This document shows positions 1 through 64,000 of a stretch of DNA of 64,000 nt, piece after piece. The notes under the pieces are model-generated. The model was given only the letters and a program-made list of their open reading frames with translations. It was not told the DNA's origin and did not search any database. The translations under genes and the position numbers were made by a program. Each line of letters opens with the position of its first letter. Positions within the stretch are counted from its first letter, which is position 1. This stretch comes from an uncultured Zetaproteobacteria bacterium (GTDB lineage: Bacteria > Pseudomonadota > Zetaproteobacteria > Mariprofundales > Mariprofundaceae), in contig CAYNLY010000001.1 in assembly GCA_964398225.1 (NCBI GenBank), positions 16,975 through 80,974 of the forward strand, read 5' to 3'.

Positions 1-2
1 AT

Positions 3-548
3 GTGCGCGAAATGCGCAAGCTTTACCCGGAGGCGCGCCGGATCGTCGACAAGGCGCTGCCGAATCTGTGGATGATCGGAGCGATCCACCTCGCGCTTCC
101 GAAGGCGCGCATCATCCACTGCCGGCGCGATCCGATGGACAACTGTTTTTCCATCTACGCCAACCGCTTCGTCGGGGTGCTGTTCAAGTTCGGCTACGAC
201 CTGCGCGAACTGGGCGAGCACTACCGCCTCTATCAGCGGATGATGGCGCACTGGCGCGCCACGCTTTCTCCGGACCGTTTCCTGGAAGTGGACTACGAGC
301 GGCTGGTCGAGGACCCCGAGCGGGTGGTCCGGAGAATGCTCGCGTTCTGCGGGCTGGAGTGGCATGAGGACTGCCTGCACTTCTACCGCAGCCGCCGGAC
401 CGTGCGCACGACCAGTGTCGCCCAGGTGCGCCGCCCGATCTATCGGGACTCGGTGGCCCGCTGGCGGCGCTTCGAGCGGCATCTGGGCCCCCTGAAGGAG
501 GCGCTGGGCGCGAACGACGAGTCCGATCGAAAAACTAAAGTCGCCTGA
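3..548 (+). CDS. sulfotransferase family protein, C-terminal part (5' end lies outside the window)
   Basis: The ORF is open to the window edge. The translation carries conserved sulfotransferase C-terminal blocks (IIHCRRDPMDNCFSIY, DYERLVEDPE, RPIYRDSVARWRRF), as seen in TPR-sulfotransferase proteins. Confidence 0.6.
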   Translation: MREMRKLYPEARRIVDKALPNLWMIGAIHLALPKARIIHCRRDPMDNCFSIYANRFVGVLFKFGYDLRELGEHYRLYQRMMAHWRATLSPDRFLEVDYERLVEDPERVVRRMLAFCGLEWHEDCLHFYRSRRTVRTTSVAQVRRPIYRDSVARWRRFERHLGPLKEALGANDESDRKTKVA

Positions 549-562
549 TCCGCCCCCGATAG
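536..562 (+). promoter_or_regulatory. sigma-28 (FliA)-type promoter for the flagellin gene
   Basis: TAAAGTCG (536-543), an 11-nt spacer, then CCCGATAG (555-562). The consensus is TAAAGTTT-N11-GCCGATAA. It sits about 90 nt upstream of the fliC ATG and overlaps the stop of the upstream ORF. Confidence 0.65.
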
Positions 563-653
563 ATACCCCCAGACGCCAAGGCGTCGATTCCGGCAAAGCC
601 GGCATGGCAGGGCAGGAAGTCGCCATGAAACCACAACACAAGGAGAGTACACA

Positions 654-1511
654 ATGTCAGGACTCGTCGTTCAGACCAACAACGCCGCCATTACGGCACT
701 GAAGCACCTCAACGCGAACAACATCGACATGAACAAGTCGCTGGAGCGCTTGAGCTCGGGCTACCGGATCAACAGCGCGGGCGATGATGCCGCAGGCTAC
801 GGCATCGCGACCAAGCTGGAAGGTCAGGGTGCCCGGCTGAAGGCCGCCGCGCTCAACGCCACCCAGGCCCAGGCGATGGTGAAGATGGCCGATGCTGCGA
901 TCAATGAGATCCAGAACATGGTCATTCGCATCCAGACCCTGGCCACCCAGGCCGCGAGCGGCCAGAACTCGGGTGAACTCGGCAAGCTCGAGGCCGAGCG
1001 CAAGGCGCTGGAAGCCCAGATCGACCAGATCGCGAAGGGCACGAACTACAACGGCACCGCGCTGCTCGACGGCACGCTGAACAAGTCGTTCATCGTCGGT
1101 GACTCGACGAAGATCGGCACCGGTACGGGTGCTGCGACCTACAGCACGGTGAGCGTGGCCATGACTCAGGCATTCACGTCCACCGGTCTGGGACTCGCTG
1201 GCAGTGCGGCCTCGGCCTTCACGACCGTCACCGCGGCCAAGACCTACATCCAGACCGCCCAGACGGCACTGGATACGATCGCCAGCAAGCGCGCGGACTT
1301 TGGCGCGGTTCAGAACCGCCTCGAATACGTCAGCGCGAACCTGGCCACGCAGATCGAGCAGAACGCCGCGAGCGTGTCCGTCATCAAGGATGCCGACATG
1401 GCCTCCGAGATGGCGAACTTCACGAAGAGCAAGATCCTGGTGCAGGCCGGTACGGCCATGCTGGCCCAGGCCAACCAGGCATCGCAGAACGTCCTGAGCC
1501 TGTTCAGGTAA
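654..1511 (+). CDS. fliC: flagellin (short, 285 aa, no large variable domain)
   Basis: The N-terminus has NKSLERLSSGYRINSAGDDAAG. The C-terminus has DFGAVQNRLE...IKDADMASEMANFTKSKILVQAGTAMLAQANQASQNVLSLFR. These are the canonical flagellin D0/D1 segments. Confidence 0.95.
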   Translation: MSGLVVQTNNAAITALKHLNANNIDMNKSLERLSSGYRINSAGDDAAGYGIATKLEGQGARLKAAALNATQAQAMVKMADAAINEIQNMVIRIQTLATQAASGQNSGELGKLEAERKALEAQIDQIAKGTNYNGTALLDGTLNKSFIVGDSTKIGTGTGAATYSTVSVAMTQAFTSTGLGLAGSAASAFTTVTAAKTYIQTAQTALDTIASKRADFGAVQNRLEYVSANLATQIEQNAASVSVIKDADMASEMANFTKSKILVQAGTAMLAQANQASQNVLSLFR

Positions 1512-1525
1512 GGATGAGACGGCAG

Positions 1526-1552
1526 GATCCCCCGGCTCCGCGCCGGGGGATC
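1526..1552 (+). terminator. GC-rich stem-loop after fliC (possible attenuator; no U-tract)
   Basis: Perfect 11-bp stem, GATCCCCCGGC (1526-1536) pairing with GCCGGGGGATC (1542-1552), with a 5-nt loop. It starts 15 nt after the fliC stop. No T-run follows, so it is not a classical intrinsic terminator. Confidence 0.4.
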
Positions 1553-1585
1553 TAGGCCGATCCAACGGATAAGGAGGTAACCGCC

Positions 1586-1960
1586 ATGGTCGCTGTCGTT
1601 GCAACCAGTGTCGGCGCCGTGCTGTCTCCGGCATCCGTTGACGTTCGTCCTTCCCCTTCTGCCGGTACGCCGGCCAATGCCCAGCCCGAACAGCGGCCGC
1701 AGGCTCCCCTGGCCGAGAAGGCGTCCCGCCAGCCGACGGAACAGGACGTTCAGAAGGCGGTTGAGCAGGCGAATCGCGAGCTTGCCGGCATGAACCGGAC
1801 GATCGGATTCGGGTACGAGGAGCGGCTCGGCCAGATTTATGTCCAGGTACGTGATGCCCGCACCGGCGAGGTGGTCAAGGAAATCCCGCCCAAGGAGTTC
1901 ATCGAGCACCAGGTCGCCATGCGCGAGATGCTCGGGCTGCTTCTGGACCGGAAGGCCTGA
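1586..1960 (+). CDS. flaG: flagellar protein FlaG
   Basis: AAGGAGG Shine-Dalgarno site 8 nt upstream. The C-terminal block LGQIYVQVRDARTGEVVKEIPPKEFIEH is typical of FlaG. It sits between fliC and fliD. Confidence 0.8.
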   Translation: MVAVVATSVGAVLSPASVDVRPSPSAGTPANAQPEQRPQAPLAEKASRQPTEQDVQKAVEQANRELAGMNRTIGFGYEERLGQIYVQVRDARTGEVVKEIPPKEFIEHQVAMREMLGLLLDRKA

Positions 1961-1961
1961 T

Positions 1962-4304
1962 ATGGCCGGGCTTTCCTCCATCTCGGGGCTTGTTGCGGGC
2001 TTCGACACGAAAGGGGCGGTCGACGAACTGTTGGCCGCCCGTCGTGTTCAGATCGACAATCTGAACGCCAAGAAGGATCGGGTGCTGGCGCGCCAGGATG
2101 CGCTGGCCACGCTGAACGCGGCGATGCTGGACCTGAAGAACACCGCGCTGAACCTTTCCGATCCATCCACCTTCTACAGTTATACGGCGACGCTGGCTTC
2201 GAGCAATCCGTCGGTGCCGGCCTCATCCCTGATCGACGTAAGCGGCACCACAGGTCTTGCCGCGGGCGCCCATACCATCGTCGTCCAGCAGCTTGCTCAG
2301 GCGCAGCGGGAGGCATCTTCGGCCGCCGTCCAGGATTCCACGGGGGCGGCCGCGGCCAGCGACACCCAGGCGCTGGGCCTTTCCGGAAGCTTCCAGGTCA
2401 ACGGCGCCACCATCACGGTTCAGGCCGGCGATTCGCTGCGGGATATCGCGGCCGCGATCAACCAGGCCAACAGCGGCAGCAACCCGACGGGCGTAACCGC
2501 CACGATCATCAAGTCGGCCGCCGGCGATTACCGGCTGGTGCTCACCAGCGATGCGACCGGAGCAACCGGATTCACGCTCACCGGAGCCGATCTCGACGCG
2601 GGCGGCCCGCTGGCGGGTCTCAATCTGGGCTCGGCGGGTCAGACCAACGCGCGCCAGACGCTGCAGACACCCCAGGACGCCGTCATCACGCTCGACGGCC
2701 TGACCGTCACGCGCTCCAGCAACAAGATTTCCGATGCCCTGGCGGGCGTCACGATCGATTTGAAGCAGGCCGATCCCAACACCACGATCACGATGGACAT
2801 CAATGTGGACCGGGAGGCGGTGCGCGCATCCGTGCAGTCCTTCGTGGACCAGTTCAATGCGGTGCAGGATTTCATCAACGAGCAGTTCAAGTTCGATGAG
2901 AAGACCGGCACGGGCGGTGTGCTCGCCGGCGACCCGCTGCTGACCAGCATCCAGCGCGCGCTGACCGACAGCCTGATGGCGACGGTTCCGGGTCTGGCCC
3001 CGGATCGGAATTCGCTGGTCAAGATCGGCGTGGAACCCGATGCTCAGGGCCACCTTCAGATCAATCCCGACCTGTTCGACAGCTTTCTGAACACCGATGT
3101 CGACGCGATCCGCGACGTGTTCGTGGCCAGCGGCACGAGCAACAACGATCTTCTGAGCTACATCACCAGCCAGAACAGCCCCTCGGGCACCTACAGCGTC
3201 AACATCACCCAGCCGGCCACACGCGCGGCCGTGACCGGCACGACCGACCTGGTTGCGGGTACGCTGGCTTCAGCCGAAACAGTGACCATCACGACCGGCG
3301 CCGGCGCCCAGGCGGTCGTCGCGCTTACGGCAGGCATGAACCAGCAGCAGGTGATCGATGCGTTGAATGCCGAGTTTGCCAAGAGCTATACCGAAACCCA
3401 TCAGCTGAGCGCCGCGCTTACGGCTGGAGGGCAGCCGGCCACCGGTTCGACAACCTTCGCCCAGCTGGGCCTGGGTGTTGCCGCCGGCGATACCATCACG
3501 ATCGGCGGCACCACGCGGTCGGGGGCCAGCGTCAACGCAAGCTTCACGATTCTCGATCCCGCCACGGATACGCTCGGCGACTTGCTGACGACCATCAACC
3601 AGGCCTTCGGCCAGCAGGCCACCGCGGCGATCGATGCGTCCGGGCACATCACGCTCACCGAGAACCAGAGTGGTGCCAGCCAGCTTTCGCTTGCGCTCAC
3701 CGCCAACAACGAAGGCGGGGGAACGCTCGATTTCGGCACCGATACGGTCGTGACCGAAGGGCGTTCCGCACTCCGGCTGGAAGCGCTGGCTGCCGGCACA
3801 GGGGTGCGCATTCAGGCTCGCGACTATGGCTCCGCCTACTCGTTCAGCATCAGCCAGAGTGTGGATGGCCTGGGCATTCCGAACCAGACCGCATCGGGAC
3901 AGGACGTGGCCGGCACGATCAACGGTCTTGCGGCCACGGGCTCAGGTCAGCTGCTGACCGGAACCACAGGGGATGTCAACGGGCTTGTGGTGATGTACCA
4001 GGGCTCGGCCACCGGAGCGGTCGGCGACATTTCCCTCGGGGTCGGAATTGCCGCCTCCTATCGCGGACTTCTGGACATGTTCGCGAACCCGGTTGTGGGG
4101 CTGATCAACCAGGCGGTCCAGGCCGAGCAGTCGGTGGCCGATGCAATCGATGCCCAGATCAGCGATCTGGAGCGACAGCTCGCGATCAAGCGGGAGCAGC
4201 TCACCAAGTCGTTCGCCCGCATGGAGGAGGCGATGGCGCTGTTTCAGTCGACGGGCGACTACCTCACCGCCCAGATCGACGCGATGAATGCGAAGAACAA
4301 CTAA
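1962..4304 (+). CDS. fliD: flagellar filament capping protein FliD (long form, about 780 aa)
   Basis: ATG at 1962, one nt after the flaG stop. The ORF-track start at 1839 overlaps flaG and was trimmed. The N-terminus (GLSSISGLVAGFDTKGAVDELLAARR) and the C-terminus (LTKSFARMEEAMALFQSTGDYLTAQIDAM) are characteristic of FliD. Confidence 0.88.
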   Translation: MAGLSSISGLVAGFDTKGAVDELLAARRVQIDNLNAKKDRVLARQDALATLNAAMLDLKNTALNLSDPSTFYSYTATLASSNPSVPASSLIDVSGTTGLAAGAHTIVVQQLAQAQREASSAAVQDSTGAAAASDTQALGLSGSFQVNGATITVQAGDSLRDIAAAINQANSGSNPTGVTATIIKSAAGDYRLVLTSDATGATGFTLTGADLDAGGPLAGLNLGSAGQTNARQTLQTPQDAVITLDGLTVTRSSNKISDALAGVTIDLKQADPNTTITMDINVDREAVRASVQSFVDQFNAVQDFINEQFKFDEKTGTGGVLAGDPLLTSIQRALTDSLMATVPGLAPDRNSLVKIGVEPDAQGHLQINPDLFDSFLNTDVDAIRDVFVASGTSNNDLLSYITSQNSPSGTYSVNITQPATRAAVTGTTDLVAGTLASAETVTITTGAGAQAVVALTAGMNQQQVIDALNAEFAKSYTETHQLSAALTAGGQPATGSTTFAQLGLGVAAGDTITIGGTTRSGASVNASFTILDPATDTLGDLLTTINQAFGQQATAAIDASGHITLTENQSGASQLSLALTANNEGGGTLDFGTDTVVTEGRSALRLEALAAGTGVRIQARDYGSAYSFSISQSVDGLGIPNQTASGQDVAGTINGLAATGSGQLLTGTTGDVNGLVVMYQGSATGAVGDISLGVGIAASYRGLLDMFANPVVGLINQAVQAEQSVADAIDAQISDLERQLAIKREQLTKSFARMEEAMALFQSTGDYLTAQIDAMNAKNN

Positions 4305-4384
4305 TCGCTTCAGTCGGCCCTCCGGCAGCCGATAAATCCTATCAGCGCGAGGAACGCCGGATGAATCGGGCAAGGAGGCAGGAG

Positions 4385-4801
4385 ATGACCGGATACAAGG
4401 CATATCAGGGACAGCAGGTGCAGGGGGCGGGACCGCTGGGGCTCGTGCTTCTCACCTACGAGGCATTGTTCAGGTCCCTGGCCAGGGCGCGTCAGGCGAT
4501 CGAGGCGCGGGATCTGGCCGCCGAGGCCGAACACACCGGCCGGGCGATGGAAGCATTGATTGAACTGTCCACCTCGCTCGACATGGAGGCGGGCGGCGAC
4601 ATCGCGGCGAGCCTCGCAAGCCTCTACCAGTACATGATGAACCGGCTGACCGACGGGCTGTGCTCACGTTCGACCGAGGCGGTGGACGAGGTCATGCAGC
4701 TCGTTCAGACGCTGCGCGAAGGCTGGACGGAGCTCGCCAACCGTCAGAATGCGGCCGCTTCTGCTGAGTCGGGGAGCGAGGCTCATGTCGCCCACGCCTG
4801 A
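4385..4801 (+). CDS. fliS: flagellar export chaperone FliS
   Basis: Start chosen at ATG 4385, 7 nt after AAGGAGG; an alternative ATG lies at 4361. The translation aligns with the FliS helical bundle (LVLLTYEALFRSL..., LASLYQYMMNRL). Confidence 0.85.
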   Translation: MTGYKAYQGQQVQGAGPLGLVLLTYEALFRSLARARQAIEARDLAAEAEHTGRAMEALIELSTSLDMEAGGDIAASLASLYQYMMNRLTDGLCSRSTEAVDEVMQLVQTLREGWTELANRQNAAASAESGSEAHVAHA

Positions 4802-5162
4802 GGATCCCACCGCGCTGATGGAGCACGCCCGCAGCGAACTTGCGCATTGCGAGGCGCTGGTCCGGGCGGGCCGCTGGGATCGGCTTGGAGTTCAGACCGA
4901 AGCCTATCGACAGGCGCTGGATCGCCTGGTCCGGGCATGCCAGTCGGCTCCCGAAGCCGAGAGGGCACGATGGCGGGAGGAACTGGTGCAGCTTTCCCGC
5001 CGCCAGCGCCGGGTGATGGCCCTTGTGGAGCGCGCGATGCAGGATGCGCTTGAAGGTCGTCACGCCATCGGCCAGGCACTGGCTCTGCTGGCCGCCCAGC
5101 GGCGGTTTGTGGCGATGCTTCCGACGGCGCCATCCGCCCCGGCCTACGCCTGCGCAGGCTGA
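4785..5162 (+). CDS. hypothetical helical protein in the FliT position (possible flagellar chaperone)
   Basis: ATG at 4785 overlaps the end of fliS. The 125-aa Ala/Arg/Glu-rich helical protein sits immediately after fliS, where fliT is usually found. I recognise no diagnostic motif. Confidence 0.35.
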   Translation: MSPTPEDPTALMEHARSELAHCEALVRAGRWDRLGVQTEAYRQALDRLVRACQSAPEAERARWREELVQLSRRQRRVMALVERAMQDALEGRHAIGQALALLAAQRRFVAMLPTAPSAPAYACAG

Positions 5163-5233
5163 AGGAGCCGGCCTTTTTTCCACGCTCCCCGGTTGCGCTA
5201 TACTGATGAAAGGCAACGGCCGGCGGAGGGGGC

Positions 5234-6526
5234 GTGGGCGTCACGGATACGGCTTCGTCGAAGGCGCTTGGACTGATCGAGCTTCTCGCGATCGGCATCG
5301 GCGGCATGATCGGCGGCGGCATCTTCTCGGTGCTGGGGCTTGCCGTGGGTATTGCCGGCAATGCGGCGCCGCTGGCCTTCGCCCTGGGTGGGGCCGTGGC
5401 GATGTTTGCCGGCTACTCCTATGTGCGTCTGGCGCTCCGGTATCGAACCGAGGGCGCAAGCTTCACCTACCTTGACTACGCATTTCCGGACAGCCCCTGG
5501 ATCGCCGCCGTCACCGGCTGGACGGTCATTGTCGGATACATCGGCACGCTGGCGCTGTATGCGTTCACCTTCGGAGCCTACGGCGCCGATCTTCTGGGCT
5601 GGCCCGGCTCCGTAGCGCTTCGGCACGGACTTTCGGTTCTGGTGCTCGTCGCATTCATGTACGTCAACCTTCGGGGCGCAAGAATGAGCGGGCTTACCGA
5701 GGATGCCTTCGTCTATGGCAAGCTGATCCTGCTTGCGGGGCTTGCGCTGGCGGGTCTGGGCGCGGTTGAACCGGACAGGTTCCGGCCCTGGCCCGACCGC
5801 GGGTGGCTCGCTCCCTTGATGGCGGGTGCGCTGGTGTTCGTTGCCTTCGAGGGCTTTCAGCTGATCACGAACGCCGTGCTCGAGGCAAGGGATCCCGAAA
5901 GGAACCTGCCCCGGGCGATCTACGGTTCGGTGCTCGCGGTGAGTCTGGTGTATGTTCTTCTTGCCGTCGTGGCCGTCGGAGCGCTTGATCAGCACACCCT
6001 GGTGAAGGCGAGGGAATACGCGCTGGCGGTGGCCGCCCGGCCCGTGCTTGGGGACGCCGGGCCGGTGCTGGTTGATCTGGCCGCGATGATGGCCACGGCC
6101 TCGGCCATCAACGCCACGATGTTCGGTGCCGCCCGGATGATGGCCGATATGGCGCGCAATCACGAGATGCCCCGTCCGTTCTCGTTTCGCAATCGGGTCC
6201 GGGTTCCCTGGGCGGCCGTGGCGACGATGACGGCGCTTGCGCTGGTGTTCACGCTGCTTGGCGGTCTCGGGCTGATCGCGTCGTTTTCGAGCCTTACGTT
6301 CCTGATTGTCTGCTTTTCGGTCAGCGTGGCGCACTGGCGTCTTGTGGGAAGGACCGGAGGGCGGCGCCCGGTGATCCTGACCGGATGGCTGCTCATGCTG
6401 GGTTCGATCGCGATGCTGCTCGAGCACCTGGCCCGGAACGATCCGGAAACACTGCTCTGGATCGCTGCAATCTACGGATTCGTCGCGCTCGCCGAAGCCG
6501 GGTACCGCACGCTGGGGCGCGACTAG
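5234..6526 (+). CDS. APC-superfamily amino acid permease
   Basis: GTG start. Polytopic membrane protein with the N-terminal APC signature LIELLAIGIGGMIGGGIFSVLG and about 12 hydrophobic spans. Confidence 0.8.
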   Translation: MGVTDTASSKALGLIELLAIGIGGMIGGGIFSVLGLAVGIAGNAAPLAFALGGAVAMFAGYSYVRLALRYRTEGASFTYLDYAFPDSPWIAAVTGWTVIVGYIGTLALYAFTFGAYGADLLGWPGSVALRHGLSVLVLVAFMYVNLRGARMSGLTEDAFVYGKLILLAGLALAGLGAVEPDRFRPWPDRGWLAPLMAGALVFVAFEGFQLITNAVLEARDPERNLPRAIYGSVLAVSLVYVLLAVVAVGALDQHTLVKAREYALAVAARPVLGDAGPVLVDLAAMMATASAINATMFGAARMMADMARNHEMPRPFSFRNRVRVPWAAVATMTALALVFTLLGGLGLIASFSSLTFLIVCFSVSVAHWRLVGRTGGRRPVILTGWLLMLGSIAMLLEHLARNDPETLLWIAAIYGFVALAEAGYRTLGRD

Positions 6527-7896
6527 CCGGCCTCGGTTTCCAGGTGTTCGGAGAGCCAGCCTTCGATCATTTCGCGCACTTCCTTCAGACGCGCGGGATC
6601 GGGCGCCTCGAAACGGAGCACGAGTGAGGGCTGGGTGTTGGAAGCCCGCAAGAGACCCCAGGCATCCCCAAGGTCGATCCGGACGCCGTCCACGTCGATG
6701 ATCCGGTAGCCCTGGGCCTGGAAGTGGGCGCGGGCCTCCTCGACCAGGGCGAACTTTCGGTCGTCCGGGCATGCGATGCGGATTTCCGGCGTGGTCACCG
6801 AGGGGGGGATGTCGGCCAGAATCGTGGAGATCGGACCGTCGTGGCGGCTCGCGACCTCGAGGATGCGCGCGCCCGCATAGACGGCGTCATCAAAGCCGTG
6901 GTAGCGGTCGGCGAAGAAGATGTGCCCGCTCATCTCGCCGGCAAGCAGCGCACCGGTTTCCTTCATCTTGGCCTTGATCGGGGAATGCCCGGTGCGCCAC
7001 ATGATGGCGCGACCGCCTCGGCGCTCGATGTCCTCGTACATGTGGCGCGAGCATTTGACCTCGGAGATGATCGTCGCGCCCGGGTGCCTCTCGAGCAGGT
7101 CGCGGGCCAGCATCGTCAGCAGCATGTCGCCCCAGATGATGCGTCCCTGCTCGTCCACGACGCCGATCCGGTCGCCGTCGCCGTCGAAGGCCAGCCCCAG
7201 GTCCGCCTGCTCGGCGCGAACCGTGCGGGCAAGATCCGTCATGTTTTCCTCGACGGTGGGGTCCGGATGGTGATTCGGGAAGCGGCCGTCGGGCTCGCAA
7301 AAGAGTTCGATGACCTCGCAGCCCAGCCGGCGGTAGATGGGCGCGGCGAGCAGCCCCGAAGGGCCGTTGCCCGCATCGATCACGACCTTCAGCGGGCGCG
7401 CAAGCCTGCAGTCCGAGACAACGAAATCGATGAATTCCTCACGGACGTCCTCGTGACGGACGGTGCCGGCCTCTTCCAGCGGTTCCCCCCCGATCATGCG
7501 CATCGCCGCCTTCAGATGCTGGATGTCGGCGCCGTGCAGCGATTCGCGGCCGCGCATCATCTTGAAGCCGTTGTATTCCGCCGGATTGTGGCTGGCGGTG
7601 ACCATCACGCAGCCGGCCGCATCGCGCCGGAAGGTGGCGAAGTAGGCCAGCGGCGTGGGCACCATGCCGATGTCCAGAACATGCGCGCCGCCTTCGTTCA
7701 AACCGCGGTGGAGCGCCTGCTGCAGTTCCGGACCCGACAGGCGGACGTCCCGGCCCGTGATCACCGGATGGGACTCGCGATCGGGCAGAAAGGCGGCGAA
7801 GGCGCGCCCCAGGCGGTAGGCGAAGTCCTCGGTGATTTCGCGGCCCGCAATGCCCCGGATGTCGTATTCGCGAAAGACCTGTTCCGGCAGTTGCAT
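6523..7896 (-). CDS. algC: phosphomannomutase/phosphoglucomutase
   Basis: FREYDIRG, active-site TASHNPAEYNGFK, metal loop AFDGDGDR, and GEMSGH. The match to AlgC-type PMM/PGM is close and collinear. Confidence 0.88.
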   Translation of the reverse strand: MQLPEQVFREYDIRGIAGREITEDFAYRLGRAFAAFLPDRESHPVITGRDVRLSGPELQQALHRGLNEGGAHVLDIGMVPTPLAYFATFRRDAAGCVMVTASHNPAEYNGFKMMRGRESLHGADIQHLKAAMRMIGGEPLEEAGTVRHEDVREEFIDFVVSDCRLARPLKVVIDAGNGPSGLLAAPIYRRLGCEVIELFCEPDGRFPNHHPDPTVEENMTDLARTVRAEQADLGLAFDGDGDRIGVVDEQGRIIWGDMLLTMLARDLLERHPGATIISEVKCSRHMYEDIERRGGRAIMWRTGHSPIKAKMKETGALLAGEMSGHIFFADRYHGFDDAVYAGARILEVASRHDGPISTILADIPPSVTTPEIRIACPDDRKFALVEEARAHFQAQGYRIIDVDGVRIDLGDAWGLLRASNTQPSLVLRFEAPDPARLKEVREMIEGWLSEHLETEAG

Positions 7897-7976
7897 CGGC
7901 TTTCCCCCTTTGCGCTTCGCGGCAGGCTAGGCTGCGCCCTTGCGTCCGCCAAGCGCACGCCTAAAGTTGGCCGCCC

Positions 7977-9926
7977 ATGTCCGCTTCATCCCTCAACGAG
8001 GCGCAGTATCGCGCGGTCTTCCATCGTGGCGGGCCGCTCTTGGTGCTGGCGGGCGCGGGCTCGGGCAAGACGCGCGTGATCACCGAGCGGATTGCCGCCT
8101 TGATCGAGCGTGACGTGCCGCCCGATGCGATCACGGCGGTGACCTTCACGAACAAGGCGGCGCGCGAGATGCGGGAGCGGCTCCGGGCACGCCTTGGAGA
8201 GGTGGCGCGCAGGCTCAGGATCTGCACCTTCCACGCGCTGGGGCTGATGATCGTGCGCGAGCATGCGGACCTCGTCGGCAGGCGGCCGAACCTGACGGTG
8301 TTCGGGCCGGCCGAGCAGCGGGGGGCGATGCGGAGCGTGCTAGCGGAGCTGGGCCTTGCCGCCGACGCGGATGCGGTCGCCCGGATGCTGGAGGCGGTCT
8401 CGCGGCGGAAAAACGGTCTGCCGGTGCCGGAACGCGCGAGGGTGGATGAGGTCCGCACGCGCTACGACCGGCTGCTCACCGAAATGAACGCGGTGGATTT
8501 CGACGATCTGATGCTGCTGCCGATCCGGCTGCTCGAGGAGCATGACGAGGTCCGGGCGCTGTGGCGGATGCGGTGCCGTCACTTCCTCGTGGACGAGTAT
8601 CAGGATTCCAGCCGCGTGCAGTACGAGCTGATTCGCTGTCTGGTGCCGCCCGACGGCAACCTGACCGTGGTTGGTGACGACGATCAGTCGATCTACGGCT
8701 GGCGGGGCGCGGAAATCCGGAACCTTTTTGCGCTTGAGCGGGACTATCCGGGACTGACCGTGATCCGGCTCGAAGAAAACTACCGCTCCACCGAAGCCAT
8801 CCTGACTGCGGCGAACAGCCTGATCGAGCACAACGGCGAACGGCTTGGCAAGCGCCTTCGCTCGAATCTGGGGCCCGGCAGGCCGGTCCGCATCTGGGAG
8901 TGTGCGGACGGGGACGAGGAAGCCCGCCGTGTGGCGGCCGACATCCGCGCCCTGCATGCCGGCGGCCGGGCCCGCTGGGATGACTTCTGCGTGCTCTATC
9001 GGGCCTCCCATCAGTCGCGGCCGGTGGAGCGAGCGCTGCGCGAGGCCGGGATTCCCTACCATGTGAGCGGCGGGGTGTCGTTCTTCGACCGGGCCGAGAT
9101 CCAGGATGTTCTCGCCTATCTGCGGCTCATCGCCAACTTCGCCGACGATCTGGCCTTCATGCGCGCCATCGCCCGGCCACGGCGCGGCATCGGCGCACGG
9201 GCTCTGGAAGCGCTGGGCGCTCAGGCCCGGGAGCTTCGGTGTTCGCTGCTGGAAGCCTGTTTGCACGAGGGGCTCGATCACCGCCAGGCCGAAAAGCTCC
9301 GCTCGTTCGGAGAGCTGATCGTCGCGCTCGAGCACCGCTTTCTGCACGGCGAGCCGGACGATGCCTTCGACGCGTTGCTGGCCATGTCGGGCCTAGAGCA
9401 GGCGATCCGCGACGACGCCGCCGATCCTGCCGAGGCCGAGCGCCGGATGGGCAACGTCTTGGATCTGCGCCGGTGGTGGCTGGCCCATGCCCGCGACGGT
9501 GGGGATCTCACCGGTTTTGTGCAGCAGCTCCATCTTCGGAGCGACCGGGACGAGGAGGCGCCGGACGGGCGGGTGCGGCTGATGACCGTGCATGCGGCCA
9601 AAGGGCTGGAGTTCGATCATGTCTACCTGATCGGCATGGAGGACGGCCTGTTTCCGCATCGCAACGCGCTGGACGAGGGACGCATCGAGGAGGAACGCCG
9701 CCTGATGTATGTCGCAATGACCCGGGCCCGGTACCGGCTGACGCTGTCGCTCGCCCGGGTGCGGCGGCGCTACGGCAAGGCCGAGGCGAGCCGGCCATCG
9801 CCGTTTCTGGCCGAGATTGACGATTCGGTGGTGCTCTGGTCGGACCGGGACTCCGGCAGCGAGGCCGCCGCGGAGGAAGCGGAGGAACACATCGAGGCGA
9901 TTCGCCGGATGCTCGGCCTGGCCTGA
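7977..9926 (+). CDS. rep: ATP-dependent DNA helicase, Rep-like (UvrD/Rep family)
   Basis: Walker A AGAGSGKTRV, FTNKAAREM, VDEYQDS, VVGDDDQSIYGWRGA, YRS, and LMTVHAAKGLEFDHVYLIGMEDGLFPH...EEERRLMYVAMTRA. The length (649 aa) and C-terminus resemble Rep more than UvrD. Confidence 0.8.
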   Translation: MSASSLNEAQYRAVFHRGGPLLVLAGAGSGKTRVITERIAALIERDVPPDAITAVTFTNKAAREMRERLRARLGEVARRLRICTFHALGLMIVREHADLVGRRPNLTVFGPAEQRGAMRSVLAELGLAADADAVARMLEAVSRRKNGLPVPERARVDEVRTRYDRLLTEMNAVDFDDLMLLPIRLLEEHDEVRALWRMRCRHFLVDEYQDSSRVQYELIRCLVPPDGNLTVVGDDDQSIYGWRGAEIRNLFALERDYPGLTVIRLEENYRSTEAILTAANSLIEHNGERLGKRLRSNLGPGRPVRIWECADGDEEARRVAADIRALHAGGRARWDDFCVLYRASHQSRPVERALREAGIPYHVSGGVSFFDRAEIQDVLAYLRLIANFADDLAFMRAIARPRRGIGARALEALGAQARELRCSLLEACLHEGLDHRQAEKLRSFGELIVALEHRFLHGEPDDAFDALLAMSGLEQAIRDDAADPAEAERRMGNVLDLRRWWLAHARDGGDLTGFVQQLHLRSDRDEEAPDGRVRLMTVHAAKGLEFDHVYLIGMEDGLFPHRNALDEGRIEEERRLMYVAMTRARYRLTLSLARVRRRYGKAEASRPSPFLAEIDDSVVLWSDRDSGSEAAAEEAEEHIEAIRRMLGLA

Positions 9927-9939
9927 AGGGGTAAGGGCC

Positions 9940-11583
9940 TCAGTCCTCGGAGAAGTCGAAGCCTCGGCTGGTCTTGAGTTCTTCGGCCCGGACGATTTCG
10001 CACAGGCTGTAGTTGGGGCCGGAGCGGATCACGCGTTGCACCTTGAAATGGGCGCTCTTGCCCTCGTGCGAAACGACGAAGGCCATGTTGCGGAAAATCC
10101 TCGGATCCGGGAACAGGGCCAGATGATGCTTTTTCCCGGGCTTGATCAGGATGGGCCAGCTGCGGTGCGCGGTCAGATCGTCGCCGCCGCCGATCAGCGC
10201 GCCCTTGACCAGCTTGTAGCGCTCGCGGATGAACTCGATGCCCATGCGCTGTTCCCCGGGCTTCGGTTCCTTGATCCAGCGGATGAAGCCGAGCATCGGT
10301 TCGCCTTCGTGCGGAATCCAGCTCAGCCCCACAAGCGTGCCCACGCCGGTCGGGAAGCCCTCGAAATGGACGCGCTCCAGTCCCACGCCGTGGTTGCTCA
10401 GGTTCACGACCGACCAGGCCTGTTCGCTCTGGGCCTTGCTCGGCGCATATTCGTAGTCGCTCATGACCAGCGCCGTATAGGCTTCCTTGATCGCCTTGGC
10501 CGCATCCCATTCGAGAATCACGCGGGCGCCGGCCGTGTCCTTGCGCTCGGCCTTGCGCTGCTTCTCGCGCAGCGCGTCGAGAATCGCATTGCCGCCGGTG
10601 AGCGTCGTATAAAGGGATTCCTCGGTGTGCAGATCGCGCTTCTGGGCGTCGATGTTCAGCAGTACGTTCTCAACGCGGTTGACCGCGGTCACGATGCGGT
10701 CGACGAACTCGTCCAGCGGGATCACGATCGCATCATAGATCAGCGGATCCGGGAGGGATTCCATGACTTCGGCCGGCGCGTTGGGCTTGAGCGTGTTCGT
10801 GACCAGAATGGTCGAATCCTTGATCTCGGGCCGCTTGCTGCCTTTGCGCAGAAACATCGGGCGGAGCACGCCGACATGGTGCTGCAACTCTTCCCAGCAC
10901 ATCTTCTGCTCGGCGTGCGATTTGCCGTACATGTCCATGCAGCGCAGCAGTTCGTGGTTGGCCACGGCCTTCTGGACGCGCTCCCGTTCGGCCAGGGCGT
11001 CCTCGCCGAGCACGGGCACGACGCTCAGGCCCAGCCGGGCCAGATCGAACACCTGCCGGGTGGCAATCACGGCCGGTGCCTGATACTGCTCGAGCGAGAT
11101 ACGCAGCAGCTTGACCGCAAGCTCGATGGCATTGGCGACCATGTCGACCAGCACGCGGTAATAGCTCGGCTGACTGCGCGCGGCCTTCTGGACCATCTCG
11201 ATGCCGATCTTGTGCGCGTTCAGAACGGCGGCGGTCATCTCGCCGTCGAACAGCTCGAGCTCGCGCTCGAAGCGGTTGAGCACCTTGAGCCGGAAATGCA
11301 GCGGAATCAGCGGGTTCGCATTGAGCCGGGCCAGGTAGTTCTTCATCTTCTTGCGCAGCAGCTCGGTTTCGGCCTCGGAAGCGCCGGCGATGTAGCGGGC
11401 CAGATGCTTCTCGATGTCGACGAACGGCAGCGTCAGGGCATCGGTCAGAAGCTCGGGCTTGCCGAGTTCAAGCTTCGACGGATGCAGCCTGAGATCGGTG
11501 TCCAGCTCGAAGTTGACCGTTTCCAGCAGCTTCTTCGCAGATTCGTCCGGAATCCCGTTGCTCACGTGTTTCACATCCTCCAT
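9940..11583 (-). CDS. hypothetical protein with a PilZ-like C-terminal beta-barrel (candidate c-di-GMP receptor)
   Basis: 547 aa. The N-terminal part (about 330 aa) is helical. The C-terminus has RKAER ... VVNLSNHGVGLERV ... GFIRWIKEPKPGEQRMGIEFI, which resembles the PilZ RxxxR / (D/N)xSxxG motifs and fold. Composition is normal, unlike the antisense ORF 9817-11610. Confidence 0.55.
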   Translation of the reverse strand: MEDVKHVSNGIPDESAKKLLETVNFELDTDLRLHPSKLELGKPELLTDALTLPFVDIEKHLARYIAGASEAETELLRKKMKNYLARLNANPLIPLHFRLKVLNRFERELELFDGEMTAAVLNAHKIGIEMVQKAARSQPSYYRVLVDMVANAIELAVKLLRISLEQYQAPAVIATRQVFDLARLGLSVVPVLGEDALAERERVQKAVANHELLRCMDMYGKSHAEQKMCWEELQHHVGVLRPMFLRKGSKRPEIKDSTILVTNTLKPNAPAEVMESLPDPLIYDAIVIPLDEFVDRIVTAVNRVENVLLNIDAQKRDLHTEESLYTTLTGGNAILDALREKQRKAERKDTAGARVILEWDAAKAIKEAYTALVMSDYEYAPSKAQSEQAWSVVNLSNHGVGLERVHFEGFPTGVGTLVGLSWIPHEGEPMLGFIRWIKEPKPGEQRMGIEFIRERYKLVKGALIGGGDDLTAHRSWPILIKPGKKHHLALFPDPRIFRNMAFVVSHEGKSAHFKVQRVIRSGPNYSLCEIVRAEELKTSRGFDFSED

Positions 11584-11610
11584 GACCGGTCGGGCACCGG
11601 CTCAAACTGA

Positions 11611-11639
11611 TTGATAGATGCCCTGAGGCCCGATGTCAA
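11611..11639 (-). promoter_or_regulatory. putative sigma-70 promoter for the 547-aa PilZ-like gene
   Basis: On the minus strand: TTGACA (11639-11634), a 17-nt spacer, then TATCAA (11616-11611). The -10 element ends about 27 nt upstream of the ATG at 11583. Confidence 0.45.
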
Positions 11640-11652
11640 AGGATGGATGGAG

Positions 11653-13053
11653 CTATTCTCCGGTCCGGATGCGCTCGATCAGCTGCCGGACGGTCGGAAT
11701 GAATCCGTTGGCGTAGAACGGATCCTCGGCAAAGCGGTAGGCGATGTGCCCGGCGAACATCAGGTTCCGGTCCGGATCGCCGCCGTGGGCGATGTCCTGC
11801 AACGTCTTCTGGATGCAGAAACTGCGCGGATCGGCCTTGCGCCCGGTCGTGCCGCGCTCGTTCGCCGCCCAGTTCGAGAACAGGCACTGGGACAGACAGC
11901 CCATGCAGTCCAGCTGGTCCTGCCGGATCTCCCGGGCCTTTTCGGGCGTGACGAAGATCAGCGTCGAGTCCGGAGTGGGCAGGGCCTTCGTGCGCCCCTC
12001 GCGGATGTATTCCCTGGCGCGCTTCAGGTCGGTCCGGGTGAGGTACACGGTCTTGTGGCGCACACCGAAGGTGAACGGCTCGGTGTGCTCGCCCGCCGGG
12101 TGGTCGGTGTAGGCCATCTCGGTGTCGGAGCGCTCGTACAGCTCGTGCAGGAAGCTGTTGTAGACGGCCGAGGAATAGAAACCGGTCGGCGAGAAACGGT
12201 TCAGGCGGATGTCGCCGGGCTTCAGTTTCAGCAGCCGCTGCTTCCATGCATCCGAGATCGGGCTTTCCTTGGTGAGCAGGGGTCGGGTGCCGAACTGGAA
12301 CGCGATCGGTCCGATCTCCGGATTGTCGATCCAGTCCTGCCACTCCTTCAGCCACCAGACTCCGCCGGCCATGATGATCGGCACGCGCTCAAGGCCGAAC
12401 TCGTTCATCGTTTTCCTGAGCAGCGCCACACGCGGGTAGGGCGGCTCGGGATGCTCGGGGTCCTCACTGTTGGACAGCCCGTTGTGGCCGCCGGCGCGCC
12501 AGGGATCCTCGTAGACGACGCCGCCCAGCCATTCCGGATACTTGCGGTAGGAACGCAGCCACAGGGCGCGGAAGGCGCGCGCCGAGGAGACGATCGGGTA
12601 GTAGTAGACGCGGTAGCGCGCGGCAAGCGGCGCAAGCCGGAACGGCATGCCCGCCCCGCAGGTGATGCCGTGGATCAGCCCCCGGGCGCCTTCCATCACG
12701 CCTTCCAGCACGCGCTCCGCACCGCCCATTTCCCAGAGCACGTTCATGTGAATCCGCCCTTCGCCGCCGGAAAGCTCGTGGGCGATCTTCGCCTGGCTGA
12801 TGCCGCCCTCGATGGCCTGGCTTACGAGCTCCTCGAAGCGCTCCTTGCGGGTCCGGCCGTGGTAGACGTTGCGCTGAATCGTGCCATCCGGCAGCACCTT
12901 GTCCGCATTCACCGCGGAAAACGTGCCCACGCCGCCGGCGGCCGCCCAGGCGCCGGAGCTTTCGCCGTTGGATACGCCGATGCCCTTGCCTCCCTCGACG
13001 AGCGGAAGCACTTCCTTTCCGGAAAGCTCGATGGAAGGCAGCCGAAAGCCCAT
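11653..13053 (-). CDS. nitronate monooxygenase / NAD(P)H-dependent flavin oxidoreductase family protein
   Basis: Start trimmed to ATG 13053, preceded by a GGAGG site (CAGGAGGC). The N-terminus PLVEGGKGIGVSNGESSGAWAAAGGVGTFS and the block GITCGAGMP are typical of the NMO (2-nitropropane dioxygenase-like) TIM-barrel family. Confidence 0.7.
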   Translation of the reverse strand: MGFRLPSIELSGKEVLPLVEGGKGIGVSNGESSGAWAAAGGVGTFSAVNADKVLPDGTIQRNVYHGRTRKERFEELVSQAIEGGISQAKIAHELSGGEGRIHMNVLWEMGGAERVLEGVMEGARGLIHGITCGAGMPFRLAPLAARYRVYYYPIVSSARAFRALWLRSYRKYPEWLGGVVYEDPWRAGGHNGLSNSEDPEHPEPPYPRVALLRKTMNEFGLERVPIIMAGGVWWLKEWQDWIDNPEIGPIAFQFGTRPLLTKESPISDAWKQRLLKLKPGDIRLNRFSPTGFYSSAVYNSFLHELYERSDTEMAYTDHPAGEHTEPFTFGVRHKTVYLTRTDLKRAREYIREGRTKALPTPDSTLIFVTPEKAREIRQDQLDCMGCLSQCLFSNWAANERGTTGRKADPRSFCIQKTLQDIAHGGDPDRNLMFAGHIAYRFAEDPFYANGFIPTVRQLIERIRTGE

Positions 13054-13182
13054 GGAACGCGCCTCCTGACAGCACGGATGCCGGCCGGAACCCATGTCCG
13101 CATAAACCCCGGCCGCTGGAATCGCGGACGCTAGCAAGCGCGCCGCGCTAGGCCAACCGGGGCCTGACGCTACAATGCCGCC

Positions 13183-14319
13183 ATGGGGCGCCATGTCTGT
13201 CACGCCACCGTGCTTCCGGGCCTGGAGAAGCTCGCGCAACTGGAGCTTGGGGCCATGGCGGTCGATGCCGACGCGCACGAGGGATTCCTGCGCTTTTCGG
13301 CAACCGACGCCCAGCTGTATCGCCTTCACCTTCGTTCCCGGCTGCTCACACGCGTGTTTGTGCGCGTCGGCGGGTTTGAGGCACGAACATGGTCCGAACT
13401 TGCGGCGGGGCTCCGATCGCTTGATTGGCCGCGCTATCTCCCCGAGCGGGCTGCGCTATGCGTCGAGGTGATCTGCAGGCGCTCGCGGTGGCGGCATACC
13501 GGTCGCATCGCCGAAGCTGCGGCCGAGGCGCTTGGGCGCAGTCTCCACAACGGCGCCGAAGCGGACGGCGCGCGGGTTGCCCGCATTCAGCTGAGGATCG
13601 AGGGACCGCGCGTGACGGCCCGGGTGGATGCGAGCGGCGAGCGGCTGGACCGGCGGGGATACCGGCGCCGGACCGGCCCCGCCCCGATGCGTCCGACGCT
13701 TGCGGCCGGCGTGCTCGCCGCCGCCGGATGGCGCGGCGACGCTCCGCTGATCGTGCCGATGTGCGGCAGCGGCACGCTGGCCATCGAGGCGGCAATGATT
13801 GCGGCCCGCTTAAGCCCCGGACTCGGGCGGGATTTCGCGCTGATGCACTGGCCCGGATTCCGGCCGAAGGTGTTCGCGCGCGAACGGGAAAAGGCGGAAG
13901 GGATGGTCGTTCGAAGCGCCCGTCCCGTGGTTGAGGCGAGCGATATCGATGCGCGCATCCTTGAATCTGCGAGGCTCAACGCGGAATCGGCCGGGGTTGA
14001 GGGCCGGATTGCATGGAGCGTGGCCGATTTCTTCGCTCTCAGGCCCGCAGGCGCGGGCGGCCTTGTCGTGCTGAATCCGCCCTACGGGCGGCGCCTGCGG
14101 GTGGCCGTCCGGCAATTCTACGGACGCATCGGGCGGCATCTGCGCACGGCTTTTGCGGGCTGGCGGGCGATCGTGCTCTGTCCAGATGCGGCCGCTCGGG
14201 AGGCGCTGGGTAAAGGCGCCGGCAACGCGCTGCTTCGCGCGCGCCATGGAGGGCGGTGGGTTGAGGCCGTGGCGCTCCGCCCCGTGTCGGAGGATGCGGA
14301 GGGCGGCCCGTGCCGCTAG
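13183..14319 (+). CDS. THUMP-domain class I SAM-dependent RNA methyltransferase (RlmL/COG0116-like)
   Basis: THUMP-like N-terminus, SAM-binding loop PMCGSGTLAIEA, and catalytic VLNPPYG(RR) motif. Confidence 0.75.
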   Translation: MGRHVCHATVLPGLEKLAQLELGAMAVDADAHEGFLRFSATDAQLYRLHLRSRLLTRVFVRVGGFEARTWSELAAGLRSLDWPRYLPERAALCVEVICRRSRWRHTGRIAEAAAEALGRSLHNGAEADGARVARIQLRIEGPRVTARVDASGERLDRRGYRRRTGPAPMRPTLAAGVLAAAGWRGDAPLIVPMCGSGTLAIEAAMIAARLSPGLGRDFALMHWPGFRPKVFAREREKAEGMVVRSARPVVEASDIDARILESARLNAESAGVEGRIAWSVADFFALRPAGAGGLVVLNPPYGRRLRVAVRQFYGRIGRHLRTAFAGWRAIVLCPDAAAREALGKGAGNALLRARHGGRWVEAVALRPVSEDAEGGPCR

Positions 14320-14331
14320 GCTGGCCCGGTC

Positions 14332-16224
14332 ATGGCGGATTCGGAACAGGCGTTGAACGGACTTAAGCTTCCTTCCCCTCCGGAAGGCTGGCGCGCGCCC
14401 GCCATGTGGCTTGCGCTGACGCCGCTCGTGTTCCTGCTTCCGATCCTGAATCTGCGTGTCTTTCCCTTTGTTGCGCCCAACGAGGAGCCGAAATGGGCCG
14501 CGCTCGTGCTCTGCGGCCTGGCCATGGGCCTGCTGTTTGCGGCTTCGATCTGGCGGGATCGGGGTTTGCGTCCGGGGTTTTCCTGGCCGGCGGCCGGGCT
14601 TTCGCTCTTTTTCGTCATTCTGTTCGTCGGCGTCTGGATCGGTCCGAACACGGTCGAGGGTCTGATCCGCTTTGCCTTCTGGCTGGCAAGCCTCGGTGTC
14701 TGGCTGGTGGCGGTCTGGGCCTGGCGCGCGAATCCCGCCTGGCGCGACTGGCTGGCCTGGGCGGTGACGGTTGCCGCGGCGGTGTTTTCCCTGCGCTACT
14801 GGTGGGGCTACGTGATCGACTACGGCAAACCGGGCTACAACGTCAGCGTGCTGTTCTCGCCGATCGGGCATGTGAACTTTACGGGCGACGTGCTCGTGAT
14901 GCTCGTGCCGATGCTGATGTGGCTGCTGCTCTTCTTCACGCATCCCGTGGCCCGGGTGCTGAACTGGTTTTCGGTGTTCACCACCGTCACCGTGCTGCTC
15001 GTGGCGGCCTCCCGCGGCGCCTTGGGCGGCATGGTTCTGGGCCTGGTTGCGATGCTTGCCGCGCTTGCGCCGCATCTTGCGCGCCTGCGCGCCGGGATCC
15101 CGCCCTTTCCGAAGGGCTGGATGCCTGCGTTCTGGCTGGGCTCGGCCCTGATCACGGCCGCCGCGGTCAACGCGATGCTGCCCTATCATTACCGGGATCT
15201 CGTTCGGGTGTCCGCCACCCTGGGCGCCGCCGCCGAGGTGCCCGAGCAGGTGACCCTCACACCGGGCGCGCCGCAGCCTCCGCTTGCCGAGTTCTGGGCG
15301 AAGACTTCACCGATTCTGACGACGCGAACGCCGATGTATGCCAGCGCTCTGGCGATGGCGCTGGATGCGCCCTGGCTGGGGCAGGGCACCGGAAACTTCT
15401 ACATCGTCTACCCTGACTGGAGCAACCGCTTTCCGGACTTCCGCGATCCGCTGAGCAACGACCGGACCTTCACGACCAATCCGCACAACGTCGTGCTCCA
15501 GATCGCAACGCAGAACGGATTTCCGGCGACGGTGCTCTTTCTCGCGCTGCTTGCAACATTCTGGCTCAGGCTTGTCGTTGCCGTGTGGCGTCGGGGCGAT
15601 GCCTGGCACGCCGCCGGCCTGATGGCGCTCACCGCCGCAATCTTCGATGCGATGTTCAACCATGTGTTTTTCAATCCGGCCTCGATGTTCACCTTCGCGC
15701 TGCTCGGGGGCGCATGGTGGGCGTCGCTGGAGCCGATGCGCGCGGCACATTTGTCGCTTCCGTCGCCGAAGGTGGCGGCAGCGCTCATCGGACTTGCCAC
15801 GGTGGCGCTCAGCATCTGGCCGCTTCGCTGGGTGGCCAGCGAATGGCATGTGGGCCGGGCGATGGCCATGGCCCGCGCCCCCCAGCTGGCCGCGGCCGAA
15901 TACCGCCGCGCCTATGCGCTCGATCCCTACAACTTCCGCGCCGTGTTCGGGATGATGAGCACGGCCTACATGCAGCGCCGGTTCGACGAGGCGCTGCGGT
16001 ACGGGCTTGAGTTCCAGCGGATCTATCCCTTCAACCCGCCGGCGCTGAACCTCTTGGGCGCGATCTACCTGATGAAGGGGGATCTTCATCGGGCGGAGGC
16101 CACGTTCCGCGAGGCGCTCCGGGTGCTGCCCGGCTACGAGATGGCCGAGCAGAACCTGAAGCGGGTGCTTGCCCTCAAGCGCCCGCGCGCGCCCGCGCCG
16201 GACTACTTGAGAAAGCGCAGATAG
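14332..16224 (+). CDS. O-antigen ligase (Wzy_C) family membrane protein with C-terminal TPR repeats
   Basis: About 10-12 TM segments. The Wzy_C-type loop is SRGALGGMVLGL ... TTNPHNVVLQIATQNGFPATVLFL. The C-terminal soluble region has TPR-like repeats (AEYRRAYALDPYNFRAVFGM..., LNLLGAIYLMKGDLHRAEATFREALRVLPGY). Confidence 0.75.
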   Translation: MADSEQALNGLKLPSPPEGWRAPAMWLALTPLVFLLPILNLRVFPFVAPNEEPKWAALVLCGLAMGLLFAASIWRDRGLRPGFSWPAAGLSLFFVILFVGVWIGPNTVEGLIRFAFWLASLGVWLVAVWAWRANPAWRDWLAWAVTVAAAVFSLRYWWGYVIDYGKPGYNVSVLFSPIGHVNFTGDVLVMLVPMLMWLLLFFTHPVARVLNWFSVFTTVTVLLVAASRGALGGMVLGLVAMLAALAPHLARLRAGIPPFPKGWMPAFWLGSALITAAAVNAMLPYHYRDLVRVSATLGAAAEVPEQVTLTPGAPQPPLAEFWAKTSPILTTRTPMYASALAMALDAPWLGQGTGNFYIVYPDWSNRFPDFRDPLSNDRTFTTNPHNVVLQIATQNGFPATVLFLALLATFWLRLVVAVWRRGDAWHAAGLMALTAAIFDAMFNHVFFNPASMFTFALLGGAWWASLEPMRAAHLSLPSPKVAAALIGLATVALSIWPLRWVASEWHVGRAMAMARAPQLAAAEYRRAYALDPYNFRAVFGMMSTAYMQRRFDEALRYGLEFQRIYPFNPPALNLLGAIYLMKGDLHRAEATFREALRVLPGYEMAEQNLKRVLALKRPRAPAPDYLRKRR

Positions 16225-17714
16225 GCCGGATTGCCCGTCTCCTCCACGTAGGGGAAGCCGAGTCCCTTCAGATAGCGCTCGAAGGCATCCCGCTCCCCGG
16301 GCGGCACCTCGAGCCCCGCCAGCACCCGGCCGAAGGCCGCGCCGTGGTTGCGGTAGTGGAACAGCGAGATGTTCCAGCGCCCGGCCGCCCGGGTCAGAAA
16401 CTCGAGCAGGGCGCCCGGCCGCTCGGGAAACTCGAAGCGGTACAGCACCTCATGCTTAACGAGCGGCGCATGCCCGCCGACCATGTGCCGGATGTGCAGC
16501 TTGGCAAGCTCGTTGTCGTGCAGGTCGATCACCGAAAGCCCCGCCCGCACCATCCGCTCGCGCAGCTCGTGGCGCTCCTGTTCGCCCTCGATCGTCACCC
16601 CGACGAAGACATGCGCCTCGTCCCGGGATGAGAGCCGGTAGTTGAACTCGGTGATGTTGCGCTCCCCGATCAGGCGGCAGAACTCGAGAAACGAGCCCGG
16701 GCGCTCGGGAATCGTCACCGCGAAGAGCGCCTCGCGGCCTTCGCCCATCTCGGTGCGCTCGGCGACATGCCGGAGACGGTCGAAGTTCATGTTCGCGCCG
16801 CTGTTGATGCAGACGAACACCCGCCCCCGTTCCTGGATCCGTCGGGCGTATTTCTTCATTCCGGCCACGGCCAGAGCGCCGGCCGGCTCGACGATCGTCC
16901 GGTTGTCCTCGTAGATGTCCTTGATCGCCGCGCAGATCTCGTCGGTATCCACGAGCAGGATTTCGTCCACGTAGCGCCGGGCGAGATCGAAGGTGTGCCT
17001 GCCCACCTGTTTGACCGCCACGCCGTCAGCGAAGATCCCGACATGGTCGAGCCGGATGCGTCGCCCCGCGCGCAGCGAATCGTGCATCGCCGCCGAATCC
17101 GTCGGCTCCACCCCGATCACGCGCGTGTTCGGGGACATATGCTTGATGTAGACGGCCATGCCCCCGATCAGTCCGCCGCCGCCGACCGGCACGAACACCG
17201 CGTCGATGTCGTTCGCGCACTGGCGGAGCACCTCCTCGGCGATCGTGCCCTGGCCCGCGATGACCAGCGGGTCGTCGTAGGGATGCACGAACACCCGGCC
17301 TTCCTCGGCGCAGAGCTTTTTCGCATGTTCGCTCGCATCCGAATACGAGTCGCCGGCGAGCACGACGCGCGCGCCCATCCGCTCGACCGCCTGAACCTTG
17401 ATCGGCGGCGTCGTGCGCGGCATGACGATCGTGGCGGCAATGCCCAGCCGGTGGCTGGCCAGCGCCACGCCCTGGGCATGGTTGCCGGCGGATGCGCAGA
17501 TCACGCCTTGCGCGCGTTCCCGCTCGCCGAGCTGCGCGATGCGGTTGTAGGCGCCGCGCAGCTTGAACGAAAACACCGGCTGCAGGTCTTCGCGCTTGAA
17601 GAGCACCTCGTGGTTGAGCCGGGCCGAAAGCTTCGGCGCAAGCTCAAGCGGCGTTTCGATTGCGACGTCGTAGACACGTGCGTGTTCGATGGCTTGCAGG
17701 TAGAAATCGCTCAT
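16203..17714 (-). CDS. ilvA: biosynthetic threonine ammonia-lyase (threonine dehydratase)
   Basis: PLP lysine motif FSFKLRGAYN, ASAGNHAQGVA, and two C-terminal ACT-like regulatory repeats. Collinear with E. coli IlvA. Confidence 0.93.
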   Translation of the reverse strand: MSDFYLQAIEHARVYDVAIETPLELAPKLSARLNHEVLFKREDLQPVFSFKLRGAYNRIAQLGERERAQGVICASAGNHAQGVALASHRLGIAATIVMPRTTPPIKVQAVERMGARVVLAGDSYSDASEHAKKLCAEEGRVFVHPYDDPLVIAGQGTIAEEVLRQCANDIDAVFVPVGGGGLIGGMAVYIKHMSPNTRVIGVEPTDSAAMHDSLRAGRRIRLDHVGIFADGVAVKQVGRHTFDLARRYVDEILLVDTDEICAAIKDIYEDNRTIVEPAGALAVAGMKKYARRIQERGRVFVCINSGANMNFDRLRHVAERTEMGEGREALFAVTIPERPGSFLEFCRLIGERNITEFNYRLSSRDEAHVFVGVTIEGEQERHELRERMVRAGLSVIDLHDNELAKLHIRHMVGGHAPLVKHEVLYRFEFPERPGALLEFLTRAAGRWNISLFHYRNHGAAFGRVLAGLEVPPGERDAFERYLKGLGFPYVEETGNPAYLRFLK

Positions 17715-18576
17715 GGGCGGCTTCTACCATGAAGACGGCGGGCATGCGACCCTCGAGGCCGAAGCGCCCCTGGTGCGGGCGGCCGGGCCCGGGCAAGCCG
17801 AGGATTACGGCGTGCAGGTCATCGAGACGATGCGCGTGGTCCGGGGAAGAGTGCTGAACCCCGGGCACCATGTGGCGCGGGCCAGCCGGGGGCTTGCGCG
17901 CCTTTCGGCGCTGCCGGTGGACGCCGAAGCCGTCGGCCGCGCGGTGGATCGTGCGATCGCTGAAGCCCGGGAATACGGCCCGGATGTCGTGCTCAGGCTG
18001 GCCTGGAAGCCTTCCGGAGACGAATGGCCGGCTAGGCGCTGGAAGCTCGTGTGCACGGTCCGCTCGGCGCCGGAGCCGTCCGCGTATGCACCCGTGAAGC
18101 TGCGTTCGCTGCGCGTGCCCCCGATGGCGATGACCGAGGCCAAGTTCGGCGCCGACTACGGGCGCATGATGCTGCGGGTGGCTTTCGATGCGCCGTCCGT
18201 TCCCTTCGCTCAGGTGCTTCGCTGCTGGCGCTCGCGGGTGCTGGGCGCGACGACGGCAAACCTTTGCCTTCGCGTTGCCGGCCAATGGTTGACGCCGGCC
18301 GACGGCGCCGGCGTGCTGCCGGGCAAGGTCCGCGCACTGCTTCTGAGGCTGGAGGCGGTATTGCCGGCGCGCATCACGGTTCCGATGCTGGCCGAGGCGG
18401 AAGCCGCGGCGCTGTGCAACGCCGGCTGGCTGATCCGCCCCGTGGCCGGCATCGACGACCGACCGCTTCCCCGGCCCGAGCTCGTCAGCGAGCTTGCCCG
18501 AGTGCTCGAGGGCATGCCAGGGGTGCCCGGCTGGCTGGGCAAGACCGTCATGGAGGGCGGCAGGGCATGCGGCTGA
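17713..18576 (+). CDS. pabC: class IV aminotransferase-fold protein, aminodeoxychorismate lyase-like
   Basis: Fold-type IV blocks are present (YGVQVIETMRVVRGRV..., GATTANLCLRVAGQWLTPADGAGVLPGKVR). It occupies the pabC position upstream of mltG-tmk-holB. The start is uncertain: ATG 17713 overlaps the ilvA start codon, and an in-frame GTG lies at 17773. Confidence 0.6.
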   Translation: MGGFYHEDGGHATLEAEAPLVRAAGPGQAEDYGVQVIETMRVVRGRVLNPGHHVARASRGLARLSALPVDAEAVGRAVDRAIAEAREYGPDVVLRLAWKPSGDEWPARRWKLVCTVRSAPEPSAYAPVKLRSLRVPPMAMTEAKFGADYGRMMLRVAFDAPSVPFAQVLRCWRSRVLGATTANLCLRVAGQWLTPADGAGVLPGKVRALLLRLEAVLPARITVPMLAEAEAAALCNAGWLIRPVAGIDDRPLPRPELVSELARVLEGMPGVPGWLGKTVMEGGRACG

Positions 18577-19577
18577 GGTTCGATCGCATGGGCTGGATGC
18601 GGCTGAGCGCCGCGGTTGCCGGGATCCTGTTCCTGAGCCTTGCCGCCGCATGCTGGCACGAGCTCAGCGAACGCCGGGCGCCGCCGAGCGCGGTCGAAAT
18701 GATGATTCCGAAGGGGGCCTCGGTGCGGACGATCGCCCGGCTGCTGGCCGAGCGCGGGATAATCGCCTCACCGCTGCTGTTCCGCGTGGCGGCAAGGCTC
18801 CGGGGGGATGCCGCGCGCCTTCGTCATGGCTACTACCGTTTTGCGGAGCCGGCGAGCATGCTCGAGGTCCTCGACCGGCTGGTCCGCGGCGACGTGATGC
18901 GGTTTTCCGTGACCGTGCCCGAAGGGCTGCGCACCGAGGAAGTGCTGGCGCTTCTCGCCGAGCGGACCGGTGTTCCTCTTTCCCGCTGGCGCGCGGCGAT
19001 GCGGGAGCTGGCAGGCCAAGAGATCGAGGGCAGGCTTCTGCCCGAGACCTACGACTATACGCTGCCGCTTTCTCCGAAGGCGCTGCTTGAGCGGATGATG
19101 AAGGCGCAGCGGGCCGTGCTCGAATCCTTGAGTCCGGACCGGAGGCAATGGCGTCGCCTGGTTATCATCGCCTCGATCATCGAGAAGGAAACCGGCATCG
19201 ACCGGGAGCGCCCGCTGGTGTCGGCCGTGATCCACAACCGCCTGAAGAAGCGGATGCGCCTGCAGATGGACCCGACCGTGATCTACGGCATCCTCCGGAC
19301 CGAAGGCGGCTTTTCGGGCAATCTGCGCCGCCGCGATCTGCGCACCGACACGCCCTGGAACACCTATACGCGCTACGGGCTGCCGCCGACCCCGATCTGC
19401 AACCCGGGACGGGCGTCCCTTGAGGCCGCGGCGCATCCCGCCGACGTGGACTACCTCTATTTCGTGGCCGATGGCACCGGCGGGCATGTGTTTGCGTCCA
19501 CGCGCGCCGAGCACGAGCGCAACGTCCGCGCCTGGGTGAACATCGAGCGGCGGCGCAGCCGGGGAGGATCACCCTGA
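18567..19577 (+). CDS. mltG: endolytic murein transglycosylase MltG (YceG family)
   Basis: Start trimmed to ATG 18567. N-terminal TM segment, then IPKGASVRTIARLLAERGII ... ASIIEKETG ... PTVIYG ... YNTY...GLPPTPICNPG, which are the YceG signatures. Confidence 0.88.
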   Translation: MRLRFDRMGWMRLSAAVAGILFLSLAAACWHELSERRAPPSAVEMMIPKGASVRTIARLLAERGIIASPLLFRVAARLRGDAARLRHGYYRFAEPASMLEVLDRLVRGDVMRFSVTVPEGLRTEEVLALLAERTGVPLSRWRAAMRELAGQEIEGRLLPETYDYTLPLSPKALLERMMKAQRAVLESLSPDRRQWRRLVIIASIIEKETGIDRERPLVSAVIHNRLKKRMRLQMDPTVIYGILRTEGGFSGNLRRRDLRTDTPWNTYTRYGLPPTPICNPGRASLEAAAHPADVDYLYFVADGTGGHVFASTRAEHERNVRAWVNIERRRSRGGSP

Positions 19578-19834
19578 TGGGCCGCGAGGAGGAGGTCTGG
19601 GTGGTTCGCCTCGAGATGCCGCCCGAGACGATGGTGCGATTCCAGTTCCTGCTTCAGGGCGAGGACGGGCTGGCGATCGACCGGGGCGGCGGCAGGTCCG
19701 CGCACGAACTCTGGACCGTGGCCGACCGTCTCGACGAGCTTTACGCATTTCTCGAAGAGTTGCCGGAGCACTGGGGCATCCGCGTTCTGGGCGTGCGGCG
19801 CTGGGTTCCGGAGGTAGGAGGAAGGCCATCATGA
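19577..19834 (+). CDS. small hypothetical protein (85 aa) between mltG and tmk
   Basis: The ATG overlaps the mltG stop (TGATG). A GGAGGA site lies about 9 nt upstream. Its stop overlaps the tmk ATG (ATGA). I recognise no motif. Confidence 0.5.
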   Translation: MGREEEVWVVRLEMPPETMVRFQFLLQGEDGLAIDRGGGRSAHELWTVADRLDELYAFLEELPEHWGIRVLGVRRWVPEVGGRPS

Positions 19835-20481
19835 ACAGGCGCGGCCGGTTCATCACGCTTGAGGGCATCGACGGCTCGGGCAAGTCCACGCAGGCCGGGC
19901 GCCTCGCAAAGCGGCTGGAAGCGCGGGGGCTCAAGGTGGTGCGCACGCGCGAGCCCGGCGGCACGGCGCTGGGGCGGGAGATCCGACGGCTGCTGCTCGA
20001 TGGCAGGCATGCGCCCGTGGCCGAGGCCGAGCTGCTGCTGTTTCTGGCCGATCGCGCCCAGCATGTGCGCACGCTTGTGGCTCCGGCGCTGGCCGAAGGC
20101 GCCTGGGTGCTGTGCGACCGCTATTCCGATTCGACGCTGGCCTATCAGGCCGCCGCCCGCGGACTGGGCGCGATCGATGAGGTGCGCGAACTCATCGGCT
20201 TCGCCGAATGCGGCTGCCGGCCGGATCTGACGCTGTGGTTCGATCTGCCGGTCGAGCAGGCCCGGAGCCGGATGCGCGCCCGGACGGATGCCGGCACGGT
20301 GCCAAGCCGGCTCGATTCCGAAAGCCTCGCGTTTCATCGGCGGGTTGCGGAGGCGTTCGCCGATCTGGCCCGGGCCGAGCCCGACCGCATCGTGCGCATC
20401 GATGCGGAGGCGGATGAGGATGCGGTCGAACGCTGCGCCTGGGCGGCATTGACGCGCGCGTTTCCGGAGCTGTCCACATGA
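19831..20481 (+). CDS. tmk: dTMP kinase (thymidylate kinase)
   Basis: P-loop FITLEGIDGSGKSTQ, DRY motif, and the conserved position before holB. Confidence 0.93.
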   Translation: MNRRGRFITLEGIDGSGKSTQAGRLAKRLEARGLKVVRTREPGGTALGREIRRLLLDGRHAPVAEAELLLFLADRAQHVRTLVAPALAEGAWVLCDRYSDSTLAYQAAARGLGAIDEVRELIGFAECGCRPDLTLWFDLPVEQARSRMRARTDAGTVPSRLDSESLAFHRRVAEAFADLARAEPDRIVRIDAEADEDAVERCAWAALTRAFPELST

Positions 20482-21404
20482 TCCGGGTGATCGGGCACGG
20501 CGCTCTGCGTCGGCGTTTCGCCGAGGCACTCACGGCGGGGCGACTTCATCATGCCTGGCTTCTGCACGGTCCGCGCGGCATCGGCAAGCGCCGGCTCGCC
20601 CTCGTGCTTGCGATGCGCGTGCTCTGCGAGCGCCCGGACGGGGAGGAGCCCTGTTTCGAGTGCCATGCCTGCCGGATGTCCGAAGCCGGCGCGCATCCCG
20701 ATCTGCTGATCGTGGAGCGGGAGGAGAAACGGCGCGACGTGCGCATCGATCAGGTTCGCGAACTGCTGTCCTTTCTGTCGCTTTCCGGGGCCGAGAGCGA
20801 GCGCAGGGTTGTCGTGCTCGACGATGCCGAGCGCCTGAACGCGCAGGCTGCGAACGCGCTGCTCAAGGGGCTTGAGGAGCCGGCTCCGGGAAGCCTGCTG
20901 CTGATGGTCTGCGCCGATGCGATGCGGCTTCCGGCCACCGTCCGATCGCGTTGCCTGATGGCGCATTGCCCGCCGCTTTCCGAGCCGGAATCCCGGCAGG
21001 TGCTGATCGAGCTGGGCGTGGATGAGGCCCATCTTGCCTTTGCCCTGCGCCATGCGGAGGGGTGCCCCGGCATCATGGCGCCGCTTGCCGATCCGGCCGT
21101 GGCCGAGGCGCTTTCCGCCTGGGAGAAGATGTGCGCGGAGCTTGCCCGCGCGGACGTCGCCGGCATCGAGGCATGGATCCGCGAACATCTGCCGCGCCTG
21201 CCGCATGACCTGGTCGCGCGCATCGCCGGGCGCGTGCTGCTGGATCAGGCGGCATCCGGCGCGTTCGCAGGTCGCGCCGAGGCCGCCTATGAAGCACTGG
21301 GCGGACTGATGCGCTGGCCGGCAGAGGTGCAGCGCCACTCGCTCAGGCCCGCAACCTCGCTGTTCGCCGCAGTGCTGAACATGCGCGCCGCCCTCCGCAG
21401 CTGA
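20478..21404 (+). CDS. holB: DNA polymerase III subunit delta'
   Basis: HAWLLHGPRGIGKRRLA, zinc module CFECHACR, and SRC motif TVRSRC. Follows tmk with an ATGA overlap. Confidence 0.88.
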   Translation: MIRVIGHGALRRRFAEALTAGRLHHAWLLHGPRGIGKRRLALVLAMRVLCERPDGEEPCFECHACRMSEAGAHPDLLIVEREEKRRDVRIDQVRELLSFLSLSGAESERRVVVLDDAERLNAQAANALLKGLEEPAPGSLLLMVCADAMRLPATVRSRCLMAHCPPLSEPESRQVLIELGVDEAHLAFALRHAEGCPGIMAPLADPAVAEALSAWEKMCAELARADVAGIEAWIREHLPRLPHDLVARIAGRVLLDQAASGAFAGRAEAAYEALGGLMRWPAEVQRHSLRPATSLFAAVLNMRAALRS

Positions 21405-21482
21405 CGGCTGACGGCTGGCGGCGCACGCAAGCCGCGCTAGAGTGCCGGTCCGGCAACAGCCAGTCAGGGGGCACGGGCATCG

Positions 21483-23027
21483 ATGAGCAACACCTTCTAT
21501 GTGACGACGCCGATCTACTACGTCAACGACGAACCTCATCTCGGCCACATCTACACGACGGTCGCGGCCGATGCGCTGGCCCGATACCACCGCCTGGCCG
21601 GCAGGGACGTGTTCTTTCTGACCGGCGTGGACGAGCACGGCCAGAAGGTGCAGCAGGCGGCCGAGGCGAAGGGAATGGCGCCGATCGAGCTTGCCGACCG
21701 GGTGGTCGAACGCTACCGGACGCTGTGGCCGCGGCTGTCGATCAGCAACGACGACTTCATCCGCACCAGCTCCGAGCGTCACAAGAAGGCGGTGCAGGCG
21801 ATGTGGCGGCGGCTGGATGCGGCGGGCTGCATCTACAAGGGTGTCTACGAGGACTGGTACTGCGTGCCCTGCGAAACCTACTGGACCGAAACCCAGCTCA
21901 AGGAGGCCGGGCTGTGGGAGAACCGGCTTTGCCCTGACTGTCGGCGTCCGGTCGAGCGGGTGGAGGAGGAGTCCTACTTTTTCCGGCTGAGCCGCTTCCA
22001 GGAGCCGCTGCTTGAGCACATCCGCACGCATCCCGATTTCATCATGCCCGAAAGCCGCCGCAACGAGGTGGTGAGCTTCATCGAGCGTGGGCTGAACGAC
22101 CTGTCGATCTCCCGCACGACCTTCTCCTGGGGCGTGCCCGTGCCCGGAGACGAGGCGCATGTGGTCTACGTCTGGATCGACGCTCTGACGAACTATCTGT
22201 CCGCGCTCGGTTTTCCCGATCCGGAGGTGCCCAAATACTGGCCCGCGGACGTGCACCTGATCGGCAAGGACATCCTTCGCTTTCATGCGATCTACTGGCC
22301 GGCGATGCTGATGGCCGCTGGCCTCCCGCTGCCCAGGCGGGTGTTCGCGCACGGCTGGTGGACGGTCGAGGGCGAGAAGATGAGCAAGTCGCGCGGCAAC
22401 GCGCTTCGGCCCGACGATCTGCTTGCGCGCTACGAGGCCGACGTGCTGCGCTATTTCCTGCTCCGGGAAGTGCCGTTCGGGCAGGACGGCGATTTCTCGT
22501 TCCGGGCGCTGGCCGCGCGCTACAACACGGAGCTCGCCAACGACGTTGGCAACCTGCTCAACCGCTCGCTGTCGATGCTGCATCGCTACCGCGACGGCGT
22601 GCTGGGCGCGCCCGCCGAGGAGACCGAATCGGACCGGGCCCTGATCGCGGACGTCGAGGGAATGCTTGCCGATGTCGCCGAAGCCATGGAGGTGCAGGCG
22701 TTCCATCGCGCGCTGGAGCGGGTCAATGCGGTCGTCCGCCACGGCAACCGCTATGTCGAGGAAAACGCGCCCTGGGTGCTCGCCAAATCGGGCGAGGATG
22801 CCCGCCTGGATGCCGTGCTCTACCACCTGATCGAGACGCTGCGCCTGGTGGGCCTGATGCTTGCGCCGTTCATGCCGGAAAAGGCACGCGCGATGCTCGG
22901 GCAGATCCTGAACGGGGAGCCCGAGATGCGGGAGCTCAGGCTTGCCGAGCACGGCGGCTGGGGGCTGTTGAAGCCGGGGCACCGCTGCGCGCGGCCCACG
23001 CCCGTGTTTCCGAGGATGCAGGACTGA
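21483..23027 (+). CDS. metG: methionine--tRNA ligase (short form, no C-terminal EMAP/Trbp domain)
   Basis: HIGH-type motif (PHLGHIYT), zinc knuckle CVPCE...CPDC, and KMSKS. Confidence 0.95.
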   Translation: MSNTFYVTTPIYYVNDEPHLGHIYTTVAADALARYHRLAGRDVFFLTGVDEHGQKVQQAAEAKGMAPIELADRVVERYRTLWPRLSISNDDFIRTSSERHKKAVQAMWRRLDAAGCIYKGVYEDWYCVPCETYWTETQLKEAGLWENRLCPDCRRPVERVEEESYFFRLSRFQEPLLEHIRTHPDFIMPESRRNEVVSFIERGLNDLSISRTTFSWGVPVPGDEAHVVYVWIDALTNYLSALGFPDPEVPKYWPADVHLIGKDILRFHAIYWPAMLMAAGLPLPRRVFAHGWWTVEGEKMSKSRGNALRPDDLLARYEADVLRYFLLREVPFGQDGDFSFRALAARYNTELANDVGNLLNRSLSMLHRYRDGVLGAPAEETESDRALIADVEGMLADVAEAMEVQAFHRALERVNAVVRHGNRYVEENAPWVLAKSGEDARLDAVLYHLIETLRLVGLMLAPFMPEKARAMLGQILNGEPEMRELRLAEHGGWGLLKPGHRCARPTPVFPRMQD

Positions 23028-23094
23028 GCGGAAAACCGTGATCTGCGTCACGAAGGGGATTGTCAACCGCGCCTGATCGGCGCATCCTTGGCGC

Positions 23095-23631
23095 ATGCCA
23101 CGGAAGGTCATCCAGCGCTACATGCCGGATCATGAAAAGGTGCGCAATCACCGGCACCTTCAGTGCCTTTCCTGCTTCTTCCACCGCCCGGGGCTGTGGC
23201 ATCTGAACCGGCATTCGGTGGCGCGGGCGATGGCGATCGGCCTGTTCTTCGCCTTCGTGCCGGTGCCGTTCCAGATGCTGCTTGCCGCCACCGGCGCGGT
23301 GATGTTCAACAGCAACCTGCCGGTTTCGGTCGGCATGGTCTGGCTGACCAATCCGTTGACGATGCCTCCGATCTTCTATTTCGCCTATCTTCTCGGCGCA
23401 TGGCTGATGGGCATGGATGCGCAGGCGGCCTCGTTTGCCGATTTCGAGCTTTCCTGGGCCTGGCTCAGTTCGGCGCTGGCCGCGGGCTGGAAGCCGTTTC
23501 TGCTCGGCTGCTTCGTGCTGGGCGTGATCAGCTCGCTGCTGGGCTATGTCGGCACCCAGGCGATGTGGCGCATCGCGGTGCTTCGGCGCTGGCGCCGCCG
23601 GCGGGCCTACCGTCTCGCGCACGCGGCCTGA
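23095..23631 (+). CDS. DUF2062 family membrane protein
   Basis: The N-terminal block HSVARAMAIGLFFAFVPVPFQMLLA and WLTNPLTMPPIFYFAY are typical of DUF2062. Confidence 0.7.
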   Translation: MPRKVIQRYMPDHEKVRNHRHLQCLSCFFHRPGLWHLNRHSVARAMAIGLFFAFVPVPFQMLLAATGAVMFNSNLPVSVGMVWLTNPLTMPPIFYFAYLLGAWLMGMDAQAASFADFELSWAWLSSALAAGWKPFLLGCFVLGVISSLLGYVGTQAMWRIAVLRRWRRRRAYRLAHAA

Positions 23632-23648
23632 ACGGGCTGCCGGTCCGC

Positions 23649-24560
23649 ATGCCCGGCGGGCGACTGCACCAGGACATCCGCGCTGCCCTCGAGGCGGTGG
23701 CGCCCGGGCTTGAGCTGAAGGACGTTCGTCCCGTTTCCGGCGGAAGCATCAACCGGGCCTATGTGCTTGAGGGCGCGAGCAAGAGGGGGCCGTGCCGGTT
23801 CTTCGTCAAGGTCAACGACGCCCGATTCGGGGACATGTTCGAGGCCGAACGCGAGGGGCTCGCCGAGCTTGCAGGGGCGGGCGCGATCCGCGTACCCCGG
23901 CCGCTCGCGTTCGGCGAAAGCGAGGGGCAGTGCTGGCTCGCATGCGAATACATCGCATTTGGCCGGGAGCGGTCCGGTTCGATGGCCCGGCTGGGCGAAC
24001 AGCTGGCCCGGCTGCACCGGCATACGGCGCCGCGCTTCGGCTGGCATCGTGACAACACGATCGGTTCCACGCCGCAGCCCAACGGCTGGCATGAGGACTG
24101 GCTGGCGTTCTACCGCGAGCGCCGGCTTCTGCATCAGCTGGATCTTCTGAAATCCCGCGGCGCGTCCTCAAGGCTCATCGACCGGGGCCGGAGGCTTGCG
24201 CAGCATCTTGAAGCATTCTTTTCCGGATATCGGCCCGTGCCCTCGCTGCTGCACGGCGATCTGTGGGGCGGGAATCGTGGCTTCGACGAACACGGCGAAC
24301 CGGTTCTGTTCGATCCCGCGGTCTACTACGGGGACCGGGAGGCGGATCTAGCCATGACCGAGCTGTTCGGCGGATTCAGCGACGCGTTCTACGACGCCTA
24401 TCGCGCCGCCTGGCCGCTTGATCCCGGCTACCGGGTGCGCCGGGATCTCTACAACCTCTACCATGTGCTCAACCACGCCAATCTGTTCGGCGGCGGCTAT
24501 GCAAGCCAGGCGGCGGGCATGATCGATCGGCTGCTGGCCGAAGCGGGGCTTGGCGGATGA
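23649..24560 (+). CDS. fructosamine/ketosamine kinase family protein
   Basis: Start trimmed to ATG 23649. The translation has VSGGSINRAYVL, FVKVN, LLHGDLWGGN and DPAVYYGDREADLAM. Confidence 0.85.
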   Translation: MPGGRLHQDIRAALEAVAPGLELKDVRPVSGGSINRAYVLEGASKRGPCRFFVKVNDARFGDMFEAEREGLAELAGAGAIRVPRPLAFGESEGQCWLACEYIAFGRERSGSMARLGEQLARLHRHTAPRFGWHRDNTIGSTPQPNGWHEDWLAFYRERRLLHQLDLLKSRGASSRLIDRGRRLAQHLEAFFSGYRPVPSLLHGDLWGGNRGFDEHGEPVLFDPAVYYGDREADLAMTELFGGFSDAFYDAYRAAWPLDPGYRVRRDLYNLYHVLNHANLFGGGYASQAAGMIDRLLAEAGLGG

Positions 24561-24970
24561 GTCCTGCGGCCGCGAGCGCCCGCGTGCGGCTGACCTTCAG
24601 TTTCCGGGGCGAAATCTTCCAGCCGTGCGCGCGGCTGGATCTGGACCGCTGGATGCGGGAGACGGACGGCCGCATCGAAGCGCTCTACGACTGGCTGGCG
24701 GACGCCGCGGGCATCGACCGCTATTCGTACGAATACGAGGTCATGGTGCTCGAGCCGCTCGAGTTTCTCGAACCCGAAGGGCTTGCCCGCGACTTCGTCG
24801 AGGACGGCAGGCTCGACGTGGAGGGATTCGCGCGCGCCTGGCACCGGGCGCATGCGCTGGAGATCGTCGCGCCGATCGCGCGCCGGCATCTGGGGGTGGA
24901 GGATCTTGCGCGCGAGCCGGAGCTTGCGGAGGCGCTGATCGCGGCCTGGAACGCCGGCCGCCGGGGCTGA
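24557..24970 (+). CDS. hypothetical protein (137 aa)
   Basis: The ATG overlaps the preceding stop (ATGA). The acidic protein has normal composition. Its stop abuts the cmoB stop on the opposite strand. I recognise no family. Confidence 0.45.
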   Translation: MSPAAASARVRLTFSFRGEIFQPCARLDLDRWMRETDGRIEALYDWLADAAGIDRYSYEYEVMVLEPLEFLEPEGLARDFVEDGRLDVEGFARAWHRAHALEIVAPIARRHLGVEDLAREPELAEALIAAWNAGRRG

Positions 24971-25933
24971 CTACGGGCGGGCTATGGTCACGGCCCGGAG
25001 CGGCGCCGGATGCCCCTCGATCGTGCGGGAAGAATCGTCCGGGTCGAGAAAATCGGCCAGGGATTCAAAGCGCATCCACGGCGTGCGGCGCTGCTCCGCA
25101 GGCGTCGTCGGCGTGATGTCGACGATGTCCACCTTCGAGAACCCCGAGCGCTTCAGCCAGATTTCCAGCATGCCGGGCGAGGGGATGAACCAGACGTTGC
25201 GCATCTTCGCATAGCGCCCGGGCGGCACGAGGCAGGCATCGGCCTTGCCGCGAACGACCAGGGTTTCCAGCACCAGAAGCCCGTCGTCGGAAAGATGGGC
25301 GCGCAGCGCCTGCAGGTGTTCGATCGGCGAGCGGCGATGGTAGAGCACGCCCATCGAAAGCACGCGCTCGAAGCGCACGGGGCGGCGCGCAAGCTCCTCG
25401 AAGCCCCCCGGGATCAGCATCACGTCCGGATCGCGCAGATAGCGCCAGACGGCCGCAAACTGATGGGCATAGAGCGCGACCGGATCCACGCCCAGGCAGA
25501 AGCGCGCGCCCGCATCGCGCAGCCGCCAGAGGAAATAGCCGTTGCCGCATCCGACGTCGAGCACCCGGCATCCTTCAAGCGCGCCCAGATGCGGCGCGAT
25601 GCGGTTCCATTTCATGTCCGAGCGCCATTCGGCGTCCACGCGCAGGCCGAAGAAGTCGAACGGGCCCTTGCGCCAGGGATGCAGCGCCCTCAGCGCGGGC
25701 TCAAGGCGCGCGGCGTCCGCCTCCGCAAGGGCCCCGCGGAGGGCCACGGCGCCTTCGCGGACGGCGAGCCTGGCGGATGCGTCGGGAAGCCCGGCCAGCG
25801 CCTTCCGCCATCGGGGCGCATCGCCGTGGCGGGCGGCGCGCGTCCAGCCTTCGGCGTTCAGCGCCGTGAGCCTTCGCGCCGCGTCGGCTCCGAGTTCGTC
25901 CGGGGCGCGCCAGTGCAGGGGCATCGGGCTCAT
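24971..25933 (-). CDS. cmoB: tRNA U34 carboxymethyltransferase CmoB
   Basis: Start trimmed to ATG 25933; the ORF-track ORF runs on through cmoA. The translation has LHPWRKGPFDFFGLRVDAEWRSDMKW and SAM motif VLDVGCGNGY. Confidence 0.9.
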   Translation of the reverse strand: MSPMPLHWRAPDELGADAARRLTALNAEGWTRAARHGDAPRWRKALAGLPDASARLAVREGAVALRGALAEADAARLEPALRALHPWRKGPFDFFGLRVDAEWRSDMKWNRIAPHLGALEGCRVLDVGCGNGYFLWRLRDAGARFCLGVDPVALYAHQFAAVWRYLRDPDVMLIPGGFEELARRPVRFERVLSMGVLYHRRSPIEHLQALRAHLSDDGLLVLETLVVRGKADACLVPPGRYAKMRNVWFIPSPGMLEIWLKRSGFSKVDIVDITPTTPAEQRRTPWMRFESLADFLDPDDSSRTIEGHPAPLRAVTIARP

Positions 25934-25941
25934 CGTCGCCT

Positions 25942-26661
25942 TCAGCGGATCGCGAGCAGGGTGACGAAGTGCAGGCAGCGGCTGAGTTCGGTGATGCGGG
26001 AAAATCCCGCGCGTTTCAGCCTGCGGCGGTGGGTGGATATGGGCTCCGGGATCAGCACCCGCGAAAGCGCCTGCCGCTTGCGGGCGATCTCCAGCTCCGA
26101 GTAGCCGCGGGCGCGCTTGAAGTCCTCGTGCAGCGCGATCAGCGCCTCCCGGGCCCAAGGCTCGGCGGGCTCGATCTTTTCCGAGAGCACGAGCGCATCG
26201 CCCGGGCGCATCGCCCGGGCCAGCCGGGCAAGCAGGGCGGCGCGGTCCCGCCGGGGCAGGAACTGAAGCACGAAGTTCAGCGCGGCCACCGAGACGTTCG
26301 CCGGCCGCAGGTCGCGGATGTCCGCGCAGACGAGCCGGACGGGCAGGCCGGCAAGATGCGCGCGTGCCCGGGTCAGCATCGCGGGGGAGCGGTCCACGGC
26401 GACGATCCGGCAGTCGAGGGCGCCGACGGCTTCGGCCATGGCCCGCGCGCCATCGCCCAGCGAGCAGCCGAGATCGAGCAGCAGGCTTCCCGGCCGGGCG
26501 TGGCGGCGGGCAATCGATCCGATGATTTCGAGCGTGAGCTCGTACCCCGGCACCGAGCGCCGGATCATGTCCTCGAATACGGACGCGACCGCCTCGTCGA
26601 AACGGAAGCGGTCGGGTGCATCGGGGCGCCGGAAGAGCTCGTCGCGCTTGAGCCTGCTCAT
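25942..26661 (-). CDS. cmoA: carboxy-S-adenosyl-L-methionine synthase CmoA
   Basis: FRFDEAVASVFEDMIRRSVPGY, LLDLGCSLGD and ALNFVLQFL. Lies immediately upstream of cmoB. Confidence 0.9.
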   Translation of the reverse strand: MSRLKRDELFRRPDAPDRFRFDEAVASVFEDMIRRSVPGYELTLEIIGSIARRHARPGSLLLDLGCSLGDGARAMAEAVGALDCRIVAVDRSPAMLTRARAHLAGLPVRLVCADIRDLRPANVSVAALNFVLQFLPRRDRAALLARLARAMRPGDALVLSEKIEPAEPWAREALIALHEDFKRARGYSELEIARKRQALSRVLIPEPISTHRRRLKRAGFSRITELSRCLHFVTLLAIR

Positions 26662-26710
26662 GGCCTGCGAGGCTACGCCGGCCCGCGGATGCGCGCACCC
26701 CGCTTGCCTG

Positions 26711-26726
26711 GTGAACGATCGTTCAC
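26711..26726. promoter_or_regulatory. perfect 16-bp palindrome, candidate LexA-type operator (GAAC-N4-GTTC core)
   Basis: GTGAACGATCGTTCAC lies 13 nt upstream of the ATG of the LexA-like gene, in the divergent cmoA/lexA-like intergenic region. The core matches the Cheo-box architecture GAAC-N4-GTTC. Confidence 0.6.
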
Positions 26727-26738
26727 TATGCTTCCGGC

Positions 26739-27317
26739 ATGGATGCGGATCGGGAGCGGCTGGGGCGCCTTCAGGACTATGTCGCGGAGCACGGCGTGCT
26801 TCCCTCGTATGCGGCGATGGGGACGCTGATCGGGCTTCGCTCGAAGGCGGGCGTGGCCAAGTTCGTGGACCGGCTCGTGCGTCGCGGCGTGTTGCGCCGG
26901 GCGCCGAACGGGCGGCTTGCGCCGACGCGCGCGTTCTTCGCGCGCCCGCGCGTGGGGGCGGCGCCCGCGGGGTTTCCGAGCCCGGCGGACGAGCTGCTCG
27001 AGGATGCGATCACGATCGACGACTATCTGGTCGATCATCCCTCGCGCACGGTGCTGGTCGAGGTGCGGGGCGATTCGATGATCGGCGCGGGCATCCTCGA
27101 CGGCGATTACGTCGTGGTCGAGCGCCGGGACCGCGCGCACGAGGGGCAGATCGTCGTGGCCCGGATCGACGGCGAGTTCACGATCAAGTATCTGGCGCGC
27201 GACGCCCGGGGCTATTTCCTGCGCCCGGCCAATCCGCACTATCCCGATCTTCGCCCGGACGGCGCGCTGGATCTGTTCGGCGTCGTGGTGGGACAGTTTC
27301 GCCGCTATCCGGGCTGA
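26739..27317 (+). CDS. LexA-family repressor / S24 self-cleaving peptidase (LexA-UmuD hybrid features)
   Basis: N-terminal LexA-type winged helix (VAEHGVLPSYAAMGTLIGLRSKAGVAKFVDRLVRRGVL). UmuD-like cleavage region AGFPSPADE. Catalytic Ser in GDSM and catalytic Lys in FTIKYL. Confidence 0.8.
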   Translation: MDADRERLGRLQDYVAEHGVLPSYAAMGTLIGLRSKAGVAKFVDRLVRRGVLRRAPNGRLAPTRAFFARPRVGAAPAGFPSPADELLEDAITIDDYLVDHPSRTVLVEVRGDSMIGAGILDGDYVVVERRDRAHEGQIVVARIDGEFTIKYLARDARGYFLRPANPHYPDLRPDGALDLFGVVVGQFRRYPG

Positions 27318-27323
27318 GCGCGG

Positions 27324-28556
27324 ATGCTGATTCACGACTGGCCGCGGGCGATCGCGCACATCGACGCCGACTGCTTCTACGCCGCCTGCGAGCTGGTGCG
27401 CCGCCCGGATCTGGCCGGCCGGCCGCTGGCCGTGATGTCCAGCCAGGATGCCTGCATCGTGGCCAAAACCTACGACGCCAAGGCGCGGGGAATCTCCACC
27501 GGCATGCCGGTCTGGGAGGCGCGCAGGCTCATGCCGGAGCTGGTGTTGCTGCCGGCCGATTTCCGCTACTACGGGCTGATGTCGCGACGGATGTTCGCGG
27601 TGCTCGAGCGCTTCTCGCCGGGCGTGGAACGCTATTCGATCGATGAGGGATTCGCGGACTTCGAGGGCCTGCGCGGCCTGCATCGCTGCGGCTACGAGGC
27701 GCTGGCCGAGCGCATCCGGCGCGCGGTGCGCGAGGAGGTGGGGATTCCCGTCTCCATCGGGGTATCGGTGAACAAGCTGCTGGCCAAGATGGCCTCGGAA
27801 TCGGCCAAGCCGGACGGCTGCCGCGTCGTGCCGGGCCGGCGGATCGAGCCGTTTCTCGAAACCCGGAGGCTCGAGGATGTTCCCGGCATCGGCAGGCGGC
27901 GGGCTGCGCTGCTTTCCCGCTTCGGGATGCGCTCGGCCCGGGATCTGGCGCGGGCAGCCCCCGCCGATGTGCGGCGATGGCTGGGCAAGACGGGCCGGGA
28001 TCTGCAGCGGGAGCTGAACGGGGAGGTGGTGTTCCCGCTGGAGCTTGTGCCAAGGCTGCCGAAGACGATGGCCCGAACCGCAAGCCTGGGCCTGCGCACG
28101 CGCGATCCCGCCCTGGTGCGGCGGCATCTGATGCGGCATGCCTTCCGCCTGTCGATGGATCTCGTTCGCCGCGGCATCGCGGCCGGGGAGCTGACGGTGA
28201 TGCTGCGGCTCGGGAACTTCGAGCGTATCGGCGCCGAGGTGCCGCTCGGGATGCCCACCCAGGACTACCGGCGGCTGGCGCGGGCGGCGGCGCGGGGGCT
28301 TACGGCGGTGTGGCCGGAGGATGCGGAGGTCAGCGGCTGCGGGGTGATCGGAAGGCGTCTGTGCTGGATGCGGCGGCGGCAGCCCGACCTGTTCGGCGAG
28401 CTCGCCGCCGAGGAGCGCGCGCTTCCGCTGTGGCAGGCGGTGGACGAGGTCAATCACCGCTTCGGCTCAGGCCGGCTGCGCCCGGCGCGGTGCCTGGAGG
28501 GAAAGACCGAGTCTTCGCCGGCGCGCTTCCGCTATCCGCTGCTGAGCGCGCGCTAG
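27324..28556 (+). CDS. Y-family (translesion) DNA polymerase, UmuC-like
   Basis: IAHIDADCFYAACE and SIDEGFADF catalytic motifs, plus SIGVSVNKLLAKMAS. About 410 aa. Starts 7 nt after the S24 gene. Confidence 0.85.
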   Translation: MLIHDWPRAIAHIDADCFYAACELVRRPDLAGRPLAVMSSQDACIVAKTYDAKARGISTGMPVWEARRLMPELVLLPADFRYYGLMSRRMFAVLERFSPGVERYSIDEGFADFEGLRGLHRCGYEALAERIRRAVREEVGIPVSIGVSVNKLLAKMASESAKPDGCRVVPGRRIEPFLETRRLEDVPGIGRRRAALLSRFGMRSARDLARAAPADVRRWLGKTGRDLQRELNGEVVFPLELVPRLPKTMARTASLGLRTRDPALVRRHLMRHAFRLSMDLVRRGIAAGELTVMLRLGNFERIGAEVPLGMPTQDYRRLARAAARGLTAVWPEDAEVSGCGVIGRRLCWMRRRQPDLFGELAAEERALPLWQAVDEVNHRFGSGRLRPARCLEGKTESSPARFRYPLLSAR

Positions 28557-29986
28557 AGCGCGGGGGTGATGATCCGGATCAGGTTTTCGCGCACGCGCTT
28601 GATCCGGGAATCCGGCGGATGGTGGCGGGTCGAGGGCGCGGCCAGCGTTTCGATGATTTCATCCAGCCGCCGGAGCGTGTCGTCGTCGAAACAGAAGGTC
28701 GCGATTTCGTAGTTGAGCAGCAGCGAGCGGAAATCGAGGTTGGCCGAGCCGATCATCGCCAGGGCGTCGTCCACGAGCACCATCTTCGCATGCAGCATCC
28801 GGTGGGGAAGGCAACGGACGTCGGCGCCCGCCTCGACCAGTTCGCGCATGTAGGGTTCGCGCCCCCAGTCGAAAATGCGATGGTCGGTCCGCTCAGGCGT
28901 GAGCAGGCGGACCCGGACGCCGCGCTTGAGGGCCATCAGCACGGCCTCGAGCACGAACTGATCCGGAATGAAATAGGGCGTGACGATCTCGATTCGGCGT
29001 TCGGCCCGATGGAAGGCGCAGGCCAGAGCCTCCCTCAGCGTGTCCGCGGGCATGTCCGGCCCCGAGGGAACGGCCTGGACGACGGCGGTTGCGGCGCCGT
29101 CGCTGTCCGCCTGCGGATGCGGCTTCAGCGCCTGCCCCGTCGCATAGAGCCAGTCCGCGGCAAACGTCCGGGCATAGTGGGCGAGCACGGGCCCTTCGAT
29201 GCGGAAGGTCAGATCCGCCCAGGCTTGGGGGTGGGGGGCCAGGTATTCGTCACCGATGTTGATGCCGCCGGCGATCAGCAGGCGCTCGTCGAACAGATAC
29301 AGCTTGCGATGATTGCGCAGGTTGATGCGGCTCTGGAGAAGCGAGCCCAGCGGCTGGAAGAACACCACCTCGCCGCCCGCTTCGAGCAGCGGCCGGAAGA
29401 AGCCGCGCCGAAGGTAGGCGCCCATGCTTCCGAAGGCATCGACCAGAAGGCGCACCTTCACGCCTTCGCGCGCGCGTTCGGCCAGAAGATCGAGCAGCGC
29501 CCGGCCGGTGCCGTCGGCCCGGAAGATGTAGGTTTCCAGATGGATCGTCCGGCGGGCCTTGCGGCAGGCATCGAACAGCCACGAGCGGGCCGTGTCCGGT
29601 TCGGTCGTGAACATCAGCCGGTTGCCGCGTGTCGGTTGAGGCAGGCCGTTGGCCTCGCCCAGCCGGAACAGCGCGTGCTGCAGCGGAACATCCGCGGCGG
29701 GCACCGAGGTGGCGTCGAAGTCGAGCCTCGGTTTCGGATGCCGGGCGAACACCTTGCGCGAACCGAACGCGAGATAGAACAGCGCCCCGATCCACGGCAG
29801 CAGCATCACGACGAGCAGCCAGATGATCAGCGTCTGGGCGGGCCTGCGGTGGTAGAGCACGTGAACGAGCACGAGCAGGCTGAACAGCAGGTTCAGATCG
29901 TAGATCAGGCCAAGCTCCAACGATGCGCCTCCACGATGCCGATGGTACCGGCGGGCAGGGGGGCGACAAGGCCTGTGTGGTGGCAT
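28553..29986 (-). CDS. cls: cardiolipin synthase (PLD superfamily, two HKD motifs)
   Basis: HKD motifs NHRKLYLFD and [10 protein letters not shown]...GSANLD. The N-terminal TM pair has [13 protein letters not shown]. The true start is probably TTG at 29920, 7 nt after GGAGG, rather than ATG 29986. Confidence 0.88.
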
Positions 29987-30018
29987 GCGGGTGGGCTCAG
30001 GGCTACACTGCCGCGTCC

Positions 30019-31839
30019 ATGAGCAGCGACAACCGGCAGCGCAGAATCCGCAATTTCTCGATCATCGCCCACATCGATCACGGCAAGTCCACGCTGGCCG
30101 ACCGCCTGATCGAGGACACCGGGGCGCTGACCGAGCGCGAGATGAAGAAGCAGGTGCTCGACTCGATGGATCTCGAGCAGGAGCGCGGCATCACGATCAA
30201 GGCCCAGACCGCGCGCCTGAGCTACCGGGCATCCGACGGCGAGGTCTACACGCTCAATCTCATCGACACACCCGGGCATGTCGATTTCACCTATGAGGTT
30301 TCGCGCTCGCTTCAGGCCTGCGAGGGCGCGCTGTTGATCGTCGACGCAACCCAGGGCGTGGAGGCGCAGACGCTGGCCAACGTCTACCTTGCGCTCGAGA
30401 ACGACCTCGAAATCATTCCAGTGATCAACAAGATCGACCTTCCGAGCGCCGATGTTCCGGAGGCGAGGCGGCAGATCACCGAGGTCATCGGGCTGGACGG
30501 GGACGAAGCGATTCCGGTTTCGGCCAAGACCGGCGAGGGCGTGCCCGAGGTGCTCGAGGCCATCGTCCGGCGCATCCCGCCGCCGGAAAACCGGAACGGG
30601 GAGCCGCTTCGAGCGCTGATCGTCGATTCGTGGTTCGACGCCTATGTGGGCGCGGTCGCGCTGGTGCGTGTTTTCGAGGGAGTATTGGCCCGCGGCGACC
30701 GGATCCGGCTGATGTCCACGGGCTCGGCCTACGAGGTTCAGGATCTGGGCGTGTTCCTGCCGCAGGCGGCGCCGGTTGAGCGGCTCGAATCCGGCGAGGT
30801 GGGCTTCGTGGTCGCCGGCATCAAGCGGCTGGCCGATCTGAAGGTGGGGGATACGATCACCCACGACCGGAGGCCCGCCGCGGATCCGCTGCCGGGGTTC
30901 CGGGAGCCGAAGCCGATGGTGTTTTCGGGGCTGTATCCGGTGGATTCCGGCGACTACGCGGAGCTGCGCGATGCGCTGGAGAAGCTGCATCTGAACGATC
31001 CGGCCTTCACCTTCGAGCCCGAAAGCTCCGCCGCGCTCGGCCTGGGCTTCCGCTGCGGGTATCTCGGCATGCTGCACATGGAGATCGTCCAGGAGCGGCT
31101 CGAGCGCGAGTTCGGGCTCGATCTGATCTCGACCGCGCCCTCGGTGATCTACCGGGTGACGATGACCGACGGGAGCGTGCGCGAGATTTCCAATCCGAGC
31201 GAGTTTCCCGAGCCGCAGCGCATCGCGCGGATCGAGGAACCGACCGTGAACGCGCACATCTTCACGCCCGAGGAATACGTCGGCGCGATGATGCGGCTGT
31301 GCCAGGAGCGGCGGGGCATCCAGAAGGACATGAAGTTCATCGGCCAGGGCCGGGTGATGCTGACCTACAACCTGCCGCTGGCCGAGATGGTGATTGATTT
31401 CTACGACCGGTTGAAGTCGCTCTCGCGCGGCTATGCCTCGATGGACTACGAACTGGCCGGCTACCGGGAGGACGATGTCGTCAAGCTCGACGTGCTCGTG
31501 CACGGCGAACCGGTGGACGCGCTGAGTCTGATCGTGCATCGCTCGGTGGCCGAGACGCGCGGCCGGGAGCTGGTGAAGAAGCTGCGCGAGTTGATCCCGC
31601 GCCAGCAGTTCGACGTGCCCTTGCAGGCGGCCATCGGCGGCCGTATCTTGGCCCGCGAAACCGTCAAGGCCGTGCGCAAGAACGTGACCGCGAAATGCTA
31701 CGGCGGGGATGTCACCCGCAAGCGCAAGCTTCTGGAGAAACAGAAGGCCGGCAAGAAGCGGATGAAGGCCATCGGGCGCGTCGAGGTGCCTCAGGAGGCC
31801 TTTCTGGCGGTGCTCAAGCTCGGTGAGGGGAAGGATTGA
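30019..31839 (+). CDS. lepA: translation elongation factor 4 (LepA)
   Basis: Start trimmed to ATG 30019. The translation has [33 protein letters not shown] and the LepA-specific C-terminus. Confidence 0.95.
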
Positions 31840-32507
31840 TGAAACAGGCCAAACCCGTCTGGCGCGAATGGCTGGAAAGCCTGCTGGTCATCGCGGCGCT
31901 GGCGATCGTGATCCGCTCCTTTGTCGTTGCGCCGTTCAAGATTCCTTCCTCGAGCATGGTGCCGACGCTGGAGGTGGGCGACTATCTGTTCGTGCTCCGG
32001 TATCCGTACGGTTTCCGGATTCCGTTCACCGACATCCAGCTCTTTCCGAGGCCCGCGCATCGGGGCGATGTCGCGGTGTTCGTCTATCCCGAGGACAAGG
32101 ACAAGGACTACATCAAGCGCATCGTCGGCCTGCCCGGCGATCACATCGTGTACCGCGACAACGAGCTGTACATCAACGGCAAGAAAATGCCGCTGGTGCG
32201 CAAGGGTGAGCGCGCCTACTTCCTGGGCGACGGCAGCGTGGACGTCTCCGGCCTCTACGAGGAGGACCTGATGGGCGTGCGGCACATGGTGCTGCGCAAG
32301 GACTACTCGATCCGCGACGGGGAATGGATCGTTCCCGAAGGCCACTACTTCATGCTCGGGGACAACCGGAACAACTCGCGCGATTCCCGCTTCTGGGGTT
32401 TTGTGCCACAATCCTACCTGGTGGGCCGGGCCGCCATCGTCTGGTGGTCGTGGGATCCGGCCAAAGGCGAGGTGCGCTGGAGCCGGCTCGGGCATCTGAT
32501 CCATTAG
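31836..32507 (+). CDS. lepB: signal peptidase I
   Basis: Catalytic-Ser motif [10 protein letters not shown], catalytic-Lys motif [11 protein letters not shown], and [16 protein letters not shown]. Confidence 0.92.
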
Positions 32508-32508
32508 C

Positions 32509-32961
32509 ATGGAGGGCGGAATGCGCGGCGAGCGTGGGTTTTCTCTGTTCAAGTTCCTGATGCTGGTTGCGGCGCTGGCCGTCGGCGTCTGGTATGGCTG
32601 GCTTCTGATTCCGGTCTACAACGCCGAGTGGAAGGTCGAGGACATGTTCGAGTCGATCGCGCGCAACATGTCCGACGCCTCCGAGGCCGAGATCCGCGCA
32701 CGTCTCCCCGAACTGTTCAAGATCAAGTACATCGATCGCGACGATCTTCCCGAGGAGTTCTACGACAACATCGAAATCAAGGCGGAGAACGGGCGGGTTG
32801 AGATTTCGTCCTTCTACCATGTGACGATCTGGCCTCTGGGTCCGGTCGAGGAGGTCGATCCGGAATCGGAGTACGATCCCGAGGAGCTTCGCGGCCTGGA
32901 CCGGGTCCGCGACGCGCTGCGACTGGATTTCGATTTCGAGCCCCATGCCGAAACGCCCTGA
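32509..32961 (+). CDS. DUF4845-like small membrane-anchored protein
   Basis: The N-terminus is GFSLFKFLMLVAALAVGVWYG. It occupies the conserved position between lepB and rnc. An alternative ATG at 32521 has a better GGAGGG site. Confidence 0.6.
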   Translation: MEGGMRGERGFSLFKFLMLVAALAVGVWYGWLLIPVYNAEWKVEDMFESIARNMSDASEAEIRARLPELFKIKYIDRDDLPEEFYDNIEIKAENGRVEISSFYHVTIWPLGPVEEVDPESEYDPEELRGLDRVRDALRLDFDFEPHAETP

Positions 32962-33625
32962 CGAGGAGGCGCTGCGCGCGCTCTGCGCGCGGATCGGGCA
33001 CCGGTTTGCCGACGAGGCGCTGCTTTTGCGGGCGCTCACGCACCGCTCGGCGGCCGCGGAGCATATGGAACGGCTCGAGTTTCTCGGCGATGCGGTGCTG
33101 AATCTCGTGATCGCGCGCGCGCTGTTCGAACGCTTCCCGAATCAGGACGAAGGCATGCTCACGCGCATGCGCGCGCGACTGGTCTGCCGCGAGCAGCTCG
33201 GCCGGATCGCACGCCGCTGGCGGCTTCCCGAGGTGCTGATCGTCGGCGAGGGCGAACGTGTGAACGGGCGCCTGAAATCGCCGTCGATCGCGGCGAACGC
33301 GGTCGAGGCGCTGATCGGGGCCGTGTTCGCCGATGCGGGCTTCGACCGGGCGGCCTCGGTCGTGCTTGCCGCCTGGGAGGAGGATCTTTCGCACGTCGTC
33401 GACGAGGATGTGCGCGATCCGAAAACGCGGCTTCAGGAGTTCACCCAGGCACGGGGATGGGGGCTGCCGGACTACCGGGTGACCGATCGCGGCGCGGGCC
33501 GGCATCCGCGTTTTCTGGCCAGTTGCCGCATCCAGGGCCGGGAACTCGGACAGGGCACGGGCGAGCGGAAAAAGCAGGCCGAAACGGCCGCCGCCGCGGC
33601 CGCGCTGCGCGCGCTTGAAGCATGA
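32945..33625 (+). CDS. rnc: ribonuclease III
   Basis: The signature ERLEFLGDAVL is followed by a C-terminal dsRBD. Confidence 0.93.
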   Translation: MPKRPDEEALRALCARIGHRFADEALLLRALTHRSAAAEHMERLEFLGDAVLNLVIARALFERFPNQDEGMLTRMRARLVCREQLGRIARRWRLPEVLIVGEGERVNGRLKSPSIAANAVEALIGAVFADAGFDRAASVVLAAWEEDLSHVVDEDVRDPKTRLQEFTQARGWGLPDYRVTDRGAGRHPRFLASCRIQGRELGQGTGERKKQAETAAAAAALRALEA

Positions 33626-34512
33626 GCTTCCGCGCCGGCATCGTCGCGCTTCTCGGCCGGCCGAACGTCGGCAAGTCCACGCTGATGAACCGCATCGTCG
33701 GCGCCAAGGTCGCGATCGTCACGCCGAAACCGCAGACGACCCGGCACCGGATTCTCGGCATCCGCACCGATCCGGACCGGCAGTTCGTGTTCGTCGATAC
33801 GCCCGGCATCCACCGCGGAAAAAGCCGGCTGAACCGCGCGATGGTCCGCACCGCCTACGCGGCCGCCGAGGAGGCCGATGTGCTGGTGCTGATGCAGGAT
33901 GCGAGCCGTCCGCTCGATGCCGGAACGCGCGCGCTGATCGAGCGCTTTGCGGGCTCCCGGCTCGGGATTCCCCGGATTCATGTGCTGAACAAGGTGGACC
34001 GGGTGAACAAGGCGGCGCTTCTGCCCCGGCTCGACGAGCTCCGGCAGCTGGACCCCGATGCGGTCGCCTACGTGCCGCTGTCGGCCAGGCGCGGCACGCA
34101 GGTGGATGCGCTGCTTGAGGAGATTGCGCGCCATCTGCCCGAACAGCCGCCGCTGTACGATCCGGACTGGTTCACCGACCAGTCCCAGCGGATGCTTGCG
34201 GCCGAATACGTGCGCGAGCAGGTGTTTCTGGCCATGCACGAGGAGGTGCCGTTCCAGACCGCGGTCGAGGTGGAACGCTTCTCCGAGCAGCCGGGCGCCG
34301 TGGAGATCGACGCGGTGATTCTCGTGGGCTCCGAGCGGCACAAGCCGATGATCATCGGACGCGGCGGCCAGCGGCTGAAGACGATCGGGATGCGGGCGCG
34401 GCAGGGGCTCGAGGATCTGCTCGGCGTGCACGTCCGGCTCCATCTGTTCGTCAAGGTGGATCCGGAGTGGTTCGAGCGTCCCGCCCGGCTGTCCGAGCTC
34501 GGCATCGGCTGA
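33622..34512 (+). CDS. era: GTPase Era
   Basis: G1 GRPNVGKST, G3 DTPG, G4 NKVD, and a C-terminal KH domain. Confidence 0.94.
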   Translation: MSFRAGIVALLGRPNVGKSTLMNRIVGAKVAIVTPKPQTTRHRILGIRTDPDRQFVFVDTPGIHRGKSRLNRAMVRTAYAAAEEADVLVLMQDASRPLDAGTRALIERFAGSRLGIPRIHVLNKVDRVNKAALLPRLDELRQLDPDAVAYVPLSARRGTQVDALLEEIARHLPEQPPLYDPDWFTDQSQRMLAAEYVREQVFLAMHEEVPFQTAVEVERFSEQPGAVEIDAVILVGSERHKPMIIGRGGQRLKTIGMRARQGLEDLLGVHVRLHLFVKVDPEWFERPARLSELGIG

Positions 34513-34527
34513 GGGCCGGGCCGGTCG

Positions 34528-35214
34528 GTGAATGAGGTTCGGGAACACGCGCTCCTGCTGCGCCGCATTCCCTACGGGGAAAGCTCGCTCGTCTGTCATT
34601 TTCTCGGCTCCGAGCGCGGACGCATTGCGCTGATGGCCCGCGGCGTCCGGCGTGCGCGCGGGCATCTGAAGGCCGCGCTCGCACCGCTGCACGATCTTGT
34701 GATTCGCTACCGCCCCGGGCGCCGGGGCATGGGCACACTGCTCGAGGCCGAACGCGGCGAACTGCTTGTTCCCGAGGCCGGGCTTCTCGAGGGAATGGAG
34801 ATCGTCGCGCTTGCCGGCCGGCTGTTTCCCGAGGGCGACCCGCACGGCTACCGCGAGCTTCGCCGGGCGCTCGCGCATCTGGCCCATCGCGAGCCCGGCA
34901 CCGGGCTTCTGGCCGGCGTCTGGAGCCTGCTTGCCGACGCCGGCTGGGCGGGGGAGGCCGGCCGGTGCTGGCACTGTGGCCGCTGCTCGGAGCGCATGGT
35001 CCTGAGCCGCGAGGGGCGGCTTGCCTGCGCATCCTGCGGCCGGGGGCGGCCGGTGGCGCCGGAGGGGCTCCGCCGGATCGCCGACGCGCTCGAGGACGAG
35101 GCCGTCCGCCTGGGTCCGGACGATGCGGCCTTGTGGCGCGGATGGATTGCGGACATCCTGCGCCATCATGGCATCCGCCCGACGGACGGTCTGGCCGCAT
35201 CCGGCGGGTGGTGA
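34528..35214 (+). CDS. recO: DNA repair protein RecO
   Basis: GTG start. OB-fold N-terminus ([19 protein letters not shown]) and zinc motif CWHCGRC...CASCG. Follows era. Confidence 0.85.
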
Positions 35215-35236
35215 TTCGAGCCGGTCAGGAGGGGGC

Positions 35237-35959
35237 ATGCATCTGGGCGTGAACATCGATCATGTGGCGACGATCCGCGAAGCGAGGAAGGTCGAGTATC
35301 CCGATCCCGTGGCGGCGGCGAAGGAGGCGCTGGCGGGCGGCGCGGACGGCATCACCGCGCATCTTCGCGAGGACCGCCGGCACATCCAGGACGCCGACAT
35401 GGAACGGCTCGCCCGGCTTGCCCGCGAGGGCGCGCTGCACCTGAACATGGAAATGGCCGCGACGAACGAAATGGTGCTGATCGCCCGCAGGCTCCGGCCT
35501 CAGGCCTGCTGCCTCGTTCCCGAGCGGCGGGAGGAGCTGACCACCGAGGGCGGGCTGGACGTGCGCGGGCATGAGGCGCGGCTTGCCTCCGTGGTCGCGA
35601 AGCTCGCCGAGGCGGGCGTGCGCGTTTCCCTGTTCATCGATCCCGAGCCGGAGCAGGTGCGCGCCGCGCACCGGATCGGCGCGCCGGTCGTCGAGCTTCA
35701 TACCGGACACTATGCAAACCTCACGGCCGAGGCGCGAGCCAAAGAGCTTGCCGCGATTCGAGATGCGGCGAAACTCGCCGCCGATCTGGGGCTGGTGGTG
35801 CATGCGGGCCACGGACTGACGCTGGCCAACACGCCGCCCATCGTCGAAATCGCCGAGATCTCCGGGCTCAACATCGGGCACGCGATCGTGGCCGATGCGA
35901 TCTTCAAGGGCATGCGCCGGGCGGTGGCCGATTTCAAGGCGCTGATGGAGCGGCGGTGA
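35237..35959 (+). CDS. pdxJ: pyridoxine 5'-phosphate synthase
   Basis: Start trimmed to ATG 35237. The translation has [27 protein letters not shown] and VELHTGHYA. Confidence 0.93.
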
Positions 35960-36366
35960 GCGGCCGGATCGCGGGCATCGGCGTGGACCGGATCCGGATT
36001 GCGCGCATCGAGCAAAGTCTGGAGCGCTTCGGCGGCCGCTTCGAACGGCGCGTCTTCACCGAGCGGGAACAGGAGCAGGCGCGGCGGAAGAACCCTTGCG
36101 CGCGCCGCTACGCGATGCTGTTCGCGGCCAAGGAGGCCGTGGCCAAGGCGCTGGGAACCGGCTTCCGCCAGGGCGTGGCGCCCCGGCATATCGAAACGCT
36201 GCACGAGCCTTCCGGAAAGCCCGTCGTGCGGCTGCACGAAGGCGCGGCAACGGCGGCGGCGCGCCTCGGGGTGGCGTGCGTGCATGTGTCGCTCACCGAC
36301 GACGACGGCGTGGCGATGGCCTTTGCGGTGGCCGAACGTGAGGGGATCCCGGGAGGGGAGCGGTGA
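35956..36366 (+). CDS. acpS: holo-[acyl-carrier-protein] synthase
   Basis: [15 protein letters not shown] and [14 protein letters not shown] motifs. Follows pdxJ with an overlap. Confidence 0.9.
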
Positions 36367-37877
36367 AACCCGTGCTGACCGCCGCGCAGATGCGCTGGGC
36401 CGATCGGCGGACGATCGAAGCCGGCACGCCGGGCTTCGAGCTGATGCGCCGGGCGGGCAATGCGCTGGCCCGCCGGGCGCTGGACGTGATGCCCGAGGCG
36501 GGGCGGATCCTGGTGCTGGCCGGTGCCGGCAACAACGCCGGCGACGGCTATGCGGCGGCCGCCGAGCTTGCCCGGCGCACGCCGGTGACCGTGCTCGCGC
36601 TCCGGCCCGTCGAGTCGCTGCCGGAGGACGCGGCGCGCCATGCCGGGCTTGCGGACCGGGCGGGCGCGAAAATCCGAAGCCTTGCCGAGGGCGACCTCGA
36701 GCGACTCACGCACTGGCTGTCGCGTTCGGTGCTCGTGCTCGACTGCCTGCTCGGCACCGGCGTATCCCGGCCGGTCGCCGGCTGGTGGGCCGAGGTGATC
36801 CGGACGGTCAACGCCTCGGGCCGCGCCGTGCTCGCCTGCGACATTCCGAGCGGGATTTCGGCCGACGACGGTTCGGTGCTGGGCGAGGCGGTGTGCGCGG
36901 ACTGGACGCTGCCGATGGCCGCCGACAAATGGGGTGTCTGGCTCAACGAGGGCCTGGAGCATGCGGGCGTGGTGTTCGAGCCCGCCGGGATCGGCATCCC
37001 GGAGCAGACGCTGATCGAAGCCCAGCGCGCGGAGCCCGGCCCCTGCGCGACGGCCCATCGCATGCCGTGGGAGGCGCTCGGCGGCTGGTTTCCGCCGCCG
37101 CTGCCGCGCGCGCACAAGCGCCGGCTCGGGCATGTCTGGGTCTTTGGTGGTAGCATGGGATTTACCGGCGCGCCAAGGCTTGCCGCCGAGGGCGCGCTGG
37201 CCGCGGGGGCGGGGCTTGCCAGCATCGCCTGTCCGCGCGAGGTGTATCCGATCGTGGCCGGGGCCTGCCTTGAGGTCATGGTCCATCCGGACGATGCGAC
37301 CGAGGCGCAGGGCGCGGATGCGATCGTGGCCGGACCCGGCTGGGGAGGGGGAAGGGAGAAACTGCTTGCACGCCTGCTTGCTCGGGAGCTGCCGCTCGTG
37401 CTCGATGCGGATGCGCTGAACACACTCGCGGGGGATCCGGAGCTTGCCCGGCAAGTTTCCGGTCGGGAGAGCCCGACGGTGCTCACGCCCCACCCGGGCG
37501 AGGCGGGGCGCCTGCTCGGGGAGCCGGCATCCAGCATCGACCGGAACCGGGTTCGCGCGGCCGTGGAACTGGCCGGGAGATACGGCTGCATCGTCGTGCT
37601 CAAGGGGGCGCCGACGATCGTCGCGGACCCGGGCGGCCGGGCGCTGCTGTGCCCGTTCGGCAACGCCAACCTGGCCGTGGCTGGAACGGGCGATGTGCTG
37701 GCCGGATGCATCGCGGCCCGGCTTGCGCGGCTTCCGAACGAGGATCCCAGCCTGGTCGCGGCCTCGGCCGTCGCGCTGCATGGAAAGGCGGGGGAGGATT
37801 CGCGCTGGTATCGGGCCGGCGAGCTGCCCGCGCGGGTGGCGGAACTCCGGAAGCGGCTGGAGCGGGCCGGTCTTTGA
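36363..37877 (+). CDS. nnr: bifunctional NAD(P)H-hydrate epimerase / ADP-dependent dehydratase
   Basis: YjeF_N domain (LAGAGNNAGDGY) fused to the carbohydrate-kinase-like C-domain (GPGWG..., LDADALN, TPHPGE, VLKGAPT, GTGDVLAG). Confidence 0.88.
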   Translation: MKPVLTAAQMRWADRRTIEAGTPGFELMRRAGNALARRALDVMPEAGRILVLAGAGNNAGDGYAAAAELARRTPVTVLALRPVESLPEDAARHAGLADRAGAKIRSLAEGDLERLTHWLSRSVLVLDCLLGTGVSRPVAGWWAEVIRTVNASGRAVLACDIPSGISADDGSVLGEAVCADWTLPMAADKWGVWLNEGLEHAGVVFEPAGIGIPEQTLIEAQRAEPGPCATAHRMPWEALGGWFPPPLPRAHKRRLGHVWVFGGSMGFTGAPRLAAEGALAAGAGLASIACPREVYPIVAGACLEVMVHPDDATEAQGADAIVAGPGWGGGREKLLARLLARELPLVLDADALNTLAGDPELARQVSGRESPTVLTPHPGEAGRLLGEPASSIDRNRVRAAVELAGRYGCIVVLKGAPTIVADPGGRALLCPFGNANLAVAGTGDVLAGCIAARLARLPNEDPSLVAASAVALHGKAGEDSRWYRAGELPARVAELRKRLERAGL

Positions 37878-37938
37878 AGTTTCGGGCTTTTTCTAGGAGC
37901 ATCCGCGCCTCGATGCGATACCGGACGGAGGCGGGATC

Positions 37939-39462
37939 ATGAAGAAGGCGGCGTGGATGCTGGGTCTGGGACTCGTGCTTCTGCTTGCGGCCAGCCAGGC
38001 CCAGGCCTACGAGATTGCCCAGAACGTCGACGATTTCTTCGGTCGCTTGAACGGCTGGCTTGCGAGCATCCTGTTCCACGACGTGATGCCGGGCGAAGCC
38101 AAGATGCCGTTCATTGTTGGCTGGCTTGTTGTCGGCGCGATCTATCTCACCTTCCGGTTTGGCTTCATCAATCTGCGGATGTTCCGCCATGCCTTCGACA
38201 TCCTGCGCGGCAAGTATCAGTCGCCCGAGGCCAAGGGCGAGGTGACCCCGTTTCAGGCGCTGTCGGCGGCGCTTTCGGCCACGGTGGGGCTGGGCAACAT
38301 CGCCGGCGTGGCGATTGCGGTCAGCGTCGGCGGGCCCGGGGCGACGTTCTGGATGATTGTCGCCGGCTTCTTCGGCATGACCTCGAAGTTCACCGAGGTG
38401 ACGCTGGCCCAGACCTACCGCGAGTTCCGGCCGGACGGGCATGTGCTGGGCGGAGCGATGGAATACCTGTCCCGGGGCTTCGCGGAGTTCGGCTGGGCGA
38501 GGCTCGGCAAGGCGCTCGCCGTGCTGTTCGCCTTTTGCTGCATGTTTGCCTCGATGGGCGGGGGCAACGCGTTTCAGGTCTCGCAGGCGCTGGGCGCGGT
38601 GCAGAACGTGCTGCCGTTCTTCAAGGAATATCCCTGGGTGTTCGGCGTGTTCATGGCCGGTGCGGTCGCGCTCGTGATCATCGGCGGCATCCGCTCGATC
38701 GCGCGCGCGGCCGAGGCGATCGTGCCGACGATGGTGTTCATCTACCTTTCCGCCTGCCTGTACATCATCCTTTCGCATGCGGACCAGCTTCCCGCCGCGC
38801 TGGCCAGCATCGTGACCGAGGCCTTTCATCCCACCGCGGTCGCGGGCGGCATGATCGGCGTGCTCGTCGTCGGCTTCCAGCGCGCGGCGTTCTCGAGCGA
38901 GGCGGGCATCGGCTCGGCCGCGATCGCGCATTCGGCGGCGAGCGTCAAGTATCCGATCCGGCAGGGGTTCGTGGCCCTGTACGAGCCGTTCATCGACACC
39001 GTCGTGATCTGCACGATGACCGCGCTGGTCATCATCATCACCGGCGTCTGGAACGATCCGGCGAATGCGGAGCTCGTGCAGCAGAGCAAGGGTGCCGCGC
39101 TGACCGCGGTCGCGTTCGGCTCGGTGCTGAGCTGGTTTCCGGTCGTGCTGTCGATCTCGGTCGTGCTGTTCGCCTATTCGACGATGATTTCCTGGAGCTA
39201 CTACGGCGAGCGCTGCTGGACCTACATGTTCGGCGAACGCTATTCGATGGTGTACCGGATCCTGTTCGTGATGGTCGTCGTGCTCGCAAGCCTCGTGAGC
39301 GCGGGCAACATCCTCGATTTCTCCGATCTGCTGCTGCTTTCGATGGCGTTCCCGAACTTCCTCGGGCTGTACCTGCTGCAGGGCAAAGTGGCCAGCCAGC
39401 TCAAGGAGTATCTTGCGAAGCTCAAGAGCGGCGAGCTCGACCGCGAAGTCGGCAGGGCCTGA
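37939..39462 (+). CDS. alanine/glycine:cation symporter (AGCS) family transporter
   Basis: The translation has FQALSAALSATVGLGNIAGVAIAVSVGGPGATFWM and AFSSEAGIGSAAIAHSAA, which are typical AGCS blocks. Confidence 0.88.
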   Translation: MKKAAWMLGLGLVLLLAASQAQAYEIAQNVDDFFGRLNGWLASILFHDVMPGEAKMPFIVGWLVVGAIYLTFRFGFINLRMFRHAFDILRGKYQSPEAKGEVTPFQALSAALSATVGLGNIAGVAIAVSVGGPGATFWMIVAGFFGMTSKFTEVTLAQTYREFRPDGHVLGGAMEYLSRGFAEFGWARLGKALAVLFAFCCMFASMGGGNAFQVSQALGAVQNVLPFFKEYPWVFGVFMAGAVALVIIGGIRSIARAAEAIVPTMVFIYLSACLYIILSHADQLPAALASIVTEAFHPTAVAGGMIGVLVVGFQRAAFSSEAGIGSAAIAHSAASVKYPIRQGFVALYEPFIDTVVICTMTALVIIITGVWNDPANAELVQQSKGAALTAVAFGSVLSWFPVVLSISVVLFAYSTMISWSYYGERCWTYMFGERYSMVYRILFVMVVVLASLVSAGNILDFSDLLLLSMAFPNFLGLYLLQGKVASQLKEYLAKLKSGELDREVGRA

Positions 39463-40283
<821 letters not shown>

Positions 40284-40346
40284 GCGCTTGCTTTTTCCCG
40301 CCCGCAGGCAAGGATTCGCCAGATCCGCGAACGGAGGTGTTCACGC

Positions 40347-40619
40347 ATGGCTCGCGTAACCGTTGAAGATTGCACCCAGTATTTCCCGAACCGCTTCGAG
40401 CTTGTGCTCGCGGCCTCCCGGCGCGCGCGCCAGCTGCTGCGCGGGATGCCCAAGCTTCTCGACGACGGCGAGCAGCACAAGCCGACCGTTCAGGCGCTGA
40501 AGGAGATCGGCGAAGGTCTGGTCAGCTGGGACACGATCTTCGAACTCGAGCGCCGCGAGCAGGAACGCCTGGCCGCGATGGCCGCGGAGGATGACTCCGA
40601 GGAGGACGCCGGCGTCTGA
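40347..40619 (+). CDS. rpoZ: DNA-directed RNA polymerase subunit omega
   Basis: MARVTVEDC...NRFELVLAASRRARQL is the canonical omega N-terminus. Confidence 0.95.
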   Translation: MARVTVEDCTQYFPNRFELVLAASRRARQLLRGMPKLLDDGEQHKPTVQALKEIGEGLVSWDTIFELERREQERLAAMAAEDDSEEDAGV

Positions 40620-40658
40620 GGGCTCGCCTGAGATGGCCGCTTCTGCCATCCTTGCAGC

Positions 40659-42833
40659 GTGAGCCGCATCCATGAAATCACCGACAAGGTCCGTCGCCAC
40701 AACCCGAAGGCCGATCTGGACCTGATCAACCGGGCCTATGTGTTCGCCGCCAACGCCCATGCGGGACAGACGCGGCGATCCGGAGATCCCTACATCACCC
40801 ATCCGCTCGCGGTGGCGGACATCCTGGCCAGCCTCGGCATGGACGAAACGACCGTCGTCACCGGGCTGCTGCATGACACGGTCGAGGACACCCCGGCCAC
40901 GCTCGACGAGGTGGCCGGCAGGTTCGGCGAGGAGATCGCCCGCCTCGTCGACGGGGTGACGAAGGTCGGCCAGATCCGGTTCCGATCGTCCGCGCACAAG
41001 CAGGCGGAGAACTTCCGCAAGATGATTCTCGCCACGGCGAAGGATCTTCGGGTTCTGATCGTCAAGCTTGCCGACCGGCTGCACAACATGCGGACGCTGG
41101 GCTTCATGCCGGAGGAGAAGCGGCGGGGGATCTCCGAGGAAACGATGCAGATCTACGCGCCGCTGGCGCATCGCCTGGGCATCCACTGGATCAAGCAGGA
41201 GATGGAGGATCTGGCGTTTTCCCATCTGGAGCCGGAGGCATACCGCGAGCTGGTGGCCCGGCTTGGCGAGCGTCTGGATTCGCTGAACCAGACCCGGGAG
41301 CGTCTGGAGCAGGTGATCCAGCAGGCGCTCGAGCGCAAGGGGCTCAAGGCGCGAGTCCAGGGCCGGATGAAGCATCTGTACAGCATCCACGACAAGATGC
41401 AGCGCAAGCACGTGGACTTCGACGAAATCTACGATCTCGTCGCGTTCCGCGTGATCGTCGACGACATGCCGACCTGCTACCAGGCGCTGGGCATCATCCA
41501 CAGCCTCTACCGTCCGATTCCCGGCCGCTTCAAGGACTACATCGCCCTGCCCAAGCCGAACGGCTACCAGTCGCTGCACACCGCGGTGATCGGACCGGAG
41601 AACTACCGGATCGAGGTTCAGATCCGGACCGAGGCGATGCACGCCTATGCCGAGGACGGCATCGCCGCGCACTGGATCTACAAGGGCAAGGGGCTTAGCG
41701 AAAAGGAAAAGGAAAGCTTCCGCTGGCTCCGGCAGTTGACCGATCTTCTGCATGCAGCCGACAACCCGGACGAGTTCCTCGAGAACATGCGTCTGGACCT
41801 GTTCGTGAACGAGGTCTACGTCTTCAGCCGCGACGGAGACATCTTCGCGCTGCCGCGCGGGGCGCGGCCGCTGGACTTCGCCTATGCGATCCACACCGAC
41901 GTCGGCCATCACTGCATCGGCGTGCGGATCAACGGCGAAATGGCCGATTTTTCCACCCGGCTCAGGAACGGCGATCAGATCGAGATTCTGACCAGCCCCG
42001 ATCAGACGCCGAGCCGGCAGTGGCTTCAGTACGTGCGGACGCCGCGCGCCCGTCAGGCGATCCGCCAGTGGTTCCGCAGGCAGGAGCGGGAAACGAGCAT
42101 TCGGCTGGGCGATCAGGTGTTGCGCGATGCGCTCGGGCGAAGGGAGCCGCCGCAGTCGCTGATCCGGCGCTTCGGCTGCGAAAACGCCGATCAGCTGCGC
42201 GAACGCATCGGCCGGGGGGAGATCCCCGTGCACGACCTGCTCGAGGCGATCGACCGCGACCAGACCCGGCCGCTGCGCATCCGCGGGCTTGCCCGCACGC
42301 TGATGACGGCGGCGGACTGCTGCCACCCGATCCCCGGGGATCCGGTGCTCGGCCAGTTCATCAGCGGCCAGGGGATGCTGCTGCATCATCGCAAGTGTCC
42401 GGTCGTGGCCGAGAGCAGGGATGGAGACTGGCTCGAGGTGAACTGGGAGCCCCAGCCCGGGCAGATGTTCCGCACCGGGATCGAGGTCCTGGCCAAAAAC
42501 GAGCGGGGGATGCTTGCGCGGATCACGACCGCGATTGCCGAATCCGGATCGAGCATTGAGGATTTGCGCCTCCGGCAGCGCGGGGGGGCCATGTCCGAGC
42601 TTCTGTTCCTCGTCGAGGTCGAGGACCGGGTGCATCTGGCCCGGGTGCTGCGCGCGATCCGCTCGGTCGAGGGGGTGGCGCGGGTGGGCAGGCGCAACCG
42701 CGAGGGTCTGGGGCTCCGGCGCGCCGGCCGCTCGATCGCCGATGCGCTGCGCGAACTGTTCGGCCGCGGGCGCAGAAGCGGCGGCGAGCGCAGCCATGCC
42801 GGGGATGAAGCCGTTTCAGGAGGGAAGGAATGA
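40659..42833 (+). CDS. spoT: bifunctional (p)ppGpp synthetase/hydrolase (RelA/SpoT homolog)
   Basis: An HD hydrolase domain (HPLAVADIL...LLHDTVEDT) is present. The synthetase block YRPIPGRFKDYIALPKPNGYQSLHT is followed by TGS and ACT domains. The gene follows rpoZ, as spoT does. Confidence 0.92.
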   Translation: MSRIHEITDKVRRHNPKADLDLINRAYVFAANAHAGQTRRSGDPYITHPLAVADILASLGMDETTVVTGLLHDTVEDTPATLDEVAGRFGEEIARLVDGVTKVGQIRFRSSAHKQAENFRKMILATAKDLRVLIVKLADRLHNMRTLGFMPEEKRRGISEETMQIYAPLAHRLGIHWIKQEMEDLAFSHLEPEAYRELVARLGERLDSLNQTRERLEQVIQQALERKGLKARVQGRMKHLYSIHDKMQRKHVDFDEIYDLVAFRVIVDDMPTCYQALGIIHSLYRPIPGRFKDYIALPKPNGYQSLHTAVIGPENYRIEVQIRTEAMHAYAEDGIAAHWIYKGKGLSEKEKESFRWLRQLTDLLHAADNPDEFLENMRLDLFVNEVYVFSRDGDIFALPRGARPLDFAYAIHTDVGHHCIGVRINGEMADFSTRLRNGDQIEILTSPDQTPSRQWLQYVRTPRARQAIRQWFRRQERETSIRLGDQVLRDALGRREPPQSLIRRFGCENADQLRERIGRGEIPVHDLLEAIDRDQTRPLRIRGLARTLMTAADCCHPIPGDPVLGQFISGQGMLLHHRKCPVVAESRDGDWLEVNWEPQPGQMFRTGIEVLAKNERGMLARITTAIAESGSSIEDLRLRQRGGAMSELLFLVEVEDRVHLARVLRAIRSVEGVARVGRRNREGLGLRRAGRSIADALRELFGRGRRSGGERSHAGDEAVSGGKE

Positions 42834-43216
42834 GCAGGCTGGAAATCGTGAACACCGACCGTGCCCCGAAGGCGGTCGGACCGTACAGCCAGGGCATCGT
42901 CGTGGACGGCTGGCTGTATGCCTCGGGTCAGATCGGGCTGGATCCGGAGCGGGGAAGCCTCGTCGGTCCCGACACCGAGTCCCAGACCCGGCAGGTGCTG
43001 GCCAACCTCGGTGCGGTGCTCGAGGCGGCGGGTGCCCGGAAGTCGGACATCGTCAAGGTGACGATCTTTCTCGTGGACATGGACGACTTTCCCGCCGTCA
43101 ACGCGCTGTATGCCGACTGGCTGGGCGAGCATCGTCCGGCCCGGGCGACGGTTGCGGTGGCCCGGCTTCCGCTTGGTGCGCGCGTGGAGATGGACCTCGT
43201 GGCCCGCATGGGCTGA
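42830..43216 (+). CDS. ridA: RidA family reactive-intermediate deaminase
   Basis: AVGPYSQG...SGQIGLDP...RATVAVARLPLGARVE is a YjgF/RidA signature. Confidence 0.9.
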   Translation: MSRLEIVNTDRAPKAVGPYSQGIVVDGWLYASGQIGLDPERGSLVGPDTESQTRQVLANLGAVLEAAGARKSDIVKVTIFLVDMDDFPAVNALYADWLGEHRPARATVAVARLPLGARVEMDLVARMG

Positions 43217-43236
43217 CGCGCGGGTATTCCGGCACG

Positions 43237-43270
43237 AAAAAAGGCGCCCACAGGGCGCCTTTGTTGTTTG
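43237..43270. terminator. bidirectional intrinsic terminator between convergent ridA and rpmB
   Basis: A-run, then stem AAGGCGCCC (43241-43249) / GGGCGCCTT (43253-43261) with a 3-nt loop, then a T-rich tail TTGTTGTTTG. Confidence 0.8.
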
Positions 43271-43286
43271 TGTTCGCTGATGCGGA

Positions 43287-43478
43287 TCAGGCGGCCTTCT
43301 GCACCCGGCCGGAGCGCAGGCAGCTCGTGCACACCCGGATGCGCCGCGCCTGCCCGTTCACGAGCGCCCGCACCGTCTTGAGGTTCGGCAGGAAACGCCG
43401 CCGGGTCACATTGTGGGCATGACTGATGTTGTTCCCGCTCATCGGACCCTTTCCGCAAACTTCGCAACGCTTGGCCAT
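43287..43478 (-). CDS. rpmB: 50S ribosomal protein L28 (short 63-aa form with four cysteines)
   Basis: The N-terminus [33 protein letters not shown] is followed by VCTSCLRSG. The CxxC...CxxC pairs indicate the zinc-ribbon (C+) form. No rpmG lies downstream. Confidence 0.9.
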
Positions 43479-43583
43479 GACTGCTACCTCCGTCTGAGGC
43501 GGCGCACTTTAGGCAAAACGGCTCCGCTTCACAAGCAAAATCTTGACATCCCCTCCGGATCACGCCGCCGGATTTCACGGGTT

Positions 43584-43599
43584 TGGCACGGTTTCTGCT
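43584..43599 (+). promoter_or_regulatory. candidate sigma-54 (-24/-12) promoter upstream of the pilin gene
   Basis: TGGCACG-GTTT-CTGCT against the consensus TGGCACG-N4-TTGCW (one mismatch). It ends about 50 nt upstream of the pilin ATG at 43649. Confidence 0.55.
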
Positions 43600-43648
43600 T
43601 GCCTTCCTGCAAGACCGGCAATGGAGCCGTGACCAAGGAGCAAGGAAC

Positions 43649-44242
43649 ATGAACGAACAGGTGGATTGCTACACCAGCAAGGAGGAGCAGGCCCGCCGCC
43701 AGCGGGGCTTTACGCTGATCGAACTCGTGATCGTGATCGCGATCATCGGCATTCTGGCCGCGTTTATCGCGCCGCGCGGCGGCGAAGTCTTCAAGGATGC
43801 GCAGATTGCCTCGGTCTCGGAGGCGGTTCATTCCCTGAAGACAGCCGTGGCACAGTACGTGGTGAAGAACAAGCAGCTGCCTCCGGCAACCAATCCCGAG
43901 GCTGCACTGATTCAGCAGAAATACCTCGATGGCGCCGCCACCTCGACCGTGGCCGTCGGAACAAGTGCAACGCTTGTCGAAACGGCGGGCGGTGGCACGC
44001 CGCCGGCTGCTGGCGCATTTGATCTCGATGGTGATGGAACCGTTGATACGAAGGCGACCGAACAGGTCATCGAACTTCAGATTGCCGGTGTGCCGGGAAC
44101 GGATGCCTATGCCATCAGCCAGAGTCTCGATGGAACTCTGACGGCTGCGAGCACGACGGTTGCGGATACGAAGGGGCGCGTGACCTATGCAGCCCCGACA
44201 GGGGGGACCACGACCGTCCATGTCTACGTCGACAGCCTGTAA
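43649..44242 (+). CDS. type IV pilin / pseudopilin with class III signal peptide (major subunit candidate)
   Basis: AAGGAG lies upstream of ATG 43649. The 20-aa leader MNEQVDCYTSKEEQARRQRG is followed by FTLIELVIVIAIIGILAA (Phe+1, Glu+5). The mature protein is 177 aa with no Cys and contains a DLDGDGTVD loop. Confidence 0.85.
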   Translation: MNEQVDCYTSKEEQARRQRGFTLIELVIVIAIIGILAAFIAPRGGEVFKDAQIASVSEAVHSLKTAVAQYVVKNKQLPPATNPEAALIQQKYLDGAATSTVAVGTSATLVETAGGGTPPAAGAFDLDGDGTVDTKATEQVIELQIAGVPGTDAYAISQSLDGTLTAASTTVADTKGRVTYAAPTGGTTTVHVYVDSL

Positions 44243-44251
44243 TCCTTAGCC

Positions 44252-44277
44252 CGGCGCCCGCCATCGCGCGGGCGCCG
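44252..44277 (+). terminator. GC-rich stem-loop just after the pilin gene (probable partial terminator/attenuator)
   Basis: CGGCGCCCGC (44252-44261) pairs with GCGGGCGCCG (44268-44277), a perfect 10-bp stem with a 6-nt loop. It starts 10 nt after the pilin stop. There is no U-tract. Confidence 0.45.
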
Positions 44278-44315
44278 ACCCCTTCCAAGCAACTGGACGC
44301 CGGAAAGCGAGGAAC

Positions 44316-45998
44316 GTGATGGGCGCAAACGCAGTGCAGAACCTGGGCAAGATGCGGCTGGGCGACCGGCTGATCAAGCTCGGCCTGATCGACGAGGAAT
44401 GCCTGAAACTTGCGCTGCGCAAGCAGAAGAAGGACGGCATCCTGCTCGGCGAGGCGCTTGTCGAGCTGGGCTTCATCGACGAGGACGTCGTCACCAAGGT
44501 GCTGGCCTCGGACATCGACATCGACTTCGTCGATCTTCGCAATCTCGACGTGGATCCCGAGGCAATCGCCAAGGTTCCTCTGGCTATTGCGCGCAAATAT
44601 CACGTGCTTCCCTATGCGGTCGACGACTCCACCATATATGTGGCCATCGACGATCCCCTGAATCTCGTTCCGCTGGACATCATCTGGAAGCAGACGGGGC
44701 TCCGGGTTCAGCCGGCGGTGGCGCCGCTTGCCGACATCGAGGCCGCGATCGAACGCCATTATTCCTCGGTCGAAACCATCGACGACATCATCGACGAGAT
44801 CATCGAGGGCAAGATCGACGAGCAGCAGCTCGAGGCCCCGGTGGTCCGGCTGCTGGACAAGGTCATCGCGCACGCTGTCCGCCACCATGCCACGGACGTT
44901 CACATCGAGCCGGCGGAGAAAACGCTCGGCATCCGGATGCGCGTGGACGGCCTTTTGCAGGATGTCTGCCTGCTTCCCGTCAATGTATTGGCGCCCCTGA
45001 CATCCCGTGTCAAGATTTTGGCTAAACTGGATCTGTCCGAACGGCGTCTTCCCCAGGACGGCAGCTTCGCCACCCGGATTGGCCATCGCCAGGTCGAGGT
45101 GCGGGTGTCAACCTTGCCAACCATCTATGGCGAGAAGTCGGTGCTCCGGATCCTCGACCGGAGTTCGGTCGAGATGACGCTTGCCGGCATCGAGCTGCCG
45201 TATGCGATGCGGGAGCATCCGGAACAGCGGCTGCATCTGAACGATCCCTACGGGATGGTGCTCGTGACCGGTCCTACGGGCTCCGGCAAGACCACGACGC
45301 TGTATTCGATGCTCAACGCGGTGAAATCGGACGAAAAGGCGATCTTCACGATCGAGGATCCGGTCGAATACCGGATCAAGGGCCTGCAGCAGGTGTCGGT
45401 GCGCGAGGAGATCGGATTCACGTTTTCCAATGTGCTCCGCTCCATCCTCCGGCAGGATCCCGACATCATCATGGTGGGCGAAATCCGCGACACCGACACA
45501 GCCTCACTGGCCGTGCAGGCCGCGCTCACCGGCCATCTCGTGCTTTCGACGCTGCACACGAACAACGCGATCGAGACGGTCTTCCGCCTGATCGAAATGG
45601 GTGTTGAGCCCTACCTGATTCCGCCGTCCCTGCACGGCGTGCTCGCCCAGAGGCTGGTCCGGCGGCTGTGCCCGCACTGCCGCAAGCCGATGCCCGAGCC
45701 GTTCGTCCGCTCGGTGGTCGAGGCGCACGGGCTTGATCCCGATCGCGAATGGGTGTTCTGGCAGCCGGTCGGATGCCGGAACTGCGTGAACGGTTATGCC
45801 GGACGGATCGCGATTTTCGAATGGCTCGACCTGGACGAAAGGTTCCATGAGGTGATTCATCACCGGACGACGCTCGCCGAGCTCGAGCACGCCGCGCTCG
45901 AGGCGGGCTACCGGCCGATGGTCTTCGACGGCCTGGAAAAGGCCGCCGAGGGGCTGACGACCGTCAATGAGGTGCTGCGGGTGACCCGCCATGCCTGA
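44316..45998 (+). CDS. GspE/PilB/MshE-family assembly ATPase with N-terminal MshEN-type domain
   Basis: Walker A GPTGSGKTTT, Asp box, Walker B, and tetracysteine CPHC...CRNC. The N-terminus has RLGDRLIKLGLIDEECLKLALRKQ followed by LLGEALVELGFIDEDVVTKVLASD. The start is GTG 44316 or ATG 44319. Confidence 0.92.
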   Translation: MMGANAVQNLGKMRLGDRLIKLGLIDEECLKLALRKQKKDGILLGEALVELGFIDEDVVTKVLASDIDIDFVDLRNLDVDPEAIAKVPLAIARKYHVLPYAVDDSTIYVAIDDPLNLVPLDIIWKQTGLRVQPAVAPLADIEAAIERHYSSVETIDDIIDEIIEGKIDEQQLEAPVVRLLDKVIAHAVRHHATDVHIEPAEKTLGIRMRVDGLLQDVCLLPVNVLAPLTSRVKILAKLDLSERRLPQDGSFATRIGHRQVEVRVSTLPTIYGEKSVLRILDRSSVEMTLAGIELPYAMREHPEQRLHLNDPYGMVLVTGPTGSGKTTTLYSMLNAVKSDEKAIFTIEDPVEYRIKGLQQVSVREEIGFTFSNVLRSILRQDPDIIMVGEIRDTDTASLAVQAALTGHLVLSTLHTNNAIETVFRLIEMGVEPYLIPPSLHGVLAQRLVRRLCPHCRKPMPEPFVRSVVEAHGLDPDREWVFWQPVGCRNCVNGYAGRIAIFEWLDLDERFHEVIHHRTTLAELEHAALEAGYRPMVFDGLEKAAEGLTTVNEVLRVTRHA

Positions 45999-47205
45999 GT
46001 TTTCCTATGTCGCGGTCAGTCCCTCGGGGGAGCTCGAGCGCGGGCGGCTGAATCTGCCCTCGGAGCGCATTCTGGAGCATACGCTGGCCGAGCGGGGGCT
46101 GCAGCTGATCTCGAGCCGGCCGGCCTGGTCCTTGAAGCCCGGATTCGGCTCCCGGCGCATTACGCGGCGGGACATCATCGAGATGCTGATTCCCTGGCTT
46201 TCGATGGAGAAGGCGGGCGTGCCTCTGCTCGATGCGATCCGCGACTCGCTCGAGGAAATCGAGAATCCCGCGCTGCGCGACGTGGCCCGGAGCATCGCGG
46301 CCGATCTTGAGGCCGGCGAAAGCCTGGTGGATGCCGCGGCGAAGCATCCGAAGGTGTTCGACGAGCTCAGCCTCGGCATTCTGCGCGCCGGCGTGGAATC
46401 CGGGCGCCTGGATGCCTCCTTCGAGTTCCTGATCCGGCACCACACCTGGCTCGAGAAAATGAAAAAGAACGTGATGCAGCTGATGCTGGAGCCGGGGATT
46501 CTGCTCGTCGTGATCGTGCTGTTCATCATCCTGATGTTCAGCTTTGTCGTGCCCCAGATCATGGAAACGGTGGCGATGTTCAATGTTCCGATGCCCTGGC
46601 CCACGCGGATGATGATGCACCTGAATGCGTTCTTCCGTGCCTATGGGCTCTGGGTGCTCGCGGGACTGGGCCTTCTGTTTCTGGCGCTGCCCGCGATGTA
46701 TCTGAAATGGGAAGCGTTCCGCGAGCGGGTGGATGCGTTCAAGCTCCGGATGCCTTTCTTCGGCCCGCTGAACCGAATGATCGTCGGCTCCCGCTTCGCG
46801 CATCACATGTCGGCGCTGTTCCGCTCCGGCATCAATCTCGTGGACGGTCTGGAGATCGCCGCCAAGGCGGTGGGCAATCGCGTGGCGGAAAAGGAGATTC
46901 TGGAAGCGCGGGATCGCGTCGTGCAGGGGCAGACGGTCTACGAGGCCATGAGCGCAACCACCGTGCTCAGCCCGATGGTGCTGCGCATGCTCAAGGTTGG
47001 CGAGGACTCCGGAAACATCGACGGCACGCTCGATTACGTCTCCGAATACTACGACGAGGAAGTGCCACGCCGGATTGCGCGGGCGTTCACGCTGCTCACC
47101 CCCGCGATCACGATGGTGCTTGGTGTCGTCGTGCTGTTCATCGCGCTCGCGGTGTTCATGCCGATGCTGGACATGATCGACAAGGTCCACTCGATGCGCC
47201 ACTGA
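45991..47205 (+). CDS. GspF/PilC/MshG-family inner-membrane platform protein
   Basis: 404 aa with two T2SSF repeats and three TM segments. The start overlaps the ATPase stop by 8 nt. Confidence 0.88.
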   Translation: MPEFSYVAVSPSGELERGRLNLPSERILEHTLAERGLQLISSRPAWSLKPGFGSRRITRRDIIEMLIPWLSMEKAGVPLLDAIRDSLEEIENPALRDVARSIAADLEAGESLVDAAAKHPKVFDELSLGILRAGVESGRLDASFEFLIRHHTWLEKMKKNVMQLMLEPGILLVVIVLFIILMFSFVVPQIMETVAMFNVPMPWPTRMMMHLNAFFRAYGLWVLAGLGLLFLALPAMYLKWEAFRERVDAFKLRMPFFGPLNRMIVGSRFAHHMSALFRSGINLVDGLEIAAKAVGNRVAEKEILEARDRVVQGQTVYEAMSATTVLSPMVLRMLKVGEDSGNIDGTLDYVSEYYDEEVPRRIARAFTLLTPAITMVLGVVVLFIALAVFMPMLDMIDKVHSMRH

Positions 47206-47223
47206 CAGGGAAGGGAGAAAGAA

Positions 47224-48381
47224 ATGAAGCAGAGCAAGGAACGGGGATTTTCGATGATCGGCATCGTCATCGCGCTGGCGGTGATCGGGATGCTTCTGGC
47301 CGCGGTGATGCCGAAAACCCTGAAAAGCCGTTTTCTTGACATCCAGCTCGAAGAGGTGGCGCGTCTGGGCGCATTGCACGAGGCGCTGACCAGCTACGTG
47401 ATCGCCAATCACCTTGTGCCCGGTTCGGCCACATGGGCCCAGGCGATCAGCCAGTATGCCAATGAATCGCCGCAGCAGATCGTCGTCTCCGGGATGAATC
47501 AGCAGGTGATCTATCTGTATCCGGACGACTTCATCGCCGCCGGCAACACGCTGCCCTACGATCAGAAGGCCAATGCGCAGGCGGGCAACTTTCTGACCGC
47601 GGCCCCCGTGGATCCGCGCATCATGATCGTCTCCAACCTTGGGCAGACGGCGCTGGCCACGACTTCGGGCGCGATGCCGGCGGCCACGTTCGACGCGGTC
47701 TGGAACCAGACCGGAACCTTTCCCGCCGAGCTCACCGAGGGCGATACGCTGAAGATCGAACGGGTGAATCTCAGCGGCCTGTTCGAGCCGGTGACGCTGA
47801 ACAACAACGATCCGGCAACGAGCGCAAGCTTTGCCGTGGACGGCCAGCCCAATCCGCCGGCCACGCTGGCCGCGGCCTCGAGCATGACGCTGCACCTGAT
47901 CCGTTCCACCCGTCTCGATCTGTACGACGGCGCCGGCGCGATCTACTACCGGCACACGGTCACCGGACCCGATTCGTTCGTGTTCAGCGGCGGTGTCTGG
48001 GGCGGCACGCTGGGCGGCGCCGGCGGTGGCGGCACCGGCGGGGGTGGCGGCACCGGCGGTTCCGGAGTGGGCCCGATCTTCGACCAGACCCAGGGCGGCA
48101 GGCTCGTCAACTGGAATCCCGATCCGGCCTGCAGTCCGACCGGAACGACCTACAACCTGACGGTCCAGAACAACACGGCCAAGGACACCTACTGGGTTTA
48201 TGCCGGTGTGGGCGGTGTGCCCACCACGCTGGGCAAGGTGAAGAACGGCAAGACCGGCACTTTCCCGGTGGCCGAATGCGAGCTCTACCTCGTCGTACCC
48301 GAGGTGAAGCAGAACGGTTCCCAGCCCGTCGTCTACGCCGGCTACATGCCGCACAACAATCTGACCGTGACGGCCCCCTGA
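47224..48381 (+). CDS. large minor pilin-like protein (prepilin-type N-terminus lacking Glu5, poly-Gly linker, C-terminal Cys-pair domain)
   Basis: The leader MKQSKERG is followed by FSMIGIVIALAVIGMLLAAV, with Gly at +5 rather than Glu. The linker is GGTLGGAGGGGTGGGGGTGGSGVG. The C-terminal module (about 105 aa) has two Cys residues (ACSPTG...VAECELY). Confidence 0.7.
   Translation: MKQSKERGFSMIGIVIALAVIGMLLAAVMPKTLKSRFLDIQLEEVARLGALHEALTSYVIANHLVPGSATWAQAISQYANESPQQIVVSGMNQQVIYLYPDDFIAAGNTLPYDQKANAQAGNFLTAAPVDPRIMIVSNLGQTALATTSGAMPAATFDAVWNQTGTFPAELTEGDTLKIERVNLSGLFEPVTLNNNDPATSASFAVDGQPNPPATLAAASSMTLHLIRSTRLDLYDGAGAIYYRHTVTGPDSFVFSGGVWGGTLGGAGGGGTGGGGGTGGSGVGPIFDQTQGGRLVNWNPDPACSPTGTTYNLTVQNNTAKDTYWVYAGVGGVPTTLGKVKNGKTGTFPVAECELYLVVPEVKQNGSQPVVYAGYMPHNNLTVTAP
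48025..48060 (+). repeat. 18-bp tandem duplication inside the Gly-linker coding region
   Basis: GGTGGCGGCACCGGCGGG (48025-42) is followed directly by GGTGGCGGCACCGGCGGT (48043-60), 17/18 identical. Each copy encodes GGGTGG. Confidence 0.85.
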
Positions 48382-49706
48382 TGGACCGGCTGCACCTGCT
48401 CTGGATCAACGACCAGGTCACGCTGTTCACCGACAGCGGGGAAGTCCGCACGGACTCGGGCTGGTCGGAGCCGGATGCGGAGCGCCTGGGCCTTGCCATC
48501 CGGCAACTGGGCTTTAAGGGCAAAAGCGCCGTCGTCGTATACGAGGGCGAATACATCTCCCATCACGAGCTCGAAGTGCCTCCGCTCGACGATGCGATGA
48601 CGCTTGCGCTGATCCAGAGGCGCATGCCCACGGAGCTTCAGGGCGCGGATCCTGCCGGCAGGGTGGGATTCATGCGCGCGGCCGACAATCGGCGCGTGCT
48701 GATCGAGGTGCTGGATTCCCGTTTCTACGATGCGCTCGTCGAGGCGTTCCGCGTCAACGGCATGACGCTGGATCTGGTATGCGGTCTGACACCCGTGCTG
48801 GCCCGAATGGCGGCGGGATCGGGACACGATTCGCCGATGCTGGTCGAGTTCGCCGACCGTGATGCGGGCATGAACTTCATGCTTTACTACCATGCCGAAA
48901 AGCGCAGGCCCGCGCTGTTCCGTGTCGCCCCTCTGGCCTGGGATCCGGAGCACCTCGAGCAGGACATGCGGCGCAGCATCCAGCTTGGACGGCAGCTGTT
49001 TGCGGGGCGGGAGCCGGAGGTGTTTCTCGTCGGCGATCCGGAGTTTGTCACCGAAGGCGTCACCCATCTGGGCGAAGCGGAGGCGCTGCTGGATGCGGTG
49101 GCCAGACTTCCGGTGCAGAGCACGGCCAACCTGGTGCCGCCCGAGGATCGGGGCATGGCGAAGCAGCGCCTGCGCATGTATCTGGCGCTGGCCCTGCTGG
49201 TGCCGTTCGTGCTCGGCAGTCTGGCGGTGCATATCGTGCTCGACCACAAGATCGGCGAATACCGCGCGGCGCTGTCCGACATCCGCGAACTGATGCACGA
49301 GCGCGAACGCTATCTGGAGCGCATCGGCGATTACGAACGGCGCAACCGCTTCATCCGGGATGCCGGGCGGACCGACATCCTGCCGGCTGTCGTTCTGGCC
49401 AATGTCGGCAACGATCTTCCCTGGGATTTCACGCTGCGCCGTTTCGAGTGCGGGCGAGCGGGCCCGGTCGGGCGGATGGACGGCGAGGTTTCCTTCCGGC
49501 TCGGTGGCGAGGTCGATACCGACCCCGTGCATGCACCCGAGCTGCTGCGCCGGCTCGAGGCCAGATTCGGGCAGCCGCCCTACAACGGCCGCGTGATCCA
49601 TTCCTGGCGCGAATACTGGCTGAAGGCCATCCAGACATGGTCCAACGCGCGCAATGGGGGCGGGGCGGGTATTCCCTTCGAGATCGAGGTGGCCCTCCAT
49701 GAATAG
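48381..49706 (+). CDS. bitopic assembly protein, PilM-PilN fusion-like (MshI/GspL-like architecture)
   Basis: ATG 48381 overlaps the previous stop (TGATG). The protein has a cytoplasmic N-domain of about 270 aa, a single TM segment (MYLALALLVPFVLGSLAVHIVL), a coiled-coil and a periplasmic domain of about 120 aa. The call rests on architecture and gene position, not on a diagnostic motif. Confidence 0.55.
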   Translation: MDRLHLLWINDQVTLFTDSGEVRTDSGWSEPDAERLGLAIRQLGFKGKSAVVVYEGEYISHHELEVPPLDDAMTLALIQRRMPTELQGADPAGRVGFMRAADNRRVLIEVLDSRFYDALVEAFRVNGMTLDLVCGLTPVLARMAAGSGHDSPMLVEFADRDAGMNFMLYYHAEKRRPALFRVAPLAWDPEHLEQDMRRSIQLGRQLFAGREPEVFLVGDPEFVTEGVTHLGEAEALLDAVARLPVQSTANLVPPEDRGMAKQRLRMYLALALLVPFVLGSLAVHIVLDHKIGEYRAALSDIRELMHERERYLERIGDYERRNRFIRDAGRTDILPAVVLANVGNDLPWDFTLRRFECGRAGPVGRMDGEVSFRLGGEVDTDPVHAPELLRRLEARFGQPPYNGRVIHSWREYWLKAIQTWSNARNGGGAGIPFEIEVALHE

Positions 49707-50313
49707 GACGGCCCTGCAGCTGTTCGCCCGGCTCAAGCGCCGGCGCCGGCTGATCGGGCGCCTGCTCGTGGGCGGAACGCTCGTGCTGGCCGTGCTGCTT
49801 GCGCTGGACATCTACTTCCGCCTGATTCCCGAAACCCGCGCGATGACCCGCGCCATTCAGGACGGCAGCCAGACCGTGGCCGATCTGGACCTGATCAAGA
49901 GGCGGGCGATCGAGCTGGAACGGGCCTTCGACAGGCAGGCATTCGAGCGCGCGGAGCGCCGCGTGTTCGACGATGTGGATTCCGTATCCGCATTCATCAA
50001 TGCACTGACCGAGTCATTGAAGTCAGCGGGCTTCTTCGTCAATACGCATGTGGCGCCGCTTCGGGACGAATCCTTCGATGGCGAGCAGCGATACGGGCGT
50101 CCGATCCAGCTGATCGCGCTCGATCTGACGATTCGCAATCCGAGGGTGCGGCCCGACACGCACGAACGGCTTCTCGAAGTGCTGCGCCGGATTCCGGACC
50201 TCGGGCGCAAGGCGGATCTGGTTTCCCTGCGCATCGAGGGCAGCGGCGCGGACCTTGCTTCGGCGTCGATGCGATTCCTTCTCTGGAGCAGTTTCCGGTA
50301 TGAACCGAGATAG
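49699..50313 (+). CDS. bitopic assembly protein, PilO/MshJ/GspM-like
   Basis: The ATG overlaps the upstream gene by 8 nt. The protein has a short basic N-terminus, one TM segment (LLVGGTLVLAVLLALDIYF), a coiled-coil and a periplasmic domain. The call is by architecture and position. Confidence 0.5.
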   Translation: MNRTALQLFARLKRRRRLIGRLLVGGTLVLAVLLALDIYFRLIPETRAMTRAIQDGSQTVADLDLIKRRAIELERAFDRQAFERAERRVFDDVDSVSAFINALTESLKSAGFFVNTHVAPLRDESFDGEQRYGRPIQLIALDLTIRNPRVRPDTHERLLEVLRRIPDLGRKADLVSLRIEGSGADLASASMRFLLWSSFRYEPR

Positions 50314-50752
50314 GCTGAAGCAGGCGCTGGCGGGGGTTCTCGTGATCGCACTGATTGCGGTTCTTGCGGTGCGTTTTTCCGGGTCCGCACCCAAGCGCGC
50401 CGTGCCACAAGCTTCGATTGCCGGCGGGAGCGCCCCTGCCGCGGCCGGCCCCACCGGCAAGGCCGGGGCGGTCGGCCACCGGCACGCCCTGCACATGCCA
50501 GAGCAGTTGCTGCGCAATCCGTTCGCCCCTCGATCGGGAAGCGGCAGGGCCGTTGCGGTTCCCGACTTCCGGCGGCTGCATCTGGACATGGTGGCGGTGG
50601 GGCCCAACCGGAAACAGACCTTCGCCCGCATCAACGGCCGCATCGTCCATGTGGGCGGCGAAGTCGGAGGCTATCGGGTGCTTGCGATCCGCAGCCGCGG
50701 CGTCTGGGTGCAGCGCGCCGGCGAAAAGAAACGTTTCATTCCAATCTTCTGA
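50300..50752 (+). CDS. PilP/MshK/GspC-HR-like secretin-interacting protein
   Basis: The ATG overlaps the upstream gene by 14 nt. The protein has an N-terminal TM segment, an Ala/Pro/Gly linker and a C-terminal beta domain (ARINGRIVHVGGEVGGYRVLAIRSRGVWVQRAG) that resembles the GspC HR / PilP fold motif. Confidence 0.55.
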   Translation: MNRDRLKQALAGVLVIALIAVLAVRFSGSAPKRAVPQASIAGGSAPAAAGPTGKAGAVGHRHALHMPEQLLRNPFAPRSGSGRAVAVPDFRRLHLDMVAVGPNRKQTFARINGRIVHVGGEVGGYRVLAIRSRGVWVQRAGEKKRFIPIF

Positions 50753-50766
50753 ATCAGGGGAGTGCC

Positions 50767-52344
50767 ATGAACATCCGAATCCTTCACCTGAGCATCGCCA
50801 TTCTGGCCCTGGGGCTGATGGCCGGATGCGCAAAGAAACCGCCGAGCCCCAAAGCGGGTCCGACCGATCTCAAGCTGAGCACGCATCTGGACGAGGCAAT
50901 GGAGAAGCTCAAGCAGGACTCCGCGAAGGCGCTGCTGGCGATGGCCGACGTCCGGCGTCAGCACGAGATGGAGATGCGTTCCCGGAAAACCCGCGTGGAG
51001 ATCGACGACGACCGGCTTTATTCGCTTTCGGTCCGCCGGATGCGGATCAAGACGGCGCTGGCGACCTTCGCCCGCAAGTACGGTCTGAACATCGTGCCGG
51101 ACCCGGACGTGACCGGAAGGGTGACGGTGTCCTTCTCGAATCTCACGCTCTCGCAGGCGATGAACGCACTCCTGGACGCTCAGGGCTACTATTTCGAGAA
51201 ACAGGGCGACATCATCCGCGTCCGCAACCTCGAAAGCCGGATCTTCGAGATCAACTATCCCCGGTTCGTGCGCAGCGGCGAGGGCAACGTCGAAACGAGC
51301 ATGACCTCGTCCTCGACAACCGGCGCCGGCGCAACGGGAGCGGGCGGCGGCGCGACCGCTTCGCAGGCTGCCGGCACAGGTTCCGCCGGTACCGGCGGCG
51401 GGGGGATGTCCTCCTCGAGCGTTTCGATCCGGAGCAGCGACACGATCGACTTCTGGGGCGAGCTTGAATCGAACCTGAAGGCGCTGCTTGCGGGCGACGA
51501 CGAGCGCAGCCATTACACGATCAACCGCCTGTCCGGCATCGTCAGCGTCACCGCGCGTCACAGGACGATGGAGCGCATCGCCCGATATCTGGACTGGGTG
51601 AACGATTCCGTGCACCGGCAGGTCGTGATCACGGCGCAGATCATCGAGGTCAGCCGCAACGACACCGACAAGTTCGCGGTGGACTGGGAACGGGTCACGA
51701 ACCGCCTGTCGCTGACCTCGGCCGTGGCTTCGGTGACGCCCTTTGGCGTCGTGACCGGCGCGCCCGCCTCGCCGACGCTGCTCGGTCAGTATCAGAACAA
51801 CAACCGGACCTTCAAGAACATCATCGAGGCGCTCAAGGAGCAGGGCGACCTGCGCATCGTCTCCAAGCCCCAGGTGCGCACGATCAACAACCAGCCCGCG
51901 ATCATCAAGGTCGGCACCGACCGGACCTTTTTCCGTGTCGAGAGCGTGACGGACACGACGACGGCGGGCTCGACGACGACGACCAACGACATCCCCCAGA
52001 CGATCACCGTCGGCCTGGTCATGAGCATCACGCCGCAGATTTCCGCCGACGGAAAGGTGACGCTGGACATTTCCCCGGTCATCACCGCACTCAGCGGCGA
52101 GGAGGTGTCCGCGAACGGATCCAAGGCGCCGATCCTGGACATCAAGCAGGTCTCGTCGGTGGTCTCGGTCCGCTCCGGTCAGCCGGTCATCATCGGGGGG
52201 CTGATCAAGCACGAAAACTCCCGCGCGGACCGGAAGGTTCCGCTGCTCGGCGATATCCCGCTGATCGGGGGCCTGTTCCGCGGCACGCACCGGATCAAGC
52301 AGTCCAGCGAGCTGGTGATCTTCATTACGCCGTACGTGATCTGA
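50767..52344 (+). CDS. secretin (GspD/PilQ superfamily), lipoprotein, MshL-like
   Basis: Lipobox LGLMAG-C (signal peptide MNIRILHLSIAILALGLMAGC), an N-domain, and the canonical C-terminal secretin block (VPLLGDIPLIGGLFR...ELVIFITPYVI). A Thr/Gly/Ala/Ser-rich insert (SSSTTGAGATGAGGGATASQAAGTGSAGTGGGGMSSSS) is also present. Confidence 0.9.
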   Translation: MNIRILHLSIAILALGLMAGCAKKPPSPKAGPTDLKLSTHLDEAMEKLKQDSAKALLAMADVRRQHEMEMRSRKTRVEIDDDRLYSLSVRRMRIKTALATFARKYGLNIVPDPDVTGRVTVSFSNLTLSQAMNALLDAQGYYFEKQGDIIRVRNLESRIFEINYPRFVRSGEGNVETSMTSSSTTGAGATGAGGGATASQAAGTGSAGTGGGGMSSSSVSIRSSDTIDFWGELESNLKALLAGDDERSHYTINRLSGIVSVTARHRTMERIARYLDWVNDSVHRQVVITAQIIEVSRNDTDKFAVDWERVTNRLSLTSAVASVTPFGVVTGAPASPTLLGQYQNNNRTFKNIIEALKEQGDLRIVSKPQVRTINNQPAIIKVGTDRTFFRVESVTDTTTAGSTTTTNDIPQTITVGLVMSITPQISADGKVTLDISPVITALSGEEVSANGSKAPILDIKQVSSVVSVRSGQPVIIGGLIKHENSRADRKVPLLGDIPLIGGLFRGTHRIKQSSELVIFITPYVI

Positions 52345-52349
52345 TCCGC

Positions 52350-52374
52350 AAGCCGGATCGGGATCAGCCGGCTT
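52350..52374. terminator. possible weak hairpin between convergent secretin and crp-family genes
   Basis: AAGCCGG (52350-56) pairs with CCGGCTT (52368-74) across an 11-nt loop. It overlaps the 3' end of the minus-strand gene and has no clear U-tract. Confidence 0.25.
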
Positions 52375-53032
52375 CTTCCAGGAAGGCCTGCGCGCGTTCG
52401 CGGTTGATCGTGTGGGTCCGGTCCTCGTTGGCGCGGACGACGCCGAGCGTGGCCAGCTGGCGCATGGCGCGAGTCACGGTTTCCCGCTGGCAGCTCAGCA
52501 TGTGGGCAAGTTCCGAATGGCTGGGCAGGCGCAGCGTCAGCGCGCGTTCCGCGTCCTTCCACTCGGGCAGGCTGAGCAGGTAGCGGCAGAGCTTGGCTGC
52601 GATCGTCGGCTGGCTCAGCCGGCAGACGACCTCGTGCGAGCGCAGGTAGCGGTCCAGAAACAGCGCCGTGATCCGGCGATGGAAACCGGGATCCCGCATG
52701 CGCTCATGGAAGCGTTCGGGCGCAATCCGGAGCAGGCGCGAAGGCGTGCGCGCGAGGATGCTGGCCGTTCGGGAAGGCCGGCCGAAGGCGCCGATTTCAC
52801 CGACCAGATCGCCCGGCCCGAGCTCGTAGAGCAGGGTTTCGTGGCCGCCGGGCGTGACCAGGCGGACGTCGAGTTTTCCTTCCAGCACGAGGTAGCAGGT
52901 GCCCGCGTGTTCCTCGCCCTCAAAAAGAACGAAGCGCCCCTTCGGCACCTCGATCTCGGGGCAGCCGGGAAAATCCTCGGCGGAGAACTTCGGCTCCGGC
53001 AGGGAGGAACGGGAGGAGGTCGCATTGGCCAT
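52364..53032 (-). CDS. Crp/Fnr family transcriptional regulator (cNMP-binding domain + HTH)
   Basis: Beta-roll cNMP domain (FEGEEHAGTCYLVLEGKL...GPGDLVGEIGAFG...RTASILA) and C-terminal HTH (SHSELAHMLSCQRETVTRAMRQL). The Fnr-type N-terminal Cys cluster is absent. Confidence 0.85.
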   Translation of the reverse strand: MANATSSRSSLPEPKFSAEDFPGCPEIEVPKGRFVLFEGEEHAGTCYLVLEGKLDVRLVTPGGHETLLYELGPGDLVGEIGAFGRPSRTASILARTPSRLLRIAPERFHERMRDPGFHRRITALFLDRYLRSHEVVCRLSQPTIAAKLCRYLLSLPEWKDAERALTLRLPSHSELAHMLSCQRETVTRAMRQLATLGVVRANEDRTHTINRERAQAFLEEAG

Positions 53033-53060
53033 GAGGCTATTCTAGCGGAACCATGCCGTA

Positions 53061-53993
53061 TCACGAAGGTCGCCGGCGCCAGAACGCGGCCAGCATTGGA
53101 CCCGAGAGGTTGTGCCAGAGGCTGAACAGCGCGCCGGCGAGTGCCGCTTCAGGAGAAAAATGCGCCACCGCCAGCGCCACCGCGAGCCCCGAGTTCTGCA
53201 TCCCGACCTCGATGGCCACGGTCCGGCTGCGCGTGACATCCAGCCCCGCGCGGCGCGCTCCGAAATACCCCGCGCCCAGCCCGGCGAGATTCAGCATGAC
53301 GACCGCCGCGGCCGTCCAGGGCGCGAGCGCGAGCAGCTGGCCGTGGTTGAGGCCCGCGATCACGCCGACGATCCAGGCGATCACGAGCACGGCCACAAGC
53401 GGCAACAGATGATCGCTCAGCCAGGAAGGAATGCGCACCATCCGGCGGATCAGTGCGCCCGCCAGCACCGGAAGCAGGACGATCTTGGCCACCGAAAGCA
53501 TCAATGCGCCGGCATCCACCGGCAGTCGGCTTCCCGCCAGCAGCCAGACCCACAGCGGGGTCATGATCGGCGCGGCCAGGGTCGAGGCCGTGGTCATCGC
53601 CACCGAAAGCGCCACGTCCCCGCGGGCAAGCCAGGTCACGACGTTCGAGGCGGTGCCCCCCGGGCAGGCGCCGACCAGAATCACGCCCAGCGCGATCTCG
53701 GGCGGCAGATCGAGGGCTAGCGTCAACAGCCATGCGGCAAGCGGCATGACAAGAAACTGCAGGCAGAAGCCGACCACCACCGGCCGGCCCGCATCCTTGA
53801 GTCCGCGCCACTGGCGCTCCTCGATGCCCAGCCCCATGGCCAGCATCACCGCGGCGAGGAGCCACGGGATCCAGGGCTTTCCGGCCGATGCCGTATCCGG
53901 AAAGGCCAGACCCCAGACCGCTCCGAGCGCGACCCAGAGAGCCAGCGGCCGGGAAAGAAGCGCAAGCAGCCGGCGCGCCGATTCAGCCGCCAA
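53061..53993 (-). CDS. bile acid:sodium symporter (BASS) family transporter
   Basis: Polytopic 310-aa protein with BASS blocks (LAAVMLAMGLGI, GVILVGACPGGTASNVVTWLARGDVALSV, GMQNSGLAVALA). Confidence 0.82.
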   Translation of the reverse strand: MAAESARRLLALLSRPLALWVALGAVWGLAFPDTASAGKPWIPWLLAAVMLAMGLGIEERQWRGLKDAGRPVVVGFCLQFLVMPLAAWLLTLALDLPPEIALGVILVGACPGGTASNVVTWLARGDVALSVAMTTASTLAAPIMTPLWVWLLAGSRLPVDAGALMLSVAKIVLLPVLAGALIRRMVRIPSWLSDHLLPLVAVLVIAWIVGVIAGLNHGQLLALAPWTAAAVVMLNLAGLGAGYFGARRAGLDVTRSRTVAIEVGMQNSGLAVALAVAHFSPEAALAGALFSLWHNLSGPMLAAFWRRRPS

Positions 53994-54627
53994 CGGCGAC
54001 CCCCGCCTGATTTGCCAGTTGCGCCAGCTTGGCGGTCATGCGCCTCCGGCGCAGAAGGAAGTCCCACTGCCGGCCGCCAGCCTGATGCCAATGGTGTGCC
54101 GCCCGGATCCCGCTCAGCAGCAAGGCGCGGATCATCGCCTGGATTTCGCTTCGGGCCAGATGCTCGCGCCGGCCGCGAACGACGATACGCGGCGTGGTCC
54201 GGCTCAGGCTTTCGCCGTACAGCTGCGCGATCGCGGCAACCACGCTCGGATGCGCGGCCTCCCCGAAATATTCGCGCTGGCGTTCGATCCGGTTCATGCC
54301 CTCCGCCAGTTGCCCGCGCAGCGCCGCATCCCGCCGGATTTTCCGGGAAAGGCTCATCATCCCGCCGATACAGCCCATGATCCGCCGGAAGGAGGGCTGC
54401 TCCCGCCCTTCGAGCAGTGCGCGTGCGAGGTCCAGACCCCGGGCGAGATTGCGCGCATCGGGCAACGGATCACGGGAAAACAGGCTTTCCAGCAGTGGCG
54501 CGACATCGGCCGGATCCGCCCCGCCCGTGCGCGCAAGGCCGTCCACGCAGGAGGCGGCCTGGACCATCGCGGCCAGCGCAAGCATGCGCCGCTCGAAGCG
54601 GGTTGGAGATTTTGCTGTCTCGGACAT
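53983..54627 (-). CDS. hflD: high-frequency-of-lysogenization protein HflD homolog
   Basis: Start trimmed to ATG 54627. Collinear with E. coli HflD, including the LLSGIRAAHHWHQAGG block (E. coli has LLAGIRAAVLWHQVGG). Confidence 0.75.
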   Translation of the reverse strand: MSETAKSPTRFERRMLALAAMVQAASCVDGLARTGGADPADVAPLLESLFSRDPLPDARNLARGLDLARALLEGREQPSFRRIMGCIGGMMSLSRKIRRDAALRGQLAEGMNRIERQREYFGEAAHPSVVAAIAQLYGESLSRTTPRIVVRGRREHLARSEIQAMIRALLLSGIRAAHHWHQAGGRQWDFLLRRRRMTAKLAQLANQAGVAVGG

Positions 54628-54682
54628 GGCGGCATGCTGGTTTTCGGGGCAGCATCGCACAAGCCGAACCGTGGGGAGAGCG

Positions 54683-55501
54683 ATGAACGATCGTGAACAG
54701 GGCCGGGAGCTTCGCCGTCGGGCGCTCGAGGCGCTCCGAACTCCGGATCCCGACGCGAAACTGAGCCGGGTGCGCGAGCTTGCCCGCGGGCGGGGTGCAC
54801 TTACCGTCGATCCGAAACTGCGGCTTTCGATGGACGGCGTGCCCGGCCGTCCCGAACGCCCCGAACTCGTGCCTCCGCAGTCCGTGCCGCGCCGGGGCTT
54901 CGGCACGCGTGAGGGCAGGGCCGCGACGATGCATGCGATCGCGCACATCGAGTTCAACGCGATCAATCTGGCGCTGGATGCCGTGTGCCGGTTTGCCGGG
55001 ATGCCGGAGGAGTATTACCGGGACTGGGCGCGGGTGGCGGCCGAGGAGGCCTACCATTTCGAGCTCGTGCGCGCGCATCTGCGCCATCTGGGCTTCGACT
55101 ACGGCGATTTCGCCGCCCACAACGGGCTGTGGGAGATGGCCGAGAAGACGGCCGGCGATGTGCTCGAGCGCATGGCGCTGGTGCCGCGGGTGCTCGAGGC
55201 GCGGGGGCTGGACGTGACGCCCCGCATCCAGGCGAAGCTTCGCGCGGCAGGCGATGCGCACGCGGCGCGGATTCTCGACATCATTCATCAGGACGAGGTG
55301 GGGCATGTGGCCCTGGGCGGGCGATGGTTCGCGTGGTTGTGCCGGAGGCGGGGGCTGGATGTCGCGGAAACCTTCCGGAGGCTTCTCGCCCGTCACTTCC
55401 CGAACGGTCTGAGCGGGCCGTTCGGTCTCGATATTCGCCGTCGGGCCGGATTTTCCGAAGCGGAGCTCAGGGTGCTGACCGCGATGGACGCCCCGGATTG
55501 A
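54683..55501 (+). CDS. ferritin-like DUF455 family protein
   Basis: Start trimmed to ATG 54683. Di-iron-like motifs HIEFNAINLALD, EEAYHFELV and HQDEVGHVALG. Confidence 0.7.
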   Translation: MNDREQGRELRRRALEALRTPDPDAKLSRVRELARGRGALTVDPKLRLSMDGVPGRPERPELVPPQSVPRRGFGTREGRAATMHAIAHIEFNAINLALDAVCRFAGMPEEYYRDWARVAAEEAYHFELVRAHLRHLGFDYGDFAAHNGLWEMAEKTAGDVLERMALVPRVLEARGLDVTPRIQAKLRAAGDAHAARILDIIHQDEVGHVALGGRWFAWLCRRRGLDVAETFRRLLARHFPNGLSGPFGLDIRRRAGFSEAELRVLTAMDAPD

Positions 55502-56144
55502 GGATGTCGAGGATCTCGTCGAGTCCGCCGGAGCGGATGCAGACGTCGGCTTCGGCTTCCACCTTCGGTTTGGCGTGGAAGGCGATGCCAAGGCCTGCCG
55601 CCCGGATCATCGGCAGATCGTTGGCTCCGTCGCCCACGGCGACGGTCTGTTCGATGGGAATGCCGAACGCGGCCGCCTGCTCGAGCAGCGTGCGCCGCTT
55701 GACCTCGCCATCCACGATGTCGCCCAGGACCGCGCCGGTCAGGCGCCCGTCCCGGATTTCCAGCTCGTTCGCGCACGCATAGTCCAGACCGAGCCTTGCC
55801 TTCAGGCGCTCGGTGAAGCGTGTGAAGCCGCCGGAAACGAGCCCCACCTTCCAGCCGTGGCGCTTGAGTTCGCCGATCAGTCGCTCCGCGCCGTCGGTGA
55901 GCCGCACACGGTCCCGGTACACCTCATCGAGCACCGAGGCCTCAAGGCCGGCCAGCAGTTGCACGCGCGCGATCAGCGATTCGGCGAAGTCGATTTCGCC
56001 ACGCATCGCGCGCTCGGTGATCGCGGCCACTTCCTTCCTGATGCCGAGGAAGTCGGCGATTTCGTCGATGCATTCGCACCGGATCAGCGTGGAGTCCATG
56101 TCCATCTGCAGCAGGCCGGGGCGGCTCAGGGTGGGGCGGTTCAC
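55467..56144 (-). CDS. serB: phosphoserine phosphatase SerB (HAD domain only)
   Basis: HAD motif I DMDSTLI, motif II VSGGF and motif IV GDGANDL. The GTG start at 56144 overlaps the mfd stop (GTGA). The ORF-track extension to 57002 lies inside mfd and was rejected. Confidence 0.82.
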   Translation of the reverse strand: MNRPTLSRPGLLQMDMDSTLIRCECIDEIADFLGIRKEVAAITERAMRGEIDFAESLIARVQLLAGLEASVLDEVYRDRVRLTDGAERLIGELKRHGWKVGLVSGGFTRFTERLKARLGLDYACANELEIRDGRLTGAVLGDIVDGEVKRRTLLEQAAAFGIPIEQTVAVGDGANDLPMIRAAGLGIAFHAKPKVEAEADVCIRSGGLDEILDILNPGRPSRSAP

Positions 56145-59100
56145 GAGGGCATCTCCTGGGTGTCGGCGGCGTGGGCCGCATCCTCGATAAGCTCGTCGAG
56201 GAAGGCAACGGCCGCGGCAAGCCATGCCCGAGGCTCCTCGTCCGGAAACAGCAGGGTTAGGTTGCCGTCGGGCGTCAGGCGGAAGCGATGGGGCTCGGCC
56301 TGAACGCGGGCGATCATCCGCGCCGGATCCACCGGCGAGTCGGGGGTGAAATCGAGCTTCAGGCCCTGGGCGGTGCGGCGGATCGCGGAAATCGCGAGGC
56401 GCTGCGCGCGCCAGCGCAGCCGTGCGCCTTCGAGGGCCAGACGCGCCTCGTCCGGCATTCGCCCGAACCGGTCGGTCATTTCCTCGAACAGGGCCGTGAT
56501 CCCGGCATCGGAATGCACGCGCGCAAGCCTCCGGTACATCGCCAGGCGTTCGCCCTGCTGCGGGATGTAGTCGGGCGGCAGGATCATCGGAAGCCCCAGA
56601 TGCATTTCGACCGGCTGCAAACGCGGCCGGGCCTCGCCGCGGGCCTCGGCGATCGCCTCGGCGAGCATTTCCATGTACAGATCCAGGCCGATGTCCTCGA
56701 TGCGTCCGCTCTGTTCCGCGCCCAGCAGGTTGCCCGCGCCGCGAATCTCCATGTCCTGCCGGGCCAGCAGAAAGCCCGCCCCCAGTTCCGTATGCTCGGC
56801 GATCGCCTGGAGCCGTTCGCGCGCATCCGGCGTCATCGCGCGGGGATCGGGCGTGAACAGATAGGCATAGGCCTGGCGGTGGCTTCGGCCGACGCGACCC
56901 CGAATCTGATGCAGCTGCGCAAGCCCGAGAAGGTCGGCGCGCTCGACGATCAGGGTGTTCGCGTTCGGCACGTCCAGCCCCGATTCGATGATCGTCGTGC
57001 ACACCAGCACGTTCAGCCGCCCCTCGTAGAAGGCCAGCATCTGGCGGTCCAGCATCGCCGAGGACATCTGGCCGTGGGCGACACCCACCCGCGCCTCGGG
57101 CACCTGTTCGCGGATGCGGCGGGCGATGCGCTCGATGCTGCCGACGTGGTTGTGCAGGTAATAGACCTGGCCGCCGCGGTAGAGCTCGCGGCGGATCGCC
57201 TCGTTGGCCAGGCCCGGATCGAACGGCGCGATCATCGTCCGGATCGCTTCGCGTTCAGCGGGCGGGGTGGCGATGACCGAAACCGAGCGCAGCCCCGAAA
57301 GCGTCTGATTGAGCGTGCGCGGGATCGGTGTCGCGGTGAGCGTCAGCAGGTCGCAGGACGCGTGCAGCGCCTTCAGCTTCTGCTTGTGGCGGACACCGAA
57401 ACGCTGCTCCTCGTCCACGATGACGAGCCCCAGGTTCGAAAACCGGAAGCGGTCGGACAAAAGCCGATGCGTGCCGATCACGATGTCGATGCGTCCGCGC
57501 CCGAGGCGGTCGGCGATGCGTTCGATTTCCGCCTTGCCCTGCAGGCGCGAGACGAGCGCAATCTCAAGCCCCGTGCCGGCGAAACGGTCGCTGAAGCTCG
57601 CAAAATGCTGGTTTGCGAGCACCGTTGTCGGCGCAAGCAGCGCGACCTGGCGGCCGGATGCGGCCACCAGGAAGGCGGCCCGCATCGCCACCTCGGTCTT
57701 GCCGAAACCCACGTCGCCGCAGATCACGCGGTCCATCGGCCGGTCGCTTTCGGTCAGGTCGCGCACCACCTGATCGATGGCCTCGGCCTGGTCGTCGGTC
57801 TCCTCGAACGGGAAGCGCGCGACGAACTCCTCGTAGGCGTCGAACAGCGCGCCCTCAAGCCTCAGGGGTTCGCGCCGCGCCCGCATCCTGCGCGCCTCGG
57901 TCTCGATCAGTTCGTGGGCCATGGCCAGAAGATCGCGCCGGACGCGCTCGCGCGTGCGCCGCCAGGCCTCGGAGCCCAGACGGTTCAGTTTCGGTTCGTC
58001 CGCCCCGGTGTAGCGGTGCAGCCGCGCCAGATCCTCGACCGGCACGTAGACCGAGGCCTGATCGGCGTATTCGATCCGGATGAAGTCGGCGCGCTCCTCG
58101 CCGTCGCCGATTGTTTCGATGCCGGTGAAGCGCCCGATGCCGTGGTCCTCGTGAACGACCGGATCGCCGGGTCTGAGTTCGGTGAGACTTGCGAACACGT
58201 CGGCGGCAAGCCTGCGGCTGCCACCGCGCCGGCGCGGAAGCTTCTGGCCCAGCAGTTCGCGGCCGGTCAGAAACAGACGCCGGGATTCCGGGTCGGCGAA
58301 CCCGCGCGAAAGCCACCCCAAAACCGCCACCAGGGGGGCGCTGCCGTCGTCCTCGTCGAGACGATCGAGCGCGCGCACGGCGCCAAGCGAACTTGCGGCT
58401 TCGATCAGCCGCTCCCGCTGGCCCGGACCGTGGCCGACGAGAACGATCCGCCATCCCGCCTGCAGCCGCTCGTTCAGCGCCGCAATCAGCGCGTGCAGCG
58501 GGCGCGGGTGTTCCTGGAAATCGTCGAGGCCTGGGGCGGACTCAAGGCGGGAAGGGGGAAGCGAGCGCGCCTCGATTTTTGTTTCGGTCGCGTACAGCTC
58601 CTGCGGAGCGATCACGGGCTCGCCGCTTGCGCGTACGAGCTCGAACTGATCGCGCACTTGCGCCGCAAAGCGCAGCCGGGCTTCCTCGATGTCCGCCGGC
58701 GCCAGAATCCGCGCGTTTGCGGGGAGATAGTCGCCCAGGCGCGCGGTGCGCGGGTAGGCGAGCGGAAGCAGGGATTCGATGCCGGGATGCGGCCGGCCTT
58801 CCTGCGCCGAGACGAGAAGCGGATGCTTTCGGTGCTGAGGAAAGCGGGCGCGGAACGCGGCCACGAAGCGCCTGATGCCCGCCTCGTCCAGGATCACCTC
58901 GCGCGCGGGCACCGATTCGAAGCGATCGAGGTGCTCGGTCGAACGCTGGGTTTCCGGATCGAAATGCCGGATCGAGTCGATCTCGTCGCCGAACATCTCG
59001 ATCCGGATCGGCCGCTCCTCGTTGGCCGGCCAGACATCGAGCAGGCCTCCGCGGATCGAGAACTCGCCCGGCGCCAGCACGCGCTCGGTTGCCATCATGC

Positions 59101-59521
59101 CGCTTTCGGCAAGCCGGCGGCGGATTTCGGCCAGATCCAGGCGGGCGCCTGTTGCAAGGCGCCAGACGTGCGCGCGCACCGATTCCGGCGGCGGAATCCG
59201 CTGAAGCCAGGCGGGCAGCGGGGTGAGGACAAGCCCCTGGGGTTCGGGTTCGTTCAACAGCCGGGCGAGTGTGGCGAACCGTTCGCCGACGATCGCCTGA
59301 TGCGGGCTTACCCGGTCGTAGGGAAGCATCTCCCAGGCGGGGAAGCGCCAGAGCCGCTCCCTTTGGCCCTGGAGGAAGAAGGCCAGCTCCTCGGACAGCT
59401 GCCGGTAGGCGGCCAGATCCGGGCAGATCCACACATGCAGACCCGGCTGGAGCGCAAGCCGCGCCAGCCGCCAGGCCAGTCCGATCGGTTCGGAGCTAAG
59501 ATCAGGCATCGGGCGCGGCAT
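56141..59521 (-). CDS. mfd: transcription-repair coupling factor
   Basis: Start trimmed to ATG 59521. The protein has a UvrB-homology N-terminus and a CarD/RID block (GDPVVHEDHGIGRF). Its superfamily 2 helicase motifs are GDVGFGKTEVA, DEEQRFG and QLHQIRGRVGRS, followed by a TRG motif. Confidence 0.95.
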   Translation of the reverse strand: MPRPMPDLSSEPIGLAWRLARLALQPGLHVWICPDLAAYRQLSEELAFFLQGQRERLWRFPAWEMLPYDRVSPHQAIVGERFATLARLLNEPEPQGLVLTPLPAWLQRIPPPESVRAHVWRLATGARLDLAEIRRRLAESGMMATERVLAPGEFSIRGGLLDVWPANEERPIRIEMFGDEIDSIRHFDPETQRSTEHLDRFESVPAREVILDEAGIRRFVAAFRARFPQHRKHPLLVSAQEGRPHPGIESLLPLAYPRTARLGDYLPANARILAPADIEEARLRFAAQVRDQFELVRASGEPVIAPQELYATETKIEARSLPPSRLESAPGLDDFQEHPRPLHALIAALNERLQAGWRIVLVGHGPGQRERLIEAASSLGAVRALDRLDEDDGSAPLVAVLGWLSRGFADPESRRLFLTGRELLGQKLPRRRGGSRRLAADVFASLTELRPGDPVVHEDHGIGRFTGIETIGDGEERADFIRIEYADQASVYVPVEDLARLHRYTGADEPKLNRLGSEAWRRTRERVRRDLLAMAHELIETEARRMRARREPLRLEGALFDAYEEFVARFPFEETDDQAEAIDQVVRDLTESDRPMDRVICGDVGFGKTEVAMRAAFLVAASGRQVALLAPTTVLANQHFASFSDRFAGTGLEIALVSRLQGKAEIERIADRLGRGRIDIVIGTHRLLSDRFRFSNLGLVIVDEEQRFGVRHKQKLKALHASCDLLTLTATPIPRTLNQTLSGLRSVSVIATPPAEREAIRTMIAPFDPGLANEAIRRELYRGGQVYYLHNHVGSIERIARRIREQVPEARVGVAHGQMSSAMLDRQMLAFYEGRLNVLVCTTIIESGLDVPNANTLIVERADLLGLAQLHQIRGRVGRSHRQAYAYLFTPDPRAMTPDARERLQAIAEHTELGAGFLLARQDMEIRGAGNLLGAEQSGRIEDIGLDLYMEMLAEAIAEARGEARPRLQPVEMHLGLPMILPPDYIPQQGERLAMYRRLARVHSDAGITALFEEMTDRFGRMPDEARLALEGARLRWRAQRLAISAIRRTAQGLKLDFTPDSPVDPARMIARVQAEPHRFRLTPDGNLTLLFPDEEPRAWLAAAVAFLDELIEDAAHAADTQEMPS

Positions 59522-59559
59522 GCTGCCGAAAGCCCGGCTCGCCTGCCACCGCCGGCGCT

Positions 59560-62500
59560 TCAGTTTTCGCCCAAAAAGCCCTTGAGGTCGGTCTGGTCGA
59601 ACTTGAAGCGGAAGCGCAGGTACGGGCCCTGGCGGGTGTATTCGCTGGCCGCGAAGTCCTTGTCGTAGAAGCCGGCGAAGTTGTAGCCAAGGCTCAGCCA
59701 GAGGTTGTCCACCAGCCGGTGGCCGACGGCCAGGCCGTAGGCCGGCGCGAACTGCCCGCCGTGCCAGGTGTGGAAGAGGCCCCCCTGGGCGGAGATGTCC
59801 CAGCTTTCGTTCAGGTCGTAGGTGGCCTGAAGGCCGAGCACGTCGGTGAAGGCGTTGAATCCGCCTTGGGTGAACTGTTCGCGCGCCCACTTCGCGCCGT
59901 AGTGGAAGCCGAGCTGGAAGCTCGCGGTGGGCTGCCAGTTGCCGGCCAGGTTGTTGATGTAGCGCCAGCTGGAGATGCTCGTGGCGGGATCAAGGCGACG
60001 GTCGTACAGCGCTTCAAAACGGTCGAGCAGCATCCAGCCGTCGTAATCCGGGCGCCAGGCAAGCGCCAGCGAGCCGCCGGCGGTCGTCGTCCGGGTTCCG
60101 CCCGTGCCGCGGGTGTCGCTCCACATCATGCTGAACTGCGTGCGCAGCCACTCGGCGGGATCGCCCTGGATGCCGGCCGAGAGGTTCAGCTTGCGGTCGA
60201 TGGCCGCGGTGCGGTACTCGACGCGCGTGTTCCAGACCCAGTCGCCCGGGCGGTAGGTGAGCCCGGCCGAATAGGCCGTGAAGTCGTTGTCCGTGCCGAG
60301 GCCGCTTGTGCCCGATGCGAGCGGGACGTTCAGGTTGAGCGGCGTCGCGCCCGGATGGCGGAGCGTCTTCGTCCGGTCGAAGCCTAAGTCGATCGAAAGC
60401 CGCTCGGTCGCCTGCCAGGTCTGCTGGAGCCCCACGTTCGCAAAGCTTCGGGGTCCGCTTTCGCCGAGCTGCTGCTCGTAGCTCGTCGAAAGCTGCGCGC
60501 CGTTCCAGGGCCGCGTCTTCACGCCCAGCCGGGTCGTGGCGCTGTTCTGCAGGTCGCCGACGGTCCATTCGTGCGTCGCCGACAGCGTCGTTGCGTCGGT
60601 CAGGCGGTAGTCGGCGCCGATGCTGGTCCGGGTCGGGAAGTCCACGCTGTTCGTGCCCTTGCCCAGGTTCTGTTCGCGGTTGACCTGCAGCGAGAGCCGG
60701 TCGGTCACCTGCACGCCGGCGCCCGCCGTCAGCTGATTCGAGCGCGTCCGGTTGCCGGCGCCGTCCCGGTCGCGGACCGAACGGGCGCCGAGCTGCGCGT
60801 TGAAGCGCCCGTTCTGCCAGCGGGTCTGCGCCTGCGCCATGTCCCGGCGCGCGCCGGTGCCGAGATTCTCCTGCCGGAAGCCTTCGCCCGTGACGCTGAG
60901 ATGCTCGGTCGCGCGGAGCTCGGCCTGCGCACCGATCTTGCGGGTCGCATCCTCGCTGCCCAGCGTCTGGCCGAGGCCGAAGCCACCGTCGAGCTGGCGG
61001 GCGTAGGCCTGGGCGCGAACGCGTTGGCCCGTGTGCGTCACCTCCGCCTTCCAGGCTTTCCTGCGGGCGTTCGCCGCCGTGTCGCTCTGGGCGAGCTCGG
61101 CCTTGAGTTCGGTGCCCGCGCCCACACGCAGCGTGGCGTCCACGCCGGCCAGCCGGTTGTCCTTGCCCAGCTGGCCTTCCTGAACGAAGCTCGCGCCGAG
61201 CTCGAGCGAATCGGTCGGCTTGAAGCTTGCGCGTCCGCCGAAGTTCGTCAGCTGATCCTTCCGGTCGTCGGCCTCGTACTCGACGCGGATGTAGATCGGG
61301 TTGAGGTTCGCGTCGTGCGCCTGCACCGGCTGCTTGAAGAACAGCGTGCCCGCGATGTAGTCGATGTCGTAGTCCACGTGCCGCGTAAGCTGCCGGGACT
61401 CCAGAATCACCTCGCTGCGGAAGCGGTCGCGCGTTTCGACGAACACGGTTTCGGAGTTCGCGAGCACGTTCTTGCGCGACAGATGATACAGCCCGCTCGT
61501 GCCGTCGCCGCGGATCTCGTCCTTGACCTTGGTCTGGCTCGTGCGGCTGGCGAACGCCGTGTAGCCGAAGCGCTTGCCGCGATATTCGGACTTCAGGCCG
61601 TTCAGCGTGCGCGAGTAGCGCGAAAGCTCGGTCACCGTAAGCCCTGTGTCGAAGTCGCCGAACATCGCGTAGAAGGTGTCGCGCTCGATCTTCAGATAGA
61701 GCTTCGCGCGGCTTGAGGCGTCGTAGCGCTGCTCGGTCGCATCGCCGTAAATCGTGTAGTACCGGTTCGGATCGATCGTCTGCCGGATGCTGTTGCCGAC
61801 CACGCCCTTCGTCTTGGCCGTGTCGTAGGCGAGCGTGAGCAGGAAGTCGCCCTTCACCCGGCCCTTCGCGTAGAACGCGAGCCGGCCGTCGCGGTAGTAG
61901 CCGTCCTTCTCGGACTGCTTCGTGATCGGCTGGATGGCGCCCTTGAGGCGGTTGTAGCCCAGCGTGCCCTCGCCGAAGCCGACCAGGATCCAGTCGCGGG
62001 TTTCCGGCCGGATCCAGGCCTTGACCTCGCGCACGCCGTCTTCGAGCCGGAAGCGGAGCGTGACCTCGCCGGCCTGCATCGTGGGCTTGAGCCGGATTTC
62101 GGCGATGCCGCCGGGGCCGACGCGGTACTGCGGCTTGTAGTCGGCCGAGCGCATCGGATCGTTGGGAACACCGGCCGGGAAGTAGGGCGGCGCCACCTCG
62201 AAGTCGCCGATCATGCCCTCGCGGGCGGGGTTACCCGCGCGGTCCAGCATCCGCACGGCAATGACCGGCTCGCTGCGCCCGTCGGCGACGGCGCGGGTGT
62301 GTTCACGGTCCCATTCGACAATCGCCGGGCCGCCGGCGTAGACGACCGTGCGCTCGATCCGGGCGAGCTCCTTGCCGTTGTTGTCTTCAATCGTGGCCAC
62401 GAAGCGGTTCTCGCCGTCCTTCAGGTGCACGTTGCGCCAGTGGCTGATGGCAATCGTTCCGGCCGGATTGCGCGTTGCGCCCTCGAAGAACAGGGAGCTC

Positions 62501-64000
62501 ACCGCTTCGCCGTTGAGCCGCAGCCGCACCTTCTGGCCCGGCTTATGCCGGATCAGAACGTGCGTGGCCGGGATCGACGGCAGATCGGTTTCGGCCGGAT
62601 AGAGCCACGCCGGCTCGGCCGAGGTCTGGCGCGCAAGCCAGGCCTTCACGTCCGAGGGCTTGGGCGCTGCTACGGAAGCCTTCTTCGGAAGCGGGGCGCG
62701 CTCGTTCCAGTCGCCATGCGCCTTGGCCTCGCCCTCCGCGTGGGCGGAGCGAATTTCGGTGTCGAGGATCCGCCGCACCTGGGCGGCGTAGACGTTGACT
62801 TCGGTTCGGCGGTTCAGGGCACGGCCCGCGGCGGTCCGGTTCGAGGCGATCGGCCGGCGAGCGCCCATGCCCTTGACCGTCATCTGCTCGGGCGCAAGCC
62901 CCAGCGCCTGCCGCAGGTAGTCGGCCACCGAGCGCGCGCGCGCCTCGGACAGCACCTGATTGTTCGCGAAAATCTTGCGATGATCGGGGCGGATCCGGCG
63001 GTTGTCGGTGTGGCCGATCACCTCGATCCGGGTGATTTCGAGCTTCTTCAACTCGTTCACCAGAGCTTCGAGCTTGCCCATCATCTCGGGTTTCAGATCC
63101 GCGCTCAGCGTGTCGAAGTTCAGGTGCAGATCCACGGTTCGGGCCAGCCGCTCTTCGGCAAGTTCGTCGTGAATCGTATTCACCGCAAGTCCCGTGCGCC
63201 CGTTCGGCGTGCCCGGAGAGGCGAATCGGGCGTAGGCCACCGCCTTCTTGTCGCCGGGTTCGCCGTCGCCGGCAAGCGCCAGCCGGATCACATGCTCGGG
63301 CCTGGCCGGATCGAGTTTCCAGACGAGCCCGGTGATCGTCTGCTCGGGCTCGGCAGGATTGCCGTCCACGGTCGCGGTTCCCTTCACATAGTGCCAGCCG
63401 GCCGGGGGCAGATAGACGCCTTCGAGGCGATCGAGCCGCACCTTGTCTTCGTGCCGGATCGTCACCGTTGCCCAGACGCGCGCGCCGTCGGTGGAAAGCG
63501 CGTGATCCACGCTCAGCCGCGCAGCCGGCGGCTCGCGCCGGATCAGCCGGAAGTTCGCGCGCCAGATGCCTCCGCCACGCACCTCGACGAACTGCGAGAA
63601 CGCCCGGCCGGCAAAGCGCGTGTTCGGAAGCGGGGCGAGTTCGTACTGCCGGTGCAGCGAGTCGAGATCAATCTGCACCACATGCGTGCCGGGCGTAACC
63701 CCCTCGAAGTGGTAGAAGCCGTTTTCATCGGTCACCGTGAACGTCCCGTCCTCGAGGAACACCTTGACGCCGGCCACGCCTTCCTCGCCGGGATCGTTCC
63801 AGGCGTTGCCGTCCGTGGCCGGATGCTTGCCGTCCGCGCGCCAGCCGCCGTCGACGAACACGCGACCGACGATGAAGCCCTTGGTTCGAATCAGATCGTC
63901 GACGATCTCAAGGCTCGCGGTTGCGCGGTTCGAGCCGACCGGAAGTCCCGCGCGCTGCCCCGTAGCCGTCGCCGTATTCACGGCCGTCCCGATCCGCGCG
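59560..64000 (-). CDS. giant multidomain outer-membrane-associated protein, N-terminus outside window (Cna-B/SdrD-like + OmpA-like + Ig-like + about 810-aa beta-rich C-terminal region)
   Basis: The reading frame stays open to the window edge, and the GTG at 63981 is probably internal. The recognisable modules are:
- Cna-B/carboxypeptidase-regulatory-like module GVKVFLEDGTFTVTDENGFYHFEGVTPGTHVV (about nt 63667-63879).
- OmpA_C-like module IEVIGHTDNRRI...NQVLSEARARSVADYL...NRRTEVNV (about nt 62782-63129).
- Big_1-like segment AVADGRSEPVIAVRMLDRAGNP.
- Long C-terminal region of alternating-hydrophobic beta-strand character, ending YLRFRFKFDQTDLKGFLGEN. Confidence 0.7.
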   Translation of the reverse strand, partial: ARIGTAVNTATATGQRAGLPVGSNRATASLEIVDDLIRTKGFIVGRVFVDGGWRADGKHPATDGNAWNDPGEEGVAGVKVFLEDGTFTVTDENGFYHFEGVTPGTHVVQIDLDSLHRQYELAPLPNTRFAGRAFSQFVEVRGGGIWRANFRLIRREPPAARLSVDHALSTDGARVWATVTIRHEDKVRLDRLEGVYLPPAGWHYVKGTATVDGNPAEPEQTITGLVWKLDPARPEHVIRLALAGDGEPGDKKAVAYARFASPGTPNGRTGLAVNTIHDELAEERLARTVDLHLNFDTLSADLKPEMMGKLEALVNELKKLEITRIEVIGHTDNRRIRPDHRKIFANNQVLSEARARSVADYLRQALGLAPEQMTVKGMGARRPIASNRTAAGRALNRRTEVNVYAAQVRRILDTEIRSAHAEGEAKAHGDWNERAPLPKKASVAAPKPSDVKAWLARQTSAEPAWLYPAETDLPSIPATHVLIRHKPGQKVRLRLNGEAVSSLFFEGATRNPAGTIAISHWRNVHLKDGENRFVATIEDNNGKELARIERTVVYAGGPAIVEWDREHTRAVADGRSEPVIAVRMLDRAGNPAREGMIGDFEVAPPYFPAGVPNDPMRSADYKPQYRVGPGGIAEIRLKPTMQAGEVTLRFRLEDGVREVKAWIRPETRDWILVGFGEGTLGYNRLKGAIQPITKQSEKDGYYRDGRLAFYAKGRVKGDFLLTLAYDTAKTKGVVGNSIRQTIDPNRYYTIYGDATEQRYDASSRAKLYLKIERDTFYAMFGDFDTGLTVTELSRYSRTLNGLKSEYRGKRFGYTAFASRTSQTKVKDEIRGDGTSGLYHLSRKNVLANSETVFVETRDRFRSEVILESRQLTRHVDYDIDYIAGTLFFKQPVQAHDANLNPIYIRVEYEADDRKDQLTNFGGRASFKPTDSLELGASFVQEGQLGKDNRLAGVDATLRVGAGTELKAELAQSDTAANARRKAWKAEVTHTGQRVRAQAYARQLDGGFGLGQTLGSEDATRKIGAQAELRATEHLSVTGEGFRQENLGTGARRDMAQAQTRWQNGRFNAQLGARSVRDRDGAGNRTRSNQLTAGAGVQVTDRLSLQVNREQNLGKGTNSVDFPTRTSIGADYRLTDATTLSATHEWTVGDLQNSATTRLGVKTRPWNGAQLSTSYEQQLGESGPRSFANVGLQQTWQATERLSIDLGFDRTKTLRHPGATPLNLNVPLASGTSGLGTDNDFTAYSAGLTYRPGDWVWNTRVEYRTAAIDRKLNLSAGIQGDPAEWLRTQFSMMWSDTRGTGGTRTTTAGGSLALAWRPDYDGWMLLDRFEALYDRRLDPATSISSWRYINNLAGNWQPTASFQLGFHYGAKWAREQFTQGGFNAFTDVLGLQATYDLNESWDISAQGGLFHTWHGGQFAPAYGLAVGHRLVDNLWLSLGYNFAGFYDKDFAASEYTRQGPYLRFRFKFDQTDLKGFLGEN

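Follow-up and report, generated by a model that had tools for sequence, protein, structure and literature searches.

An intact operon of eight genes for a surface filament akin to type IV pili occupies the + strand between positions 43584 and 52344 of the window (the whole 64-kb stretch of DNA that was analysed). We think it probable that together these genes encode a type IV filament assembly machine that is complete and spans the envelope, that the machine belongs to an MSHA-related lineage and that its output is an adhesive pilus. The initial annotation had proposed a reduced or undescribed subtype that fits no canonical gene set. The operon does belong to a lineage of its own, for which no description was found in the literature searched, and it has a single minor pilin and neither MshM nor MshN; its core proteins, however, can be classified and are MSH-like, so that we regard the system as a divergent and reduced sister of MSH and not as something outside all known types. 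It is a stripped-down, undescribed relative of the MSHA pilus, a variant of a known machine. A family or fold was assigned for seven of the eight proteins. The elements are:

43584-43601, + strand: promoter element of the sigma-54 (-24/-12) type, TTGGCACGGTTTCTGCTT, ending some 48 nt before the pilin ATG (read from the sequence)
43649-44242, + strand: major prepilin, 197 aa (N_methyl 2.7e-10)
44251-44276, + strand: GC-rich hairpin in the pilin/ATPase intergenic region, 10-bp GC stem, no U tract
44319-45998, + strand: assembly ATPase, MshE/PilB/GspE type (T2SSE 1.4e-128; MshEN, the N-terminal c-di-GMP-binding module, 2.3e-22)
45991-47205, + strand: inner-membrane platform protein, GspF/PilC/MshG family (T2SSF in two stretches, 2.6e-49)
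47224-48381, + strand: the one minor pilin, X, large at 385 aa (N_methyl 1.7e-4, 21.5 bits, cut-off 21.2)
48381-49706, + strand: GspL/MshI-like fusion with a cytoplasmic PilM/GspL-type actin-like domain (1-250), TM and long helix (259-330) and PilN-like domain (334-439)
49699-50313, + strand: 204-aa bitopic inner-membrane protein (TM 17-46), assigned to the PilO/GspM/MshJ position by place, size and topology only
50300-50752, + strand: 150-aa bitopic protein at the PilP/GspC/GspB/MshK position, with an N-terminal TM, an RNPF motif and, at the C-terminus, an HR-like beta domain
50767-52344, + strand: outer-membrane lipoprotein secretin, MshL type (STN + Secretin_N_2 + Secretin; lipobox LMAGC)

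Operon layout and conservation

All ten elements listed by the initial annotation (eight genes, promoter and stem-loop) were found on the + strand, and its description of a compact, translationally coupled operon is borne out by the start/stop overlaps, as read from the sequence: the ATPase and platform genes overlap at 45991-45998 (ATGCCTGA), the minor pilin and the fusion share a TGATG junction (48379-48383), the fusion overlaps the PilO-position gene at 49699-49706 (ATGAATAG) and the latter overlaps the PilP-position gene by 14 nt (50300-50313). The eight ORFs are all intact, with coding-type GC3 values (0.74-0.88). The ATPase has candidate starts at 44316 and 44319; the length of its database copy, P0058 (559 aa), makes the ATG at 44319 the probable one. 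The neighbouring genes, gmk, rpoZ, spoT, ridA and rpmB upstream and crp-family and SBF genes downstream, agree with the housekeeping context (ridA/rpmB, crp/BASS) noted earlier.

At 43584-43599, TGGCACGGTTTCTGCT fits the -24/-12 consensus, a relaxed form of which occurs only twice in 128 kb (both window strands). Of four related loci examined, three have a similar element at the same place (L002, TGGCGCGGTTTTTGCT; L009, TGGCATCTTCCATGCT; L022, TGGCACACAAATTGTA) and L010 has none upstream of the pilin. In L022, the genes directly upstream of the operon encode a sensor kinase and a response regulator of the sigma-54 activator type. The pilin/ATPase intergenic region has a predicted RNA fold of -33.8 kcal/mol (z = -1.98). 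The hairpin is not a canonical intrinsic terminator; it may act as an attenuator or stabiliser. The major prepilin has a 20-aa leader ending in G and a mature N-terminus, FTLIELV, with Glu5 present; the mature pilin (177 aa) contains no Cys. Among its homologues (L002, L009, L010, L022), the leader measures 11-23 aa and the FDLDGxxxxDT loop is invariant; aromatic content is 5-6% and the C-terminal half is variable.

A search for the eight-gene block in relatives recovered it in multiple lineages. The same gene order is present in at least six, with identity as low as 19%: pilin-E-F-X-MN-O-P-Q, or as much of it as the contig in question carries, is found in L002, L003, L009, L010, L004, L006, L008 and L022, and identity of the MN protein across these loci falls from 60% to 19%. 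The nearest relatives are labelled Zetaproteobacteria/Mariprofundaceae.

Core proteins

The secretin is short (525 aa) and its architecture is identical to that of Aeromonas MshL. It scores 245.5 with the MshL equivalog model (cut-off 250.2), 178 with GspD (351), 156 with PilQ (284) and 161 with the PilN-type model (288). In a rough NJ tree, it falls with canonical MshL and R64 PilN in a 96% clade that leaves GspD and HofQ outside, its own family forming a clade sister to MshL, and the lipobox is common to the Zeta relatives and canonical MshL. The equivalog score, slightly under the cut-off, counts against the MSHA-related reading.

The ATPase indeed carries the MshEN domain that had been claimed. 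Its PilB (534.7) and GspE (519.9) scores lie below the respective equivalog and model cut-offs (676 and 630) and its c-di-GMP motif score (NF053729) is 52.2 (cut-off 38), while true Aeromonas MshE gives 526, 524 and 73.6 with the same models. The first c-di-GMP motif (R13-Q36) matches RLGxxLIxxGLIxxxxLxxxLxxQ exactly, but the second (L42-D65) lacks the Arg and the Gln, so that c-di-GMP binding may be weak or lost. Of three places in an Aeromonas record that match the ATPase, MshE is the best (40.3% over 99%). The platform protein scores 260.7 with GspF and 216 with PilC, both under cut-off, and forms with its relatives a clade of its own (100% bootstrap, L008 joining at 76%). Overall, the ATPase, platform and secretin score nearly identically to genuine Aeromonas MshE, MshG and MshL with curated HMMs, and each falls in a well-supported clade of its own in the trees, all of which are rough NJ trees. 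The proposed phylogenetic check placed the secretin with MshL. The ATPase and platform form separate clades of loose placement, distinct from the Aeromonas and Legionella MSH proteins, and do not group with MshE or MshG.

The three alignment proteins have no Pfam matches as single ORFs and are barely related to MshI, MshJ and MshK. The fusion has a single TM segment (264-289), and its C-terminal part is a PilN-like periplasmic ferredoxin-like domain (334-439). Its family profile matches PilM (3jc8_M, 3.9e-6) and PilN (3jc8_N, 0.012), and its AF2 model (pLDDT 91.9) has PilM and GspL as top Foldseek matches (PilM 5eou, 3e-10; GspL cytoplasmic domain 4pht, 1.5e-9, TM 0.63; EpsL 1yf5, TM 0.68). 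The PilO-position protein matched no Pfam, NCBIfam or PDB profile, and hhalign against MshJ, GspM and HofO gave no significant match, leaving no detectable homology to PilO, GspM or MshJ; it is kept at the same position in L001-L006, L008, L011 and L022. The PilP-position protein has a conserved RNPF motif and matches GspC_delta (1.5e-4); family members match Pfam T2SSB (3/8, best 1.8e-5) and CdsD_C (4/8, best 2.9e-7), and the Legionella MshK-position protein is matched weakly (0.004 in a tiny database). The MSHA-like (I-J-K-L-like) order of the last four genes stands as annotated, the PilO/MshJ label denoting position, size and single-TM topology only.

The prepilin motif of the minor pilin, GFSMIGIV, has Gly and not Glu at +5. 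Glu5 is missing in all five homologues at 40-100% identity and retained in more distant ones (L005-L008, L022). A Gly-rich linker (~260-293) precedes a C-terminal beta domain of ~90 aa, whose two Cys are kept in 5/5 homologues. The AF2 model (pLDDT 64.8) has a helix (6-62) followed by beta-sandwich domains; a Foldseek comparison with the PDB gave nothing informative. Lack of Glu5 is a mark of the apical pilin class, GspK/PilK (PMC13533445).

Relation to known filament systems

MSHA (MSH, 'T4eP'; Vibrio, Aeromonas) is encoded by mshHIJKLMNEGF-BACDOPQ. The window operon resembles it because: (i), the lipoprotein secretin has the same three domains and MshL as best HMM match, (ii), the ATPase carries an MshEN module and, like true MshE, stays sub-threshold for PilB and GspE, (iii), the last four genes are I-J-K-L-like, with no prepilin peptidase or PilT in the locus and, (iv), a distant family member in a marine Nitrospira encodes, after the secretin, an MshM homologue (36% identity, 1e-46) and an MshN-like TPR protein. 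It differs from MSHA in lacking MshM, MshN and MshF; in having one minor pilin, without Glu5 and with an extra C-terminal domain, instead of MshB/C/D/O/P and MshQ; in placing the ATPase, platform and pilin genes upstream of the alignment genes in one operon; in its long pilin leader (11-23 aa in the family); in the fusion of MshI1 and MshI2 into a single GspL-like protein; in the undetectable or marginal homology at the MshJ and MshK positions; and in its separate ATPase and platform clades and a secretin clade sister to MshL.

By tblastn over the window alone, none of PilT, PilD/GspO, MshM/GspA, MshN or a further pilin is encoded in the 64 kb. The initial annotation was right on this count, also for MshM/MshN and the single minor pilin; the weight that it gave to the missing peptidase and PilT has to be revised, as MSH loci as a rule lack both pilD and pilT (Denise 2019, PMC6668835) and their absence here is no anomaly. 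In the published MSH model, MshM is mandatory, and the gain of MshN is described as the step that gave rise to MSHA (PMC6668835, PMC10191384); that both are missing from the window counts against the MSH reading. So do the ATPase and platform clades apart from MshE and MshG, the degenerate second c-di-GMP motif, the PilO-position protein without detectable homology and the gene order shared with a Comamonas T2SS. A further point against our best reading is that the view is limited to 64 kb of the genome: a peptidase and a regulator, as well as PilT and additional minor pilins if there are any, have to be postulated.

A minimal type II secretion-like system, in which the pilin would form a short periplasmic pseudopilus that drives a single cargo protein, or a small number of them, out through the secretin, is an unlikely alternative. 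The E-F-(pilins)-L-M-x-D order is that of the Comamonas odontotermitis T2SS locus (L015, gspE-F-G-H-I-J-K-L-M-x-D), which shares with the window operon E, F, pilin(s), a fused L, an M-position protein, a small HR-type protein and a secretin, lacks PilT, has an ATPase with an MshEN-like N-terminal extension, and encodes a GspE 41.2% identical over 99% of the window ATPase, as similar as MshE. With TM scores normalised by target length, the fusion superposes best on GspL/EpsL cytoplasmic domains (TM 0.62-0.68), the PilP-position protein matches GspC_delta and T2SSB, and the minor pilin lacks Glu5 like GspK (PMC13533445). In L005, a repeat-rich lipoprotein directly 3' of the secretin could be a cargo. 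The major pilin has no Cys, and its invariant DLDGxxxxD loop presumably resembles that of Ca-stabilised GspG. However, the secretin is MshL-type, 525 aa, sub-threshold for GspD (178 vs 351) and in a 96% clade without it; the GspG model matches only the 71 N-terminal residues of the pilin (42.3 bits vs 88.85), and GspE is not reached (519.9 vs 630). GspH, GspI and GspJ are absent from the 64-kb window, there is no GspO in the locus, no candidate cargo gene adjoins the operon, and the pilin gene comes first, with its own sigma-54 promoter and hairpin, which suggest a large pilin excess.

It is more doubtful that the window holds part of an ordinary MSHA split over loci, with MshM, MshN, MshB/C/D/O/P/Q-type minor pilins and MshF elsewhere and the compactness an artefact of looking at one window. 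The published MSH model is indeed multi-locus, with mshA a loner (PMC6668835), 64 kb of an 83-kb contig are in view and the Nitrospira relative carries MshM-like and MshN-like genes. Yet neither mshM, mshN nor additional pilins accompany the eight-gene set at L022, over 9 kb on its upstream and 6 kb on its downstream side, or in L002, L003 and L009, in differing genomic contexts; the core clades are distinct from the Aeromonas/Legionella MSH proteins, and the alignment proteins show little relation to MshI, MshJ and MshK. A relic of a type IV pilus system, decaying or silent and unable to build a filament any more, as the several missing components (in the 64-kb window) and the degenerate second c-di-GMP half-site might suggest, is very improbable given eight intact ORFs with coupled junctions and coding-type GC3 (0.74-0.88), order and content conserved across lineages at pairwise identities from 90% down to 19%, a Glu5-less motif and two Cys kept in 5/5 minor pilin homologues and a high-confidence model of the fusion.

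Like T4bP (TCP, CFA/III, R64 thin pilus), the window operon is single and compact, with a long leader, one large minor pilin and a lipoprotein secretin with STN, R64 PilN lying inside the 96% secretin clade. Unlike T4bP, it has an ATPase and a platform far removed from those of R64 (the largest tree distances), the PilN-type secretin model is not reached (161 vs 288), the mature pilin begins with Phe and the alignment protein is GspL-type, whereas T4bP have their own inner-membrane sub-complex, TcpR/D/S (PMC10191384), and usually a peptidase within the operon. With T4aP (pilA, pilBCD, pilMNOPQ, pilT) it shares presumed sigma-54 control of the pilin gene, for which the homologous L022 operon has a PilS/PilR-like two-component system beside it, the M-N-O-P-Q logic of the alignment complex and the overall assembly mechanism; it differs in its single locus without PilT/PilU, PilD or a FimU-PilVWXY1 set, in the fused PilM and PilN, in a secretin that is not PilQ-type (156 vs 284) and in a PilB equivalog score that falls short (535 vs 676).

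Proposed assembly and output

A working scheme for the MSH-related pilus may be modelled on what is established for type IV filaments. The sigma-54 promoter, fired by an enhancer-binding regulator whose gene lies elsewhere, would drive strong transcription of the major pilin, the GC hairpin cutting read-through into the seven translationally coupled machinery genes. A peptidase encoded elsewhere in the genome would cut the long leader after Gly-1 in the major pilin and the 385-aa minor pilin. The latter, which lacks Glu5 as does the apical GspK/PilK class, most likely sits at the very tip, where it would prime the fibre and display its tethered, disulfide-bonded C-terminal domain. The hexameric ATPase would dock onto the platform and the actin-like domain of the fusion to drive pilin extraction and polymerisation, while the periplasmic part of the fusion and the PilO-position and PilP/GspC-like proteins would link this motor in the inner membrane to the lipoprotein secretin, where the fibre would exit from the cell. 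As Vibrio MshE does, the ATPase probably makes assembly dependent on c-di-GMP, by way of its N-terminal MshEN module.

Between a pilus and a secretion pseudopilus, the balance leans towards a pilus. A major pilin that is not GspG (42 bits vs 88.85), has its own promoter and hairpin and measures 177 aa when mature, with a variable C-terminal half, speaks for it, as does the absence of GspH, GspI and GspJ from the window. The system recurs among Zetaproteobacteria, which oxidise iron, and in a small number of further uncultured lineages, and its product is most likely an adhesive attachment pilus, possibly one that responds to c-di-GMP, as judged from the ATPase motifs.

Gene content and control of the operon

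Eight ORFs, all with coding-type GC3 values (0.74-0.88), make up the operon on the forward strand at 43584-52344:

Genes of the window operon
43649-44242, +, prepilin (N_methyl, 2.7e-10)
44316/44319-45998, +, ATPase (T2SSE, 1.4e-128; MshEN, 2.3e-22)
45991-47205, +, platform protein (T2SSF, in two stretches)
47224-48381, +, 385-aa protein with a prepilin motif
48381-49706, +, fusion-protein ORF (441 aa), no Pfam match
49699-50313, +, ORF in the PilO position (204 aa), no Pfam match
50300-50752, +, ORF in the PilP position (150 aa), no Pfam match
50767-52344, +, secretin (STN + Secretin_N_2 + Secretin)

Read directly in the sequence, the gene junctions are as the initial annotation described them (ATGCCTGA, TGATG, ATGAATAG and a 14-nt overlap), and the ATPase probably starts at the ATG at 44319 because its database copy has 559 residues. 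The operon is a real, intact machine, flanked by housekeeping genes: gmk, rpoZ, spoT, ridA and rpmB upstream, and genes for a Crp-family regulator, an SBF transporter and a DUF455 protein on the 3' side. Within the 64 kb, tblastn matched neither a second secretion-type (T2SSE-family) ATPase or PilT-like gene nor a prepilin peptidase (PilD/GspO), and the window contains just two prepilin motifs, with no third.

Several other genes of the window deserve mention. A 630-aa protein (14332-16224, +) combines a Wzy_C domain (O-antigen ligase family) with a C-terminal TPR; the Wzy_C family also takes in pilin O-glycosyltransferases. The organism is probably flagellated too, since 654-4304 (+) encodes a flagellin and also a FliD cap protein that is long, at 821 aa. 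At the opposite end, an ORF of more than 1470 aa (59560-64000, -), probably cut by the window end and carrying SdrD_B-like and OmpA domains, likely encodes a cell-surface protein. For a 547-aa ORF (9940-11583, -), the coding signal is strong (GC3 0.86) and Pfam gave no match at E <= 1e-5.

The element TGGCACGGTTTCTGCT is found about 48 nt 5' of the pilin start, and a relaxed pattern of this type occurs just twice on both strands of the window. Elements of the -24/-12 kind stand at the equivalent position in three of four related loci, namely L002, L009 and the more distant L022, not in L010. Immediately 5' of the L022 operon come genes for two PAS histidine kinases and for a response regulator that carries a Sigma54_activat domain, and no sigma-54 activator of this sort is present in the window. 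On that metagenome contig (Ga0156536_1115, 8-5987), the homologous eight-gene operon follows, more precisely, genes for two PAS kinases, one of them a hybrid histidine kinase, for a sigma-54 response regulator of NtrC/PilR type and for a STAS protein. In the window, the spacer between the pilin and ATPase genes can form a hairpin with a 10-bp GC stem and no U tract, which may serve as an attenuator or stabiliser.

Pilins and assembly proteins

The major pilin has a 20-aa leader (20, about 21, about 23 and 11 aa in four homologues), a mature N-terminus FTLIELV with Phe as residue 1, an invariant FDLDGxxxxDT loop and no Cys. In the pilins of L002 (137-727) and L009 (9327-9926), two Cys spaced by seven residues (C-TPPAAG-C) lie just N-terminal to the invariant DLDG loop; this pair is absent from the window pilin (43649-44242) and from that of L010. 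A conductive "e-pilus" is ruled out by an aromatic content of 5-6%, against the 9.8% threshold for conductive pili (bioRxiv 10.1101/668343).

The second prepilin motif, that of the 385-aa minor pilin, reads GFSMIGIV, with Gly at +5 replacing Glu, as it does in five of five homologues (40-100% identity); a Gly-rich linker and a C-terminal domain follow, and two Cys are kept in all five. Glu5 is kept in the more distant homologues (L005-L008 and L022), and in L005 and L007 a second ORF lies directly 5' of the minor-pilin gene, the L005 one having a C-terminus like that of the large pilin-like protein itself. In minor pilins of the PilK/GspK class, which take the most apical position, Glu5 is invariably absent (PMC13533445). 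BLASTP found no match between the window protein and E. coli or Comamonas GspK. Its AlphaFold2 model, of moderate quality (pLDDT 64.8), places beta-sandwiches after the pilin helix; no GspK, TcpB or CofB fold was matched with this model, and Foldseek returned generic beta-sandwiches only (PepT1 extracellular domain, pVHL; TM below 0.2).

The fusion protein had two matches in a word-indexed search, itself and one relative, and a full HMMER scan gave 54 cluster representatives of about 460 aa each. The family profile matches Myxococcus PilM in the N-terminal half (3.9e-6) and PilN in the C-terminal part (0.012). A high-quality AlphaFold2 model built from 46 sequences (pLDDT 91.9) comprises an actin-like domain (1-250), a TM helix running into a long helix (259-330) and a ferredoxin-like domain (334-439), and the best PDB fold matches are PilM (5eou, 3e-10), the GspL cytoplasmic domain (4pht, 1.5e-9, TM 0.63) and EpsL (1yf5, TM 0.68). 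These fold and profile matches therefore support the label first given to this gene, a PilM-PilN fusion resembling MshI/GspL. The bitopic build of GspL (actin-like, TM, ferredoxin-like) is also common to MshI and fused PilMN proteins. Matches of the family to Aeromonas MshI1 and MshI2 profiles are collinear and marginal (E 0.005 and 0.027).

For the two small proteins that follow, profile comparison gave no match between the PilO- and PilP-position families and Aeromonas MshJ/MshK. In the 150-aa protein the TM segment is N-terminal, the beta domain is C-terminal and an RNPF motif is conserved; its family matches T2SSB in three of eight members (best 1.8e-5) and CdsD_C in four of eight, and the window protein matches GspC_delta (1.5e-4). 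These features fit the PilP/GspC/GspB/MshK class. The 204-aa protein has one TM segment (17-46) and gave no signal in any of the sequence or profile tests, so that its PilO/MshJ label is positional only.

Relation to MSHA and to secretion systems

The operon was compared with the Aeromonas caviae MSHA locus (L014), a Legionella locus of MSH type (L012) and a Comamonas T2SS (L015), and further with the E. coli gsp and hof genes, Acinetobacter pilBCD and an R64-type T4b locus. The Aeromonas record (NZ_AP026896.1, "plasmid pKAM479_3" in PLSDB) is 4.94 Mb long and holds a full chromosomal MSHA locus that PLSDB leaves essentially unannotated; the record seems to be an A. caviae chromosome filed as a plasmid.

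The nearest likeness is to MSHA. On curated models the window secretin scores 245.5 for MshL (NCBIfam TIGR02519 equivalog), just short of the cut-off of 250.2 and far above its 178 for GspD and 156 for PilQ, and Aeromonas MshL, with the same STN + Secretin_N_2 + Secretin architecture and a lipobox as in the window protein, scores 279, 170 and 138. The window ATPase has the MshEN module, which is not exclusive to MSH, and a score pattern (PilB 534.7, GspE 519.9, c-di-GMP motif NF053729 52.2 against a cut-off of 38) like that of Aeromonas MshE (526, 524 and 73.6); in the Aeromonas record the window ATPase has three matches, the best being MshE. Comamonas GspE scores 570.4 for PilB and 634.9 for GspE, above the cut-off, and does not match the c-di-GMP motif at E <= 1e-20. 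The first c-di-GMP motif of the window ATPase is exact; the second has Leu and Asp in place of the Arg and Gln of the MshEN motif described by Wang et al. (PMC5013675). Lastly, MSH loci as a rule contain neither a prepilin peptidase nor a retraction ATPase (PMC6668835), and the lack of both within the 64 kb thus agrees with MSH.

The operon also departs from MSHA. MSHA has been described as T4aP minus PilT plus MshN, the gain of MshN being its founding step (Pelicic, PMC10191384), and MshM, an AAA_22 ATPase, is a mandatory gene of the TXSScan MSH model. In the window, MshM gave no significant tblastn match with Aeromonas MshM or E. coli GspA as query, nor was MshN matched; MshF and the MshB/C/D/O/P/Q set are likewise missing from the operon within the window. 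Both MshM and MshN are also absent from the surrounding sequence examined at L022, L002, L003 and L009, whose operons lie in differing genomic contexts. Among the loci compared, a TPR gene occupies the MshN position only in L011, a distant member of the fusion family from a marine Nitrospira, with the order fusion-192 aa-199 aa-secretin-AAA_22-TPR and an AAA_22 protein 36% identical to Aeromonas MshM (1e-46). On this Nitrospira-type contig (2996-10437) the secretin, MshM homologue and TPR genes, in mshL-M-N order, are followed by genes for a FIST protein and a PAS hybrid kinase; the cluster takes in Ca. Nitrospira salsa WP_454064237.1. Whereas MSHA has several minor pilins (MshB/C/D/O/P, homologous to PilI/J/K) and the large MshQ, the window has its single Glu5-less minor pilin.

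Bootstrapped neighbour-joining trees, which with their small sampling and distance-based method show separateness rather than exact position, place the Zeta-type ATPases in a clade of their own (100%), apart from Aeromonas and Legionella MshE (88%), and group the window platform protein only with that of L008 (76%), not with MshG. The family secretins form a 96% clade with canonical MshL, an Opitutaceae secretin and R64 PilN, GspD and HofQ falling outside; within it, canonical MshL lies outside the 89% subclade containing the window secretin. An Opitutaceae sequence (L013, 11851-13515, Opitutaceae bacterium TAV5 plasmid CP007054.1) was the best secretin match in the plasmid database (31% identity over 80%), an essentially unannotated ORF of about 555 aa on a Verrucomicrobia plasmid rich in hypothetical genes.

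The operon is an undescribed MSHA-related variant, not an MSHA member in good standing, because (i) its conserved gene set is reduced, (ii) it has a single Glu5-less minor pilin and (iii) its proteins form separate clades. Its parts are individually ordinary. The initial view that the layout matches no known system cleanly is partly borne out by the ATPase and platform clades and the reduced gene set, and has to be tempered in that a nearest named relative exists, the MSHA pilus.

Other type IV systems are more remote. T4aP has separate PilM and PilN, fused here, and the PilQ and PilB models score 155.6 (cut-off 284.35) and 534.7 (675.65), with no PilT in the 64 kb. A long leader and one large minor pilin (385 aa) recall T4bP. 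The mature pilin begins with Phe, the window secretin reaches 161.2 on the PilN-type secretin model (cut-off 287.65), and no sequences in the trees lie farther away than the R64-type ATPase and platform protein.

A T2SS-like secretion pseudopilus is the less likely reading of the machine, one kept alive by a gene order like that of T2SS and by the GspL-like fold of the fusion protein, a bitopic protein of GspL type being predicted from the model in the window operon as in T2SS. None of the T2SS equivalogs is reached (GspD 178.1 against 351.35; GspG 42.3 bits against 88.85, over the N-terminal helix only; GspE 519.9 against 630.25), and where T2SS should have GspH, GspI, GspJ and GspK, the window has one minor pilin, like GspK only in the missing Glu5. 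A surface pilus is more likely because the pilin is not of GspG type and has its own sigma-54 promoter, the secretin most resembles the MshL type and GspH, GspI and GspJ are lacking. We presume that the operon is expressed, controlled by c-di-GMP and supplied with a prepilin peptidase. In the low-GC relative L005, a lipoprotein-like ORF with repeat units of about 110 aa (4972-6168, cut by the contig end) lies directly 3' of the secretin gene and could encode a cargo or an adhesin.

Distribution and significance

ATPase identity is highest, at 90, 76, 61 and 57%, to proteins of MAGs labelled Zetaproteobacteria or Mariprofundaceae or of metagenomes, and beyond these four the identity is 47% or less. 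An ilvA-pabC-...-holB-metG synteny is common to the window and a Mariprofundaceae MAG. A search for the same block in relatives, as initially proposed, recovered the order pilin-E-F-X-MN-O-P-Q (ATPase, platform, minor pilin, fusion, PilO and PilP positions, secretin), whole or to the contig limits, in L002, L003, L009, L010, L004, L006, L008 and L022; loci with this order range from 31 to 66% GC. In 2019, MSHA-type machinery was known from Gamma- and Epsilonproteobacteria and Chrysiogenetes, in data that included no Zetaproteobacteria (Denise et al., PMC6668835). Our literature searches found no described Zetaproteobacteria pilus of this type and no newly named T4P subtype, the Zetaproteobacteria papers found mentioning Tad pili or generic pilus genes only.

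It is tempting to go further, and we do so tentatively, considering the proposal possible but rather improbable: the window operon and its relatives (the Zetaproteobacteria MAGs, L004/L006, L005/L008/L022 and perhaps the marine Nitrospira) would form a distinct, unnamed type IV filament subtype branching beside MSHA, with the smallest known diderm gene set, namely one pilin, a Glu5-less minor pilin that stands in, with its fused tip domain, for the PilI-J-K(-Y1) initiation complex, and in addition a secretin, a fused L protein and two small alignment proteins.

According to current models, a ternary I-J-K complex of minor pilins, often with a large adhesin cap, primes most T4aP, T2SS and MSHA filaments (PMC13533445). 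A diderm system that is conserved and apparently makes do with a single Glu5-less minor pilin bearing its own tethered domain would be a natural minimal test case for priming. The practical value of the operon will be modest until a cultivable host or heterologous system exists. The range of MSHA-type machinery is extended to Zetaproteobacteria and Nitrospira-type lineages and, judging from the genes, this sigma-54-controlled and possibly c-di-GMP-responsive machine is a candidate attachment organelle of surface-dependent iron-oxidisers.

Follow-up and report, generated by a model that had tools for sequence, protein, structure and literature searches.

The 64,000-nucleotide stretch of DNA analyzed in this study (positions 16,975 to 80,974 of the forward strand of contig CAYNLY010000001.1, assembly GCA_964398225.1, from an uncultured Zetaproteobacteria bacterium), hereafter the window, carries a complete assembly cluster of eight genes on its plus strand, in the order pilin, ATPase, platform protein, large minor pilin, PilM-PilN fusion, two small proteins, and MshL-like secretin. 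This compact cluster is rare and is known from five loci. The first gene (43649..44242) encodes the major pilin or pseudopilin, which has a GspG-like N-terminus (N_methyl, 3.2e-10); its start was refined against L083, and the product has a 20-residue leader, MNEQVDCYTSKEEQARRQRG, and the mature N-terminus FTLIELV. It is followed by a GspE/PilB-type assembly ATPase of 559 residues (44319..45998; Pfam T2SSE, 1.4e-128) and by an inner-membrane platform protein of the GspF/PilC family (45991..47205; T2SSF, 2.6e-49), whose match to TIGR02120 (2.6e-77) is under the cutoff. The fourth gene (47224..48381) encodes a large prepilin-like protein of 385 residues (N_methyl, 1.7e-4; 78% identity in L083) that lacks Glu5, contains a Gly-rich linker, and is a putative minor pilin or tip protein.

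The next three genes encode the accessory proteins. ORF5 (48381..49706; 441 residues, with a transmembrane segment at residues ~269-287) has no match in Pfam or NCBIfam, and a single-sequence search of the PDB was also empty; a profile of 46 sequences matched both PilM (3JC8_Ma, 9.9e-6; 2YCH, 4.4e-4) and PilN (3JC8_Na, 0.014), a profile match that makes ORF5 a probable PilM-PilN fusion with the architecture of MshI or GspL. ORF6 (49699..50313) encodes a 204-residue bitopic protein with an N-terminal transmembrane segment (56% identity in L083); it has no family match in Pfam or NCBIfam and no single-sequence match in the PDB, and is putatively assigned to the PilO/GspM/MshJ place from position and topology only. 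ORF7 (50300..50752), a bitopic protein of 150 residues in the PilP/GspC/MshK position, matches GspC_delta weakly (2.3e-4; 59% identity in L083) and gave no match in a single-sequence PDB search. The accessory proteins also had no match in PHROGs, a library ill-suited to the question. The cluster ends with an outer-membrane secretin (50767..52344; Secretin, 5.1e-45, Secretin_N_2, and STN) that has a lipoprotein-type signal (LMAGC) and is closest to MshL: TIGR02519 (MshL) is its best secretin model, at 245.5 bits marginally under the cutoff of 250.2.

The ATPase gene is read from ATG 44319 rather than from GTG 44316, because the homologs P0001 and P0002 begin with MG(A/S)NAVQNL; a GAGGA box lies 5 nt upstream of this ATG. 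The codon-position GC contents of this frame are 0.82 (GC3) and 0.37 (GC2). Two minus-strand ORFs (44115-45086 and 44246-44596) lack this pattern and were rejected as coding sequences. The Walker A motif (GPTGSGKT, residues 318-325), Asp box (EDPVE, residues 346-350), Walker B motif (DPDIIMVGEIRD, residues 380-391), His box (TGHLVLSTLH, residues 404-413), and tetracysteine zinc motif (CPHC...CRNC, residues 451-489) are all intact, as in GspE/PilB-type extension ATPases, and the columns of these motifs are invariant in an alignment of 118 homologs. The motor core superposes on PilB, PilF, and GspE structures with a target-normalized TM of ~0.9. The PilBs of M. xanthus and Geobacter (3JC8, 5TSG/5TSH, and 5ZFR) share the architecture of MshEN, N2, and CTD with tetracysteine, with ~44% identity in the motor and a TM of ~0.9 on the same normalization; that of M. 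xanthus is reported to bind c-di-GMP (Neissner et al.). Unlike type IVa PilB systems, the cluster contains no separate PilM/N/O/P/Q genes of that type, no PilT, and no prepilin peptidase. The ATPase scores 534.7 bits against the PilB equivalog TIGR02538 (cutoff, 675.65) and 519.9 bits against the GspE equivalog TIGR02533 (cutoff, 630.25), and by these scores is outside both.

The N-terminal MshEN (GSPII) domain (44319..44768) was delimited with Pfam PF05157, NCBIfam NF053729, AF2 models, and a fold search. Within it, the plus strand at 44355-44513 translates to RLGDRLIKLGLIDEECLKLALRKQ-KKDGI-LLGEALVELGFIDEDVVTKVLASD, 53 residues quoted correctly in the earlier note as an MshEN motif, a 5-residue spacer, and a degenerate second copy. 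Motif I, the spacer, and motif II occupy 44355..44426, 44427..44441, and 44442..44513, respectively. Counted from ATG 44319, the two motifs span residues 13-36 and 42-65, so that the earlier numbering of motif I (14-37) has to be corrected, while the claim that it fits every fixed position stands. The strict motif, RLGxx[LVI][LVI]xxG[LVI][LVI]xxxxLxxxLxxQ, had been cited in wording that agrees with Wang et al. 2016 (PMC5013675), where the spacer likewise has 5 residues. As a regular expression, it matches once, at 44355, when the whole window is translated in six frames. Motif II retains Gly3, Gly10, and the hydrophobic positions, so that the Gly and hydrophobic determinants are all kept in both motifs, and departs from the strict motif in three places, with L instead of R at position 1, V instead of L at position 17, and D instead of Q at position 24. 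It also fails the relaxed form that was published, [RKPN]hGxxhhxx[GAS]hhxxxxhxxxhxx[QNKRYWST], which it fits at 22 of 24 positions, the exceptions being the Leu in first place and the Asp in last place. The description of the two copies as a near-perfect pair was thus overstated, since an Asp stands where a phosphate-contacting Gln is expected.

Curated models recognize the same module. NF053729 (c-di-GMP_motif, MshE-related) matches the ATPase at 52.2 bits against a cutoff of 38, with residues 14-64 on positions 1-51 of the 53-position profile, and the isolated N-domain at 55.7 bits; the Pfam MshEN match covers residues 68-152. A phmmer search gave matches to MshE (5HTL, 5.8e-15) as well as to the GSPII domains of PilF. 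The Leu/Gly-rich composition expected of a 67% GC genome is all that would favor a chance resemblance in a Leu-rich helical segment. This explanation was rejected and has a negligible probability: about 3e-7 matches to the strict motif are expected in the window from the amino acid composition, the homology to solved MshEN/GSPII domains is full-length, and the module is conserved in orthologs.

In the AF2 model of the N-domain (pLDDT 87.1), the tandem motifs form a four-helix bundle (helices at residues 14-20, 26-39, 43-49, and 55-66) followed by an α/β subdomain (residues ~67-150). The top match in the PDB is 5HTL_B, the c-di-GMP-bound form of MshE (E = 2.4e-12; TM = 0.79/0.87, RMSD = 2.1 Å over 139 columns, 29% identity), on which this predicted structure superposes best. 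The modeling and MshE comparison suggested in the earlier note, together with NF053729, Pfam, and the sequence matches to 5HTL and PilF, support an MshEN-type module on the assembly ATPase. The superposition is also good on c-di-GMP-bound PilF GSPII-B (TM = 0.71/0.79) and clearly worse on the nonbinding PilF GSPII-A (TM = 0.63, RMSD = 5.3 Å).

V. cholerae MshE (VC0405, 5HTL) likewise carries an N-terminal 53-residue tandem-motif bundle and an α/β subdomain on an extension ATPase. The fixed positions of motif I are all identical in the two proteins and both spacers have 5 residues, whereas motif II of MshE has R38, L54, and Q61 where the window ATPase has Leu, Val, and Asp. By analogy with the MshE complex, the bundle of two 24-residue motifs would bind a single molecule of c-di-GMP, the two guanines stacking on Leu clusters formed by L2, L17, and L21 of motif I and L2, V17, and L21 of motif II, while Gln36 may contact one ribose-phosphate. 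The guanines would be recognized through backbone amides that follow Gly3 in each motif, as described for MshEN (Wang et al. 2016, PMC5013675). An altered specificity (for cGAMP or c-di-AMP) was set aside because Gly3, which precedes these amides, is kept in both motifs.

The motif II departures at positions 1 and 24 have precedents in T. thermophilus PilF. GSPII-B of PilF (8PDK), in which motif II opens with Leu as in the window ATPase, binds c-di-GMP with a Kd of 6 nM, and its L196R mutant has a 4-fold lower affinity (PMC12002112). Leu is favorable in this place and is covered by the extended consensus given for GSPII-B. The Q218E mutant of GSPII-B, altered in the final residue of motif II, mimics the acidic residue of the window ATPase; it binds with a Kd of 460 nM, a ~77-fold loss, and was crystallized with c-di-GMP (9GLG) (PMC12002112). 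Both departures are therefore compatible with binding. In GSPII-B as in the window ATPase, position 16 of both motifs is occupied by a residue other than Gln. They differ in that PilF has three tandem GSPII domains instead of one, and in that wild-type GSPII-B has Lys at motif I position 1, a one-residue deletion in motif II, and Gln at both motif ends. In MshE, mutations of charged residues changed the affinity by at most about 5-fold (Wang et al. 2016, PMC5013675), and the N-domain carries no disruptive substitution of the XpsE type described in that study. Motif I, the NF053729 score, the predicted fold match to 5HTL, and the published PilF data make it likely that the N-domain binds c-di-GMP. 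Because Asp65 replaces the second phosphate-contacting Gln, the affinity would be expected to be reduced, in the range from tens of nM to low µM and not at the tightest end.

A good MshEN motif is nevertheless not sufficient for binding, because PilF GSPII-A (9G1W) remains nonbinding even with all six consensus residues restored, which was attributed to an N-capped, extended helix α1 and to contacts between subdomains (PMC12002112). GSPII-A shares with the window ATPase the RLG start of motif I, an aligned N-terminal extension, V-x-(T/N)-(I/L)-G-x-x-RLG, and a final motif II residue that is not Gln; it differs at the end of motif I, where H replaces Q, and at the opening of motif II, where SLA replaces RLG. 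The residues before RLG (VQNLGKM) align with the N-cap segment of GSPII-A (VLTIGDK). GSPII-A has an ideal N-cap box with Asp at N3, whereas the window ATPase has Asn at the N-cap position and Lys at N3, a position that favors Glu, Gln, or Asp. In both AF2 models, residues 1-10 are disordered (pLDDT below 50) and helix α1 begins with the RLG Leu, residue 14.

These similarities to GSPII-A bear on an alternative in which the MshEN fold is kept, c-di-GMP is bound weakly or not at all, and the domain serves mainly as a protein interaction module that connects the motor with the PilM-PilN fusion or with a distinct adaptor, in the way that the N-domain of X. citri PilB docks PilZ and FimX. The N-domains of GspE bind GspL (4PHT and 2BH1), and the cluster codes for a GspL-like fusion. 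A superposition of the model on the PilB-N:PilZ complexes of X. citri (7LKM/7LKO) gives a TM of 0.72-0.76, although PilB-N is only 19% identical to the model. The last residue of motif II, moreover, is fixed as D/E in the ortholog clade of five members (5 of 5), whereas it is Gln in 89 of 118 homologs. On the other hand, motif I is perfect, the Gly and hydrophobic determinants are intact in both motifs, the equivalent single mutation in PilF still binds, and the model is far closer to ligand-bound MshEN than to GSPII-A. The pattern of conservation within the clade is also the one expected of a ligand site: identities are 94, 83, 79, and 57% in the 53-residue module and 87, 58, 44, and 35% in the adjacent MshEN_C subdomain, so that the four-helix module is the best-conserved portion of the N-domain. 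We therefore consider a mainly docking function quite unlikely and retain c-di-GMP binding as the preferred reading.

If c-di-GMP is bound, the example of V. cholerae, where the interaction of c-di-GMP with MshE promotes pilus extension (PMC7096442), suggests that it would favor an active hexameric motor, and the active motor would promote polymerization of the pilin encoded directly upstream, via the eight-gene machine. The proposal that the ATPase is switched on by c-di-GMP is extrapolated from MshE, and we infer from such comparisons that the ligand is bound, how tightly, and that filament assembly is promoted. As a whole, this account of binding, motor activation, and pilin polymerization is somewhat favored. 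The secretin is closest to that of the MSHA pilus, and the series of PilM-PilN fusion, small protein, small protein, and secretin mirrors mshIJKL, with the fusion preceding the MshL-like secretin as MshI precedes MshL. Unlike MSHA (msh[H]IJKLMNEGF plus BACDOPQ), the window cluster has the order pilin-E-platform-large pilin-I-J-K-L with 8 genes, two of them pilin-like, lacks MshM, MshN, and MshF, and has accessory proteins with no detectable sequence match to named families. MshM is an AAA+ protein and MshN is a TPR protein.

The output could also be other than a surface pilus, i.e., c-di-GMP may tune a T2SS-like exporter, as proposed for P. aeruginosa PA14_29490, or the ATPase may relay the signal to, e.g., exopolysaccharide production, as proposed for the PilBs of M. 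xanthus and C. thermophilum. Within the cluster, GspG and GspF are the best-scoring models for the N-terminus of the pilin and for the platform protein, respectively, ORF7 scores weakly against GspC, and the ATPase scores almost equally for the PilB and GspE equivalogs. The c-di-GMP-binding relatives include T2SS ATPases and ATPases with EPS-related outputs (Wang et al.; Neissner et al.), and the output differs between characterized PilB-type ATPases (Neissner et al.); in T. thermophilus, loss of binding lowered twitching and adhesion by just ~40% and left transformation unaffected (PMC12002112). Neither a GspH/I/J/K minor pseudopilin set nor an obvious gene for a secreted substrate was found in the cluster, however, and together with the MshL-like secretin and the mshIJKL-like order this makes such an output unlikely; promotion of pilin polymerization remains the reading we prefer.

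No GGDEF, EAL, HD-GYP, or PilZ gene was found among the ~45 ORFs scanned in the window, and no c-di-GMP riboswitch or other RNA element reached the gathering threshold in the whole window; the window is therefore silent on c-di-GMP production by the host. Near the pilin and ATPase genes (43200-44400), the RNA scan gave sub-threshold terminator-like noise alone.

In a survey of relatives, 28 of the 29 homologous N-domains passed the NF053729 cutoff, i.e., the MshEN module, as far as sequence models tell, is the norm among relatives of the window ATPase, a real and ordinary feature. Because curated models already recognize the module and nearly all close ATPase relatives carry it, the current understanding of c-di-GMP control over pilus and secretion ATPases is unchanged. 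Confirmed binding would add one more lineage to the MshEN receptor family and one more natural motif II variant, in which Leu occupies position 1 and Asp position 24. The cellular c-di-GMP level would then offer a simple means of turning on a very small type IV filament machine, one that would lend itself to study or reconstitution as a minimal system.

The five-member clade has also fixed a Cys at motif I position 16, where Gln is nearly universal. If this Cys and the D/E at the end of motif II were adaptive, the domain might be a lower-affinity, high-threshold (or redox-modulated) c-di-GMP sensor that drives an eight-gene type IV filament machine, unusually minimal and of a kind not classified before, with near-orphan alignment-complex proteins, a reading that we regard as improbable. 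A scan of GTDB representatives for further orthologous loci gave, among the matches listed, paralogs at ≤44% identity alone, and a metagenome pattern scan gave none. The window ATPase itself had no entry in the contig index; a metagenome scan with the N-domain returned one relative, with 36% identity.

The MshEN motif pair lies at 44355-44513 (+), where the translation reads RLGDRLIKLGLIDEECLKLALRKQ-KKDGI-LLGEALVELGFIDEDVVTKVLASD and forms the N-terminal part of an ORF ending at 45998. An MshEN motif on an assembly ATPase, as claimed in the earlier note, is confirmed: a six-frame translation of the 64-kb window holds a single match to the strict published regular expression, located at 44355, where approximately 3e-7 matches would be expected from composition, and the NCBIfam model NF053729 (c-di-GMP_motif, MshE-related) covers residues 14 to 64 with 52.2 bits (cutoff, 38). 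Wang et al. 2016 (PMC5013675), with which that note agrees, is the source of the motif, its spacer of 5 residues, and the "53-residue domain". Orthologs support ATG 44319 as the start rather than GTG 44316; therefore, the motifs are residues 13 to 36 and 42 to 65. The antisense ORFs that overlap these coordinates do not share the pattern of high GC3 and low GC2 seen in the plus frame.

The 559-aa product of 44319-45998 (+) is a GspE/PilB-type type IV filament ATPase that matches T2SSE (1.4e-128) and MshEN (residues 68 to 152) in Pfam. The Walker A, Asp box, Walker B, His box, and tetracysteine motifs are all present. The full-length AlphaFold model is confident (pLDDT = 89.5), and its motor core resembles the crystal structures of PilB, PilF, and GspE (target-normalised TM of approximately 0.9). 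The protein scores under the curated equivalog cutoffs of PilB and GspE alike, and it also matches the model of the c-di-GMP-activated glycosyltransferase NfrB via the MshEN domain of the latter.

The N-domain sequence matches Vibrio cholerae MshE (5HTL, 5.8e-15) and all three GSPII domains of Thermus thermophilus PilF. In the AlphaFold comparison with MshE suggested in the earlier note, the model of the N-domain alone (pLDDT = 87.1) fits best to 5HTL_B, MshE with c-di-GMP, which is the top PDB match (E = 2.4e-12, TM = 0.79/0.87, RMSD = 2.1 Å over 139 columns). The c-di-GMP-bound structures of PilF GSPII-B give a TM of approximately 0.71/0.79 and an RMSD of 2.8 Å, and the nonbinding GSPII-A gives 0.63 and 5.3 Å, respectively. 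The modelled helices (residues 14 to 20, 26 to 39, 43 to 49, and 55 to 66) map onto the two motif halves, and residues 1 to 10 are predicted to be disordered. According to Wang et al., the main binding determinants are hydrophobic Leu clusters and Gly-dependent backbone amides, and mutations of charged residues altered the affinity by at most about 5-fold. These Leu and Gly determinants are all intact in the N-domain, and none of the disruptive substitutions of the XpsE type occurs in it. From its sequence and modelled fold, we consider it likely that the N-domain binds c-di-GMP specifically.

The pair had been described as near-perfect; motif I is indeed strict, whereas motif II departs from the consensus at positions 1 (Arg to Leu), 17 (Leu to Val), and 24 (Gln to Asp). 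The interpretation in that note is supported in part: the MshEN module is very probably ligand-competent, but its second motif is poorer than claimed, and a switching-on of the machine is only a prediction. Leu at position 1 is also found in PilF GSPII-B (Kd = 6 nM), in which L196R lowers the affinity 4-fold (PMC11731258). At position 17, Val is a common variant (118 homologs: 52 Ile, 44 Leu, and 13 Val). By analogy, Asp at position 24 would lose one ribose-phosphate contact and put a negative charge near a phosphate. The equivalent PilF mutation, Q218E, raises the Kd from 6 to 460 nM with binding kept, as captured in the crystal structure of the complex (9GLG), and only the double mutant Q190E+Q218E abolishes binding. 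The consensus motif by itself is insufficient: changing six residues of PilF GSPII-A back to consensus does not make it bind, since its site is obstructed by contacts between the subdomains and by an additional, N-capped turn of helix α1 (PMC12002112). The segment VQNLGKM preceding RLG in the window ATPase aligns with VLTIGDK of GSPII-A and may form a similar cap, although its N3 capping position is occupied by Lys instead of an acid and the models show no helix extension.

Four closer relatives of the ATPase were found among 5.8 billion proteins (90, 76, 61, and 57% identity), the next being at most 47% identical. Motif I is strict in all five clade members, and motif II begins with Leu or Lys at position 1 and ends with Asp or Glu. 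The clade signature IDExCL[KR]LALRKQ, used as a DNA pattern on 85 sources, matches only the window and four of the fetched ortholog loci. Within the clade, the 53-residue module (94/83/79/57% identity) equals or exceeds the whole ATPase (90/75/61/57%), whereas the adjacent MshEN_C subdomain falls far below the module (87/58/44/35%), a pattern consistent with selection on the four-helix bundle. The strict motif is present in 26 of 118 homologs; Gly3 of motif I is kept in 114, and the terminal Gln residues of the two motifs are kept in 93 and 89, respectively. The cutoff-equivalent E-value of NF053729 is reached by 28 of 29 sampled N-domains, and Wang et al. already name MshEN, after PilZ, as the second c-di-GMP receptor module that is truly widespread. 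The module is not peculiar to the window ATPase; it adds a new member to a receptor family that is well known, and automatic annotation would pick it up. Only two points are mildly unusual, i.e., the clade-fixed acid ending motif II and the rare, compact host cluster.

Occupation of the N-terminal bundle by c-di-GMP may shift the hexameric motor toward an extension-competent state, which would promote polymerisation of the pilin encoded upstream. By analogy with V. cholerae, in which interaction of c-di-GMP with MshE promotes the extension of MSHA pili (PMC7096442), we infer that binding would promote filament extension by this machine. In T. thermophilus, loss of binding cut twitching and adhesion by only approximately 40%, and in M. 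xanthus and C. thermophilum, binding is linked with the regulation of motility, biofilm, and EPS. The window contains no c-di-GMP riboswitch, which would leave the protein as the level of any control by c-di-GMP; nor does it encode c-di-GMP enzymes, which has no bearing on the rest of the genome. A Crp/Fnr-family regulator (cNMP_binding and HTH_Crp_2; 52364-53032, -) is convergent with the secretin gene, 20 nt from its end; the orthologous locus L083 (GCA_964505995.1) stops short of the corresponding position. The cyclic nucleotides to which some CRP-like proteins respond include c-di-GMP. A flagellar filament block at 3-4801 (+) comprises flagellin (654-1511), FliD (1839-4304), and FliS (4361-4801), with a sulfotransferase-family gene fragment (3-548) ahead of flagellin. 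The host is probably flagellated, which makes a c-di-GMP-controlled motility/attachment switch conceivable.

The ATPase gene belongs to an eight-gene cluster on one strand (+). It is preceded by a pilin (43649-44242; 20-residue leader, mature N-terminus FTLIELV) and followed by a GspF/PilC platform (45991-47205), a 385-aa prepilin-like protein without Glu5 (47224-48381), a 441-aa protein with a mid-chain transmembrane segment (48381-49706), two small bitopic proteins (49699-50313 and 50300-50752, the latter with a weak GspC match), and a lipoprotein secretin closest to MshL (50767-52344; 245.5 bits versus a cutoff of 250.2). L083 has all eight genes in identical order, with the ATPase most conserved (90%) and the other proteins at 56 to 78%. 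The pilin-ATPase-platform core is present in three further loci (L002, L084, and L086), and in L001 (GCA_033968345.1) the ATPase-platform pair is followed by a called gene of approximately 400 aa.

Single-sequence searches with the 441-aa protein gave no matches in Pfam, NCBIfam, or PDB. A word-indexed search of 5.8 billion proteins found one other relative, and a profile search of 1.84 billion representatives found 54 distant ones, none matching Pfam. Against PDB, the family profile matches PilM in its N-terminal half (3JC8_Ma, 9.9e-6; 2YCH, 4.4e-4) and PilN past the transmembrane segment (0.014); the protein therefore appears to be a PilM-PilN fusion with the architecture of MshI and GspL, nearly an orphan whose kinship is apparent by profile versus PDB only. 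The run from the fusion through the two small proteins to the MshL-like secretin parallels mshIJKL (bioRxiv 10.64898/2026.09.27.754871), whereas the ATPase and platform genes come first and MshM, MshN, MshF, and most minor pilins of MSHA are absent. Neither prepilin peptidase nor PilT was found within the 64-kb window. The cluster is best viewed as an unclassified type IV filament system of compact build, with affinities to both MSHA and T2SS.

The 385-aa protein has the leader MKQSKERG, the mature start FSMIG, and a long Gly-rich linker (GGAGGGGTGGGGGTGGSG) ahead of its C-terminal domain. It is 78% identical to its L083 counterpart, matches no named family outside the prepilin N-terminus, and could be a tip adhesin or a GspK-like cap. 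The major pilin leader (43649-43708, +) is unusually long, with 20 residues (MNEQVDCYTSKEEQARRQRG) up to the G/F cleavage site; type IVa leaders are typically shorter. In the gap between the pilin and ATPase genes, a GC-rich hairpin of 10 bp (44252-44277, +) lies right behind the stop codon of the pilin; the 79-nt fold has -33.5 kcal/mol (z = -2.4) and lacks a U-tract. This hairpin may attenuate transcription or stabilise the mRNA, and so uncouple expression of the pilin from that of the assembly genes.

The segment 16203-23631 is syntenic with L001 1-6448 (ilvA, class IV aminotransferase, intervening genes, holB, metG, and DUF2062). In L001, a MAG labelled Mariprofundaceae, the pilus cluster follows this block within approximately 3.5 kb, whereas in the window it lies approximately 20 kb further on, past a block of lexA/Y-family polymerase, cls, lepA-lepB-rnc, pdxJ-acpS, and gmk-rpoZ-spoT; thus, a rearrangement separates the two lineages. 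At 26739-28556 (+), a LexA-like repressor (Peptidase_S24 and LexA DNA-binding domain) and the Y-family DNA polymerase (IMS/IMS_C) directly after it resemble an SOS mutagenesis pair. A terminator-like hairpin with a perfect 10-bp stem (AAAGGCGCCC-ACA-GGGCGCCTTT; 43240-43262) separates the convergent RidA-family gene (42830-43216, +) and rpmB (43287-43478, -) and is probably a bidirectional terminator, which would explain the weak sRNA-model matches there.

Follow-up and report, generated by a model that had tools for sequence, protein, structure and literature searches.

The window (the whole stretch of DNA analysed, 64 kb in length) was found to contain a conserved eight-gene type IV filament cassette, the fourth gene of which, the target gene of this analysis, is predicted to encode a protein of 385 amino acids (Table 1). 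The cassette is ordered as a GspG-like pilin, an MshE-type ATPase, a GspF platform protein, the target, three bitopic membrane proteins and an MshL-like secretin, and a terminator-like hairpin upstream of the major pilin gene (43240-43262) marks the start of the operon. The ATG of the target gene is the only possible start codon, because an in-frame stop lies 14 codons ahead of the Gly of the cleavage motif; it is located 18 nt downstream of the stop codon of the GspF gene and has a Shine-Dalgarno sequence (GGGAG) 6 nt upstream. The GC3 of the gene (0.84) is similar to that of the neighbouring genes, and a dN/dS of approximately 0.2 was obtained in comparison with two orthologues.

Table 1. 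Genes of the filament cassette and segments of the target protein, with positions given on the window.
Feature	Position	Strand	Evidence
Putative major (pseudo)pilin, RQRG/FTLIE (slash, predicted cleavage site)	43646..44242	+	N_methyl 39.8 bits, TIGR02532 36.8 bits, weak GspG-like match
Extension ATPase with MshEN/c-di-GMP-binding N-domain	44316..45998	+	T2SSE 429 bits, MshEN 79 bits
GspF/PilC-type platform protein	45991..47205	+	T2SSF 166.8 bits, two repeats; three hydrophobic segments
Target gene, 385-aa modular minor (pseudo)pilin (likely), unnamed family	47224..48381	+	ORF, Shine-Dalgarno, GC3, homologues, synteny, purifying selection
Leader of target, 8 residues, MKQSKERG, Gly(-1) last	47224..47247	+	Sequence; prepilin peptidase cleavage predicted after 47247
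Alpha1 helix of target, residues 9-62	47248..47409	+	AF2 helix, hydrophobic segment, column counts, PDB profile match
Globular body of target, family-defining, residues 63-259	47410..48000	+	AF2 pLDDT; body HMM
Gly/Thr linker of target, residues 260-283, 24 aa	48001..48072	+	Sequence; AF2 disorder
C-terminal module of target, residues 284-385, ~102 aa	48073..48378	+	AF2 7-stranded beta-sandwich
orf5, 441-aa bitopic protein, TM 264-289	48381..49706	+	Topology, conserved position
~204-aa protein, N-terminal TM, putatively PilO/GspM/MshJ-like	49699..50313	+	Topology, synteny
orf7, ~150-aa, N-terminal TM, putatively PilP/GspC/MshK-like	50300..50752	+	Weak GspC_delta match (21 bits), topology, synteny
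Secretin, MshL-like	50767..52344	+	Secretin 153.5 bits, Secretin_N_2, STN

The N-terminus of the target reads MKQSKERG followed by FSMIGIVIALAVIGMLLAAV, with Gly at position -1, Phe at +1 and Gly at +5 (codon GGC, 47260-47262), so that the eight-residue leader and FSMIG start given in the preliminary description were borne out by the ORF sequence. A short hydrophilic leader ending in Gly and the hydrophobic stretch that follows it are features of a class III signal; Glu at mature position 5, which is usual in the pilin class, is absent. Proteins of the pilin class have a long alpha1 of about 53 residues that is broken by Pro22. In the AF2 model of the target there is an N-terminal helix of 56 residues (7-62), the hydrophobic segment covers residues 6-34, and alpha1, the N-half of which is hydrophobic, bears Gly at +5, Pro at +22 and Glu at +36 (E44). 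The Pfam N_methyl model (PF07963) was matched barely over its gathering score (21.5 vs 21.2 bits), and NCBIfam TIGR02532 gave no match to the target protein. A profile built from 68 family members matched alpha1 of solved type IV pilins in the PDB (E = 9e-14 to 1e-6) over 66 residues. Among the relatives listed, position -1 is G in 109/152 and A in 33/152, while F at +1 and P at +22 are each found in 131/152 and E44 is conserved in 149/152. Judged by these sequence features the target is a genuine prepilin-type protein, and the missing Glu5 does not exclude it from the pilin class, since cap subunits without Glu5 are known.

The ATPase scored 52.2 against NF053729 (cut-off 38) and its N-domain carries the MshEN c-di-GMP motif; its PilB and GspE equivalog scores were under the respective cut-offs. 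The secretin may be a lipoprotein, judging from its N-terminal signal and the Cys in …LMAGC…. The start of orf5 overlaps the stop codon of the target gene (TGATG), and its position is conserved in six homologous loci (L001, L002, L004, L009, L010 and L011); the protein had no Pfam or PDB match and, judged purely by topology and position, may be a GspL/MshI-like (PilM-PilN-like) assembly component. No Pfam or NCBIfam family match was obtained for the protein that follows it. The three bitopic proteins (orf5-7) have no class III pilin motif, and the only two ORFs in the 64-kb window with a class III signal are the major pilin and the target, which is therefore the single minor pilin in both cassette and window, as had been proposed; further minor pilins could be encoded beyond the window. 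No prepilin peptidase gene (Peptidase_A24) was found in the window, and one adjoins the homologous cassette in both L009 and L011. The position of the target gene between the platform and alignment-complex genes, with tight or overlapping junctions, is conserved in Zetaproteobacteria, Gammaproteobacteria and Verrucomicrobiota-type contigs; two tandem paralogues of the target are present in the Verrucomicrobiota-type cassettes, and a TPR gene follows the secretin in L004 only.

The body of the target was modelled as an alpha/beta part (residues 63-175) followed by a beta-sandwich (176-259), with pLDDT values of 82-94 over residues 110-260, and the body HMM matched all of the 152 representatives listed. 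Sequence searches of Pfam, NCBIfam and PDB gave no match for the body beyond alpha1, and pilin globular domains were not among the top Foldseek matches to the full model; a pilin fold for this part is suggested by the N-terminal helix and the context only. The linker, GGTLGGAGGGGTGGGGGTGGSGVG, is exactly 24 amino acids in length and predicted to be disordered (pLDDT 23-42), and part of it is encoded by an 18-bp tandem repeat (48021-48059). In one metagenome run the assembly breaks at the linker. The poly-Gly hinge of the preliminary description is thus present as a 24-residue Gly/Thr linker, but its composition is not conserved among homologues, the linkers of other members being Ser/Thr/Asn-rich.

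The C-terminal module, when modelled by itself, gave a pLDDT of 81.7 and a pTM of 0.75. The only cysteines of the target are C303 (48130-48132) and C352 (48277-48279), both within the last 102 residues, in agreement with the earlier observation that the module holds the protein's only two. Both are nearly invariant among relatives bearing the module, G8, F9, G13, C303 and C352 are invariant in close homologues of the target, and a (F/G)YMP motif near the end of the module is conserved; the modelled beta-sandwich is probably disulfide-stabilised. The module is the fastest-evolving folded part of the protein, yet is under purifying selection (dN/dS 0.25-0.32). It had been described as unrecognised and continued to be so: no Pfam or PDB sequence relative was found, and its profile matched only Ig light chains in the PDB, insignificantly (E >= 0.014). 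Foldseek searches of PDB and BFVD with the full model and with the module returned generic beta-sandwiches with TM values of about 0.5 at best, including the pVHL beta domain, a transthyretin-like protein and phage tail-fibre collars, which justify no functional inference. The AF2 model upheld the oversized and modular architecture itself, in which the linker is predicted to be disordered and the C-terminal beta-sandwich stands apart.

An exhaustive HMMER search showed that the first ~260 amino acids of the target define an unnamed family of 517 cluster representatives, without a Pfam or NCBIfam model; word-indexed searches had returned 5-8 relatives and suggested an ultra-rare protein, a view overturned by this result. 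Members are labelled 'type II secretion system protein', 'PulG' or 'hypothetical' in their sources, and the family is an unnamed yet widespread metagenomic one of known design and not a new kind of thing. All column and tail counts were drawn from the 150-152 representatives listed, of the 517. The full architecture of the target is uncommon: the C-terminal module is carried by 21 of the 152 representatives listed, a different tail by 98 and no tail by about 22, relatives without the module including the 266-amino-acid L004 protein and P0108. The module therefore does recur in relatives, a point raised in the preliminary description, but is optional; within the family it appears from these sequences to be swappable, and among the 152 representatives listed it was seen only on a target-type pilin body.

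At position +5, Glu was found in 139/150 of the representatives listed and Gly in 11/150, and Glu5 is also kept in relatives with the same C-terminal module as the target. The loss of Glu5 thus failed to hold as a family property, and on this alignment Gly5 is a lineage-specific derivative; because 139/150 relatives have Glu5, a tip role for the whole family is not arguable from this residue. The Gly5 bearers belong mainly to one Zetaproteobacteria-type clade. In a quick NJ tree they group together, not cleanly, and two further Gly5 members (P0074 and P0127) are in distant lineages, such that Gly5 may have arisen once or repeatedly, both being compatible with the tree.

A number of known systems were compared with the target. 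Modular pilins have been described, CofB/TcpB being single large tip pilins (PMC8179133) which are tip-located and initiate assembly (PMC8179133, PMC10191384), and in T4bP single minor pilins replace HIJK (PMC10191384). CofB/TcpB (type IVb; ETEC CFA/III and V. cholerae TCP) resemble the target in that one oversized minor pilin stands for a four-pilin initiation complex. The likeness is one of design only (a pilin part, a flexible linker, beta-rich C-terminal domain(s) and the position of sole minor pilin in the cluster), and CofB/TcpB were not found in the PDB profile search nor among the top 50 Foldseek matches. CofB/TcpB are trimeric according to the literature, which was counted as a difference from the target, and their machinery is of T4b type, whereas the target cassette is MshE/MshL/GspF-like with GspL/M/C-like partners; the target also differs in having Gly for Glu5 and a C-terminal module that is a single beta-sandwich of about 100 amino acids. 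TcpB retains a functional Glu5.

The modular pilins PilB (vWA) and PilC (lectin) of Streptococcus sanguinis (Raynaud et al. 2021, PMC8179133) share with the target a pilin carrier, a linker and a C-terminal effector module, as well as a predicted tip location and the swapping of the module among relatives. In contrast to these, the effector module of the target has no database signature, its carrier is much larger (~250 amino acids, with its own beta-sandwich and forming its own family) and its system is diderm with a secretin. A modular pilin in the sense of Raynaud et al. combines an N-terminal pilin module with a further, defined domain that is not specific to type IV filaments; the target has a swappable extra module that folds separately in the model. 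Vibrio MSHA (T4eP) shares the MshEN c-di-GMP-binding N-domain of the ATPase, a secretin for which MshL is the best match, and a system-specific protein of unknown function directly after the platform gene, the Vibrio gene order being mshE-mshG-mshF. MshF is itself described as 'of unknown function' (PMC9815625). However, MshM, MshN and MshB/C/D/O/P/Q are absent from the 64-kb window, the secretin is just below the MshL cut-off (245.5 vs 250.2 bits) and the gene order is different.

Pseudopilins of the GspK/PilK/PilX type likewise have no Glu5 and exceed other pilins in size; their presumed place is the very top of the initiation complex (PMC10191384, PMC8179133). The target is not a homologue of GspK: T2SSK/GspK models did not match it at E <= 0.01 and were not among the leading families for 68 relatives, and there are no GspH/I/J partners. 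In GspK an alpha-helical extra domain interrupts the pilin sheet (PMC8179133), whereas the extra domains of the target are appended and, in the AF2 model, all-beta sandwiches; moreover, there are no GspI/J partners beside the target and most members of its family have Glu5. Membership of GspK, GspH/I/J, PilV/W/X, ComG and Verru_Chthon cassettes was considered and rejected, with no match beyond the N-terminal helix. The idea of a single fusion protein in place of the four-protein tip complex was not supported, since searches of Pfam, NCBIfam and PDB showed no resemblance of any part to GspH/I/J/K or to PilV/W/X/FimU; functional replacement of the complex without fusion is plausible by analogy, CofB/TcpB being the precedent.

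Taken with the operon context, it is fairly likely that the target serves as a modular minor pilin in the compact, MSH/T2SS-like type IV filament machine that its own eight-gene operon specifies, and probably as the starter or tip subunit of this pilus/secretion machine. On the best reading, which is by analogy with CofB/TcpB or S. sanguinis PilB, it would prime and cap the filament and display a binding module. The protein would be inserted into the inner membrane via its N-terminal hydrophobic helix and its leader removed after Gly8 by a prepilin peptidase presumably encoded elsewhere in the genome. With no other minor pilin in the cassette, it would then seed filament assembly on the GspF platform and finish at the apex, as in CofB/TcpB and the PilHIJK/GspHIJK initiation complexes, with major pilins added beneath it by the c-di-GMP-responsive ATPase.

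Tip complexes are capped by a subunit without Glu5, and the apex of the filament is where such a subunit would be expected (PMC10191384). In the Zetaproteobacteria-type clade Glu5 would have been replaced by Gly and, as a consequence, the salt bridge from Glu5 of the target to the N-terminal amine of the subunit above would be missing; established filament structures suggest that this is tolerated only with nothing above, making the protein a dedicated single-copy cap. The body would bear the extra beta-sandwich, and the disordered tether of ~24 residues would hold out the small C-terminal beta-sandwich as a putative exchangeable ligand-binding or adhesive effector module, although a role as an adhesin is purely inferential. 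Because most relatives keep Glu5, members of the family could also take up places along the filament or form homo-oligomers.

The output of the machine may be a surface pilus or a periplasmic pseudopilus, both being compatible with equivalog scores that are all below their cut-offs, and a different, though unlikely, reading is that the target is the tip of the pseudopilus of a T2SS-like exporter, where it would cap a short periplasmic filament in the manner of GspK-I-J, touch the secretin or a substrate and push cargo out, in place of serving as a surface adhesin. GspG was the best NCBIfam model for the major pilin, the L004 orthologue of which passes the gathering score of Pfam T2SSG (21.5 vs 21), GspF was the best model for the platform, orf7 matched GspC weakly and the cassette has no PilT-type retraction ATPase. 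Every T2SS equivalog score was, however, far under its cut-off, the ATPase has an MshE-like N-domain and the secretin is MshL-like, and the cassette contains no GspH/I/J/K and no candidate substrate gene. A variable, tethered C-terminal module is more usual in displayed adhesins, and the naming of relatives as 'type II secretion system protein' or 'PulG', which would favour an exporter, reflects generic automatic labels.

It is improbable that the target instead decorates the shaft as a low-abundance pilin along the filament, its linker letting the C-terminal module project sideways. Such a location is not excludable for modular pilins with a sufficiently flexible linker (PMC8179133), and the prevalence of Glu5 in the family, which would make docking beneath other subunits possible, and the tandem paralogues of the Verrucomicrobiota-type cassettes are in keeping with it; against this, Gly5 abolishes the docking salt bridge in the target, a 250-amino-acid body with an extra beta-sandwich probably clashes with the adjacent 178-amino-acid major pilins, and, the target being the sole minor pilin, assembly would still have to be primed by something. 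Very improbable is a protein that is no filament subunit at all and serves as an uncleaved bitopic inner-membrane scaffold or gate, such as a platform-secretin bridge, with the N-terminus as an anchor only. The marginal N_methyl score, the missing Glu5, a window without a peptidase gene and the location of the gene among membrane assembly genes, away from the pilin gene, would fit this reading, but conservation of G/A(-1), F(+1), charged E(+5) and P(+22) throughout hundreds of divergent sequences is not a property of plain transmembrane anchors, the pilin motif is lacking in the bitopic neighbours (orf5-7), and the match of the family profile to pilin alpha1 extends over 66 residues.

Beyond the minor pilin reading of the target itself, it is conceivable, if doubtful, that the cassette represents an undescribed type IV filament subtype of Zetaproteobacteria, some Gammaproteobacteria and Verrucomicrobiota, in which one large pilin of this family (or two in tandem) replaces both an initiation complex of four minor pilins and a PilY1-type adhesin and carries interchangeable C-terminal effector modules. 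If this were true, the Gly5 clade would document how a minor pilin able to polymerise evolved into an obligate cap present in single copy. The priming of filaments and their gain of binding functions are poorly understood outside a few model systems, and in this family one major and one large minor pilin make up a minimal, self-contained system. The presence of both Glu5 and Gly5 on the same scaffold makes the Glu5 'cap' rule testable, and the three tail states (disulfide beta-sandwich, other tail and none) do likewise for the carrier/effector idea. A definition of the family would also allow better annotation of several hundred metagenomic protein clusters.

Those relatives with the C-terminal module that were traceable originate from metagenomes of hot springs and hydrothermal vents and from MAGs of Zetaproteobacteria type, an iron-oxidiser lineage; attachment to surfaces or minerals would therefore be of ecological relevance, which is speculation. 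A scan of metagenome contigs gave a single short locus. Among sequencing runs, the target sequence was found only in DNA runs from hot-spring metagenomes.

The target open reading frame (385 aa) is the fourth of eight tightly spaced, co-directional genes, with a terminator-like hairpin 5' of the cassette (43240-43262). Its start codon lies 18 nt downstream of the platform gene's stop and 6 nt downstream of a Shine-Dalgarno sequence (GGGAG); at the 3' end, its stop codon and the start codon of the following gene overlap (TGATG). An in-frame stop was found 14 codons 5' of the cleavage-site glycine, making the ATG at 47224 the sole possible start and hence the leader MKQSKERG. Each sequence feature named in the preliminary description was confirmed: the 8-aa leader, a predicted mature N-terminus FSMIG with glycine at +5 (GGC, 47260-47262), a 24-residue Gly/Thr linker (GGTLGGAGGGGTGGGGGTGGSGVG, residues 260-283) and only two cysteines (C303 and C352). 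GC3 (0.84) matched that of the adjacent genes, and dN/dS against two orthologues (~0.2 overall, 0.25-0.32 in the C-terminal module) indicates purifying selection on all parts of the protein.

Cassette genes (window coordinates) and AlphaFold2-predicted regions of the target (residues)
Feature	Position	Strand	Details
GspG-like pilin	43646-44242	+	canonical signal RQRG/FTLIE (slash, cleavage site)
Extension ATPase, MshEN c-di-GMP-binding N-domain	44316-45998	+	NF053729, 52.2 bits (cut-off 38)
GspF/PilC platform	45991-47205	+	family match
Target	47224-48381	+	385 aa
Three bitopic membrane proteins	48381-50752	+	topologies fit GspL/MshI-, PilO/GspM- and PilP/GspC-like partners; weak GspC match
Secretin	50767-52344	+	best model MshL, 245.5 bits (below cut-off 250.2)
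Helix	residues 7-62		pLDDT 50-83, minimum in hydrophobic N-half
Alpha/beta region	residues 63-175		pLDDT ~50-60 for 80-110, 82-89 from 110
Beta-sandwich	residues 176-259		pLDDT 82-94
Disordered segment	residues 263-290		pLDDT 23-42
Second beta-sandwich	residues 291-385		pLDDT ~59-90

The PilB, GspE, GspF and MshL 'equivalog' scores of the cassette proteins all fell under their cut-offs, so the machine is not a textbook T4aP, T2SS or MSHA system. As the ATPase has an MshEN domain and passes the NCBIfam c-di-GMP-binding motif model, c-di-GMP probably activates the machine, as it does Vibrio MshE. At its N-terminus the secretin has a signal sequence that ends in a lipobox-like motif (…LGLMAGC…), and it may therefore be a lipoprotein secretin with no need of a pilotin. 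Class III signals were identified in two ORFs only within the 64-kb window, the GspG-like pilin and the target, and no prepilin peptidase was detected there (tblastn, E ≤ 0.01); a Peptidase_A24 gene adjoins the homologous cassettes on contigs L009 (8403-9152) and L011 (13019-13834, minus strand).

Word-indexed searches with the target returned just 5-8 relatives, and when 1.84 billion cluster representatives were scanned exhaustively with HMMER, 517 matched at E ≤ 1e-3, 246 of them at E ≤ 1e-10. The first ~260 residues (the body) were present in all 152 representatives listed, which were aligned to the body HMM for residue counts. A classical pilin N-terminus was observed across them, with glycine (109) or alanine (33) at -1, phenylalanine at +1 (131), proline at +22 (131) and glutamate at +36 (149, with aspartate in the other three). 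The +36 glutamate, residue 44 of the target (47353-47355), lies in the alpha1 helix and might be a family-specific contact between subunits; Q114, W160 and R180 of the target are also nearly invariant in the family alignment. Compared with solved structures, a 68-member profile matched alpha1 of geopilin, PilA, GspG, PilE and MshA (E = 9e-14 to 1e-6), exclusively over profile positions 5-70. Beyond the N-terminal helix the family is without a Pfam or NCBIfam model, leaving both GspK homology and a 'fusion' of four tip pilins, as initially proposed, unsupported. Public labels of the relatives are 'type II secretion system protein', 'PulG', 'prepilin-type ... domain-containing protein' or 'hypothetical'. 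Given the pilin N-terminus, the alpha1 match and the lack of a model elsewhere, this is, as judged from sequence, a genuine, unnamed pilin family tied to the cassette.

AlphaFold2 was run on six sequences (mean pLDDT 72.9). Modelled alone, the C-terminal module formed a seven-stranded sandwich (pLDDT 81.7, pTM 0.75), for which Foldseek returned generic sandwiches only: the pVHL beta domain (TM ~0.5, E ~1e-3), transthyretin-like hydrolase, and phage tail-fibre collar or carboxypeptidase-regulatory-like domains. Its sequence had no match in Pfam or the PDB. Among the 152 representatives listed, 21 carry this module, with a close to invariant cysteine pair and a conserved (F/G)YMP motif close to the C-terminus; 98 carry another, mutually homologous tail of ~100 aa without the pair, and ~22 end after the body. 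The linker is low-complexity in every member and Gly-rich in some only. In the window, part of its coding sequence (within 48013-48060) is an 18-bp tandem repeat (48021-48059, 2.2 copies, 95% match), precisely where the assembly of one metagenome run fragments into short alternative unitigs, and the single difference from a near-identical JGI protein (P0001) is G276S, inside the linker; this hints at microheterogeneity of linker sequence or length within the population. In P0023 (500 aa) the body and other tail precede a stretch of poly-Gly (residues 358-375), after which comes an additional C-terminal domain, so Gly-rich connectors are reused for module stacking in the family.

At +5, glutamate was found in 139 of the representatives listed and glycine, its sole replacement, in 11: the window protein, P0002-P0008, P0018 and the distant singletons P0074 and P0127. 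Glutamate is kept in P0009-P0017, P0019, P0020 and P0036, all with the target's module type, in representatives with the other tail, and in the body-only Gammaproteobacteria homologue of contig L004 (GFTLIE). The Gly5 proteins grouped together in a rough NJ tree, but not as a clean clade. On these alignments Gly5 is a derived rather than an ancestral state, and the earlier argument for a tip position from missing Glu5 thus applies to the clade of the target only, not to the rest of the family.

Growth of type IV filaments proceeds from tip to base and is primed by minor pilins, which stay at the tip. Since Glu5 forms a pair with the N-terminal amine of the next subunit up, absence of this residue is characteristic of the topmost subunit (PMC10191384, PMC8179133). 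In T4b systems one large minor pilin (CofB/TcpB), consisting of pilin, linker and beta domains, takes the place of the four-pilin complex, and 'modular pilins' onto which effector modules are grafted occur widely (PMC10191384, PMC8179133). The target resembles both: it belongs to the pilin class, is oversized, carries a tethered, exchangeable module and is the only minor pilin in its cassette. As it matches this design and Glu5 is lost in its clade, we favour, with some reserve, an initiator or cap subunit displaying a binding module. Membership of the pilin class with processing by prepilin peptidase is very likely, and a role as minor subunit of the cassette machine is likely; location at the tip of the filament, which may be either a surface pilus or a periplasmic pseudopilus, is only slightly favoured, and adhesion or ligand binding by the module is a tentative suggestion. 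Modular minor pilins and single large initiator pilins are already known as a design. What is new is a family with neither a model nor a characterised member, the link of this family to a compact MSH/T2SS-like cassette in several phyla, a natural Glu5-to-Gly variant and an unannotated putative-disulfide beta-sandwich.

The cassette gene order is kept in two Zetaproteobacteria MAG contigs (L001, L002), a Mariprofundaceae MAG (L006, the contig of P0004), a Gammaproteobacteria MAG (L004), a hydrothermal-vent contig (L011), L009, L010 and a JGI metagenome contig (L012). L012 carries the non-Cys tail type: two tandem family paralogues of 427 and 369 aa (8711-11110), each with Glu5, separate the platform gene from the GspL-like gene, in place of a single copy. 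This contig is possibly of Verrucomicrobiota origin; one member of P0025, a sister cluster of its tail type, is labelled Verrucomicrobiota. The closest relatives of the window cassette are in MAGs labelled Zetaproteobacteria or Mariprofundaceae, and the window sequence (GC 66.9%) was present in three hot-spring metagenome runs. Genes for a Crp/Fnr-type regulator (cNMP_binding and HTH_Crp_2) and DUF489 flank the window cassette (52364-53032 and 53983-54600, both minus strand), and such a pair also lies directly upstream of the ATPase gene on L007, the contig of P0006 (1625-2976), where no pilin gene was found 5' of the ATPase gene; the regulator may be linked to the cassette.
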